NCBI GenBank assembly: GCA_964187785.1
Contig: OZ076409.1
Coordinates: 25,174,001 to 25,238,000, forward strand
Direction: 5' to 3'
Source: Amphiscolops sp. MND2022
Taxonomy: Eukaryota
DNA length: 64,000 nucleotides
Shown: positions 1-64,000 of the stretch, piece after piece
Position numbering within the stretch: position 1 is the first letter of the stretch
Layout: every line of letters begins with the position of its first letter
Notes under the pieces: model-generated
Database searches by the model: none
Seen by the model: the letters and a program-made list of their open reading frames with translations, nothing else
Told to the model about the DNA's origin: nothing
Made by a program: the position numbers and the translations under genes

Positions 1-2236
1 TTTTCTGAGCCTAAAGGGTCACTCTTTTGGGAATTTTGGTACTGTGTGACTTTTTTCGAACCAAAACGTTACGCAAAAAAATTACAATATCGGATTTCTG
101 TGATTTTTTTTATATAAGCAACGATTTTTTAACCCTGAAAGCTTCACCCTTGGAAATTTTCAGTTGTAACCGTAGAGGAAAAATATCGCAGTGACTCTGC
201 GCCTCTTGTATTTCTCACGTTCCAGCGAAACTTCAGTGATCAGCTTGTATCAGCTAGTATCTATTGAAAGTCGCGTACGTTTCCTATACTTAATTTCCTA
301 TGAAAAAGGATGCCAAACAGCTAACTGTCTCGTCGGACGGTTCACAAAAAGAACCGTCATTGCATAAAATTCCCATTTTTTTGTTTTTGGAGCTATTCAG
401 GGCGTTTTTATTGAAATTCTCCGTCGAAATTTTGCCATTTAACTCTCTGGTTATTTATACTCGAGAAGTTGAATTTACTGAAAATTGTCAAGAGTTTTTC
501 ATTAATAACGATGGTCGCCAAAAATTTCAACAATTTTGTTGTTATGCTGCTTTATAGCACGTTTGAAAAGGTTCAGATATCTCCGGAAACCCATAGGCTA
601 CCTAAAACGTTGGCACACTTTAATTCTGTGGAAGAATCTCTCTCTTCTGAGTAAAAATTGAAAATGGCATAATTCAAGAAAAATCGCGGCTAAGAGGTTA
701 ATTCTCTTCTCCTATTTGGAACATGAGCGGAAATTTAACAAGAGTCGATCAATTTTTAATTGCATCGTTTAATGGGTTTTTGGGCTAATTTGAGTGTGAT
801 ATTCTCTGAGAAGGAAGTGGATTTCAGAGGGAAGCAATCATCATAATCACAAAAACTTGACCGAAAATGGAATGACAGCAAGAATTTCACTTAGCTGACT
901 AGCAACAAGAAAGTGCATTAATACCGCAGTTTTATTGGATATCGTAATAAAAGAAAACGGGTGAGATCGAACACAGGCTAACGGTAATGAAAGACGGAAC
1001 AATTCGAAAGGATGATTTTGCATTTGTATGAATAATTTCTGTTGCTGTTGCCTGTGGGAACGTATTTAGCACTTTTAGTTTTTTTGGAGTTTTACAATTG
1101 CATCTATTTTCTTTCTGATGGAAATCAAGTCAGAGAAAATAAAAGTGCAACTCTAAGAATTTGTTTTAAAAAGGCGTTTCTATGAGGTATACTCCAGAAA
1201 TTGCTGAGTAAATCCGAGGAAAAAAGGGAAATTATTGAGATGATCGCGGTACTTTTTTTCGGTCTCTTGACACATTGTTGTTTTTGCTATTCATCACGGA
1301 CGAGAGATTAACCCTTTTTTTAAGTATAGTAGACACAACTGAGATTAAGCGATAAAGTTTGATACTATTCGTGCCAAGAAATGATCACTTGAACAAGAGT
1401 TGAAAGAGGTGCCATGTTTAACATTCCAATTGATCTACGCAATAATACATGATATCATCCCTTTTTTCGTCACTACAAATCAATGGTGACGCAAATTTTT
1501 GCAATATATTTATTAATTTATATTATAGTTGATAATGAGCCGACTACAAGTATCGAGAATTTTTTCACAATCGCGATCTACAAGAAGGCAACGGAAGAAG
1601 CTCAGTGCTAGTGAATTTCGTAACACATTAAGACACTTGCTGCAAAATGGAATGAATTACAATATTTTTCAATTGTATCTGCTTCAAAGCAACTCATAAA
1701 ACCCAGAAGCCAAATTATAGTCAAAAAAGAAAGAGCAAGAGGCGTGAATAAAATGCTTTGATCTTATTATCACAAAAATTAAAAGTCGGATTACCAAGAC
1801 TTACGGCATTCTTTCCAGGTAACTGTGCTGTAATTTACTTTTTCGTTCTTTTCTGACATTTCTCGACTAAATTTTTCCAATGGAATTTCCCATTAGAAAA
1901 GTAACCAGAATGAACCTTCTTTGAAATTAAGCAAAAAAGCACTGGTTGTCAGGGGAATGGAAGATGCGGACATATCGCGTCATTTTTGGAGAGCTTTTTT
2001 CCGCCGTCTTGAAAATTGTGCAGTTTCTGCTAATGCTACCTGTCATTATCGGACTTTTCCATCGAGCGAAAATTCCGCCTGGGGATATTCATTGAACGGT
2101 CTTCTAAAGTGAAATTGAAATTAGATGGCTCCCTTGCCAAGTCATGAACCTGATAATTTGAGGGTATCTTACTTTCAGACCTCTTTGAGTTCAATTATTG
2201 AAACTTTGAACTGTAAAAACATTTTTACCATATCTA

Positions 2237-3948
2237 CACTATGGTATCAAAAAGCTACGTACTCCAACATTTTTTTCACAAAAAAACACAGAACAGAGTA
2301 AAATTTAAAACAACTGTTGAAACAAATAATAAATCAATATCCCGTCAAACTACCATGGTTTTTGATTACCTTCACCAGACGATTCTCATACGATGAGTAC
2401 AAGTTGCGAACAACATCATGGTTTATGTTGTTCCACACTTCCATAACCTTTTCTAAATTCTCCCAGGTAACAATCTGACCTCGCAAGCTTTTTAAACAAA
2501 TGGCCCAAATATTTTCAATAGGATGCAGGTCAGGACTAAGCTGGCCAATCCAGCACCTCCCATTGTTTTTGGGCCAAAAAATTGCGAACAACTTCACTTT
2601 TGTGTACTGGGGCGTTGTCTTGCTGGAACGCCAAATCCGGTATATTCAAATGTCGATCGTATTGCTTTAAAATCTCCAAATATCCGTAACTGTTGAGTGT
2701 TGCGGGACATTTGATTAGCATTTTCCTACCATCTGATCTGAAGGCCCCCCAAAACATCATAGATCTTTTTCCGTGCGTATTCCTTGGGTGTTTTTGGGGC
2801 AAAAGCGACGACCAGTTTTCCTGAACACCCGCACAACGCCATCATTATTCAAGCGCACACGGGTTCCGTCTGAGAATACGACGTTTTCCCAGAAGCCTAG
2901 TTTCCATCCAGCCAAATTTCAGAACAAAAAGCAAAAGTTCGAGTGAAACAAAAACAACTCTCTTCAAGTTTACAATACCACCCAAATCTGACCAGCGAAA
3001 ATGCATCTAAGGTAGTGCAGAAGGTCCCCCTCTCTTTTTCTCTCTTTTTTAACGTAACATACGAAACCGAACGAGACTAAAAGGTCCCCTTTCAAACTTT
3101 ATGATCTTTTGGTGTTTTGAGGTTTTTTGTCTTTTCATAAAAGTCCTGAGCAGAGTTTCAATACTTTGCGCTTTTTGAGCCTTAGGTTCAGCGCCGACTT
3201 TAGATGTTCTCGTCTTGTATCATTGAGAGCACCATCGAAAGCGCTATTAGTTCATTCTACGAAAGTGATTGATTTGATAAAAATTTTTATATCGTTTTGG
3301 TTTTTTCGGCACTTTGAGATTTTTCTCAAATATTTTTTCTTTCAAAAATTCCAAAACTGTTTCCCATTTTCGGTGGAAAATTGACGCTGGATAAAAACCA
3401 AGGGGTTTTTCCAACATTCTCGAGCACCAGCGTTTTCTGATCAGTCTTTGTTTTTTGTTCAAGTTGAACTTTTTTTGCGGCTTTTCTAGAAACAATTCCG
3501 TACTTCTTCAGGATTAGTACATTTAGAAACTGTATTTGTCGTTGAAAAAGAGTTTTGCAGTACTCTTACTCGTTCTAATGTTGTTTTTGGGCCTTTTTCC
3601 ACTCTTCGAACTATTAGTCTTTGCTCTTTTTCGCTGAGTTTTTCTGGCCGGCCTGCAGGTTTTTTCGCCACGTAAGAGTACGTTTTCAAAAAACGCTTAT
3701 AAACTGTTTGAGCTGTCGATCGAGATTGAAGACCCAACTTTTCTTTAGTTTCTTTGTATGATAAATCCATTTCGCGAAGTGTAACGATTTTGCAAACAAC
3801 GTATGAATCCAAAGGTTTGACCATTTTCAGCAATGTTTAATTCAAGAGTGATTGATTTCACTTCCGGTTGATAATGAAAATGAAAAGTTCTTCACAAACT
3901 GAATAAGATTTAATTTTCAGCTGTACGTCGCTTTTTGCAACCATAGTG
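2237..3948 (-). mobile_element. Tc1/mariner transposon, degenerate, interrupted by a ~0.5-kb insertion (~2906-3393)
   Basis: Imperfect ~25-bp TIRs (CACTATGGTnnCAAAAAGCnACGTAC) with TA on both sides; frameshifted transposase pieces: HTH/GRP N-terminus, WENVVFSDG, MFWGAF, FQQDNAPVH, SPDLHPIENIW. Confidence 0.9.
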
Positions 3949-4335
3949 TATCATATTTTCATGGTTGAAAAGTGCTGTCTCTAAGTGCAGCTGAGTTTTT
4001 AATTGGGTAAGCAAATAATAGTTTACAAAAACAGCCATGTATTTTTAACTGCCTTCTAAATTTGAATATCGATCCGATATATTATAAAAAACACTTTCAA
4101 ACAGCAATTTCTGAAGTTGATTTCAGGGAACTCGTAATCCTAAAAAATATATGAAAAATTGTTAATTTCATTCCAAAAGTGAAGCTTTTTTTATCGTTTC
4201 TCACGTGAGTCTGCCCGTTACATAGATCACTAAAAAGTTCGTCGTCGGAATAGCTTTTGTCCTCAATGGTTTCGTAATATACATTCTTTCTACGCATATT
4301 TGAAGTTTTCTTAAACTTTCAAACAATTGTTTGAA

Positions 4336-4587
4336 CCCAGCGTTTGACATCTTGAATATCTTGCCGAGATCTTAGGAAAATCTTGCATTCTTGAATATCT
4401 TGGGAAGATCTTAGGTTTCATCTTGGATATCTTGAAAAGATCTTGGATTCTATCTTGGATTTCTTCGAAGATCTTGCCAGAGCTTGCAAGATCTTGAAAG
4501 ATCATGCAAGATCTTTGCAAGATCATGGAAGATCTGGAAAGAGCTTGGCAAGATCTTGGGAAGATATTCGAGATGTCGAACGCTGGG
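4336..4587. mobile_element. CACTA/EnSpm-like MITE with AAGATCTT internal repeats
   Basis: ~27-bp TIR CCCAGCGTTYGACATCTYGAATATCTT; AA on both flanks; interior built from AAGATCTTG motifs. Confidence 0.65.
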
Positions 4588-4879
4588 AAGGTATGTTGCT
4601 GGAAAAGGTTGAGGGTGGAAAATATTCCGTTGCTCAGCAAGCGTCTTAATGAGGTAATTGAAGTTTGCTCTGAATGTTGATGTCAAATAGAAGTTTGTTC
4701 TCAAGATTTCATTTCAATATCTAAATAATTGAATACTTGAATTGGTTTCTATCAGAACAGAACAGAAGCGATTTCAGCAAAAAAAATCAAAAAAATAACT
4801 ATGAAAGAAAAAACATTGAAGAAACTTTCATTTCAATCATTTTTAAAATTCAATGCACCTTTATTAGTGACGACTCATA

Positions 4880-5003
4880 TACTGATTTTTTACTTCAGAT
4901 CATAGATCTCACACTGATCGCTCCACTTTTTACAGAAACTTAGTTTCTGTAAAAAGTGGAGCGATCAGTGTGAGGTCTATGATCTGAAGAAAAAAGTCAG
5001 TAT
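4880..5003. repeat. ~120-bp hairpin
   Basis: Near-perfect inverted arms around a 1-nt centre at 4941. Confidence 0.9.
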
Positions 5004-5008
5004 ATGAG

Positions 5009-5603
5009 TTTTAAAAAAATCGTATTTTTTTCTTTCGGAAAATGTCGCATAGTGCCAAAAAATGTAAATCCTTTGGGATTTATAATGACATACATTCTAT
5101 TGCGAAATTTGAAAAAACTCGAAGGGGGCCTTTTGAGGCATAAAAAAAATTTCGAAAAAAGCCGAACAGTGCCGAAAAAAAAATCCAAAGGGGGACCCTT
5201 TAGTCTTGTCCGGTTTTGTAGTTTACGTTAAAAGAGTAAAAAAGGAAATGGGGGACCTTTTGCACTAAGTTTGCATTGGCCGGATTTGGTCTGAGTAGTT
5301 TTAGTATACTAAAACTACTCAGACCAAATCCGGCCAATGCAAACTTAGTGCAAAAGGTCCCCCATTTCCTTTTTTACTCTTTTAACGTAAACTACAAAAC
5401 CGGACAAGACTAAAGGGTCCCCCTTTGGATTTTTTTTCGGCACTGTTCGGCTTTTTTCGAAATTTTTTTTATGCCTCAAAAGGCCCCCTTCGAGTTTTTT
5501 CAAATTTCGCAATAGAATGTATGTCATTATAAATCCCAAAGGATTTACATTTTTTGGCACTATGCGACATTTTCCGAAAGAAAAAAATACGATTTTTTTA
5601 AAA
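5009..5603. repeat. ~595-bp spacer-less palindrome of dispersed-repeat sequence
   Basis: Centre TAGTA|TACTA at 5306/5307; arms match except for one homopolymer length; ORF track shows mirror peptides on both strands. Confidence 0.92.
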
Positions 5604-7869
5604 TGTTTTTTTTGTTCCCAGTTGGGGAAAAAGTCATTTCCGAGTCTTATCTAGCATGAAAGGGACCCTTAGGGTGTCTCGAAACTGTTTTCTGAGCTTT
5701 TCATAAATACGTCCTGGGCATATTTTAAAAACGTTCTGGGCAATCGTTTCTTATATCATTCCTGTAGACGCTGTTAATTTTGACACTACGACCGAATTTT
5801 GTGACGACAAAACTTGGGGCGATCAAAATTTTTGACAACAAATCTTCTGACACAATGATTGGTTTCACAATGAATTATGGTTTCGTGTATCGGTAATGAT
5901 GTGCCTTGACTTGCCTTCGCTAGCTTTTCAAAGAGCATTTCAAGAAGCAAGCAAAGTCGGAATATAAGTTAGACAATACTTAGAAGCAAGCCAAGAACGG
6001 CCCCAGCCGACGTCCGACTCAAGACTCAAAAAAACGTTACAGTCCTTCAAATTAGCCGGGAAATATTTTACTTAAAAGCGAAAAATCCGACGATAACAAC
6101 AGAAGTCTACAAACGAAACTTTTTTCTCGGGTTCTTCTTCCGGGTGTTTGCAAAATCAAAGTACTGAAATGGGGGAGTTTCACAGCAACTGACAAAATAT
6201 CGAAAAAAGTCACGCTGTTCCAAAAAATGCCAAATGTGATGGTCTTAATTCCGAAGGCATTTCGAAAAATAAGAAACAAAATGATTTTGCGGTATTATTC
6301 GAAATCTGATCAAAAAAGTTTACAGAATGAGATATCTGCTCACTGTAACAAAAGTTTGAGATTGTAACGAGAGAAAGAAACAACAGCAACAGGTTTGGAG
6401 GCTAGTTCTTCGATATATGATGATATGATTCCACTCTTGAGATAATGACCAGAAGGATACGAAGTTGCTATAAAGCTCTTTCTCAAAGATTTTATTGCAA
6501 AAGAATTCTATCACGCACATTTTTTGTCATTAAAAACCACTAACATGCGTTTTTTGCTCGCTTGGAAAACATCATCTGTCGCATTTGACATGAATGCTTC
6601 AATATCGCGTTTTCGACAAGCTTTTTTTGGCGAAAAACCTACTAAACAAACACTTTGTAGCTATCGGCAATGTATAATTCAATTTGAGTAGGATTTTGAA
6701 CTTTTAATTAAATTAATTCGGGCGTTTTCAGTATCAGTTAGCTCTTCGGACAACTTCGGCATTTGCGTTTAAAGTAATATCTGCTAAAACTGTGCTCTGT
6801 ATATCTTCTTGTTTGTACATCGTTTCGGAGAAAAAAAGAAATCCGCTGAATATGGTGAACTTCCAAAAACTTTAGATGGACAACGCCAATCAACAACCAA
6901 AAATGGTAAAGGTGGGAAATGAAATTCAAGATGCTGAAAAATTAACAATGACCGCATTGTCATGACAAACTATTGATGATCGAGCTAGATCATCAATCAT
7001 CTGGATCATCTAACGTGCATCAAACGAGGAAATTGAAACATTATTTGATTAGAGTTCGTAGTTAGTCGATATCGATAACTATTCGTATGAGTTTCAAGAA
7101 AGTGCGGCGGTTAGTACAGTTCAGTTGATAAAACAAAATATTCAAGAGCACTGTAATGTAGAAATTGATATCGGTCTGGCAGAAATCGTACTGAACCAAT
7201 TGGGTCACCTTGGTAAAATTGTCAAATTGACTAAAATAGCACACATGTCATCCTGAATTATGGAAAGAGCTTGGAAGAATAAAAGGAAGATACAGAATCT
7301 ACGGTTTTTTACTCAAGAAAAAATAAAAAAATTTCAAAACGTTTTCATTGATTGGAATCTCTGTCGATAAGAGAACTTAAGTAATCGCATGTATCCAAAA
7401 ACTTTCATCGTCACAGTTTTTGTGAGAATACGCTAACACGGGCTTCATCAGTATAACTAATAAATTGGAAAAAACTGTGCTAAAATTTTTCAAAACAAGC
7501 GGTAATCAAGAAAAGGCTAAGAAAAGATTTTTCAGGAGATAGAGTACAACTTGCTCAATAATTATTCGAAATCTCGCACCGCAGAAGAAATAAAAAATGA
7601 AATCCACATTTCTCAAAGTTTCATTGCAGTGAAAAACTTAATTGAAAGTCATTACCTTAATGCTGAAAACAGACTCCGCTGATTGAATTTTGAATGTATC
7701 AGATACCGAATACAGGTCCATCGAAAATTCATAATCTGGTGTTTGTTAGAAGATTTATACCACCATTTGCTGCAACCAGCATCAGATTCAGTGAACATAT
7801 CGAGTAGTATGTAGTGAAGAAACTCAATACATTTTGTGGTCCTATTTATACAATACAGCATATGTACAC

Positions 7870-8260
7870 ATAGACGGTCTTCTGAGTTATGGATCAGCAA
7901 CAAATCAGACTTGGAAAAAATCGAATCTGCTCAACGGGAAACTATTCGAGCAATATTTTTCCTCTGCAAGAGATTTAACAACGTAACAAAACTTTAACTG
8001 TTTTCGATCTCTTCATTGTGGAGAACGTGAAAGAAATTTTTCGACAACTACAGCAAAATGGCGAATTACAAAAAATAGTTTGATATGCCTTCTCAAAATG
8101 CGTACTGTACCAGGTGGCACAAAAAAAGCTCTTCGCAATTGGGTATCGTAGAACAATCATCCAACGGAAATTTTTGAGTAATTTTCTACAGAAAACTTCC
8201 AACTGGCTGACAGAAGCCACTTTACTGCTCTGCAACCTAAAGGAACTCAGCCGAACTTAG
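7870..8260 (+). pseudogene. Degenerate LINE ORF2 C-terminal remnant
   Basis: Broken frame ..YGS..DLEKIESAQRETIRAIFF.., resembling the post-RT region of the LINE at 12-16 kb. Confidence 0.45.
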
Positions 8261-9695
8261 GCTTGATACCAGAAATAACAAGCGTTTTCACTGCTGATAA
8301 TAAAAATCTCTTTCTCTTTGTTTCGAAATGTCTGAAACTTAATTTTGAAAGTTTTAACGTTCCTCGCTATTATAGTTTTGAATATTGGTCGACAAATTTT
8401 AAGTTTCAGATTTGCACATGTTTCATTATTCCTAATTGGTTCTCTTCGGGCGGTGACTTGACGAGTTTTGATAACTATTTTCCCGTCCAGATTGGACTGT
8501 TATTTCCTCTTAATGTAAAAGTTGTTGTTCTCCTTCCCAATCAAATAAACTTTTTTCTTCTGTCCAACCATATAGGTGAAATCTTTGGAATTGAGAAAAA
8601 ACCACCGTATTGAAAGTCCAGGATTACTACACTAGTTCCAAAAAGCTAAAGACACTAGCTTTGGCTAAGAAAGTATTTCAAAGTGCAATATGTTTTAAAA
8701 TATTCTTCCAAAAAAATCTAAAGGACAGAAATCAAAGATGAAACTGTATTTTCTGTTTCAAAATTCGAATGGAATTTCAAAATGTTATAGTACCGTATTT
8801 TGAGGAAACTTCGATTTTTTTGAACTTTATCACGCAATATCTCAAAACGTGCTGGTCACACGAATAACTTGACACCGTTGTCTAAAGATCTTTTTGAACA
8901 CTTTTTCTCGAAAAGTTTTCCTGGAAAATTAACAGCCGAAAAACAGTTGTAATTCCGTCAAAGCAATGATTTTTCTGAGTAAAAATGAAGTTGTTTGCAT
9001 TCTGTGATCATTTTGCGCTATAAGTTTTTAATGGCGTTTTTAGAAAGGGTAATAAAATTAAAAGTTAGACTTCGGAATCAAAGGTTATTATTTTGCTGCA
9101 ACCATTTTTGTTACGAGCAGATGTTGCTGAGATATTGCATCATAAGTTTCAGAAATGCCAAAAGTAAAAAATAAATGAAGTTTTGTAACATTTAAAAAAT
9201 TTTGTTCGATTTCAAAACAAAAAAATGCAACTGTAATTCTGATCCAAATTTGAGAAAATTTTGCTCCTGTGATTTTTGTGTCAGTAGAATAAGTAATTTT
9301 GTTGTGGTTTTTCTAGTCGAAATTGAGTGTCTTCATTTATTTGGTATTATAGTGTATTTTCAATATGGCCAAAAATTTAGCTCGATTTGATTATAATGCC
9401 GAAGTCACTGATGCAAGCATGGTGTTAAGAAACTTCATATGATACTCAGAGTTGATTGACTACGTTATGCTATTATGCCTTCTATGGAACCAAAGTGACT
9501 TTAGAACCATATATAGCTCAGACTATGTTCAGTCTGTAACCATAAACGTGTATGATTAGTCTATTATCAGTCTGGCGTTATACAGGTTTTATGGTGACAG
9601 ACTGAGATCAGCCTGCAATCATACTGCATTAATTTTATGACAGGCTATGATCTGCATGTTTTTGTATGCGAAAGAAACTCGGGATGAATAAACGC

Positions 9696-9965
9696 TGGTG
9701 TCGAAAATGTGGAGCAACTTTTAGCGTCATCCGAGCCTAGGACGTTATAATTCAGCCAAAATTAGTTGCAAGAAAGGTTGTTTCCGAGGCTTGAATAATT
9801 CATTTTCTTATTTCATCACTATTGTTTTAAGCATCACAATTTAACCCACTTTTTATTCAAGCATCGGAAACAACCTTTTTGAAGTCTTGCAGCTAATTTT
9901 GGCTGAATTATAACGTCCTTGGCTCGGATGACGCTGAAAGTCGCTCCACATGTATTTTGGCACCT
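9696..9965. mobile_element. Fold-back MITE
   Basis: ~100-bp inverted arms (GGAGCRAC..CATCCGAGCC..TTATAATTCAGCCAAAATTAG) around a short AT-rich spacer. Confidence 0.75.
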
Positions 9966-11816
9966 ACTTACTGTATGAAATCATCTAATAATATGACCCT
10001 ACATAAAACAAAGCTAATGTTTATCATGCAATTAAAATCTCCACCCATAATTAGGTCATGACAACAATTCAGGCATACGTAATTACATCAGCTAATACGT
10101 TATTACGGTTTCCTTCTTGAAAATATGAAATAGCCGAAATTTTTTTCATTAAAAACTAAACTCTAGTTAATGTTTAGAAAGCATGAGACTGCGAAACTCA
10201 GACATGGACAATTACAACCAGTGGGGTTCTGAACAACGTCTGGGGGAAGATGGAAATCGCTTCGACTTCAAGCGTCGCTTCAGCGCTTTCGACAGATACA
10301 ACCAGAGATTCTCTTGAATCCTCCCCTTTCAAAAGATTTAGATGGGCACTGTTGGGGGAATAGGACTGCACGCGCGGATCCAGTTGCTGCAAAACTGAGT
10401 TCTCTTAGAGTAGGTTGTGCGTGAAACTCGAAGATGCTCATACTTTGAATTGTTTGTGGCAATTTGAAAATTTTCAGATAATTTTTCTGGATTGAGTTGA
10501 GGCGAGTGAGCATGAGATGAACTTCATGAACTTTTCAAATGTTTTTGAAGGTTGGCAATCACTTTTATTCAATCACATTTATGCAATCACATCCGTTTTC
10601 ATTTCATCAAGTTTCCACAGAACGTTGCATTAATTAAAATAACCCTCTTGTACTTGAATCGTATCAAATAACCAGAAAAATTCATGCAAAATTAGGCCGC
10701 AATTTGAAATCATGAAAATTTGCGATTCAATATGTTAGCTCTATTTTTACATACCGCGGAAAATTCAAAATTTCTGCTATTGTGATGCACAGTAACCTCC
10801 GTCACGTTATAAACTGCGTGGAAAAACAGGTTTCTTCGATGCGCGGTTTGAGAGACGTTGATTGCATCAGAGGAGTGGTTGGTAAACAACGCGATCGTGA
10901 CACGGAGAAGGAAGTTTTTATTGCAATAGTTTACACTTGATTTACCAGGTACAAAATTTTACCACGCCTGCAGGCCTGCAACACAAAACATTCACGATTA
11001 GGGTAGCTCATTTAATCACAAAAAATAAACAAAAATATCAGAAGTTATGCAGTTTTGTTTGCGGAGAGATTTGTAACTTTAGAATGAGTCTTGAAAAATG
11101 CATTTATCGCTGGCATTTCGTCAGATACTTACTTTTGAGGCGTTTCTTGAAAGATTGTAAAAGTAAATCCACTTTGTGCAGAAATTCCACTGGGAAATAG
11201 TTAGAAGGCAACCAAAAATTCACGCACACCTACTATTCGATAAAAGGTAGCACAAAACGAGGACATGTAAGTTGGTTCTAGCAGGGTAAAGACCAAGCTG
11301 ATTGAGTGAGAAAAATTCAAAACTAACATTTGGAATTTTTGTTAAATTCAAAGTTTAACGTGAAATTTGGTGCCATTTTGAAGTTTGCAAACAATGTAAC
11401 GTTGTAGGTTGTAACATTGGGCTCCATGAAGAGCATCGCTACTGATAAAATATACTTTCGGAAAAATCTATATCAAAAAACAGTTGTTTCACACTGGCCG
11501 ATCTGTTCAAAAACTTTGTGATAAAGAACTGCAAACCTGGCGTCTCGTGTTTACCGCTCTGAATGAAGAAATTGCTATGCGTAAACTTTTGTCGGCCTAC
11601 TATAGAATTTTCCGAGTCTTTTTAATCGAACGTTTTCCTCACACCATCTCGAAAGGAACCCAGTACGTAAACTCGTGGAACTTTTGACTAGGACTTGCAT
11701 AACCTTCAACCTTCACCGAAAGTTTTAGCCAGATACTTAGGAGGAAAATTTCTCAAGGTTTCCTTGATTAACATTTTCTCTCAAGTTTTCAAGAAGTATG
11801 AGAAGTATTTTCTCAA

Positions 11817-14800
11817 TTATAATAATAATAATAATAATTGAATTTATCAGGGTGCGCTGTATATATAAGTGTCATAGAAAATTATAAACATAAAAGTGCA
11901 AACATAAAATAATTTAGCCCCTGAAAAGGCTTCCTATAAGCGCTTAGGCTTTTCAAGAGGAAACCTTTTGAAATGAATTTTTTTGTGTTTTTTCAGTTTT
12001 TTTCTTTTTTTTTGTGTGTGTGTGTGGTAGAGATTTGACACTTAATTAACCGTTTCAATCTATCCAGCTGAAAAAATTCTAATTGCATATAAGATCAATC
12101 AACCATTTCCAAAAATGTAGAGATCTGCAATTTGGTGGTAGTAATTTTGAAAACAGTTTTCGTCCATTTCGCATATCAGTTCGTCTGTAAATAAAACACC
12201 CCACTTGCGCAATGCATTGATGAGTATGATTGCCCGAGAATCTAGCCTATCATTTTCTCCTGCGCGATTCCATATATTTAGACTACCATTTCTTGTTTGT
12301 CTATTTTGCGTTCCAATGCAAAGACTTTTGAAACTATTTCGTATCTGGTTAAGGGAAAATTTGAAGATTTCATAAACATGATACTCAAACACTGTTCTAA
12401 TTTTTAATTCGTTGAATTTTTCAGTAACACTAGTTCTGGTTGGAAGCCTTAAAGCTATCCTCATTAGTTTTTTTTGCAAAAAGAAAATTTTTAGCAATTT
12501 AGTTTTTGGGCCCAAGCCATACAGAAGCACGCCATACTGAACCAGAGGTGATATAAACGATCGAATATATTGTACTAACTGTTTTTCGTTCAACGTTGCC
12601 CTTAATTTGTACAAGATTCCGCTTTGTTGCGCCAATTTGGCAATAACATGATTATTGTGCTCTTGGAAGTTCAATTTCTTATCGAAATGTATACCCAAGT
12701 ATTTATAACTCTCACAAGAGGAAACTTCATGATCCCCAATAAAAATGTTCGGATACTTCACAGATTTCTTCTCAAAAACGACAAACTTTGTTTTCGTGTA
12801 ATTACAATCCAAGCGATTCATTTCTGTCCAATTTTGGAACAAAGTTTTATCATCAGACTTTGTATTTAGCTTTTCGATCATAACTGTATCATCCGCATAC
12901 TTTATTATTTTACTCTGCCATTTTTCATCGGCGCCCAAATCATTAATATAAACAAGAAACAAGAGAGGGCCAAGTATAGATCCCTGTGGGACTCCACGTT
13001 TTATTATTTCATGGATGAGCATTTATCCTCAATTTTCACATACTGACACCTATTCGTTAAGTAACTCGTTAGGAGTTTATGAGAACATTCTCTGATACCG
13101 ATTCGATTCAATTTATTCAACAGAACGCTGTGATCAATTGCATCGAAAGCTTTCCTGAAATCAATAAAAACAGAGTTCGTGTTAATTTTGGACCTCCAAT
13201 TTGCTTCTATTTCTTTAAAAAGTGATGTTGCGGCTTGGATAAAATCTTTCTTTTTTCTGAACCCATATTGATTTTCCGAAAGAATTCCAAATTTTTCAAA
13301 ATAGTTCATCAATCTTCTGTGTGTTATCTTCTCGAAGAGTTTTGATAAATTACCCAGAATAGAAATCGGCCTGTAATTGGAAGCTAAACTTGTTGCACCA
13401 GCTAATTGGTATTACTTTAGCAATTTTCATACGTTGAGGAAACACTCCTGCATATATGCAATTGTTGAAAGCAGTTTTTAGATAAGGACTAACAATTCGG
13501 GAAGCTTTCTTTAATACGGCGACCTCAATGCAATCCATGCCAACAGACTTTTTGTTTTGTAATATAGAAATGTGTTTCGAAACTTCATCTTCAGTAACTG
13601 GGCGCATAAATATTGATTGCGGTTGTTCAACCTGCTGACGTTTAAAACGATGAGTTAATATTGTGTCTGAGGTATCAGCAGCAGTTATGAAATAATTATT
13701 AAAATCTTCTGCAGATAAATCACATTTTGCTACTTGATTCAAAGTGCCTTTCACCTTTTTTATGTTTCTGAAAAGTTCTCTCGAATTATTGTGGTCAACT
13801 CTAGATTGAACTTCATTCCGCTTTGCGTTTTTAATTTCCATATTGATTCCATTTCTTTTTTTCCTGTACTTCTCGTAATCAACAGATGATTTTGTTTTTA
13901 ACCATAAATGATAATGTTTATCTCTGTTTGCTATGTGTCTCTTAATACGATTTGTCATCCAAGACTTTTTGGGTTCATGGCGTTTCACTTGCTTGGTTGG
14001 GAAATATTTATCAGTTGAATCTTTGATTACATGCGCGATCTCTTCTAGATATGATTCGGCATCTGAATCTTGTTCAATAATTTTACCCAGCGAATGATTC
14101 AAGAAAAAAAGAAATTTTTCACAGTAAAAAGAGTCTTCTAATTTCTTGAGTGATCGATATTCAAAGATGTTTTCCGCATTTTCATAAAAAATTTCGAAAG
14201 ACAGTTCTAAGCTGTAATGGTCGGAGAATGTTGTTTTTTTTTAAATCTGCGTTAGTTGCACCGGAATATTGCTGTATATGGAGTCCATGCAAGTACTAGA
14301 TGTAGCAGTTTCTCTTGTAGATTGTCGCAAGTTAACCAATTCCAACCCTTGTGCTGTCATCAAATTTTCTAACGTTATTCGTGCTGCAAGGTTTTCGTGC
14401 TAACGTTATTCGTGCTGCTGCGTTCAACAAATCAATATTAAAGTCTCCACAAGCTATCTGCATACCTTCACCATTTTTATCCAATACTTCTTCAACATGG
14501 TCCAGATACTGACTTCTATTCCTCGACGGTTCACAATAGAAACAAGAAACTATTATTTTCTTTTTCTTTATGAAGTCACTAATTTTTACAGATAATGACT
14601 CGTAGGCTTCATCCGTAAGAAGTAATTCAGCTTCCAGGTCCGATGTAACATAAATTGCTACACCTCCATCTCGTTTGCGGTTTCTGGTGCTAGCGAAAGG
14701 TCTTTGGTATCCTTCGAGACAACACAGTCCTGCTTCATTTTCGTTTTTCCACAAAGTTTCGGTTAATGCGATTACGGACGGCTTTGTTTGTGCAACCAAT

Positions 14801-15920
14801 ATTTCAAGATCTTCTAAATTTGCAGATACTGATCTTATATTATTATACAGAAAAGTCAACCCCTCTACCACACGTTTTCTAAAGTTTTTATTTGAATGTT
14901 CTGTCAGCATTAATTGCAGTCAAATGTGTTTTTTTAAAGTTTGTTTTTGCATTTGCGTTTCGTCAGCGTTACATTGTTATTTCTATATTTTTTTAGGACA
15001 TTTGACCGCAATTTGATGACGTTTGTTCATCTATTTCTGGTTGAACAGTTCCAAGACAAAGTGCTTTTAGAGTTGCCATCCCTTCTGCATCTGGTGAGCT
15101 TCGTATTCGTTTCAGTGCACTTTTTAGTTGCAACTCCATACCGGACTTTTTGGGTGCAGGAGTAGAAAACACAGTTGCTGATTTGGCAGGCTCCAATTGT
15201 TTCTTTTTCACAGCACAATGTTTGATATCTTCAACTGCTTGTACGCTTTTTACCACCACTGACTTGTAGGTATTATCCTCATTTTTCATAAAGACTTTCA
15301 CTTTGCAAATTTGGGTTGTTGTTATTAGACCCAAATCGTCAGCTTTCTGCTTGATAGACCTTTGCTGGGGTGGAAGCCTCTCCTTCATGTAGATTGGTTT
15401 TCGATTGATTGGATTTAGCGCTCTTGCCAACCATGATTTACGGCCAAAAATCTCGTTTTTTGATTGAAATATATAAAGTTCACTATAATTGCAGGGGGAT
15501 AGTTGCTATTTTTCCAAGGGCCCAGAAAATGGCAGGCCTTGAAATCCGATGGGTGGGCGGAAAAGCTCAGAAATCGTCGAAAAAAGTCACATACCTGTAG
15601 TTCCCGTTATTCAAAATTCGGATTGAGCGGGGCATTCTCAATTATGATGCAGTCTTTGGAGGAATAAACCTCACACTCGTTAACCCTTACCTCCAGATCC
15701 GATACCCGGTTCTCCAAAGATAGTATTTTCTCGTCCTTAAAAGATAATTGCTCCAATAGATGTGATAATAAGGATCGTAAATTGGAATTTTCAATGTTCT
15801 GTAATGCATTTTCGACATTAAGTTCAGACATATGAGCGGTCAATGTTTTAATTCCACCAAGAATAAGAACTATTACGTAACAATGAAGCTAAACGAACGC
15901 GACCGTTTTCTAGCTATGCA
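11817..15920 (-). mobile_element. Near full-length LINE (CR1/L2/Jockey-group-like), frameshifted
   Basis: ORF1 coiled-coil pieces (15843-14993); APE motifs NIRS, LTET, GGVAIYV, GDFNID, SDH; RT motifs DFRKAFD, GVPQGSILGPLLF, YADD; 3' (TTA)n tail at 11817-11838; 5' end approximate. Confidence 0.9.
12099..14910 (-). pseudogene. LINE ORF2 (AP endonuclease-reverse transcriptase), fragmented
   Basis: Four consecutive ORF-track fragments in different frames carrying APE and RT motifs. Confidence 0.88.
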
Positions 15921-16527
15921 TGTTCTCTGATGAGACAAAGAGTAAAACAAGAGTTGAATCTGCTGTGTAGTTTTACATGTTGTTTTCATGCTTTGTAGGA
16001 TTACAATGTAGCGTCTACGGTTTCAATCAAAACTGAAAACGTTTCAACTTGTTCAACGTTTCGATCTCTCCGTTTCCACATTTCAGTTTCTCGATTTTGC
16101 TGTTAATGTAATCACCGTTAGTCAAATTGCACGATGATAATGACGCTATTATGAAACGTTTGAAGTGGATGAAACTGATTTGCTCTCAAATAAAGGTAAA
16201 ATCATTAAGGTGTCAGCTGCATTTCAAAACAGCAATATTGCATATTCTACTCATATCTTTTAGGCAGCTTGATAAAATTTAAGTGAAACGTTTTTGTTGC
16301 TGGGCAACCTACAAAATTTTTCCCAAGTTCAAGCTGTTTCAACTAGAAAAACACTGCAATTTTTCCGGTTTCCAAAAAAAACGAGCTGGAGGTACCCTCA
16401 AGACTGAAGTCATCTTACTGGAGCTTCTTATAGACACATAGGGTGATTCAGTTTTTTTTCGTAATTATTTCTTCAAGGAGTCTTTTTTAGTCGGCGCTTT
16501 TCGTAGAGAAACGCAGACTATAGCAGT

Positions 16528-16731
16528 TGTTGTTTTTCTAACTAGTTCTAGGAAAGAATAGAGTTTTCTAAAATAATATCTCTTCTATCTCAACGCATAG
16601 GCTATTCAACAATAACATAAATTGATGTAGCATTTTTACATCTGATGTTTGTAAACATTAAGCAGGTATGTCTACAACCGAAGTTCGGTAAAGGTCAGTT
16701 TCTTTTTGATTGACGGATGAACCGTATAACA
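16528..16731 (-). repeat. 3' LTR
   Basis: Five mismatches versus the 5' LTR in 204 bp (counted by eye); adjacent to the PPT. Confidence 0.95.
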
Positions 16732-19700
16732 TTCCCCCTTCTCTGTTCGGGGCTCTTCAGGGGCTTGAGGATGTGCCGGGTAGCATCAGGTTCTCCGGTA
16801 GGAAATCTTGCGGCTTGTGTACTGCTCCCGGCTTCGGCTTGGCTGTACCCTTTGTTCGGTTCCAGGTTTGGCCTGAAAAATAAATAATTTTTCTCATACC
16901 CAAAAATTTCCTTTATAAGATATGCTACCGTATCTATTCGGTCTATTGGTGTTTCGGTTTGACCGCCTATGTTTATTTTCAGAATTCTCACTCTGATGCA
17001 TTTCTCCGTCTGTGTGTATTTTTATCACGTCGTTTTCCGGGTCTGTTTGTATCGGTGCGTACCGTCCATCTTTCTCCGATGTGTTATACGTCTTCCCGGC
17101 TTCTTCCGGCATTTCTTCATCATCTTCATCCTCGTCTTCCGTCTCTGTTTCGGTGTGTTTTTTATTTTGTACAATGCGTAACTTTCCGTTTAGGATGTCT
17201 CTGAGGATTTCATCCCATTTCCTGTATTTGCCGTCAAGTCCACGTATGCAGTGACGGTTCTTGGATGTTATTTCGGCTGAGACTGCCGGTGCCGATTCTT
17301 TTCGGTGTCTTTCCTCGCTCGGGTTCCTTTTCTCAGGTGATTTTGACTCCGAGGCCAGTTGCCGTTCTTCGGTTTTTGTCCGGGCCATCACCATGTGATT
17401 GGTGATCTCCCCGTCTGCGTCTCTTCCGACATATATCGGTATCTTTGGCCGATTTGGTGCTGTAGCTAAGCAGGCTGTACAGTCTTTTACTCATTGCTCA
17501 ATATCTTTCCGCTTTTCCGACCACCAGAATATCTTTGCATCGGATAGCATTTTAGTTGTTCCGGAATGACCGAAGTGTAGATTTTCGATAAGTCATTCGG
17601 TCATCGATGAAGACTAGACCCCATCTGACCGAGAGATTGTCGAATACCGCTCTGTATCCTTCGGGCGCCGAATCTCTCTCCTCTCTCCTCATGCTGGTCC
17701 GGACCCGTGTCATTTCCGGATCAATCGCCGTTTTGGATATGAGTGTTTCGAGGTCAAGCATAAGTTAAATTCTGCTTTCTTTATATTTTCGTCGGTCATT
17801 TTCTTGTTCTCGGTGAGCCTGCCCACTATGCGATTAATCTGGATATAGTGAGCTTCCTTGCCTTCTGTGTGTTATTTGCTAAGGTCGACGATCAGCAAGT
17901 TGTCTCCCGCATTATCACGCTGTCTTCTTCGGTGTCTACCGTATTTTGTTCGGCCTGTACTTCCCCCTCTTCGGGTGCTTCCGGGTCTTCTTCTTCTTCT
18001 TCTTCTACTTCTTCTTCTTGAATTGGCCGGTATCCGCCGCCTATTCGGTAAGCTCTTTGTGTGAGCTCCGCATCGATCTCCGCAATCTCGTCTTGGCTTC
18101 TTTTGTTCGGCCTTGATGGTGTAAATATCATCCTCTGTGATTGCGGGTCGTACCGTCTCCGCATTGTTACGGGCCTTGCTAGTGCTTCTTTCCTTTCTAC
18201 CAGTCTCCGTGTTTCGGGGCTTTTATTTCTTCTTCTTATGATTTCCATGATTTCCCGGGTTACTCCCCAGTGATACAGGTTTTCTCGGTTCATTTTCTCG
18301 ATATCTTTTTCTCCTTTTGACTTTACACTGATCTTTGCGGTGCTAATTTCGGACTGCCCGGATGTAGTATTCTCGCTTTCGTTAGTTTTGTTCGCGTGGT
18401 ATTTGTTCTGAAATGTTCTAATTGCGTGTGATTGGTCGATCTTTTGCGTGTGATTGGTCGTTTCTTCGGATAATTTCATTTGTCCGTATGCATAATCTAG
18501 GTCATTTTTTGAGATGAATAGTTGTAATGTTCGGTCTCGTGTAATTTCTACCAAAATCTGGTTTAACAATTCTTCCATATTCGGCATGTGTGGTCTCCGA
18601 TTAATGCAGCTGTCATTTATTTTCCGGAAGTCCAGTGCTATTTTTACTGATTTGTCGTTCGTTACCGTTATTACTACCGGTGATACAAAACAGTAATCAT
18701 CCACGTTATTTACTTTCTCCAGGTGTCCGGCTTTTATTAGCTTTTCAAGTTCTCGTGCTACACTTCTTGTAGGTGTAACGGGATCGGTCTTGCTTTGTGT
18801 TTCACCGGTTAATGTCCAGGTTTCAGTTGTTTATTTCTTTCGGTATCTTTTATTGTCCGGTTGTAAAAAATTTTTTCCGGAAACTTGGTAATTACTCTCT
18901 CCTTTTCTGATTGGTGGTTTCGGCCAATTGTATTCTACCGATTGTCAGTTTGAATCTTTTCACCCAGTCCATGCCCAATAAGAGTGTTATGTCCGGTCTT
19001 TCGGTGATTAGTATTTCCATTTTTTGTTTGTTGTTTTCGTATTCTATGTTTACCGGTATATTCTCCCGGAATTTTCGTTCTTGTTTACGTCTTGGTATCG
19101 GTTTGTTATTTTCTGTATTTCGGTCTTCTTCATGATTTGTTCGTCTAGTGGCATTATGGTCACCGGTGATCCGGTATCAATGATGAATTCCTTTGGTGTT
19201 CCCTTTATCTTCATTTTTGCTGTATAGTGCTTCTGTTGTTCTACAAGGATCTTTATTTCTTCTATGTGGTATATACTTTCGTCGGATTCACTCATCGATT
19301 CGGTTAATACTCAGCGTGTTCGGTTAATATGTTAATGACGTATTCTTCATCGTATTTGTTTTCTGTCGGTGCTCCCCCTACCGGATTTCTGCTGAGATAG
19401 TCGGTGAATTTCAAATTACTGCCGGCGATATGTTGAACTGCAATATCAAAATGCGCCAACCGGTCTAACCATCTAGTTTATCTTGCACTGTTTTGATGGT
19501 TGCTTCGGTTCCGTTTTATTAGGGGTTCTAGTGCTTGGTGATCCGTGTATAGGTATACCTTCTTTCCGTATAGATAAAATCGGAATTTTTCCAATCCCCA
19601 AACTACTGCTAATAATTCGAGTTCGCCAATAGAGTAGTTCTTTTCGGTGTCGTTTAGATATCTACTACTGAATGCGATTGGTTTCATTTCCCCGTCGTCT

Positions 19701-22700
19701 TGTTTTTGCCAAAGTGTAATTCCGAGACTGGTTTTACTAGCGTCTGTTGTTACCATGTTAACTTTGTCTTTTGCATAATTTGCTAAACATGGTTTTTCGG
19801 TCAGCATTTGTTTTATTTGATTAAAATCGTTTTTTTGTTCTTCTCCCCAAATCCATGGTTCATTCTTTTTCAGTAACTTTCTCAGTCTGTCCGTCATTTC
19901 CGATAGTTTCGGTAAGATCTTTGCCGGATTTTGTATTGTGCCGAGGAATGATTTCAGTTCTTTTGTATTATTCGGTGACTTCAATTTTTGTATCGCTTCA
20001 ACTTTCTCCTCGTTTGGTTTTATTCTGGTTTCATCAATTTCATGTCCCAACCATTTTGTTTGTTTTTGGAAAAATTCAGAATTTCTTTTGCTCGCCCGGT
20101 ATCCGGCTTTTTCGAGTTTAAATAGAACGTCAAAAAGTTTTTTCTCGTGTTCTTGTTCACTTCCGCGTGTTACTACTACAATGTCATCTAGCCATGCCGG
20201 TGTGCTGTATTCCAGTGTTTGGTCTATTTTCTCCTGGAAAATTGTAGGGATGTCAACAAGTCTGTAAAACCCTATTTAAATCTATAATATCCGCTAAATT
20301 TTGCTCCGGTAATTGCAAATAGACATTGCCGGCTCGTTTCTTCGGATAATTTCAATTGTCCGTATGCATAATCTAGGTCATTTTTTGAGATGAATAGTTG
20401 TAATGTTCGGTCTCGTGTAATTTCTACCAAAATCTGGTTTAACAGTTCTCCCATATTCGGCATGTGTGGTCTCCGATTAATGCAGCTGTCGTTTAGTTTC
20501 CGGGAGTCCAGTGCTATTTTTACTGATTTGTCGTTCGTTACCGTTATTACTACCGGTGATACAAAACAGTATTCATCCACGTTATTTACTTTCTCCAGGT
20601 GTCCGGCTTTTATTAGCTTTTCAAGTTCTCGTCCTACACTTCTTGTAGGAGTAACGGGATCGGTTTTGCTTTGTGTTTCACCGGTTAATGTCCAGGTTTC
20701 AGTTGTATATTTCTTACGGTATCTTTTATTGTCCGGTTGTAAAAAAAATTATTCCGGAAACTTGGTAAATACTCTCTCCTTTTCTGATTGGTGGTTTCGG
20801 CCAAAAATGCTCAATAAGAGTGTTATGTCCGGTCTTTCGGTGATTAGTATTTCCATTTTTTGTTTGTTGTTTTCGTATTCTATGTTTACCGGTATATTCC
20901 CCCGGAATTTTTGATCTTGTTTACGTCTTGGTATCGGTTTGTTATTTTCTGTATTCCGGTCTTCTTCATGATTTGTTCGTCTAGTGGCATTATGGTCACC
21001 GGTGATCCGGTATCAATGATGAATTCCTTTGGTGTTCCCTTTATCTTTATTTTTGCTGTATAGTGCTTCTGTTGTTCTACAAGGATCTTTATTTCTTCTA
21101 TGTGGTATATACTTTCGTCGGATTCACTCATCGATTCGGTTAATACTCAGCGTGTTCGGTTAATATGTTAATGACGTATTCTTCATCGTATTTGTTTTCT
21201 GTCGGTGCTCCCCTTACCGGATTTCTGCTGAGATAGTCGGTGAATTTCAAATTACTGCCGGCGATATGTTGAACTGCAATATCAAAATGCGCCAACCGGT
21301 CTAACCATCTAGTTTATCTTGCACTGTTTTGATGGTTGCTTCGGTTCCGTTTTATTAGGGGTTCTAGTGCTTGGTGATCCGTGTATAGGTATACCTTCTT
21401 TCCGTATAGATAAAATCGGAATTTTTCCAATCCCCAAACTACTGCTAATAATTCGAGTTCGCCAATAGAGTAGTTCTTTTCGGTGTCGTTTAGATATCTA
21501 CTACCGAATGCGATTGGTTTCATTTCCCCGTCGTCTTGTTTTTGCCAAAGTGTAATTCCGAGACCGGTTTTACTAGCGTCTGTTGTTACCATGTTATCTT
21601 TGTCTTTTGCATAATGTGCTAAACATGGTTTTTCGGTCAGCATCTGTTTTATTTGATTAAAATCGTTTTCTTGTTCTTCTCCCCAAATCCATGGTTCATT
21701 CTTTTTCAGTAACTTTCTCAGTCTGTCCGTCATTTCCGATAGTTTCGGTAAGAATTTTGCTGGAAATTGTATTGTGCCGAGGAATGATTTCAGTTCTTTT
21801 GTATTTATCGGTGACTTCAATTTTTGTATCGCTTCAACTTTCTCCTCGTTTGGTTTTATTCCGGTTTCATCAATTTCATGTCCCAACCATTTTGTTTGTT
21901 TTTGGAAAAATCCTAATTTTCTTTTGCTCGCCCGGTATCCGGCTTTTTCGAGTTTAAATAGAACGTCAAAAAGTTTTTTCTCGTGTTCTTGTTCACTTCC
22001 GCGTGTTACTACTACAATGTCATCTAGCCATGCCGGTGTGCTGTATTCCAGTGTTCGGTCTATTTTCTCCTGGAAATTTGTAGGGATGTCAGCGAGTCCG
22101 TAAAACCTTTTTTTAAATCTATAATATCCGCTAATTTTTGCTCCGGTAATTGCAAATACACATTGCCGGCTCGTTTCCTCGGATAATTTCTTTGTCCGTA
22201 TGCATAATCTAGGTCATTTTTTGAGATGAATAGTTGTAATGTTCGGTCTCGTGTAATTTCTACCAAAATCTGGTTTAACAGTTCTCCCATATTCGGCATA
22301 TGTGGTCTCCGATTAATGCAGCTGTCATTTAGTTTCCGGGAGTCCAGTGCTATTTTTACTGATTTGTCGTTCGTTACCGTTATTACTACCGGTGATACAA
22401 AACAGGATTCATCCACGTTATTTACTTTCTCCAGGTGTCCGGCTTTTATTAGTTTTTCAAGTTCTCGTCCTACACTTCTTGTAGGTGTAACGGGATCGGT
22501 CTTGCTTTGTGTTTCACCGGTTAATATCCAGGTTTCAGTTGTATATTTCTTTCGGTATCTTTTATTGTCCGGTTGTAAAAAATTATTCCGAAAACTTGGT
22601 AATTACTCTCTCCTTTCCTGATTGGTGCTTTCGGCCAATTGTATTCTGCCGATTGTCAGCTTGAATTTTTTCATCCAGTCCATGCCCAATAAGAGTGTTA

Positions 22701-24998
22701 TGTCCGGTCTTTCGGTGATTAGTATTTCCATTTTTTGTTTGTTGTTTTCGCATTCTATGTTTACCGGTATATTCCCCCGGAATTTTCGTTCTTGTTTACG
22801 TCTTGGTATCGGTTTGTTATTTTCTGTATTTCGGTCTTCATGATTTGTTCGTCTAGTGGCATTATGGTCACCGGTGATCCGGTATCAATGATGAATTCCT
22901 TTGGTGTTCCCTTTATCTTTATTTTTGCTGTATAGTGCTTCTGTTGTTCTACAATGATCTTTATTTCTTCTATGTGGTATATACTTTCGTCGGATTCACT
23001 CATCGATTCGTTCGGTTCTGTTCTTCTTCGGTAAGTTTTCTCACTGTTCGGTTGTTCTTTGTTCTATGTTTGTATGCCCGTGCGTATGTCCTTTCTTTCC
23101 GCAGTTGTTGCAGTTTGATTCTAGTGCTGGGCATTTGTGTATTGGACTCGAATTTGGTGCGTTGCAAAATCTGCATGGTCGGTTTCCCGCTGTTCTCGTT
23201 TTCGGTCTGGTTCCGAATTTCTCCATTTTCTGTATTGGATCTTCTTTAATTATTTGTTTTTCTTTTGTCGTGATTAATGCCTCTGGTATTGTGTTTTTCT
23301 TGTTTTTCTTTTCATAAGTCGGTCTCGTGTAATTTCTACCAAAATCTGGTTTAACAGTTCTCCCATATTCGGCATATGTGGTCTCCGATTAATGCAGCTG
23401 TCATTTAGTTTCCGGGAGTCCAGTGCTATTTTTACTGATTTGTCGTTCGTTACCGTTATTACTACCGGTGATACAAAACAGGATTCATCCACGTTATTTA
23501 CTTTCTCCAGGTGTCCGGCTTTTATTAGCTTTTCAAGTTCTCGTCCTACACTTCTTGTAGGTGTAACGGGATCGGTCTTGCTTTGTGTTTCACCGGTTAA
23601 TGTCCAGGTTTCAGTTGTATATTTCTTTCGGTATCTTTTATTGTCCGGTTGTAAAAAAATTATTCCGGAAACTTGGTAATTACTCTCTCCTTTTCTGATT
23701 GGTGGTTTCGGCCAATTGTATTCTACCGATTGTCAGCTTGAATCTTTTAATCCAGTCCATGCCCAATAAGAGTGTTATGTCCGGTCTTTCGGTGATTAGT
23801 ATTTCCATTTTTTGTTTGTTGTTTCCGTATTCTATGTTTACCGGTATATTCCCCCGGAATTTTCGTTCTTGTTTACGTCTTGGTATCGGTTTGTTATTTT
23901 CTGTATTTCGGTCTTCTTCATGATTTGTTCGTCTAGTGGCATTATGGTCACCGGTGATCAGGTATCAATGATGAATTCCTTTGGTGTTCCCTTTATCTTT
24001 ATTTTTGCTGTATAGTGCTTCTGTTGTTCTACAATGATCTTTATTTCTTCTATGTGGTATATACTTTCGTCGGATTCACTCATCGATTCGTTCGGTTCTG
24101 TTCTTCTTCGGTAAGTTTTCTCACTGTTCGGTTGTTCTTTGTTCTATGTTTGCATGCCCGTGCGTAGTGTCCTTTCTTTCCGCAGTTGTTGCAGTTTGAT
24201 TCTAGTGCTGGGCATTTGTGTATTGGACTCGAATTTGGTGCGTTGCAAAATCTGCATGGTCGGTTTCCCGCTGTTCTCGTTTTCGGTCTGGTTCCGAATT
24301 TCTCCATTCTCTGTATTGGTTCTTCTTTAATTATTTGTTTTTCTTTTGTCGTGATTAATGCCTCTGGTATTGTGTTTTTCTTGTTTTTCTTTTCATAAGT
24401 ATTTTGTTTGATCATTTCAATTGTTTTCTTCATCTCTAGTGTCTTTTCTTTCATTAGTTTATTCCGTAACTTCTTGTCGGTAATCGCTGACATGTATTTG
24501 GATATTAGTAGTTCTTCGGCTGAAATGGTACCGAAATTACATTCTTTCTCTGTTTCGATCAGTCGTCTCCAGAATTCTTTGGGTGTTTCATTTCCCGATT
24601 GCTTTGCCCAAAAAAATCTCTTCTGTTATGGTATGTATTTCGTTTTGGGAGGTAGTGTTCGGTATATAACCGAATTAGATCTTTGATTTTTATGCTATCC
24701 GGTTCCGTTTTGTATTTGGCCCGGGTTATCTGGTACAGTGCTTCCGGTCCCACTCCCCAGATGAAGTCATCTTGGATTCTTGCATCTTTTTTGGTGGTCC
24801 ATCCGGTTTCTGTGATTTCTTCCCCTTTTACTAATGGTGTAATGTCGATTTTATGTTCCCGTTTAGTAAACTGCCGGAATCTCTCCAACCATTGTCTCGG
24901 GGTAAATATTGGGTTTCCGTCTGATGCCTTTGCTTCTAGGTTCGGTACAATATTCTTTTCTGCCATAATTCCGATTGAAATTTTTGGTTTGTTTTAAA

Positions 24999-25017
24999 AA
25001 TCTTGCTTACTGCGCCA
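24999..25017 (-). promoter_or_regulatory. Primer-binding site, tRNA-Ser-like
   Basis: TGGCGCAGTAAGCAAGATT directly after the LTR resembles the complement of tRNA-Ser 3' ends. Confidence 0.65.
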
Positions 25018-25221
25018 TGTTGTATTTCTAACTAGTTCTAGGAAAGAATAGAGTTTTCTAAAATAAAATCTCTTCTATCTCAAAGCATAGGCTATTCAAC
25101 AATAACATAAATTGATGTAGCAGTTTTACATCTGATGTTTGTAAACATTAAGCAGGTATGTCTACAACCGAAGTTCGGTAAAGGTCAGTTTCTTTTTGAT
25201 TGACGGATGAACCGTACAACA
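25018..25221 (-). repeat. 5' LTR
   Basis: Direct repeat of 16528-16731; adjacent to the PBS. Confidence 0.95.
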
Positions 25222-26417
25222 GCAGTGACTTTTTTAAGACCAACAAAGTGACAGATTTTATAAGCTTTATAAGCTGACTTGAACTAAAACTAAATGCCTC
25301 ACTACTTTTACTGGCACTTGATATAGAGGTTAATTATGCTTTTTTAAGGTCACCTTTTACGTTTTTCGGCACTATGCGACTTACCGGGGACCAAAAAAAA
25401 TTGAAACAAAATTCGATTTTTTTCAATTTTTTCTCATGCGGGTACTGTAGAAGAGAATACTTGACACTTTCAAGTCCTTTTGCTATTTTTGAGCCTTAGA
25501 TATGGCGCCGACTTGGCCCGTTCCCGGCTTGTTTCTATTGAAACTACTTGAATCTTTGATGCTTTGTTGCTTCGCAAAAACTCAAAACCCAAATGACAAG
25601 CACAAGATGAATTCAAAAGGATCCCTCTTCAGATTATATGAGACTGCAAAGCTTCATGAAACAATCAAAAAGAAAATATTTTGACATTCAAACTCTGAGA
25701 AAATCCGCAGGTCGCTCTGAAACCGCAGATATAGCGAAACTCTAGTCAAAAAGACATATTTTCGCCTATCTGATATGTTTCACGCCCTCTAAAAATTTAG
25801 CAACAAACTTTCAGAATGACTTTCAACGGCTGCAAAAACGTTCCAAAGATGAAAAAATGTCGTTTCACGGCTTTTGACTGGTCCAAATGTCAAGTGTTTC
25901 CATAAATTCAAATGCTACAAAAACATGCAAAGTGTATCGGATTTTGCAAAAAAAATGTCAAAATGTTTGTAAGTTAAATTGTAAAAAACCTTTCAAAAAT
26001 GCGCTTATATATCCATAACTACAAAATCGGCAAAAAATTTTTCGCATCGAATTCTGTGGAAAAAAGTGTGTCCTTGGAATATACAATTTAGCTATGGCAA
26101 AAAAACTAGTAAGGAAATTCTGGCTGAGAAATTATTCGTTGTTTCTCATATATATAAATATGAGGGGAAAATATCAAAACAATCGTGCCGTAATTTGCTA
26201 AGTTGTGATAAATTCCGGAAGTATGAAAAATTTCAAACCGCAAAACGGGTTTACATACTCAGTTCACTCAAAAGTCTCAGGAGAGGAGCAAAAGTACTGA
26301 AGGTTGGTCAGATCTACGAGTGTTTTTTGTTTCGAAATCAAACAAAAATTACAAAAGATTTAAGACCGTTTATTTCTAACTTTTGACAAGTTTCTAAATT
26401 TATCATGCAATATTATG

Positions 26418-27182
26418 ACAAGCCGGGAACGGCCTAAGTTGGCGCTATGCCTAAAGCTCAAAAAGCGCAAACTTTTCAAAATATGCTCAGGACGTTTTTT
26501 TTTTCAAATCAAAAACTAACAAAATGTTTCGAAACTATCAAAGGGTGCTTTTAGTGCTCGGAAAACGCTTCAGAAGTTCGGATACAGCGTGCTGGGACAA
26601 ATAGGAGCGCTTGTTTTTGAACCTCTGCCTCCTCTTTAGTGAAACACAAGATAGTTCGGATACAAAGTCAAAAATTTGAATATACAGAAATATTTTCGAA
26701 CATCCAGTTCCAACATTCGAATGGAATCAAAAAAGTTTATCAAATTTTGCTAAGTTGTGGTGGATTATCGGTGGATATTTATTGAGAAAACGAATTATCA
26801 GAAAAAATCATAATTTTGAACAGTCTCATAGTGCCAAAATGTAAAAGGGGGAGCCATTGAAGATTTTTTAACAACCTTCTTGTTGCAAAATATCAAAAAA
26901 GTGGAGGGAGGCCATTCTGAGACGTTGAAGATTTTCGAAAGTGTCATAGGGCCGAAAAATCCAAGTTAAAAACCTCAAGATAGCCAAAGTGGGGATCCTT
27001 TGTACGTTTTCGAGGTTCTGGACGTCGACTTTGTTTTGGACGAGGTTCTGACGTATCCAGGATGTTTTAGACATGCGTAGTTCAATTTGAACAAATGAAC
27101 AAAAACGTGGACCATACGTGTATAAAAAAACTACCCACTGGTAAGAGTCGGGCACTTTTCCAGAAAAGCGCCGACTGAAAAA
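26418..27182 (-). mobile_element. DINE-1/Helentron-like non-autonomous element
   Basis: Family termini ACAAGCCGGGAACGG..GGCGC and AAAAGCGCCGACT. Confidence 0.7.
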
Positions 27183-28547
27183 CCGCTGTTTGTAACATAA
27201 AATGAAATGCCTCCCACAAACATTTGATTCCAGATATCTAACCTTTGATTGTAATACTTTTCTCAAAAATGCCCTTGAAATTCAGGGTTTTCATCACCTT
27301 GTCCTTCGCCAAACAAACGGAAAAACGTCAATATTTCAGTGACATCATGGTTCCCTTTGAAACAGGCCAGGGGCTGCCCAAGGCAGCGCCCGACAAAGTC
27401 TCAAGAAGGGAAAACTTCTTATGTATTTTTGTTCGTGAAGTTATTGAAAAAAATCTCGTTAATTTCGCAGTACCAAAAAATCCCAAGAAGTTGAAAAGCT
27501 CAAGGTTTAATGTGGAAAAGGACACTTAAAATTTCATCAGTTTTTAGGCGTCAAAAATACCCTTATGGATACGCATAGGACTCGAGAACCACTTTTCCCC
27601 CAACGGTAAACAGCAAAAAACCCATTTGAAAAAAAATCAGATTTTTCTTTCGGAAAAAATCTCAGTACCGAAAAACCCAAAAGGAGACACATTAAATTCG
27701 CAAAACGTTTGGTTCCTAGTAAAAATCAAGGGGGACGGCTTCGATGAAAACAAATCAGAAAAAAGTCGCAGAGATCCGAAAAAGTGTCGAAAAAAAATTG
27801 AATATAGCGCAATATTTTCGAACATCTAGTTCCTTCTTTGCAAAAGAGGCCCCTGCGGGACACAGTATCGTTTCTGCATTTAGGCTTTCATGTTCAATGA
27901 TAGAAGCATATCTTAATCGTTTATATAGCACACAATTAATCACTCTACCAGTTTACACTGCCTTTAGTTCTTCTGGGACTAAAGAAAAGATTGCTAAGCG
28001 TAGACGAAGTTTTGCATTCGCATTTGAATGCAGACGAAGCTCTCGGCGAACGAATAATTAACACTCGTTCGCTTTATCTTAATAGCTCGGCGTACGAAAG
28101 CATAATTACGAACATTCGCTCGCTCCATCTCAATGAATTCAGCGTACAGATGCATAATTACCACTCGCTCGTTCCATCGCACGAGAAACGAATTGGTGTC
28201 GGCAGCTTGAGAATTTAAATCTCACGCTTATGTTCACTGCCGAACAACGAATAAAAACGCTTTTTACTTCGGATATTACGTCACAAGTTCGGATATAGCG
28301 CTATATTTTCGAACCTCATCCACATCTTTGATGAAAGGCAACTTACTTTGGATATAAGGTCAAAAGTTCGGATATAGAGTGCTGGGCCACTGAGAAAACC
28401 TAATTCTAAGACAAAACATCCTTTTTAAATCTCACAATGCCGAAAAATGTAAATGGGGGACTGTTTGGGCTTTTTGACAACAATTTGTTGCAAAATATTT
28501 CTATAAAAATAAGAGGGACCCTTTGGAGAAATTGCACGAAACAGTTG

Positions 28548-28622
28548 CTGGCTGAAGCAGGGACTCGAACCTGTGACCGTCGGGTTCCCCCTAAACCGAG
28601 TAACCTCTGTACCAGAAGGTGG
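28548..28622 (-). other. tRNA-like A/B-box segment in a Helentron-like repeat
   Basis: TGGTACAGAGG (A box) and GGTTCGAGTCC (B box) at tRNA-like spacing; no full cloverleaf. Confidence 0.5.
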
Positions 28623-29008
28623 TACATACAGGGTTAGCTCTGTGGTGACGAAAAAAAACCATTGTAAGAGTCGGGCACTTTTCGTCAAAAGGGGCCGACT
28701 AAAAATAGAGGTGTAATCTTTTTCGAAGGTTACCAATCAGTCACAACCATCAATGTATTTGCTCAACAAACTGATACATTTAAAAAAACTACATAGGATT
28801 TGATATATACGCTGTAAGTTCAACTGCTTTGAAAACTTGATGCCCAGGAATGTTTGATAAAGAACAAAATTGATGAGAGTTAATTGTTTGGAAGGAAAGT
28901 TAATGACAAATAATAACTGGTAAATGCAACTAATACAATTCAAACTAAACACTGTATGAGTTTTGAGTGATAATACAAAGGTTGAAAATGTTGGATTGAC
29001 GATGACTC

Positions 29009-29107
29009 TCAGCTGATGGGAGTGGACATGCTCTGACAGATGACCTTGACCCCAGCCGCTATCTCTTCCGCGTTCTGTACATCGTCTAGAGCTTGTAAAT
29101 ATCGTTT
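29009..29107 (-). CDS. laminin gamma terminal exon
   Basis: gtttcag acceptor; [36 protein letters not shown], resembling the gamma-1 C-terminus including the interchain Cys. Confidence 0.82.
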   Translation of the reverse strand, partial: KRYLQALDDVQNAEEIAAGVKVICQSMSTPIS

Positions 29108-32100
29108 CTGAAACATCACAACTGCCGACATTGATATTGGTAACAAGTGATTCGTAATAATACATGGCAAATATTTTTTATCACAAACTAACTTGTTCGA
29201 TCCAAAAAATTTGCAACTATTTTCATCTTATAAAATCAAGGGGTTTTCAATAGATAATTTGGACCAGTTTCTTATTCAGCCGACCGTAAACAGTAGGCAA
29301 TACAATGTAAGTACATCCCACCATGTAATAGTGCCGTTGAAAGGGATGCGGGACAAAACAGCCGATTCTCTAAACGGAACAAAATCAGTGCTGTTACAAC
29401 CAATATGCATGGAACTTCATTTATTTGAAGAGGTTCATATTTCTTGTATGGTTCGGTCGCTTCACTCTCTTCGCCAAGTAGTAACATTGAGGCATGGCCA
29501 TATGGCACGTCGCTTCTCTCCTGCATTTAGGACACTAGGGGTATGTGAACATAGCTGACTACGTTATAATTATAATTTTATTGGCTGCTAATATTACGCA
29601 TTGACAAAATCGGCGATTTTCATTTTTACCAATCGGCGATTTTGTAATGCTTTAAATCGGCTGTTTTGTTCTATTTTGAAAATCGGCTGTTTTGTCCCGT
29701 TTAAAATCGGCTGTTTTGTCCCGCTCCCGTTGAAAGAGATCTTGTATCTTGGAAGACACTTTTAATTTCATCAAAATGTAGAGATTTCTCTGACAATGCA
29801 AAGAGATACAATAAAAGTAAGGCTCTAAAAATTGGGAACACTGGAGTGAAAACGGGCTATATCTTAGTAAGTGTTTCTCTCGGAATAATCTTTGCTATTT
29901 TTGTAGTTGTATAGTAATTCAATTATTGTTTATTCCAATTATTCCCAAGAAACCTTGTAGGCAACATAGCATTTTACCGCTCATAAAAATGCACCAGTCG
30001 CTTTCAGCGGACACTAAAATCCTTCGCTTGAACCACTGAAATATTTTTTTTTTCGCAACAAGAGGGACTCAGTTTGCTTTGATTGAAATGCGAACACTTC
30101 AACCCTCCTCAAAACTTCTCGTGCGTTTTCCTTCTATCGCTTAGTGGCTGAATTACACAATTCGCCTCCACATAGCTACTTGTACGTGCTATCACGATTT
30201 CGATTAACATCTTGCTTCTCGTTTGTTTTCAGGGTCTTACCCATGAAGCGAGCGATATGTACGATTGACAACGGTTGAAGTCGAGTGATTATAACAAAAT
30301 TATGCTAAAGTTCCTCTTAATGACTTACATTACTGGTGATAAGCGAAATCAAAATACTTCGTTGAAACATTTGAAAACCCTTAAATTGGAAAAACGGGAA
30401 TGAAATTGCAGAACGGAATCATTCTATGAGCTCAACCAAACATTCCGCTCGTGGATGTAAAAAAGTATTTTATTTAAATAGAGACAATAAGTATAACAAA
30501 TATATTCACTTTTGGTTTTGTAAAACACAATATATTCATTTTTTCAATGATATTTGTTTTTAAGGTTGGCAAGTATTGACACAAATGCATGATTATAATC
30601 GTATACGCGAAATATACCAAATTCAAGTCCTTGGTCAAATATGAATTATTTGAATTTTTACTAAAAGAAAGTTCCATTCAGGCAGTGTTGCCTTCAAAAT
30701 TTGGCATTATTGTTGATGGATGTAAATACAGTCCAAAAAGAGTACAAATGACCGTGAGAGGGACACAACAGCCGATTTTAAACGGGACAAAACAGCTAAT
30801 TTTCAAAATAGGACAAAACAGCTGATTTTAAAACAGTACAAAATCGCCGATTGGTAAAAATAAAAATCGCCGATTTTGTCAATGCGTAAGATTAGCAGTC
30901 AATAAAATTATTATAATAACGTAGTCAGCTCAGCTGTATAGGTCTACCACTAGTTCACATACCACTAGTACCCTAAATGCGACGTGTCATATGGCCATGC
31001 CTCAATGTTGCTACTTGACGAAGGGAGCGAAGCGACCGAGTCATACAACAAATATGAACCTCTTCAAATAAATCAAGTTCCATTCATATTGGCTGTAACA
31101 GCATTCATTTTGTTCCGTTTTGAAAATCGGCTGTTCTGTCCCGTTTTGAAAATCGGCTGTTTTCTCTCGTTTTGAAAATCGGCTGTTTTGTCTCGTTTTG
31201 AAAATCGGCTGTTTTGTCTCGTTTTGAAAATCGGCTGTTTTGTCCCGCATCCCAAATGACCACTTTTCGAACAATATATTTTTCCTCCCACAATATTGGA
31301 TAATATATTCGATCTATTGATTGTTGGTTAGCCAGGAAGTATATTTTTTAGTCAGGAATATATTTTGCAAAAATATCACTTGAAAGTAATTTATTACATT
31401 CCAGATTCCGCTTATTGAATACCACAGAAACTGGTCCTTCTTGAAACGCAACCTACCCAGTAACCGCTTTTAGATCCCAATTTGAGATGAATTGAATTGA
31501 TTGGTTACTTCCGATGAATCTTGACGCAAGACCAACCTCATAATCTAACAGAAAATCGTCCATTTGTGAAACCATGTCTTCAATTTCATCAGCAGCTGCG
31601 GTCATCGCGTCAATGTCAAAACTGTCGAAAATACGCTTGAGTCTAGCAGCAGTGTCAGCGATTCGATTTTTCTCATCATCGCCGAGGAAGTTTGTGCTGT
31701 CCATTGCCCTTTGCAGGGAATCTAACAGCTGCGAAGTCCCCTGTAACTTGGAATTAAGTCTCTTGGCATTCCGGTCAGCAGCCACCGCTTTTTCTGAAGC
31801 CTGAAACATTTTGAAAATTGAATGGAACTGAGGTCAACCGAGGTCACAAAAGACCAGGCATCAGATTTTAATGGCGAAAAGTTGTTTGGATATGCATATG
31901 AAAAAACGACTCTCTCGGGGCAGTAATAAATATTTGAATTATAAAAATTTGAAATGAAATTGAGAATTCTAAAAGGATATTTAAATTGAACACATCAGAA
32001 AAATAAAAATTTGGATGTCACATCAGTGATTTGACGTGTATAAAAGTTATCGGTATTTCAAGTAGAACATTCAAAATTTCGTGTATGTAACGGTAGCGTA

Positions 32101-35100
32101 GAGTACCGTAAGTGGTATTTTTCATCTTCATATAATGTTTATTTACCTAAAATATTCTTTATGAAGAAAAATGAATCTAAAATTGGTAGAATTTCGCTGA
32201 AAGTCTGCATTTCATGAGTGCTTAGTTCGAGTGAACCAAACCCACAACTAGCGAGCTGTTGAATGACTGACAGAATGACTTTTTGATAAGATAGTTTCGA
32301 TTAACCTAAACTCCGAATTCCATCTTGTTAGGTAGGATTGAAGTATAGCAATTTCTATCCGATAATTTACAATACAGGAAGAACTTGTCCGGAATTTTAG
32401 AAAACAATCGTGTATGTATTCTCATGTATCTTTCAGTGAATACTCGAGTAACGGTACAAGCTACGGTAATACACGTCAAATCACTGGGTCACATTACATT
32501 TGATTACAAACACGTTGATTGAAAAAATATATTTTTAAAATCTTTCAGCAATTGGTGGTTATTTGGGAAGCGTACAACTCTATGACGGTACTTTGACTCA
32601 CGAATTTATTGTCAAGTCACGGGTTCAAATATTTTACATTTCCTCAATGAGTACATTCCTTATATTTTAAAATTCAAAAGAAATTTAAATTGCTTCATTT
32701 GAAATGAGATGTTTTCAATCAATGCAATTTTATTATTTTCCGCCCACATAAATGGGGGAGGAAAATCATGATCTAAGATGCGTTTTTTTTTACAAATTCT
32801 GCCAAAACACCACTTTATCTCCACTCCATGGAGTGAAGTGCACGTCACTTAATTACCTGACTATTTTTTAGTTACTTGACCATTTTACTAGCGATAGTTA
32901 CAACTGAGTTACTTCAATTATGGTGACTCAGTCAGGCTGTAGGTCCTGGGTTCGAACCCGGGCTGGTGCTTGATTTTCTTTGTTTCCCCAGCCAGTAGGT
33001 CGTGGGATCAAACCTCTCCTTCGCCATACTTTTTTTGCAATAGGCGTGTCGCGGAAAATATCCCTGTGCTTAGCGGACGTCTTGTCTCAATTTAAATTCC
33101 AATATTCAAATGTTTTTCACAGTCTTAGAGTTGTTATATTTGGCAAGCGCAAAAAGTGTCCAAAAAAATAAAGAAGTATATCGTTTTCACAAGGATTTCT
33201 CGTAACAGAATGGTATCTTGGGTTATTTTTCACAGAAAGACTTCAATTGCCGACAGGTATTTCACAACAATTGTAATTTGTATATTCTGAACAAGCAACT
33301 CAGTTTCATTGCATCCAAACGCATATCAAATCTTTGTTAGTTGAAACAAATGATAATAGAAACTTTACTTCAGAAATCGACCATTTCTTTTTCTAAGTAG
33401 GCTCCCTTTCTGATACTACCTCCCCATAGCAAGCTATAGTTCCATTTTTGCAACCATATGGTCAAACGATGACCGGCTTGAAGCTGTGGTTTCGAATGAC
33501 TTGCTCAAGATCACAAAGGTCTGACTACTCACAATAGCTCATTTTGCTTTTCTCCGCCAAATGCGGTATTTTTTGGTACTGACTGGAACAGTTGCTTGAT
33601 ACTTCATTTGACCGAACTTTACGCCGCCCTGAATTCGATGCTTGGTACTACGGATCGTTACCGAACACTGCTTGCTTCTTGAAACGACTGTATCTTGACT
33701 TAGTGGAATCGAATGATAACGAACCGCACTTCTTCCTTGGCGCTTAACACGTCCAACTCTCCACAAGGTGAGAGTAACTAATTTAGTATCTATTTAGTCT
33801 TTGGCGAAATGTCGAAAAGAGGTGAAGAAATGAATTGAGATTTGAAGTGGTCCTAAGACCCAACTTGAATACAGTTTTCCAATCGCTTTGTGTCTAACTT
33901 GGCTTGTTATGGTATACATCTTGTTTACAACTACTCGATGAATGTAAGTCAAAATATGAAGCATAAATAAATGACATTCAAGTGTAATATGAAAGTTATC
34001 GGCTATGTACATAAAACAGTGTGGGTGGTGAATGTCGATTTGGTGGTCTCAAATGGTATGTTTACACAATGTAATTATCACCGATTCAAAGGTATGGCAT
34101 TCACAGTAGCGTCATAAGGGGTGATCAAATTATTTACATTTCGAGTAAATGATCTTGAGATACACATGTGAGGGGTAAAGGGGTGTTAAAATGGGAGGAT
34201 GACCTTGAAACTTGGCCGGGGTGTTCGTGTTGGGTACTGACATACGTTTGCCAAGTTTCATGGGTCTACGGCTAACAGTCTTCGAGAAAACCCTTTTTTT
34301 TGGGGGGGGGGAGTATGGTAAGTATGGTGGTTTCCCGGTTTTTGCCTCACTTGATTTTCTGTAGCATTCTATTGAGAGTTTCAAGTGTTTAAGTTCTTGT
34401 TTTTCATCCATCATGTTTCAAATCGACTTTTTTCATTCAGTGGACTGGCGCCAAAATTGACCATACCACTGAGCTAAGGATGAAGGATTTGTTTAAAGCC
34501 CGACAATGGTGACTTGAAAGATATCCGAGATGATACCGCCGCGGTACAGACCGAATAATTTAACCACTACAACAGGCTCGCTCCCCTTTTATATAAAACA
34601 GCCCGGTCGAAAACCGCTAGTAACAAATTTGTAGGTGGTGATTCAATTCTCGAAGAACTCAATTAGCAATACTTCCCTCAAAACCAAAAGCCTCGATGCC
34701 AGGAACAAACGAATATATAGGTTATTAAAAACTAGCCTCTTTCTGTTTTTGTACGGCTTCTGTGAGAGGAAGTATTTGGTCACACTTGGAATCCAACTTG
34801 CGCAGAGTTTCGTCAACCACCTTCATCTCTTCTTTCTCAGAGTCGATCACATCTGCCATAGTCTTCAGTTTATTGTACACGTCTTCGGCCGTCTACAGCA
34901 AATAAAGAGACCATCTATGAAACTATTCGAAGTGCTTCCTGTATGAAAATCTACGTCCCACCATTTGCACACATTAAAAAAAAACAAAATTGATTTATAA
35001 TTCAAATCATCATTTGAATTTCACATCGAAAATTATATTGAATTGAGAAAAGTTTCACGAAATACCATTGAATCTATCTAAAAAATTGTTACCCGTATAT

Positions 35101-38100
35101 CGGTCATCAAGTCCAGTCGGTGCCCCCCTGGATTCCAGGATTTAAAAATGAATATCCGGTCCGGTATCCTACGAGACTTATTTAAGGATCCGTCCGGACA
35201 GGACAAAAACCAGAGCGAACTATTTGATACGCACAAAGAAACTGCTAGAAACATTCAGAAACAAAAATCATGATTTGCAATCAAAACGTCGGAAACTTTT
35301 ACAGGCATCATTCACAGCTATCGAAACAAAATGTTTTCAGAGTAGGCTTGTTTTCAAAACTACTCACTTTGAATCGGGAACATAGTTTTTCGATATAACA
35401 GATTTCAGAAGCAATCTTATAGTGCTTTGAGTATTAAGCCATTTGGAATACTGTCAATTTGCTCATATATGTATAAAACAGTCCTGTCCGGTTATTTCAC
35501 CTAATAGAAACTTAACAGCTAGAATTGACATCTATTGATGAATTCTTTTTTAATCACAAATAGAAATTACGTCTTATATTCGAGAGTGCTTAACATAAGA
35601 CCACACAATTAAAACTGAAGAAGTTTTATAACATTCGGAGCTTGTGTATAAAAAAGACAAGCACGGTACGACATCCAATAAAACAGAAATGTACCAAATT
35701 TATTTAAAACAAATTTTGAATAATGTGGGCCATCGATCATTAATCTGTGGCATAGGACATTTGAATGACCTACATAAACATTGGGTAAGAACAAACAAGA
35801 TTGACCACAAACTGACTTCTTGCTTGCGTGTGATGGCGTCCAAATTAAGTTGCGCATTCTGGCTGACAGCTTTGGCCTGTCTTCTGTACTGGGAGTCAAC
35901 CAGTGCCGAGGTGGCAGCACACTTCTCCTTCCCCTCGTCTATGTGCTCTCGAATGCCCCCAATTCTGACGTACTGCTCGTCAAACGACTGTCTGCTGTCC
36001 GAGTTATTTTGATAGCCTGCAACACACATGCAATTTATCACTCTATTTTTAAAAAAGCAGATCCGTTTTTGAGTATGCATGTCTTGAAAATTAACATTCA
36101 AATCAATTTTTTCATTGAACCTGTTCTTGTAGTTACCAAACAAGACGCGTTAGGTATTTCTTTGTATCTCACATGATGATGTCAAAGTCACAGGCAATTT
36201 TCAAAGCAAAATCCAAAACAATTCAGAACTAGTTCAAGACTTTTCTAAAATACGCAGCTGTTTTTTTTCACTTCAACGAAATCTAAAGTAATTCCTATTT
36301 TATGATCACGGTTATCCTGAAATCGTGTTTTCAAGATTGTTAGTTATACAAATAAAATTACTTAAGCACAGTATTGGAGAGCGGCACATGTGATGAAACT
36401 TTCATTAATTTGAAAAAACAAGCCGGGACCGGCCCAAGTCGGCGCCATATCCAAGGCTCAAAAATAGCAAAAAGACTTCCAAGTGTCAAGTATTCGTTTA
36501 CAGTAGTCGAAACTCGAAAATTTTTCGAATTTTTTTTTTTGAAAAAATTACAAACTAAAAAAATGGACCGAGTGGCGCGCCGGGGCTCGCTACCGCGAGC
36601 CCCTGGCGCGCTAACGTCTCACAATGCCGAAAAACTGAAAAGGGGGACCCTTTGAGGTTTTTCAACATCCATTCTGTCGCAAAACATGAAAAAATTGAAG
36701 AAAAAATTTTTTTTATTTTCGGGAGAAAATCTCACAATGCCGAAAAAAACTGAAAGGAGGAACCCTTTGGGATTTTCCAACATCCATTCTGTCGCAAAAC
36801 ATCAAAAAAAATGCAGGGGGGACCCTTTGCGGAAAAAAAATTTCGAAAAAAAAATCCGAAAAAAATGTCTCGCAGTGCCGAAAAAAAATGAAAGGGGGGA
36901 CTCTTTGGTCTCGCCCGGTATGATATGTTACGCGGAAAAACAGGTAAATTCATTTTGGTCCAGTTCGCTAGGCCAAATGGTGCTATTTGACACCATAATA
37001 TTTTGTAGAACTTTTAAGAACTATTTTGGTCAGTTCGTGTGGATTGAAAAAAAAAAAAAAAAAGAAAAGTCACTATAATAGTCGCGTTTCACTTCATGAA
37101 GCGCCGACTAAAAATAACAAGCCGAGAACGGCCAAAGTCGGCGCTATATCTAAGGCTCAAAATTGTGAAAGGGGGGACCCTTCGGGCTTTGTGAAACTCC
37201 AGCTGGTTGCAAAATATGAAAAAAAAATTGAAGGGACCCTTTGGTGACTTTTAAAAATTTCCCAAAAATTTTTCGGAAGTGATTTTTGAACAGTGTCAGA
37301 GTGCCGAAAAATGTGAAAGGAGGACCCTTTGAGATTTTTTGACATCCATTGTGTTGCAAAATATCGAAAGAAATGAAGGGGGACCCTTTGGTGCAATCCA
37401 AAAAATTTCAAAAAAAGTCGCATAGTGCCGAAAAAAAAGTGGGGCTAAGGTGAGATCCTTAGTGTGTTTTCGAGGTTCTGGACGTGTTTTGTTTTTTCTT
37501 TTCGTTTTGGACGCGCTTCTGAGGTTCGAGTGTACTGAACCTCCATAGTTCAAGTTGTTGAACAAATGAACAAAAAAGTGGACCTTACGCGTCTAAAAAA
37601 ACTACCCACTGTAAGAGTCGGGCACATTTTCTACTAAAATGCGCCGACTAAAAAATGGTAATATGATCAATAGCTTATTGGACAACAAAGAGTAATTCAC
37701 TTCATGTAATAAACTTCCCTACATTCGAGGATGTGTCCAAAACTCAAACTGACCGTATCTAGCCGCGGTTTCAAAAACACAAAAATTTCTGCTTATTTCC
37801 GCTTTAATCTTTCATTAATAATAGAATCAAATCTGGAATACCAATACACTCCTGTTTAATAATTATTTAGCGCACAATTAATCACTGTACAAGTTTATAC
37901 CGCCTTTAATTCTTCTCGGACTAAAGAAAATATGTATACCTACTAAGCGTAGACGAAGTTTCGCATTCGCATTTGAATGCAGGCGAAACTTTCAACGAAC
38001 AAATAATTAACACTCATTCGCTTCATCTCAATGACGTCAGCGTACGAATGCCTAATTACCACGGTGACTATTGACTATTCAAATCGTAAAATATTCAAAC

Positions 38101-41100
38101 GGTCGAAAAAATCAAGGCTATTCAAAGCGTCGAAAGAATTCCATAGCAGCGATTATTTTCAGGTTATAATTTGGAGAGGTTAGCATATTTGTTGTATAGC
38201 TCGGTCGCTTCGCTCCCTTCGCCAAGTAGCAACATTGACGCATGGCCATATGGCACGTCGCTCCGCTTCGTTTCGCTCCTGCATTTAGGACACTAGGGGT
38301 ATGTGAGCATAGCTGATTACATTATCGTAATTAGTTCGTCATTTGTGCTGTATTCATTTTACTGAATGTGATTGGCTCATTGAATGACAGTTTGATCACG
38401 TGACTGTGACGCGCAGTATTTACTGCGTGTAAACTGCATTCGACGCTTTGAATATTCTACGATTTCAATCGTCCACAATTACCACTGGCTCGTTCCATCG
38501 CACGAGAATTGAAATGTCGTCGGCAGCTTGAGAAATTTAATTCTCACGCTTATAGTCACTGCCGAACAAAATATCTGAATTATTCAGTATCGTGCGAAGA
38601 ATTTTACTGAAAAAAGTAGACATCTTGAGATTTCAATAATATTCTTGCTTCTAATAATAATAATAAGAGAGAGAGAAAACACTGTATTATTGTATAGGGA
38701 TAGCTGGTGCCAGTATACAATAAGTGTAGATTGATTTATGCTGAAGCATAAATGATTTTTTCAAGTTTTACAGGGCGATAAATCAGGTGAAGCGGAAATC
38801 ACGCCAAGTATGAGATGTATGGATAGGCATACGACTACTTTCCAAAGTTAGATGGTTTCTGAGACGACTTTTGAATGTGTGTAGACTTATACTAGTGTCT
38901 CAAGTACAACGGTAGTGAGTTCCACTTCGAAGAAGAATGATGAAAGAAAGAACTGAAGAGAGATACATGACTTCCCACGTATATTATCTGATTAGTGCGA
39001 TTGTTCCACCTAAAAATCGCCGTAGATAATTTTAAAGTTCTCTGGAAGGCTTTTTTAGTATTTCTGAGATATTGGAACAGAAATACTAGAGATTTCAACT
39101 CGATAAGTTGCTTTATTCCAATTATTTTTTTTTCTCTCAGATCACTCGACAATTTAAAACTCGAACGGAAGTAGACAGTTTTTAATGCCCAGTTCATCTG
39201 TTTCTCAAGGGAAAGTAGTAAATGAGGGGGTATTTGAGTGAAAAAAATCGCAGAGTATTCGAAATGACTGATTATTAGCGCGTGGAAAAGCATAGAGTTT
39301 CAAAAATGAAAACCTTTGAGAAGAGCCAATCTTTCCAGTCCACTGTAATAATCCTGGGAGACACGATTCACAGTTGCATTTAGGCCACTCTCCATTTCGT
39401 ACAGCTCCACAAGGAAAATGGACAGATTCTAAACATACCAACCCATTTCTCTAACATGTAATCAACAATGAACAACGAAGGAGGACAACTCTATGATGAC
39501 TTCAATAATTTTGCCAAGTTTGAGAAGTAAGTTTTGAATTGAGAACAGACCCGATTCAGATCTCTTGACGTGGCCAGCAAAGCACCGATTTCGCTCCTGA
39601 TGTCCGCACTGGAAACTCCCAATCGCACGTTGCTTTCATTCACTCTTCGCAACTGGATGTCCAACTCAACCATCTGAAACATTTTGAAAAAAAACTAATG
39701 AATAGGACAACCACAAAATTGACCTAATAATCGTGATTCTAGCGCTATAGAATTGACCTAAAAATTGACACAAAAATGTGGCTGAATACTCAGAAGAGCA
39801 GAAAAATTAATTAATTAAAAAGTGATTTCTTCAATCAATTATTATTGATTGTTTCCATAGCAAAGGAAATATTTTTCAACATTCTCATCTTTGAAGTTTC
39901 TATCAGCGACAGGGACATGTAACATCTTCTATTTCTCAAACATTGACCTTAAAATAGCAGTCAGAGACAAATCTGGAAGTTTGCGGAAAAATTGACTTTA
40001 TTACCCAATAGCATTTATGATTGCCCTACTAATGAAACACCATCACACTGTTTCTCGAACTTTTACGACATTTTAAATTTCAGTTCAAATTACATTTTGT
40101 AAACGAATAAACCAAGATGTCTCACAATTAAACGTCTACATTTGGCCTTTAATAAAAATTACCCAATCAAAAGTCTTCCATTAAGCAGTGCCAATTTATA
40201 GTCGAAAATATGACGTAGACCAATGCAGTAGTTGGAACTAGTAAGAAAAATTTCCCAATATTGAATTTGAGGAAGTCGCGTTTGTTTTAGCAGGGATTAA
40301 AAATTTATAGCAGATTCTTTCTTGAATTAGAAAGAAAAGCGATTGGCTCACATTAAAAGAGTTCCAAACATTTTTCGACTAACGGAATTATTGAGCAAGC
40401 GAGTTTCTTCCAAAATAGGGGCAAAGTTGTACTCGGGTACAGGCTGGTTCACTTCATTGAAAGCCTTGAGAGTCATCTCATACACCGAATGCACGTAGTC
40501 GTGAGTTCGTTGCAGCTGCTCTCCAACCGAGGGATCTAACTTGTCAAGACTGAAACAAATAAGTCGGCGCTATATCCAAGGCTCAAAAAGTGCAAAGTTT
40601 TTTATGGAGAAAAATTGAAATTTTTGAATTTTCTTCTTTCGGAAAATGTCGCATAGTGCCTGGACCGATTAGTGTAGTGTTCAAAACTGAAATTAAATTT
40701 CATATGATTCAGTTTCAGTCTCGGTTTTAAATATGAAATCAATTCAGTTTCAGTTATCATTATCTAGTTACTTTACTATCTATTTCAGTTTCAATTTTGT
40801 TTCAGTTTTTTAATCGGCGTTTTTCTTAAGAAAAGAGAAGACTATAGTCATGGCTTTTCGTCAGTGTTTTTTTTCGATACACCTGAAGTGACCAAAATAG
40901 TTCTACCAAAAGTTCTACAAAATTTTAAGGCGCCAAATTGTATCTTTTGGCCCAGGGAACTGGACTATGACATTTGTTCCTTTAAAAGCATAACATAGGA
41001 AAGTGGACAAGGCTAAAGGGTCCCCCCTTTGGCAACAAACAAGGACTTGCTGAAATAATTTTGTTTGTTTGAGTTCTAGTTTCAGTTTTACTTATTTTGG

Positions 41101-44100
41101 CAATTCAGTTTTAGTTACAGTTTCAGTTTTTTTCAAAATCGTTTCAGTACCTAGAGTTTCAGTTTCAGCTTTACATTCAGTTTCAGTATTGAACACTAGA
41201 TCAGTGTGAGTGATGTGGTCTGAAGAAAAAAGTCACTGCTATAGTCGGGCAATTTTTCCTTGAAAGGAAAACGTGCCGACTGAAAACAGTCAACTTAGCG
41301 ATCGAAACGATCATGCTTTTAAAACATCATTTAGCGATCGAAATGATCATATATTTTGAAGTTTGTGCTAAAAATTGAGGTTGAACAGGACAAATGCAAG
41401 CATTAAACGTCATATGGTACATTTGAAGGTAATTTAGAAATATAACAGTTGGATAGGTCGAACTCTGTCGACGATAACTTGAAACAAGACGGGAACGTCT
41501 AAAGTCGGCGCCATATCCAAGGCTCAAAAAGCGCAAAGTTTTTAAAATTGTAGAAGGGGGCTTCTTTAGGGCTCAAGGTGGAGGCCTTTGGATGCGTTCA
41601 AAATCAAGTACTGAGTACTTTTGGTAAAAGTGAATCCTTCACAAAAAGTGGTACATACGCGATGAGTGAAAAGTCTGACGAAAAAAAAGAAAACTAGCCA
41701 CTGAAATAGTCGGGCTCTTTCCACTAGAAAAGCGCCGACCAAAAATGAGACGTTGCTATGACGAAAACCTTTGAATAAACATAAATACGTTGAGCACTAG
41801 ATATGCATAGTTTCAACGTGATATCGAATGAACCACAAATTATTTCATTCTGGTCATTTGAAGTAAAATCTGAAAAAAGAATCAAAAGACCTCAATTGGA
41901 GGAAGCTTTTAATCTGAATTTTTGCAATTTCTTCAGGTGACGTTGAAATGCCGACTGTTGTTGGTGATGTCCTATCGGGTTCTCTGGGTTTATTTCGGAG
42001 CTATTTCCAGTAAACTATGAAAAACATCCTTACATAACAGCGCTTTTTGAGCCCCTATGCAAACTCAATGCTTTTTTGCAACTGAGAATTTGAAGTTATT
42101 GGACCTTTACAAAAACTATGGTCCCTTCATTCTCAGCTTGTTGAAATCTTGAAAAATTGGAACATTTTGCTAAGTTTGTACTTGAATGATCAAAATGCAC
42201 CAACTTGGCCTTGATTGTGTTGGTGTGGTTTATGAGAATCATCTCGAAGTTCTGAATGAGACCTAGCATCCTTCTCGATTGTGACGTGTATCTCTGAGCA
42301 TGTCTGGTTGTGTTGCTGATTGCCGAGTCGTTCACTGCATGCTGCCCAGCGATACTCTCTAGAAGTTCTACCTGCTCCAACAGCTGACTTTTGTTGCTGC
42401 TTATCTCATTGGCCATCTTCTGCACCTCAGCCAGCAGAATTTCAACTTCCACGAAGTCCGTGTTCATTCTGTCGATGAAATCCTGAAAACATTGCGAACT
42501 ATGAAAGAGAAGTAAATGGGCTGATGTAAACTATAAAAATTTCGTTTATGAAAATAGGCCCCTCCGGGGCACATTATTATTTCTGCTTTAATCTTTCATT
42601 AATAATAGAATCATATCTGGAATACCAATACACTCCTGTTTAATCATAATTTAGCGCACAATTAATCACTGTACAAGTTTACGGTGAATTCTCAAATAAG
42701 ATAAGAGAAAATAACAAAAAAAATTAGTTTCAAATAACAACAAGCCGGGACCGGCCCAAGTCGGCGCCATATCTAAGGCTCAAAAACAGCAAAAGGACTT
42801 CAATATGTAAAGTATTGGTGAGTTGGGGACCCTTTTATGAAAACTTTTTTTGGAAAAAAATCTCACAGTGCCTTTGGGATTTCTCAACATCCATTATGTC
42901 GGAAAACAGCAAAAAAATTGAAGGGGGACACTTTGGGGGAATTTTTTTCCGGGAAAAGTCTCACAATGCCGAAAAAAACTGAAAGGGGAGACCCTTTGGT
43001 CTGGCCCGGTATGGTATGTTACGCGGGAAAACAGGAAAAACCTGTTGGTTCAGTTCGCTAGGCCAAATGGTGCAATAATATTTTGTAGAACTTTTGTAGA
43101 ACTATTTTGGTCAGTCCAGGTGGTCTTAAAAAACACTGACGAAAAGCCATGACTATAGTCGACTCTTTTCTAAAAAAGCGCCGACTAAAAATGAAAAGAG
43201 TTTTACTAAACATAAAAACAAAATTGTTTACGAGAGAGTTTTACTGGTCAAAATCATTCACAATTCAAAAGACTCACTGAAAAAAGTATGAAAAGTACAA
43301 ATAAAATTTCGTGAATTTGATTGTTTAACCGGGCATTCGGTTTAATTTTTATGTTATTTGAAACTAATTTTGTTTTTATGTTATTTGCGCTTATGTTATT
43401 TGGTACGTAATCAAAGTTTACACCGCCTTTAATTCTTCTCGGACTAAAGAAAATATAACTACTAAGCGTAGACGAAGTTTCGCATTCGCATTTGAATGCA
43501 GGCGAAGCTTTCAACGAACAAATAATTAACACTCATTCGTTTCATCTCAATGACGTCAGCGTACAAATGCATAATTACCACGGTGACAATTCAAATCGTA
43601 AAATATTCAAACGGTCGAAAAAATCAAGGCTATTCAAAGCGTCGAAAGAATTCCATAGCAGCGATTATTTTCAGGTTATAATTTGGAGAGGTTAGCATAT
43701 TTGTTGTATGGCTCTGTCTCTTCCCTCCCTTCGCCAAGTAGCAACATTGAGGCATGGTCATATGGCACGTCGCTTCGCTCCTGCATTTAGGACACTAGGG
43801 GTATGTGATCATAGCTGACTACGTTAACAAAATCGGCGATTTTTATTTTTACCAATCGGCGATTTTGTACTGCTTTAAATCGGCTGTTTTGTTCTATTTT
43901 GAAAATCGGCTGTTTTGTCCCGTTTAAAATCGGCTGTTTTGTCCCGCTCCCGTTGAAAGAGATCTTGTATGAATATGTAAAATATCATCAACTATTTCTT
44001 TCTAGAATCAATTTCTGACTAGAATCACTTAAGTCTTTTAGTAGTAATAGTAGTAAATCTCGGACTGAAGCAAATATATATTTGAATGCAGGCGAAGCTC

Positions 44101-47100
44101 TCCGCGAAAGAATAATAAACACTCATTCGGTTCATCTCAATAACTCGGCGCAACGAAAGCACAATTACGAACATTTGCTCGCTTCATCTCAATGACGTCA
44201 GCCTACGAATGCATAATTACCACTCGCTCGTTCCATCGCACGAAATTTAATTCTCACGCTTATAGTCACTGCCGAACAAATATCTGAATTATTCAGTATC
44301 GTACGAAGAATTGTACTGAAAAAAATAAGTAGACATATTGAGATTTCTATAATAATCCTACTATCGCAGAAATAATAAAACAGTACAACTAGCTGCAGCG
44401 TTGTTGCTATCTTCAGTATCAAAAATTTTATTCTGGGTGAAAAAGCTGCCCAGGAAAAATACTCAAAGACGGGGCCCTTGTAACTGAAATCAACAAATTG
44501 GTTTAACAAGCCGGGAACGGCCCAAGTCGGCGCCATATCCAAGGCTCAAAAATAGCAAAAGGACTTCAAAATTTCCAAGTCTTGGTGAATTGGGACTACT
44601 TTTATGGAACAATTTTTTTTTGAAGAAGTCTCACAATGCCGAAAAAACTGAAAGGGAGGACCCTTTGGGATTTTTCAACATCCATTCTGTTGCAAAACTC
44701 CAAAAAATTGAAGGGGGACCCTTTCGTGGGGAAATTTTTTTGAAGTCGCACAGTGCCGAAAAAATCTAAAGGGGGACCTTTTGGTCTCGTCCGGTATTGT
44801 AAGTTACGCGGGAAACCTTTTTGGTTCAGTTCCTTGGGCCAACAGGTACATTTTGGGGTCTTCTGAATTTTGTAGAACTTTTGGTAGAACTATTTTGGTC
44901 AGTTCTGGTGGTCTTAAAAAAACACTGACGAAAAGCCATGACTATAGTCGACTCTTTTCTTAAGAAAAGCGCCGACTAAAAAAATTGACTTCAGTCTCGT
45001 CCAATTTTGCAACCAAAAAATAGCCCTGCACGTACTCTGAAAAACCTCCTACCCAAAAATCTTTCGTCAAAACCTTTTAGTATGAAACTTAATGAAATTA
45101 TTTATGAAATTGAGCGGTTCAAGATGCTGAAAAAACTATTCACTGTAATTTCTTCAGAAAGCGTAGACAAAAAACACCAACTGTCGCGACCTTTTGCGTT
45201 ACTTGACATTTAAGTCTATATATTTCTGAAATTTCAGCTTATATTACGTTATCAGCATTGAGGAACATTTGAAAGGCACTAACTTCAGCATCCTGTACAT
45301 GGCTGAACAGCTTATCGAAAGTATTTGTGTTTGAGAAATCAGACTGATCTATTCGTTGCAGAATAATTGCAATGTCTCCCAATCGGCTCACGATTCCATT
45401 GCAGATCACATCTGCCTCGTCCACATATTGCGCAACATCGTCCGTTGACTCATCCAATAATTGCGCCTTCCTCAGGGTGGAAGTTGCCAGGGCGACAATT
45501 TCAGTGAGTCGCTGCTGGAAGTTCTCCCCTGTGAAGTTGATCGGAGTGGATTGGATTTGCTTGATGGAGCGTTCAAGGGTAAGCGCCAATGTACGAATCT
45601 TGTCAACTGCTACTTGTACGAAGTCGTAACAAGAGTCGCAACCTAAAAAGATGAAATTGAAATATGACTTCGAATACATGGTCATTCATACTGCCAGGTT
45701 ACTTAGAAATAGTGAAATATTATGACGATAGTATCAACAATAAGCCGGGAACATGAAGGCTCAACATCGTAGTCTTAAATGTGCTAGAGGACTGTTTTGA
45801 AGAAAATTCTTGAAAACTCCACAGTGCCGAAAATAATCCACAGGGAACCTTCAGGCACGAAAAGCAATTCTGGAAACTTGAAGCATCAGAAAACTCAAAT
45901 GGGAGACCCTTTGGTGAAATGAGAAATGCTGCTATAAAAATGGCAGAGCTGAAAAATCCCAAATGGGCGCCCTTTGGTGTCGTCCAGCATAGCAAAAAAA
46001 ATTAGTCAAGATTTGAACAGAAACATCACTGTTTACCGGGTTATAGGTACGTGAAAAACGACTAACCAACTAGACATGACAATACATTCATCTTATCTTG
46101 AACTGATACAAGAACGAACATTCTCGTTTTTAAATCGTGCACAATAAAAACTAATGATTTTCCCTAGAAAGCAATTTTGCACATTGCTATACCTATCTAC
46201 CGAACAGATTACACGATTGCCGTATAAAAGAGACATCGAAAACACTGATTACTCGATGCATGGTACCACGCAGTACCTTACATAGAACTCACTTGAGTCT
46301 TGCTGAAACTGGGAAGGGGACCAAATAGTGACGTAATAATTGCAAAAAGGGGGTTTTCTCATCCATGCTGGATGGTGACCAGAAGATTTAATTTCAAGCA
46401 CAGAGAACAGACAAAGAATGGAGAAGACGCGAAAATGCATTACTGCTGATACAGCAAATACACAACTGACTAAAACGGAGTCAGAGAAATGTAGTCAAAC
46501 AAGTAAGGAAAGTGAAGTTCCACTTACCATGAGCTGTTCCCTAAAACAAACCAAAATCATCATTAAAATGGCATTAGTACACACATTCAAGCATGCATAT
46601 TCGCTCACTAGGTAAATTCACACGCTCTCAACACTTTCGAGGCATTAGTAGATAAAGATAAGTTCATGGAGAAAATCCACGAGGAACTTTATTCTTTTCC
46701 CACAAAAACAACCGAGTTTCCAGAAAAGAAACTAGGAGAAGGGTTGAGTTTAGGATGAATTGTTGTTAGATTTCAAGGTCGTTAAGGAATAATTTGAGCC
46801 TGAATAATTCACGAATTATTCAGTGAATTATTGCATGATTAAATTAAATTAAGTTTCATCAATAAAAAGCGCCACCATATACCAAATTTCGCATTAATTG
46901 GGTTGGCTTTGCCAGTGATTTGAGGAGTTGGGAACTATCACTATTTTGCCATGTGACGTAAATAGCCAATTTTGGCGTACAAATTCAATAAACACGCTCA
47001 AAAAACATAATTTGGTAGAAGACAAGTTCATTACGAGGTACTTTTTTGCGCTAAGGCGCAGACTTAAATCTGCTAATTTAGTAAATTTACTCTTCACAGT

Positions 47101-50100
47101 TCATTCCAAATAATTCATGAATTATTAGAATTATTCATATAATTGTTTTTTAACATGATACAAAAATTCAACAACACTGTTAGATTCATATGATAGCTTG
47201 ATTTGAACCAATGCTGAGACGAGATTTGATAGTACTAACGTTTGCATACAAAGAAAGTCTCCCACTCGTTGACTTCAAAGAACTTGTAATGGTTCTCAAT
47301 GCATCTGTCACATTTGGTACCAGTGACATTCGCTCTGCAGGGGGAACAGGAGCCTGAATCATCACATTGCACAGAACGTGAATCTTCCGAAACCACCCTA
47401 TTTGCCACGCCTTGGTTGTCGCATCCACAGTCGAGACAGCCGGCAAAGCTACGTGTTACAAAGTAGCCATCATTTGGAGATTTGAAGGTGGAATTGAAGC
47501 CGTAAGACCCAGAGGCGCACTGGTCACACTTTCTACCACTCACATTGGGTAAGCAAGGACACTGACCCGTGGTTGCGTCACAGACGGAAGAAGATGAGCC
47601 AACAGAACTGCATTCGCATGGAAAACACCCTAAAACCATCAAGAAATGAGAGGTTAGAAACATTCGTCATAGATTGAATAATAACTAATACATGTAATAC
47701 AGTGGAATCCGGCTAATTCGTATCGCTAGGGACCGAACAAAGTAGTACGAATAGTGAGAAATACGAATTAACCGGATGCTATTACTTCGGTCGTCACGAA
47801 ATGGGGGCTCAGATGCGCGCGAATTAAACGAAGATCCGAATTATCCGGATACAACTTCACCGGAGTTGACTGTATACTAATATTAATATACTAATATTTA
47901 TATAGGGGAGCGGGAATAACGTCTAAATACAGAACGAGAATAACGTCTAAAAATAAATCATTTTTCGGGAACAACGTCTAAAGTTTTAGACGTTATTCCA
48001 CTTTTTAGACGTTATTCCTGTTTCAAAAATTGGACTTTCGGAAAGTTAAAACATCTTTTTCTGAATAATTTTTCACACCAAACGGCTTACTTTGAAACAA
48101 TAATGTTTAACCTAAACAAAAAATATATCATTGAATTCTATACAATCTACAGAATTCGATGAATTTCAAATTTTCTGAAAAATATTTCAAAAACCTGTCC
48201 AAAACTGGGAAAATAGTGTCCTTTCTGCGCCGGAGATTTCACTTGATGTGCCAATCAGAATTGAAAGTGAGAGCAAATAGGGGGACGATTTTTTAATCAC
48301 AATGTATTTATACGGGACCGGGAATAGTATCTAAAAGAATAGTATCTGAAACAGTATGATTGGTTAGAACAGCCTCATCCATGTCAATTTGAGTGACTAG
48401 CAAACCCGTCTGCCCGAGGGGCAGAAGTCGCTTTTAGAATTGGCAGTCAAATCTTCACTATTTTTCGTATCCTGATGATGTTTTTTCTTTCATTTAAACG
48501 ATGTTGTGAATTATCATTAAAGAAACCTGATCAACTAATTTCGATGAAAAGCAATATTAAGGAATGGATTCAATTAATTCTGAGTAAACCACATTGTCAA
48601 TGAGAATCTTTTTATCGGTAATATTTTCATCAGAACAATCGGCTGAATAAATTTTAACAGCACTGCAGTCTCCAACCCTCGACATTGCTACGTACAACTG
48701 GCCGTGAGAAAACATCTGTTGTGGTAAGTAGATGCCTACTTTCGACAGAGTTTGCCCTTGAGATTTGTTAGGTGTGATTCCAAATGCTGGGCGTACAGGG
48801 AATTGTTTTCTTTTCATTGTAAATGGATACACAGTGTCTGAGGGTGACATGACTATTCTTGGTATGAAAAGCTTCTTTCCGGCGTGAGTTCCGGTTGCAA
48901 TGATAGCCTCAATTATGTTGGATCCTGCTTCCAAAACAATGTACCTCGTGCCATTACAATGTCCGTTGACGGCGTCAAAGTTCCTTAGTAACATTATGCA
49001 CGACCCTTTCTTCAGTTTCAATTCATGTGGTGGAAATCCAGAAGGAGTTAATTTGTTTAAAAACTCGGTAGGGTACCTAAACAATCAAAATTGGTAACAC
49101 ATTAGTGGTTCTTATTGAAAGCTGCGACTTGAAAATTTAGCTTAGAAAGTATTGAACCTGTGAGCATTCTCTGCAACTGTATCGCAACTTTTGTAAATCT
49201 TCTCCTTTCCTGGAAAACGCTCCATCATCATTTCGTTAACATTATCGACTGCGTTATTTGTAGGCGATATGATCGCTCTATTGGCCAACCAATCGTAGTT
49301 CATGTAATTCTGGGTCAGATCCTCGAAAACAAAGTCACACAAACCGGTCAAGGTATTGTTTCGAAGGAAAAACTTCGGTGGTAACCTGACTTTGAACTCT
49401 CCCTCTTCTTCAACGTTAAGCTTTCCACTTCCCAAGTGGTCCAGAAATTGACTGAAATTCGAAGAATCAGAAGTTTCTCCACAATTGATTATTCTCATGT
49501 TTTGACTGAGATGCATTGTTGTAACGCTGGGCCAGAGAAAAGAATTCTTGAGAGTTGCAGCAACTATTTGAGCGCGGCTCCCATGACGAATTACAGGCAA
49601 AATTTGCCTCCAATCACCTCCCAAAAGCACTGTCATTCCACCAAACGGGTAGTTGTTCCTCCTAACGTCTTGCAGTGAGCGATCTATACACTCAAAGATG
49701 TTTCTGTGACCCATTGAAATTTCATCGATAATCAAAAGGGAGGCTTCTTGTAGTAAAACGCCAGTGGCATCACGTCGACTGAAACCACATGTCGATTCGT
49801 CAGTCAAAGTCAACGGAACTTTCATTCTGGAATGAAGAGTCCTTCCTGAATCCAATAACGTAGATGCAATACCTGATAGAGCAGTCGCTAGTGCAATTTT
49901 TTTCTCCGATCTTACTTTTGCAAGAATCAAGTTCATTAGGTAGGTTTTACCTGTACCACCGGATGCATTGAGACAAAAAATTTTCCCAGAATTGTTCATG
50001 ACTGACTGAATCACAGCCTCGTAAACTACTTTTTGCTGGTCGTTCAAGGTGCATTCCTTGTAGAACACGTCTCTTTCCAATTTCAGTATGTCGTATTGCA

Positions 50101-53100
50101 GTTCTTCTTGGATTGTTTTGGGCTGCATGCTGGCTGTTGTGACCTCTGTAGGCATGGGTAACCCGAAGTCTTTTTGCAGACACAGATCTTCACGATCCAA
50201 TCTGTCTTTTATAAACTGTAGAATCTCATTTCTGATGTTTGCATTCACACCATCCACGCCGTCTCGTTTCATCAGATCCCAAGCCATTGCCAATTCCCAT
50301 TTTTTCCAGAAAGATACCGGTTCCGGAGGTGAAGCATAAAGGAGAATGGCGCAAAAAAATCCCGTAACTGGCATCCAAACCGAATGTTGGCGGCTTCTTG
50401 CATTGCTCGATCGGCTTCTCCATCGTCATCAAGCAGTCCCAATTGTCTGCAGGCAGCCTCAAAACTTTCACATAACTTTCCCGATACTGTCTTCAGGTCA
50501 TTGAAACCTTGTGGACCTCGAATGTGATGTAAAAGCATTCTGAGATGGTACAGTTCAGACTGATGTCTACTCAAAGAAACTACTGGTATCCTGCCAAGTG
50601 TGTCTGCCTTGAAGTAGCCTTCTCCAGCTGCATTTCCTCGCTTTCGTGGCGACCATTTTCTGTTTTTCTTATCCCACACGAAAAAGTTTGGAATTTCATG
50701 ATAAAGTAACGTCTTTGCAAAAGTGTCACATGCATTCAAATTGAAGAAAGCTTCCAGCTTGGTTATCGGTAGTCCAGTGGAGATAACATTGTCGAGTTGA
50801 TTTTCTCGGAAGATTACCGTTTGATCTCCAGGCAAGTGGCATGGAAGTTTTTCAATCGCAGGTTTCCTTGAGTGTATTGGAAAATCGTAGATCCGCCAAA
50901 ATGCTTCACTGGCTGAGATGTATCTAGCATTGAGATAGAGTTCAATCTCGTCGTTCGTTTGACAATCTGTCTCACTTTCCATCCTCATATTCAGAATAAT
51001 CCGGTCACTTCCTTTCAGTATGTATTTGTAGAGGTATTTAACAGCTGCAACCGAGTTGACAATTTCACAATTGATGTGTGCTTGAAATTTCATCGATAGA
51101 AAAGGATTATACGGTACCACCCATGAGTTGTCCAGAGTGATCAGCTGGTTCTTAACTTTTTTCTCGAATACTCGGCCTCCATCTTCAGGGGCTCTTCGTC
51201 TATATTCAGGAAAACCGTCTTTTGTGAAAAGTGTTTCTTGTTTGAATTTTTTAGGAAAATGTTTGCTACAATGTCTCTGACTTCCACTGCCTTCCATACA
51301 GGACGCATTTTCATTGAATTTTCCACATGGTCCATGCAGCATTGACTCAACAATGATCTGATGAAGTTGCGGATTTTCCATTCTGTCTGGTATCTCTGCC
51401 GAAACGACCTTGTTCACGTCTGCGGCCGATCGAGGTTTGTATTTGTCCTCCATTACCAGTAGAATGTGTGCATGAGTCAGACCCCGCTTTTGCCACTCAA
51501 TGGTTGCTGAATGGGCTACCACTTTACCCAAAATATCATTTTTCAGCAGATCCTCCATCAAGGCATCAAATTTGGCTTTGAAAACTCTGGCGCAAATGTC
51601 GGGTCTGTCTCGGGTATCCTCGCCTGGATTTAACAGTTCTTTTATTTCTGGCCAATTCGGATTTGTCGTGAAGGTTATGAAATAATCGGGCTTCCCAAAG
51701 TGGCGAACTACGCACATACTGTTTTGAAATTGTTCATTGTAAAAACGGGGCGAGCCGTAAATAGTTGGAGGTAAAATAACCTTTCTCCCTGCATTTTGCT
51801 CGTCACCATTAGCGATAGCGTCCATTAGCCCCTGATATTTGTCAGCTCTTATGTTGGATTGGTGTTGTCGTGCCCAAATGAGACGGTTTCCTTCTATCTT
51901 TGCCCAGCAGTCGACTGCATATTGTTGCATAAGTCGACGACTTTTCATCAACATATTGGAATTTGAAACCCTTACTTGTAATCGATATGCATAGAAGTCT
52001 GTGGCACTGAGTGTTCTGCCGTTTTTCTGTTTCAACCCTATTTCGAATCCGTCCTCGCCGTTAGGGAATAAAAGAACATAGAAAAGTGGATCATACGATC
52101 TGTGAACTGGACTGATTCTTTTCAGCTCACCACCTCTTCCATGGACTATAACATCGAGATTGTTTTCTGATTGTTGACCTGGTATGATGGCGGCAACTTC
52201 CGAACAATTGGGGAGATTATATTGTCGGCAATGTTCCGTGCTCGGCTTGAATTTCTTACTCGCTGTCAACAAAAGGTCGTATTCTCTGATAACATTCAAT
52301 TCTATTGCCGCTTTGAAGCTCTTGATATAGGGGTTGCAAGAATGCAACGCTTTCTGCAACCTATCAACAATTGACTTTTTTAAATTCTGCATCACCTTCA
52401 GACGGTTCTCCAGTTCACAGGCGCTATCATAAAAATATAGTTGACCGAATTTTGGTGAGTCACCTGGCAACGGCAGCAGAGAACCAATGCGGTGGTAATC
52501 TTTTCCCTGTACCTTGAATACAGCTTTATTGTTGGTTATTCCGTCATCTGGTTCATTACATCCCATGGATGCTAAGGCCATAAGGTTGTTGTAGGCCACA
52601 ATATTTTTCAAAAAATCATTGTTTTCAAAAAGATCCTTTATGGAATGTGGATATGTACTAAGTGGCGGGAGGTCGACGTTCCCTTTCCGGCAACAGAATG
52701 ATTCAAGTTCACACGACCATCTTTTCGAGTCACAGTACGAACAAATAGTGTTTGCTTCCCCTATGTTGTGGATCTGAACGTGCAGCTCCGCGAAATCGGA
52801 GGAATCGCAATGGCAGGCTATTCCAAGTGTCTTGGAGCGTTTCTCCAGCACTCGATTTTGTCTTCTCGAACGAATGCATTGTAATCGACACTCTCTGCCC
52901 TCTGATGTCTCTTCTTCGTAATGACGCTTTCTATCTTCCCGTTCCATTTGTCGTCTTGAATCAAGTCTCTGACTTCGAAGACTTTCTTCCTCAACGCTTC
53001 GCTGCAAAGCTTTTCGCGTCCGTCGTATTACGATCATCAGGCTCTCCTTTTTGCGAATTCGCTCAAGTGTTCGACTCAACTGCGAACCTGAAGACATTTT

Positions 53101-56100
53101 ACTCTAAAATAGAAAAGTCGTTTGTACAATCATTCACTCTCTATGGCTCCCATCACACTGGAATGTCATCTGGAAACGAACGTAACAGAGAAGCCGCTAA
53201 AACTTGGACATAACCATCGTTAGATCAAATTTCAGGATAATTATAGCTTGGATAGATCAGTGATCTGGAAAATCCGGCATAGATCTTGAATCGATCAGTG
53301 ATCTCAAAGGTCCGACCAGGATTATTAAATGATCAGCGATCTCGAAGATCCGTCCAAGATCTGTAACAGATCAGTGATCCGTCCAAGATCTTGGATAGAT
53401 CAGACATCTCGATTCTCCGACCAGGATCATGAAAAGATCAGTGATCTCGAAGATCTGTCCAAGATCTGTGACAGATCAGTGATCCGTCCAAGATCTGGGA
53501 TAGATCAATGATCTCCAAGATCCGTCCAATATCTTGGATAGATCAGTGATCTCGAAGATCAGTCCAAGATCTGGGACAGATCAGTGATCTCGAAGATCCG
53601 TCCAAGATCTGGGAGAGATCAGTGATCCGTCTAAGATCTTGCATAGATCAGTGATCTCAAAGATCCGTCCAAGAACTTGGATGGATCAGTGATCTCGAAG
53701 ATCCGTCCAAGATCTAGGACACATTAGGATCCGTCTAAGATCTTGGATAGATCAGTGATCTCGAAGATCCCTTCAAGATCTTGGATAGATCAGTGATCTC
53801 GAAGATCCCTTCAAGATCTTGGATAGATCAGTGATCTCGAAGATCCGACCTGGATCATGAAAAGATCGGCGATCTCGAAGATCCGTCCAAGATCTTGGCT
53901 AGATCAGTGATCCCTCCAAGATCTTGGATAGATCAGTGATCTCGAAGATCGGTCCAAGATCTTGGAAAGATCAGTAATCTCGAATATCCGACTCAGATCT
54001 TGGATAGATCAGTGATCGCGAAGATCCGACCAAGATCAAGAAATGATCAGTGATCTCGAAGATCCGACCAGGATCATGAAAAGATCAGCGATATCGAAGA
54101 TCCATCCAAGATTTGTGACAGATCAGTGATCCGTCCAAGATCTTGGATAGATCAATGATCTCGAAGATCTCTCCAAGATCTCGGATAGATCAGTGATCTC
54201 GAAGACCAGTCCAAGATCTGGGACAGATCCATGATCTCGAAGATCCGACCAGGATCATGAAAAGGTCAACAATCTCGAAGATCCGACCAGGATCATGAAA
54301 AGATCAGTGATCCGTCTAAGATCTTGGATAGGTCAGTGATCTCGAAGATCCGGCAAAAGATCTTGAAAAGATCAGTGATCTCGAAGATCCATCCAAGATC
54401 TTGGATAGATCAGTGATCTCCAAGATCTGACCAGGATCATGCAAAGATCAATGATCTCGAAGATCCGTCCAAGATCTGGGACACATCAGTGATCCGTCTG
54501 AGATCTTGGATAGATCAGTGATTTCGAAGATCCGGCAAAGATCTTGAATAGATAAGTGATCTCGAAGATCCATCCACGATCTTGGATAGATCAGTGATCT
54601 CGAAGATCCATCCACGATCTTGGATAGATCAGTGATCTCGAAGATCCATCCAAGATCTTGGATAGATCAGTGATCTCGAAGATCCAACCAGGATCATGAA
54701 AAGATCAGCGATCTCGAAGATCCGTCCAAGATCTTGGATAGATCAGTGATCTCGAAGATTGGTCCAAGATCTTGGATAGATCAGTAATCTCGAATATCCC
54801 ATCAAGATCTTGGATTGATCAGTGATCTCGAAGATCCGTCTTGGATCTTGGATAGATCAGTGATCTCGAAGATCCGGCAAAGATCTTGAATAGATAAGTG
54901 ATCTCGAAGATCCATCCAAGATCCTGGATAGATCAGTGATATCGAAGATCCGTCCAAGATCTTGGATAGATCAGTGATCTCGAAGATCCATCCAAGATCT
55001 TGGATAGATCAGTGATCTCGAAAATCCGTCCAAGATCTTGGATAGATCAATGATCTCGAAGATCCATTCAAGATCTTGGATGGATCAGTGATCTCGAAGA
55101 TCGGTCCAAGATCTTGGATAGATCAGCAATCTCGAATATCCCAACAAGATCTTGGATAGATCAGTAATCTCGAAGATCCGTCCAAGATCTGGGACAGATC
55201 AGTGATCCGTCCAATATCTTGGATAGATCAGTGATCTCGAAGATCCCTCCAAGATCTTGGATAGATCAGTGATCTCGAAGATCCGTCCAAGATCTCTGAC
55301 AGATCAGTGATCCGTCCAAGATCTTGGATAGATCAATGATCTCGAAGATCCCTCCAAGATCTTGGATGGATCAGTGATCTCGAAGATCCGTCCAAGATCT
55401 GGGACAGATCAGTGATCCGTCTTAGATCTTGGATAGATCAGTGATCTCGAAGATCCGGCAGAGATCTTGAATAGATCAGTGATTTCGAAGATCCATCCAA
55501 GGTCTTGGATAGATCAGTGATATCGAAGATCGGTCCAAGATCTTGGATAGATCAGTGATCTCGAAAATCCGACCAGGATCATGAAAAGATCAGCTATCTC
55601 GAAGATCTGTCCAAGATCTTGGATAGAACAGTGATCTCGAAGATCGGTCCAAGATCTTGGATAGATCAGTAATCTCGAATATCCGACCAAGATCTTGGAT
55701 AGATCAGTGATCTCGAAGATCCGTCCAAGATCTGGGATAGATCAGTGATCTCGAAGATCCGACCAAGATCTGGGATAGATCAGTGATCTCGAAGATCCGT
55801 CCAAGATCTGGGAGAGATCAGTGATCCGTCTAAGATCTTGGATAGATCAGTGATCTCGAAGATCCAGCAAAGATCTTGAATAGATCAGTGATCTCGAAGA
55901 TCCATCCAAGATCTGGGATAGATCAGTGAAATCGAAGATCCGTCCAAGATCTTGAATGGTTCAGTGATCTTGAAGATCCGGACAGAATCATGAAGGGATC
56001 AGCGATCTCGAAGATCCATCCGAGAGCTTGGATGAATCATTGGTTTCGAAGATTCATCTAACATCTTAGATAGAACAAAAATCTCGAAGATCCGTCCAAG

Positions 56101-59100
56101 ATCTTGGATAGATCAAAGATACAGAAGATCCATCCAAGTTCTTGGATAGATCAGTGATCTCGAAGAACCGACCAGCATCATGAACAGAGCAGCAATCTCG
56201 AAGATCCGTCCGAGATCTTGGATAGATCATTGATTTCGAAAATCCATTTAAGATCTTGGATAGATTAGTGATCTCAACGATCCGTCCAAAATCTCAGTTA
56301 GATCAGTGATACAGAAGCGCTGTAGATCAGTGATACAGAAGCGGTGCAATATTTTTGTTTCTTTGCCTACTCTATAAAGTTCTCAATCAAAAATTTTCCC
56401 ACTATATAATTTTTACCTTGCCTGCTATGTGCATGCCGCATTTTTTCAACCATGAAAAATTTAACAAAGAAGCAACATAGGCAATATTATCGAATAGAAA
56501 CAATGAAATATATGACTGAAACAAAGAATAGTATACAGCAATCTAACAAACCACTAAATTTTCTTCCTGAACATAATATGAAACGACTTTATTCAACAAT
56601 TTTCGTCCGCGACCTGCTTTTCGACCGGTTCCGCGGTGCTTTGACCTTCCTCGTTGGCCGCGCCTTGATTCTCAACTCTTGTAAACGTCTCAGCTTCATC
56701 CGTTGGAAATGTTGGGATGGTTGGATTTTCCTCTGTGGAACTGGTTATTTCGCATGTCTCTACTGCAGTTTCTTCTTTACTGGCATTAACGTCATCTTCA
56801 TCGCTCAAGTCGATAAGTATCACAGTTTCCTATAAAAAGCAACTGCAGTGAAAACTTTTTATCAAAAAACAGTTTTTGACTTCACAACAGAGGACTTGTG
56901 AGAAGAATAGAATATTACTTTACTCACTGAAATTTTGTCCTTCGAACAGTTGTTCGATATTGCCTCTTTCTTCATTTCTTTTGCTTTTTTGGGAATCTTT
57001 GAGCAGCTGACAGAATGGGTCACGTTTCCTTTTCTTTTCAGGCCTTTTTCAGCCGGATTTTGCCACGCAATTGGCAGTTTTGCATTGTTCCTCTCAGTCA
57101 GTTTGGCAATCTCCTTCTGGACAATTTCGTGGACTTCTGAGCTCGTGATGTTGGAGCCAGCCCTTTTGATCAGTGCTAGGGTTCGGTTTGTTGCCATTCG
57201 CATTTGGGTGAAAGCTTGCTGCGATTTCTGAAGATCCTGAATTAGTACTTGTACAGAACCCACCAATTCTTCTCGCGGAATTCCTGATAGATCTGGAATG
57301 GTCACTCCGGCTTCCCGACGGAATCTTTCTATCGGTCCGTCCACAGCATCTTGTGCTCCCGAAATTGCCTTCAGAATGTCGTTTCGCGCACCGTCCACAG
57401 TTTCTTTTAATTTAGACATTGTGTTATCCGAAAAGTTTTTCAGTTTCAGCTATGATTTCAGTTCAAGCTGCCAGTGAAGTTTCAATTTTTTGTCGACTGC
57501 TTTTGGCGGTTTTTTTAATGGAATGAAAAGAGAAGATTTTCAACGATTGATCACGTGTCAAGCATGCTGCAAAGTTGGCATTTTTTGATTCGTTGAAACT
57601 ATTTGGCAACGTGGTTTTTTTGAACGAAAGTTTTCTCTTTTTGATCGAAAATCATTCCTCGTTCATTAATTCTTCAATTAATCAATTCATAAATTCAGTC
57701 TTTCATTGAAATTATTTTATTAATTTTTTTCATCTTTATTTATTATTATAGTTCATTTTAATACCAATTCACTAATATCATTCAAAAATAATAAAAGAAA
57801 CGAAGTTGAAAAATGACTGAAATTTAATAAAAACTGTTCGCCGACAGAATTGAACTCGCGCTGTTGGAGTTCGTGGCGTACTCGTTACCTCTAGGCTACG
57901 CTGCCTTGAATATTAATCTTGTATCGTAGATTTTAATTCAACCAAGAATTCAATTTTGAATGCTCGTATATTTTGATTCAATCGTGAATTTAATTCAATC
58001 GTGAATTCAATTGTGAATGCACTCGTATATTTTAATTCAATCGTGGATTTAATTCAATCGTGAATACACTCGTGAATTTCATCATATTTGTCGTGCTGTA
58101 TAATATAGTAGTAAGCTGTTCGGCAACTATGACGCCATCACCGAGTCTCAATTCGTCTTCTGATTGGCTGCTTGAATGACGTCATAAAACTTTCACTTCA
58201 AGCCGAGACACGGAACACTATCTCCATTTTATATAGGATTGGATTGGTTTAGATATTATTCCTTTAGATCCTATTGTTTTCACATTTTATACTTTCCCCA
58301 CCTAATGTGGGGCATATGCTGTGTATGCACGCTCGCCCTCACCGTCGCAAAGACCAGCTCCCACTACGATCGCTTCGTGATCTCCGTTTCCGCTAGGTCT
58401 TCATTCCTGTTCGACCTCGCTTAGCAAGATGGGTACATAAGCGGCCCCGAGGGCCGCGGGGCACTAGAGGAAAACAGGAAATATCAGAGGCACGTTTTAT
58501 ACTTTAAAAAACTTCGATATTATTCCCGAAATCGTTTTAGATTTCATTCCTTTTTGGTTATTCCTGTTCTTCAGGCGTATCATGATGTTTTTTTTTTGAT
58601 AATTTGAACGTTTTTTTTTCTGATTTTAAACACTTTCTGATTTTCGACGTTATTCCACTTTTTAGACGTTGTTATTCTCTTAGACGTTATTCCCGAATTT
58701 TTAGACGTTATATCTTTTTTTTTCAGTTCAGATGTTATTCCTTTAGACGTTATTCCCGGTGAAACTTTAGACGTTATTCCCGCTCCTAATTTATATATAC
58801 TAATTTTACGATATATTTCCAATATACTAATATTAATATACGTATAGACTAATATTAATAGTATAATAAGATGCCCGTTAAACACCGCGATATTTTCCGC
58901 CCTGAACTAATTTAGCAGTAAACATTCAAAAATTGAACTTTATATTTTTCGATAATAAACAAGACGGGAACGTCTGAAGTCGGCGCCATATCCAAGGCTC
59001 AAAAAGCGCAGTTTTTAAAATTGTAGAAGGGAGGACTCTTCGGGCTTTTCGAAAATCCAGTTTGTTGCAAAATATCAAAAAAATGAAGGAGCGACCTTTC

Positions 59101-62100
59101 GGAGACATTGAAAACTTTCGAAAAAATTTTGAAATTTTCCAAAAAAAAAACGAAAAATGAGAATTTTTAACAGTCTCATAGTGCCGAAAAATGTAAAAGG
59201 GGGCCCTTTAGGCTTTTTCAACATCCATGCAGGTGCAAATCACCAAAAAAAGAAGGGGGCCCTTTGAAGACTTTAAAAAACTTCGAAAAAAGTCTCACAA
59301 AGCCGAAAAAGGACGGGGAAAGTCTCATAGCGCCGAAAAATTGGAAGGGGGACCCTTCTGGGTTTTGCATTTCAAGGTAGAGGCCTTTGGATGCGTTCAA
59401 AATCAAGTACTGAGTACTTTTGGTAAAAGTGAATCCTTCACAAAAAGTGGTACATACGCGATGAGTGAAAAGTCTGACGAAAAAAAAAGAAAACTAGCCA
59501 CTGTAATAGTCGAGCTCTTTTCACTAGAAAAGCGCCGACTAAAAAACAATGCCTTTTTGAAAATCATTTTCATAAATATATATGCTACAAACCATCAAAT
59601 AATTAAACAAATAAGCTAGAGCTTGCTCAGAATTTCGAAAACTAACCTTTATATTTCTGGCAAATTTTCCGTTCACATCACGTATGCCATCGACCTTATT
59701 TTTTCATGTTGAATTCTGTGGAACAAGCTCAATTATCTTTTGAGTATAAGATTTGTGGTAAAAAAACGCCGGCTGGGAGGTCAATTTTTCTTACCCAGAT
59801 AAAATACAAGAGAGTAGAGGTGTACCGGACAACAAGTCCGGTCCGGTATCCGGCCGGGTTTCAGGAAAATGTCCTGTCCGGTATCCGGCCGGACTTTTTA
59901 CAATGTCCGGCCGGATATTATCTTAAAATCATAATCTAAAATAATCGGAATATCTAACTTAGAAAAAGTGTATGTGCATCGAAAAATTGAATTTGTGACT
60001 GTGAACCAAAATTCACTAAATTATGGCGGAGGGAAAATAGTTTTTCACCGCTCTGTGGTAAAAGCCTGCTCCGTCTTTCGTAATCCTTATTGCCCCATTC
60101 TGGAAACAGCCCTTCATCGCTTACAATTGAGGATAATATACGGTCCGGCCGGTATCCGGCTCCAATCAGTCCTGTCCGGTTGTCCGGCCGGACGAAAATT
60201 TTCCTGTCCGGTGCACCTCTACAAGAGAGGAAAATAACTCGCGTAGTAGTAATAGAGAACAAAATTCTTTACTGAAACAAAATAATTATTTGCCGTAACC
60301 GGAATGACTTTCATACAGTTTTGCTTACATATTAGCAATATTTTGATTTTTAACACGCAATATCAAAATAAAAGCCACCAAATTGAGAGTACATTTGCAT
60401 TTGAGAATAGCGGACCGGATTGATATTTTACGAAGAAAATAATTTAACCTTTTCCAGAATCGAAGCCATAGTACCCTTCAGCACAAGCATCACACGCCAG
60501 GCCAACAACAAAGTCTTTGCAGATACAGGCTCCAGTGGAAGGACTGCAGCTTTGCAGGGGAGGCGAGTAAGACCTCAGCGTGCCCTCTTTGGAACACTGG
60601 CATCGAGTGCACGTCGAGGGATCCGAAAGAGCACTTCCATAATGATCGTCCAGACAACCCTCACATTGGCGCCCTTCTGTGTTGTTAAGACACGACAGGC
60701 ATTCTCCAGTGAGTCTAAACAGCCAACACAAATAGTTACTCAACGGGTTTAATCAAAAAGAAAGATTTTTCATTAGGTAGGTATTTAAATTACTAACTGG
60801 TTGCAAATATTTCCGTTTATTTCAGCACCGTTTCCATTGCAGTTGCATTCGACACATTTTCCGTTTCTCCGGAAAAAGTTTTTGGAGCAATCTTGGCATC
60901 TGTCACCTAAATTAACGAGCACAAATTCAATCTGATTGGCAACATTCTCATGGCACACAAAAATTTGATCGTATAATTCGAGCTTGATGGTAAAAGCAAA
61001 CAAAAGGTTTCAATCATGTAACAGCACAACCTCAAAACGCTTTGATGGAGAAAACGTCAAATATATGAAGCGGGGGACTGAATATTTACCAGTGTAGCCA
61101 TCAGGACATTCCAAACATTGGATGGCCCCATTGAGATTCTCTTTACATTTTCCAGGGCGAGACAGGGACGTGTTTGAATCGATGGTGAACCCACAAGGAC
61201 ATATTTGGCAGGCGTTGGGCGATTCATCCTTTGAAGGGTTCCCGTAATACCCATCAGCACACTCGGAGCAATCCCTCCCCTGTGTATTGTGGTTGCATTT
61301 ACAGTCACCTATAGCCAAATCGATGAAAGGATTATTCATTATCCGCAGAAAAGATGTAACTACCTTTTGATACATACAAACTGCGAAATATAACCTGTGG
61401 ACTCTTCACAATCTGTCCCATGCTTGTTACAACCACAGGGGACGCAAGCAGATAAACTTCCCAAGGTAGGGTCTAGTCGATAAAAGCCTGAAAAGAAAAT
61501 ATTTTGCTGATAACACTTTCATGTTGATTCGATTCACCAAATATTGGAAAGAGATTTACCAGGGGCACAAGTTTCACAAGAGGAGCCCAGGTAGCCTTTG
61601 GGGCAGAAACATTTTTCAGCTGTGAATGCCCGTCCTGAACTGAAATCCGCAGAGACGCTCTTTTCTGCTATCTCCAAGGCCACATTTTTAATGTCACATG
61701 CGACCGCTGAAAACCAATCGATTCTCATTTTCGAATTTTGAACATTTAGTTTGCACCAATTTCAATGCTTAAAATTTTCACTATAATATATATGGTAATG
61801 AAATAGACACTTCCAGGCAAAAATCTAGCCAACATGTGGTTGTTGCATTCTGGGTACTTTTCAAATTTGCAATAATGTTTTTACAATTCTACTACGAATT
61901 TTGCATTTGTGGAAAAAATAGAATAGAAACTAACCACCATAGCTTCCTCTGATTAGGATACGTTGTACGCCCAAAAGAGTGGACTGGAAGTTTATGGAGG
62001 TTGTCGAAGTATCCCATCCTGCTTTCTCATCCAATCTAAAACCAAGAGAATGAAAATGAATCATTTCATGGCATCCGAGTTCAAATAGTCGACATATGAA

Positions 62101-64000
62101 AAATAAAAATGAGCAAGAGATCCTTTAAAACTGTTGTAGATCAACCACGGAAGTAGAAACAAGCTACTATTGTTCGGCGCCCTCTTAAGACGCAAAGAGA
62201 GCTAAGTATTCTAACTATGCTCATGCTTGTGTTTTTGGAGATAATCTCACAGTTCCGAAAATATTCAAATGGAAGACCCTTTGGAGCCATCAAATACTTT
62301 TTCCTAGCTGAAAATGAAAAATAACAAAAGCGGCCATTTAGAGGAGTGGGAAAACCACAAAGTCACGTAATGTTCAAAATCCAAAGAGGGCCTTTTGGTC
62401 TTTAAGCTTTTCAATTCAGACAAAAAAGAAAAATTAAAGGGCCTTTGTTAGATCGTACGCGTACTGTAAAATTTTTCGGTCAGTTCGAGATTGAAAGTGA
62501 AAACGACGAACAGCCACTATAGATGATCCATACTTCAGATAACGCGGACTAGAAATACAAATTCTGTTGAAGTTGGCGAGACCTGTGGTGTGAAGAAACA
62601 ATCAGCCTCTGTAAGAATGGGAAACTTTTCTTTATATAAAAAACGAAGACCGAAATGATAACGTGCATCTTTTTTAATGGTTGACATTGCCTTTGGTATG
62701 GAATATTCTTCAAAATTATACCGAGAGAAAAATTACATACATAACATATATCACCAAACATTGTCATTGAGCATGCATTGAACTCAGCTGTGGGTTTCCG
62801 AATGCCACTAGGTTTGATGGAAAGGTTAAATACATAACATTGTACTCATGATAGATTTTGGTTTACCTGAAGGAGTACGAGTTCCACTGATGAGCCTTGG
62901 GTGCTGGGTTGTTGTGCCAATTCAAACCAGCTGTTATCCACTTCAGTTCACGTCCAATTTTGCCTTCGATGATCAAATCTCGAGAGGTGAAAAAGCTCTC
63001 TTGAATGTCACCCACTGGTTTGAGTTCAAAACTCAGCTGCAAACCATAACTCATGATTCGGTTCCCTGCGAACTGTTCGGGTAACTGAAAGTAGATAGGG
63101 CTATAATTAGGACCAATTTTACAGTTGCCTCCATTTTTGGAAGGGGAGGAATCCAAACTCATGTGGCGTTCACTTGCTGATCCTTCCAGAATAAGGTTGC
63201 ACTCCGATCCAGTCAAGTCTGTGGCCTTCCATCCAGCTATATCAAAGCCGTATTGCCTTCCTGCAAAAATATTATCAATCAATCGATCAAGACAATCAAT
63301 CAAAATAGCCCAAAAAGAGTCAAACTTCAATATAGCTGAAAATCAACGGGACTTTTAACTGATCCACAGAAAATCAGGTTCAATGAGTTCAATCCAGCTT
63401 TGTTTAATTTTCGATATTTATTTTTTACTGAACATTTTGTTAGTTATTCGGTACAAAACTGGAAACTAAAATTTACAAGTTAATCATTATTAATCAGAAA
63501 AGTAGCGCAATAGGTAACTTACAAAGTAGTTTTTAGTGACAACTTTTTTGGATTGTTGGTATAAAATTGGCCATTTCCTGCCGAGCGAGCAATTTCCCTA
63601 ATTGACAAAGAGCTTTTACGGACATTATTACTGAAAACTCGGTGAATAGTGACAATTTAGACTTTTTGAAGGTAAATATCAAATGATTCAGTGAATTGCA
63701 CAGTCTGGAGATGAGATCAACCGGGTTCAATCTGAGTTTCCATGGAATTTTTCTCTAAATACAGGGAAGAGAGTCAAACTAACCTATTCCAGAAAAATCA
63801 GAAAGCATCTTTGTGACCCTGTAAGGATCGGTAGATGGTATACAGTCGAATGTGTGATTGGAACAAAAGCAAGCCTTGCAACCGAACTCATCATCGGCAC
63901 GGAGATCGAAGTGACCAGGAATACATTCAGAACATGTTTGGCCCTTCACATTCTCCTTGCACGGACATTGGCCAGTGGAATAATCACAGGAATTAACACC
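29009..64000 (-). CDS. LAMC1: Laminin gamma chain (gamma-1/LanB2-like), 3' portion; 18 exons, ~1225 aa in window; 5' end beyond window
   Basis: Spliced translation follows the gamma-1 domain order: LE ([17 protein letters not shown]), L4 ([25 protein letters not shown]), LE repeats, CDSCYDFV, ~580-aa coiled coil, terminal Cys. All 17 introns are GT-AG with matching phases; exon total 3678 nt = 1226 codons. The symbol denotes family likeness, not proven orthology. Confidence 0.92.
29344..29727. mobile_element. Mutator-like MITE
   Basis: TIR ..GCGGGACAAAACAGCCGATT; 9-bp TSD CGTTGAAAG. Confidence 0.8.
30754..31252. mobile_element. Mutator-like MITE, inverted relative to the 29344 copy, with 27-bp tandem repeats
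   Basis: 9-bp TSD CAAATGACC; about five copies of GTTTTGAAAATCGGCTGTTTTGTCYC at 31097-31247. Confidence 0.78.
31537..31800 (-). CDS. laminin gamma exon (coiled coil)
   Basis: [30 protein letters not shown]; donor gttggt. Confidence 0.85.
32024..32486. mobile_element. hAT-like MITE
   Basis: 17-bp TIR CAGTGATTTGACGTGTA; 8-bp TSD TGTCACAT/GGTCACAT. Confidence 0.8.
34090..34620 (+). mobile_element. Possible non-autonomous Helitron-like fragment
   Basis: Ends with a small hairpin CGGT-CGAAA-ACCG, then CTAG|T; 5' end not identified. Confidence 0.3.
34755..34892 (-). CDS. laminin gamma exon (coiled coil)
   Basis: [46 protein letters not shown]; phase 0/0. Confidence 0.75.
35817..36016 (-). CDS. 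laminin gamma exon (coiled coil)
   Basis: [28 protein letters not shown]; donor gtcagt. Confidence 0.8.
36417..37655 (-). mobile_element. Two DINE-1/Helentron-like elements in head-to-tail tandem
   Basis: Junction GCGCCGACTAAAAAT|AACAAGCCGAGAACGG at ~37115; both sets of termini present. Confidence 0.75.
37789..38650. repeat. Unclassified dispersed repeat; related copies at ~27925-28250, 42580-42680, 43420-43830, 44080-44360
   Basis: Shared blocks such as CGTAGACGAAGTTTCGCATTCGCATTTGAATGCAGGCGAA and CCATATGGCACGTCGC. Confidence 0.75.
38652..39295 (-). mobile_element. 5'-truncated LINE 3' end
   Basis: [18 protein letters not shown] post-RT peptide; (TTA)n tail at 38652-38666. Confidence 0.8.
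39314..39428 (-). CDS. laminin gamma exon (coiled coil)
   Basis: [38 protein letters not shown]; phases 0/1 are needed to join the flanking exons. Confidence 0.75.
39551..39673 (-). CDS. laminin gamma exon (coiled coil)
   Basis: [23 protein letters not shown]; weak donor gtctgt chosen by phase. Confidence 0.75.
40384..40549 (-). CDS. laminin gamma exon (coiled coil)
   Basis: [38 protein letters not shown]; gtttcag acceptor, gttagt donor; not in ORF track. Confidence 0.8.
40675..41198. mobile_element. hAT-like MITE nested in a Helentron-like element (~40553-41287), itself containing another repeat fragment
   Basis: TIR TAGTGTTCAAWACTGAAA; TSD GATTAGTG/GATCAGTG; TTTCAG subterminal repeats. 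Confidence 0.78.
41483..41746 (-). mobile_element. DINE-1/Helentron-like element, internally deleted
   Basis: Both termini present; near-identical to the ends of 58957-59546. Confidence 0.7.
42205..42482 (-). CDS. laminin gamma exon (coiled coil)
   Basis: [30 protein letters not shown]; phase-2 donor gttggt fits next exon. Confidence 0.82.
42738..43191 (-). mobile_element. DINE-1/Helentron-like element
   Basis: Family termini present. Confidence 0.72.
44505..44984 (-). mobile_element. DINE-1/Helentron-like element
   Basis: Family termini present. Confidence 0.72.
45284..45642 (-). CDS. laminin gamma exon (start of coiled coil)
   Basis: [23 protein letters not shown], matching the gamma-1 CPACYRLV junction; donor gttagt. 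Confidence 0.88.
47240..47629 (-). CDS. laminin gamma exon (last LE repeats)
   Basis: [42 protein letters not shown]; donor gttagt. Confidence 0.9.
47700..47872. mobile_element. pogo/Tigger-like MITE
   Basis: TA|CAGTGGAATCCGG..CCGGAGTTGACTG|TA. Confidence 0.7.
48557..53097 (-). CDS. Helitron RepHel transposase (~1490 aa): Zn finger, HUH Rep, PIF1-family helicase; one frameshift (~50353) and one intron (49077-49157)
   Basis: [78 protein letters not shown]. Confidence 0.95.
53240..56340. repeat. GATC-rich tandem array (38-bp unit with 29-bp variant), ~3.1 kb
   Basis: Consensus AAGATCTTGGATAGATCAGTGATCTCGAAGATCCGTCC; roughly 80-85 units; edges degenerate. Confidence 0.95.
56593..57419 (-). 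CDS. Helitron accessory orphan gene, 2 exons (57419-56928, 56829-56593), 242 aa
   Basis: Donor TCA|gtgagt and acceptor ttatag|GAA join two ORFs in frame; AATAAA overlaps the stop; helical N-terminus, LKRK basic patch, [11 protein letters not shown], acidic tail. Confidence 0.75.
57829..57905 (-). ncRNA. tRNA-like Pol III-type unit inside the Helitron
   Basis: GGCAGCG TAGCCTAGAGG (A box), GAGTTCAATTC (B box), then TTTTT; acceptor stem does not pair, so not a true tRNA. Confidence 0.5.
57931..58080. repeat. Short degenerate tandem repeat (AATTCAATCGTGAAT)
   Basis: Several direct copies visible. Confidence 0.7.
58129..58185 (-). promoter_or_regulatory. Putative Helitron 5' promoter (CRE and CCAAT box)
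   Basis: ATGACGTCAT at 58176-58185, CAGCCAATCAG at 58160-58170, CRE-like TGACGCCA at 58130. Confidence 0.45.
58269..58467 (+). mobile_element. Short Helitron/Helentron-like element
   Basis: 5' hairpin CCCCAC-CTAAT-GTGGGG; 3' hairpin GCGGCCC-CGA-GGGCCGC then CTAG, followed by A rather than T. Confidence 0.5.
58957..59546 (-). mobile_element. DINE-1/Helentron-like element
   Basis: Family termini present. Confidence 0.72.
59815..60221. mobile_element. hAT-like MITE, CCGG-rich
   Basis: TIR TAGAGGTGYACCGGACA; perfect 8-bp TSD CAAGAGAG. Confidence 0.88.
60449..60714 (-). CDS. laminin gamma exon (LE)
   Basis: [42 protein letters not shown]; donor gttaaa. Confidence 0.9.
60798..60906 (-). CDS. 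laminin gamma exon (LE)
   Basis: [36 protein letters not shown]; donor gttagt. Confidence 0.88.
61090..61308 (-). CDS. laminin gamma exon (LE)
   Basis: [40 protein letters not shown]; donor gtaaat. Confidence 0.9.
61395..61487 (-). CDS. laminin gamma exon (LE)
   Basis: [32 protein letters not shown]; ttttcag acceptor, gttata donor. Confidence 0.88.
61560..61706 (-). CDS. laminin gamma exon (end of L4, LE)
   Basis: [33 protein letters not shown]; donor gtaaat. Confidence 0.9.
61935..62035 (-). CDS. laminin gamma exon (L4)
   Basis: [35 protein letters not shown]/gttagt boundaries; phases 2/1 fit neighbours. Confidence 0.88.
62867..63260 (-). CDS. laminin gamma exon (L4 / domain IV)
   Basis: ttgcag acceptor; [40 protein letters not shown]; donor gtaaac. 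Confidence 0.9.
63784..64000 (-). CDS. laminin gamma exon (LE repeats, start of L4), runs off window
   Basis: [53 protein letters not shown]..; donor gttagt; not in ORF track. Confidence 0.9.

Follow-up and report, generated by a model that had tools for sequence, protein, structure and literature searches.

A Helitron clade of Amphiscolops in which an accessory gene under selection and a motif array accompany RepHel

A Helitron that encloses, besides RepHel, an orphan gene, a long tandem array and a Pol III-like unit raises the question of whether these additions serve the element or are only carried along by it. The copy considered here lies in a 64,000-nucleotide stretch of the genome of Amphiscolops sp. 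MND2022 (the window). A preliminary description had compared its gene and array with VANDAL/VANC, the anti-silencing system of Arabidopsis Mutator-like elements, and all the parts it listed between 48397 and 58238 were found at these positions, on one (minus) strand.

The element and its copies

The element runs on the minus strand from 58238 to 48397 (9842 bp), starts with TC and ends with CTAG. It is a young Helitron copy, bearing the orphan gene, the GATC array and RepHel on one strand, and it belongs to a family (A) with seven copies in the genome, 98-100% identical, six of which have both canonical ends (5' TC and 3' CTRR with a subterminal hairpin). The 5' terminus (58200..58238, minus) carries a TC..TATA..ATGGAG..TGTCTCGG signature common to families A-D, F and X, while at the 3' terminus (48397..48425, minus) a 7-bp GC-rich hairpin precedes CTAG. 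The window copy is inserted between A and T, and the flanking bases across copies are A on the 5' side in 6/7 and T on the 3' side in 6/6. Its joined flanks match an uninterrupted repeat elsewhere, with 92.5% identity over 307 bp, and this empty site indicates that no target duplication occurred. The recent mobility of the element can be considered established. The flank matches had also suggested a target-site preference, which was rejected because they correspond to the repeat into which the window copy landed. The CpG observed/expected ratio in the window is 1.05, that is, not depleted, so there is no sign of heavy CpG methylation.

RepHel (48557..53097, minus) contains a Helitron_like_N domain, HUH and Y2 motifs and a PIF1 helicase; in searches with three RepHel ORFs, Pfam returned PF14214 (4e-59) and PF05970 (2e-71), without any match to a Helentron-type endonuclease, and the protein stops after the helicase. 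The HUH/Y2 motifs were seen in the 1486-aa RepHel of a sister copy (C13). The RepHel frame of the window copy is broken near 50355, where one base of a T run has been lost; this private deletion, missing from 5/5 sisters, is either a mutation or an assembly error, and three sister copies have an open RepHel. A second frameshift, near 49100, was discarded in favor of an 81-nt intron (49157-49077) whose position is common to families B and C.

The standard layout of the clade is 5' end, accessory gene, motif array and RepHel. In the window, the 5' region also holds a CRE (TGACGTCA, 58184-58177) and a CCAAT box (58167-58163), both where they had been described (58163..58184, minus) and forming a candidate promoter; a CRE-related sequence, TTACGTAA, is found at nt 57 in families B/C and at nt 116 in D. 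A short 59-bp repeat (2.7 copies; 57923..58077, minus) is followed by the Pol III-like unit (57829..57905, minus), with an A box (57898-57888), a B box (57857-57847) at tRNA spacing and a T5 run as putative terminator, which conforms to a type 2 Pol III layout. This pattern is unique within the window and had 0 matches in 200 shuffles. A true tRNA was rejected, as ARAGORN and Rfam (E up to 1) gave 0 hits and the unit folds without a paired-stem cloverleaf. Although the unit is present as described, it is not a fixed component of the module: among families A-E it exists only in A, an A-box/B-box scan of the 5' region of families B-E having retrieved none, and it is therefore a family-specific addition.

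The accessory gene and its family

Exon 1 of the accessory gene (56928..57419, minus; 164 codons) encodes a conserved helical domain, a PP..W/F..P motif and a basic patch. It is followed by a predicted phase-0 intron of 98 nt (GTGAGT..TAG; 56830..56927, minus) and by exon 2 (56593..56829, minus), which encodes a SIM-like motif (residues 167-177) and an acidic tail and whose stop codon is overlapped by AATAAA. The predicted splicing yields the 242-aa product proposed earlier, in agreement with the homologs. Alternative splice choices would give 222-261 aa, but the 242-aa version is favored because type D has a phase-0 intron in the same place and the intron-less types B, C and E run into the same motif.

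At least five types, 33-50% identical, make up the gene family, and their synonymous sites are saturated. In comparisons between types, pS ranges from 0.65 to 0.88 and pN from 0.33 to 0.49, and second codon positions are 53-70% identical while third positions are 26-42%; given the saturation of dS, a dN/dS figure is provided only for A versus E (0.37). The ORF has therefore not evolved neutrally, and purifying selection has acted between types. When young copies of C or of D are compared with each other, no purifying signal is seen; drift after insertion would lead one to expect this, but it gives no support. At 45 of the 50 examined loci with a gene match, a Helitron context (5' end, array or RepHel) was found, the remaining five being broken or short fragments. 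The sister copies carry both gene and array.

No host donor gene was found in four protein searches of the genome or among 1.84 billion database representatives, so the gene does not appear to be a fragment of a single-copy host gene. Two database searches gave 11 matches each, all from ENA, and the search of the 1.84 billion representatives gave 19, the longest of 222 aa. These homologs are all cargo-like, and most match types present in this genome. One of them, P0019, is absent from it (best 38%), and no relative turned up when viral contigs and JGI metagenome contigs were scanned.

The tandem array and its independence from the gene

The array (53247..56310, minus) consists of about 83 copies of a 38-bp unit over about 3.06 kb, in line with the 3.1-kb GATC satellite first noted. 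Each unit has four GATC, with start-to-start spacings of 7/11/11/9, and a 14-bp palindrome. When the units of A and B are compared, the GATC columns are identical at 16/16 positions and the others at 13/22; the GATC phase is thus kept while the spacers change. Within array A, GATC columns are 95% conserved versus 87% for the others (permutation p 0.0005, the columns not being independent), while in the D, Y_C7 and X_C12 arrays the excess is not significant (p 0.07-0.15). Of 17 loci tested, 12 have a GATC cluster no more than 1.5 kb downstream of the gene, types A-E among them, with 8-31 GATC per 300 bp against a background of at most 6 in 114 tiles. In the main arrays of E and X, however, the motif is TGACTCA, the E array having 73 copies in 2297 bp, on one strand. 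Several families fill the same slot with arrays of unrelated motifs. A free-standing genomic satellite was rejected, since 49/49 exact matches to an A-type 26-mer fall inside six family-A copies, and the phased GATC pattern had 0 matches in viral contigs. Predicted folds of the arrays are more stable than those of shuffled sequences (z -3.0 to -5.6), so that the arrays may also have a structural role.

Families B and C have the same array type and are nearly identical in RepHel plus 3' end (98.9% over 5363 bp) and in their first 144 bp (98.6%), and yet their accessory proteins are only 39-40% identical. D and E encode sister proteins (97/97 support), the closest gene pair, but their arrays differ. 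In addition, the B protein can be accompanied by an A-like array behind which comes a TGACTCA array. The types of gene and array are uncoupled and swap between families rather than forming a matched pair, and the VANC-like co-divergence that had been envisaged is not supported.

The accessory protein and its SIM-like motif

The model of the protein predicts three helices and no strands, i.e., a plain helical hairpin, to which the basic patch, the SIM-like motif and the acidic tail are added; residues 126-164, just N-terminal of the SIM-like motif, have pLDDT under 50. Searches for a known domain gave no informative match in Pfam (best 0.2, for the window protein) or among PDB sequences (best E 0.47), while the best ESM Atlas values (0.76 and 0.79) are at chance level. 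A fold search against 48,161 chains retrieved generic helical hairpins (best Z 9.8), below the threshold noted for helical models. Neither Pfam, the model nor the fold search recognized a DNA-binding domain.

The SIM-like motif, with a hydrophobic core and an acidic flank in a disordered region, occupies the same place in the poorly alignable tails of types A-D and of a single E copy (P0008), according to a pattern defined only after the sequences were inspected. P0019 has a looser form, found after the motif had been noticed and missed by the strict pattern, and in copy E_C8 the motif is broken. SIMs are also used in DNA repair and replication, so the motif does not single out anti-silencing. 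The core of the type C motif, VIDLT, is that of the PIAS1 SIM (PMC3901395). A SUMO1-like gene, identified by eye, is present in the genome.

Possible functions of the gene and the array

Our best explanation, offered tentatively, is that the selected, family-swapping gene encodes a likely SUMO-binding, anti-silencing helper, and that the array likely forms a regulatory element distinct from it, read by host factors. The helical hairpin of the protein would mediate oligomerization, the basic patch nuclear entry, and the SIM the binding of SUMO or of silencing factors that are SUMOylated; as the protein would act in trans, no matching DNA site would be needed. In flies, piRNA-guided silencing requires SUMO (10.1101/533091). 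The array would offer the transcription factors of the host a homotypic cluster of sites, GATA-type on GATC and AP-1-type on TGACTCA, and would boost RepHel expression. GATC is bound by ELT-1 and plant GATA factors (10.1101/2022.05.20.492891 and PMC11525189), and in a likeness to the arrangement proposed here, Helitron1_CE carries HSF-1 sites from which the RepHel mRNA of the element itself is driven (PMC6927752).

It is less probable that the protein binds the phased GATC directly and opens or protects its own element, as VANC would, but through one motif common to the families in place of locks specific to each. The protein may bind a GATC motif common to types A-E: the cluster behind the gene at most loci fits direct binding equally well, and the conserved GATC phase, the confinement of the A-type 26-mer to family-A copies, the conserved basic residues of the domain and the retention of gene and array by family D, which lacks RepHel, all favor it. 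Against it stand the lack of co-divergence, the TGACTCA arrays of E and X, the plain hairpin without a recognizable DNA-binding domain and a domain net charge of only +1 to +6. A broader version, which we regard as similarly doubtful, is a modular counter-silencing kit in which a swappable, SUMO-engaging protein that binds the phased GATC array of its own element would be joined by Pol III/TFIIIC units, one in family A and dozens in family Y, acting as chromatin barriers or RNA decoys. If true, the kit would give animals a counterpart of VANC, carried by a rolling-circle element and following another molecular logic.

A role in transposition, in which the protein would aid RepHel as an oligomeric scaffold or as a recruiter of SUMOylated repair or replication factors, is likewise unlikely, even though the gene always lies upstream of RepHel on the same strand and RepHel-less D resembles the RPA-only Mothra mother element (PMC4683698). 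In a variant, both products may arise by alternative splicing of a single transcript, an intron of which would hold the array: by eye, acceptor-like sites were found just past the array in A, B/C, E and Y_C7, and the A exon-1 donor and the pre-RepHel acceptor are both phase 0, a 1-in-3 chance. However, none of the 19 database matches was a long fused protein, and family Y Helitrons had no accessory-gene match in the stretches scanned. A tight RepHel interface is argued against because the gene swaps freely on the near-identical RepHel of B and C.

Still weaker is the reading in which the gene is maintained while slippage, template switching and SINE capture have produced the array and the tRNA-like unit as neutral by-products. 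Arrays vary between about 12 and 282 units in length, Helitrons commonly contain internal repeats (PMC4683698 and PMC4067079), and a dispersed repeat has the first ~20 bases of the Pol III-like unit, all of which would fit; but the same slot is filled with unrelated motifs in several families, the GATC phase is conserved, and distant family Y amplifies dozens of similar A-box/B-box/T-run units on one strand only. Finally, passive cargo, i.e., a captured host gene fragment without a role for the element, is largely refuted and very improbable, as the preliminary description had suggested, given selection between at least five intact types far older than the present copies, the Helitron context and the donor searches, although Helitrons often capture gene fragments (PMC12001565) and exon-wise searches could miss an intron-rich donor.

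Relation to known systems

Like the canonical animal Helitrons (Helraiser/Helibat1, Helitron1_CE), the element has TC/CTAG ends, a 3' hairpin, an A-T target without duplication and a RepHel with HUH/Y2 and PIF1. Autonomous animal Helitrons typically encode a single ORF (PMC4067079), whereas the present clade has a second gene family as a constant component, which is exchanged as a cassette. Plant PHRPA/Mothra elements and the RPA/OTU genes of Helentrons are alike in having element-maintained accessory genes, RepHel-less derivatives and tandem-repeat blocks (PMC4683698). A transposition-helper role has been proposed for RPA in plant Helitrons. In contrast to those genes, the family described here has no protease domain, no known host homolog and no OB fold (no Pfam match; three predicted helices without strands), and it has an all-helical model and a SIM-like motif. 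Helentron accessory ORFs also include hypothetical proteins (PMC4067079); the comparison made here covers the RPA and OTU genes. The arrangement of accessory gene, array and RepHel was not found in the portions of the literature searched, although a Repbase/Dfam entry is possible.

With respect to VANDAL/VANC, which belongs to a different superfamily and kingdom, DUF1985/DUF287 had no Pfam match in 11/11 aligned members of the accessory family, protein and motif do not co-diverge, and VANC-like binding or demethylation would here be conjectural. The best-documented cases of anti-silencing proteins encoded by elements come from plants (VANC). In this clade a small protein under selection, whose SIM can be mutated, is available together with young open copies and natural gene/array swaps on near-identical RepHel, so that the escape of an animal DNA transposon from SUMO-dependent silencing becomes directly testable. 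Some functional analogies can be taken as leads, none with sequence homology implied: alternative splicing of En/Spm TnpA-TnpD for an element that makes two products from one promoter, viral antagonists of SUMO-based defense that bear SIMs for the helper, and viral Pol III RNAs and tDNA barriers for element-borne Pol III units. The Pol III arrays of family Y represent a second, separate lead.

Structure, Insertion Site and Recent Mobility of the Element

The element was initially proposed to be a Helitron with intact termini and a multi-part accessory module, and this layout was confirmed. It occupies window positions 58238..48397 on the minus strand, starts with TC, ends with a hairpin plus CTAG and is inserted between A and T. 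The components follow in the claimed order, beginning with CRE and CCAAT motifs and a unit made up of A box, B box and T-run; next come a two-exon ORF of 242 aa, an array with about 83 units of 38 bp, and the Rep-helicase gene (RepHel). By every feature tested it is a canonical Helitron, and a Helentron identity was rejected. The insertion has split an older repeat, which aligns with intact copies once its halves are joined (92.5% over 307 bp), and it lies between laminin-like EGF exons of a host gene on the element strand (minus; 47235-47666 and about 60450-64000). RepHel in the window carries a one-base deletion absent from 5/5 sisters; a second apparent break was rejected, as it is an 81-nt intron whose position is common to families B and C.

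Seven copies of this family (A), with 98-100% identity, were found in the 1.07-Gb genome. Six keep both ends, the C6 copy being a 5' fragment, the C7 copy has a deletion running from exon 1 into the array, and an open frame of 1320 codons is present in three of six RepHel genes. In the alignment of six copies, every variable column (84/84) is private to one copy, as would follow a recent burst from a single master, and this origin is therefore indicated. Matches to the A-type array were found solely within family A elements (49/49). In copy C2, the initial 313 bp of the element occur as a tandem duplication (L025 1042-1670).

Elsewhere in the window, 4389-4558 holds a distinct short repeat with a AAGATCTTG core, with similar tracts beside other loci (L043, L044). 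On the minus strand, inspection of the ORF list by eye pointed to broken pol pieces resembling an LTR retroelement, internally duplicated (16894-24625), and to a broken LINE-like endonuclease/RT (12099-15505).

The Accessory Gene Is Maintained within Helitrons

Accessory exon 1 has 62 genome matches at E up to 1. Fifty loci were fetched, leaving out a few weaker matches, and 45 of them carry a Helitron 5' end, array or RepHel, the other five being broken or short fragments. The proteins fall into five types (A-E), with 33-50% identity over the first 130 residues, while the Rep domains of the corresponding families share about 70% or more. Comparisons between types show synonymous sites at saturation (pS 0.65-0.88) and a pN of 0.33-0.49, with 53-70% identity at second codon positions and 26-42% at third positions. 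The gene has thus long been under purifying selection. A pN lower than pS is also seen within type B, and is not seen within types C and D.

No host donor was found by protein searches of this genome or among 1.84 billion database representatives, where 19/19 matches were cargo-like. One of the latter, P0019, represents a sixth type absent from the genome, and the known range of the family is one genome plus one unplaced protein. The selected ORF, the Helitron context of its loci and the lack of a donor in these searches favor the suggestion in the preliminary description that the gene is not passive cargo, and it very likely serves the element; the co-divergence of protein and array that accompanied this suggestion did not hold. 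Autonomous animal Helitrons are described as typically single-ORF (PMC4067079), whereas this clade also carries the accessory gene. Literature searches, which did not extend to repeat databases, found no description of a comparable Helitron clade.

Several variants were observed. Family D elements (L088/L128, L089, L080, L082, L100) keep the gene and array without RepHel; in one of them a complete 3' end lies at a distance of about 5.1 kb from the 5' end. Five tandem decayed E-type genes, with a period of about 2.6 kb, precede a RepHel remnant at G000:C4:25520000-25539999 (L117, L118). Family F (L075-L079) is a deletion derivative of C with five dispersed copies, in which the accessory gene is interrupted, the array has 12 units and RepHel is broken; these copies show that it was mobilised in trans. 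Sister RepHel genes (L067/L068 in family C, L073/L074 in E, L127, L093 and L091) apparently have an extra acidic N-terminal exon between array and RepHel, with repeated S/T-T-hydrophobic-P-Y motifs, which is missing in family A. In the window, RepHel is immediately preceded by an acceptor-like site (53104-53125) in phase with the exon-1 donor of the accessory gene at 56927. Splicing between the two could give a fusion transcript that omits the array, the phase match alone having a 1-in-3 chance.

Gene and Array Do Not Co-Diverge

The key prediction of a VANC-like system, in which protein and array evolve together, failed. The RepHel and 3' end of families B and C agree at 98.9% over 5363 bp, and the two families have the 5' 144 bp and the array type in common, yet their accessory proteins are only 39-40% identical. 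Conversely, D and E are sister proteins (support 97/97) with different arrays: one 38-mer is common to B, C and D, whereas the 134-bp array of E contains 73 TGACTCA (AP-1) sites in 2297 bp. Cassettes have thus been swapped, and two decayed elements carry a B protein followed by an A-like and then a TGACTCA array. This differs from the VANC proteins of Arabidopsis VANDAL elements, described as evolving together with their motifs (PMC5735166). An RPA identity for the gene was rejected, and so was membership of VANC, although the element may work along VANC-like lines.

Pointing the opposite way, 12/17 loci, types A-E included, have a GATC cluster after the gene, with 8-31 per 300 bp compared with a maximum of 6 across 114 background tiles. 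The A and B units have GATC in the same phase (16/16 GATC columns versus 13/22 others), and GATC is conserved in each of the arrays A, B and C (p 0.0005-0.05); no significant conservation was detected within the D, Y_C7 or X_C12 arrays. Because clusters follow the gene and phase is conserved, the motif looks constrained. These clusters would suit direct binding of GATC by the accessory protein, a reading that we consider unlikely given the independent turnover of proteins and arrays. The array would instead be read by host factors: GATC can be bound by host GATA-type factors (10.1101/2022.05.20.492891, PMC11525189), and a nematode Helitron is described with RepHel driven from host-factor sites (PMC6927752).

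A Putative SUMO-Binding Accessory Protein

The AlphaFold2 model of exon 1 shows three long helices (2-37, 49-89 and 93-112; block pLDDT 70-86, pTM 0.42) and then a segment of low confidence, and Pfam, PDB, Atlas and fold searches gave no specific match. Behind a basic patch, a hydrophobic-acidic motif is kept in each type, though the tails otherwise align poorly: an 11-residue stretch in A, VINLVSDNEE in B, VVVIDLTED in C, VIIDVISDED in D, IVDISSD in the E copy P0008 and VIVVDLSNED in P0019; it is lost in one E copy. The pattern, defined after the sequences were inspected, fits SUMO-interacting motifs as described, with a VIDLT core and acidic flanks (PMC3901395), and the tail probably binds SUMO. 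The protein might counter SUMO-dependent silencing, on which the piRNA pathway of flies relies (10.1101/533091), rather than directly assist transposition; a role as transposition cofactor is considered unlikely. Our confidence declines from service to the element, through SUMO binding and an anti-silencing purpose, to the reading of the array by host factors, and the combination of an element-serving, SUMO-binding, anti-silencing protein with a host-read array is tentatively preferred, at slightly less than an even chance.

Pol III-Like Units

The Pol III-like unit assigned to the module is present in family A, where its A-box/B-box/T-run pattern exceeds chance expectation (0 in 200 shuffles), but it does not extend to the module at large: DNA matches are restricted to the seven family A copies, and the 5' regions of families B-E yielded no such unit. 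A tRNA identity was rejected with ARAGORN and Rfam. In the distant family Y (RepHel pieces 25-48% identical), a TC-type end leads directly into arrays of A-box/B-box/T-run units. These agree with the unit of family A in boxes, spacing and T-run, at only 42-56% overall identity. Two 64.5-kb stretches, each with several stacked element pieces, contain 66 and 61 units, all on the RepHel strand (G000:C12:56663500-56718000, L168-L170, L142, L101, L143; G000:C1:15418000-15472500, L171-L173, L144, L102, L145), and no accessory-gene match was found in the scanned family Y stretches. A third copy, without the 5' part, has one unit. A dispersed repeat of about 2.4 kb (L138-L140, L149-L152) also carries a tRNA-like unit, which agrees with that of the window over its first 20 or so bases.
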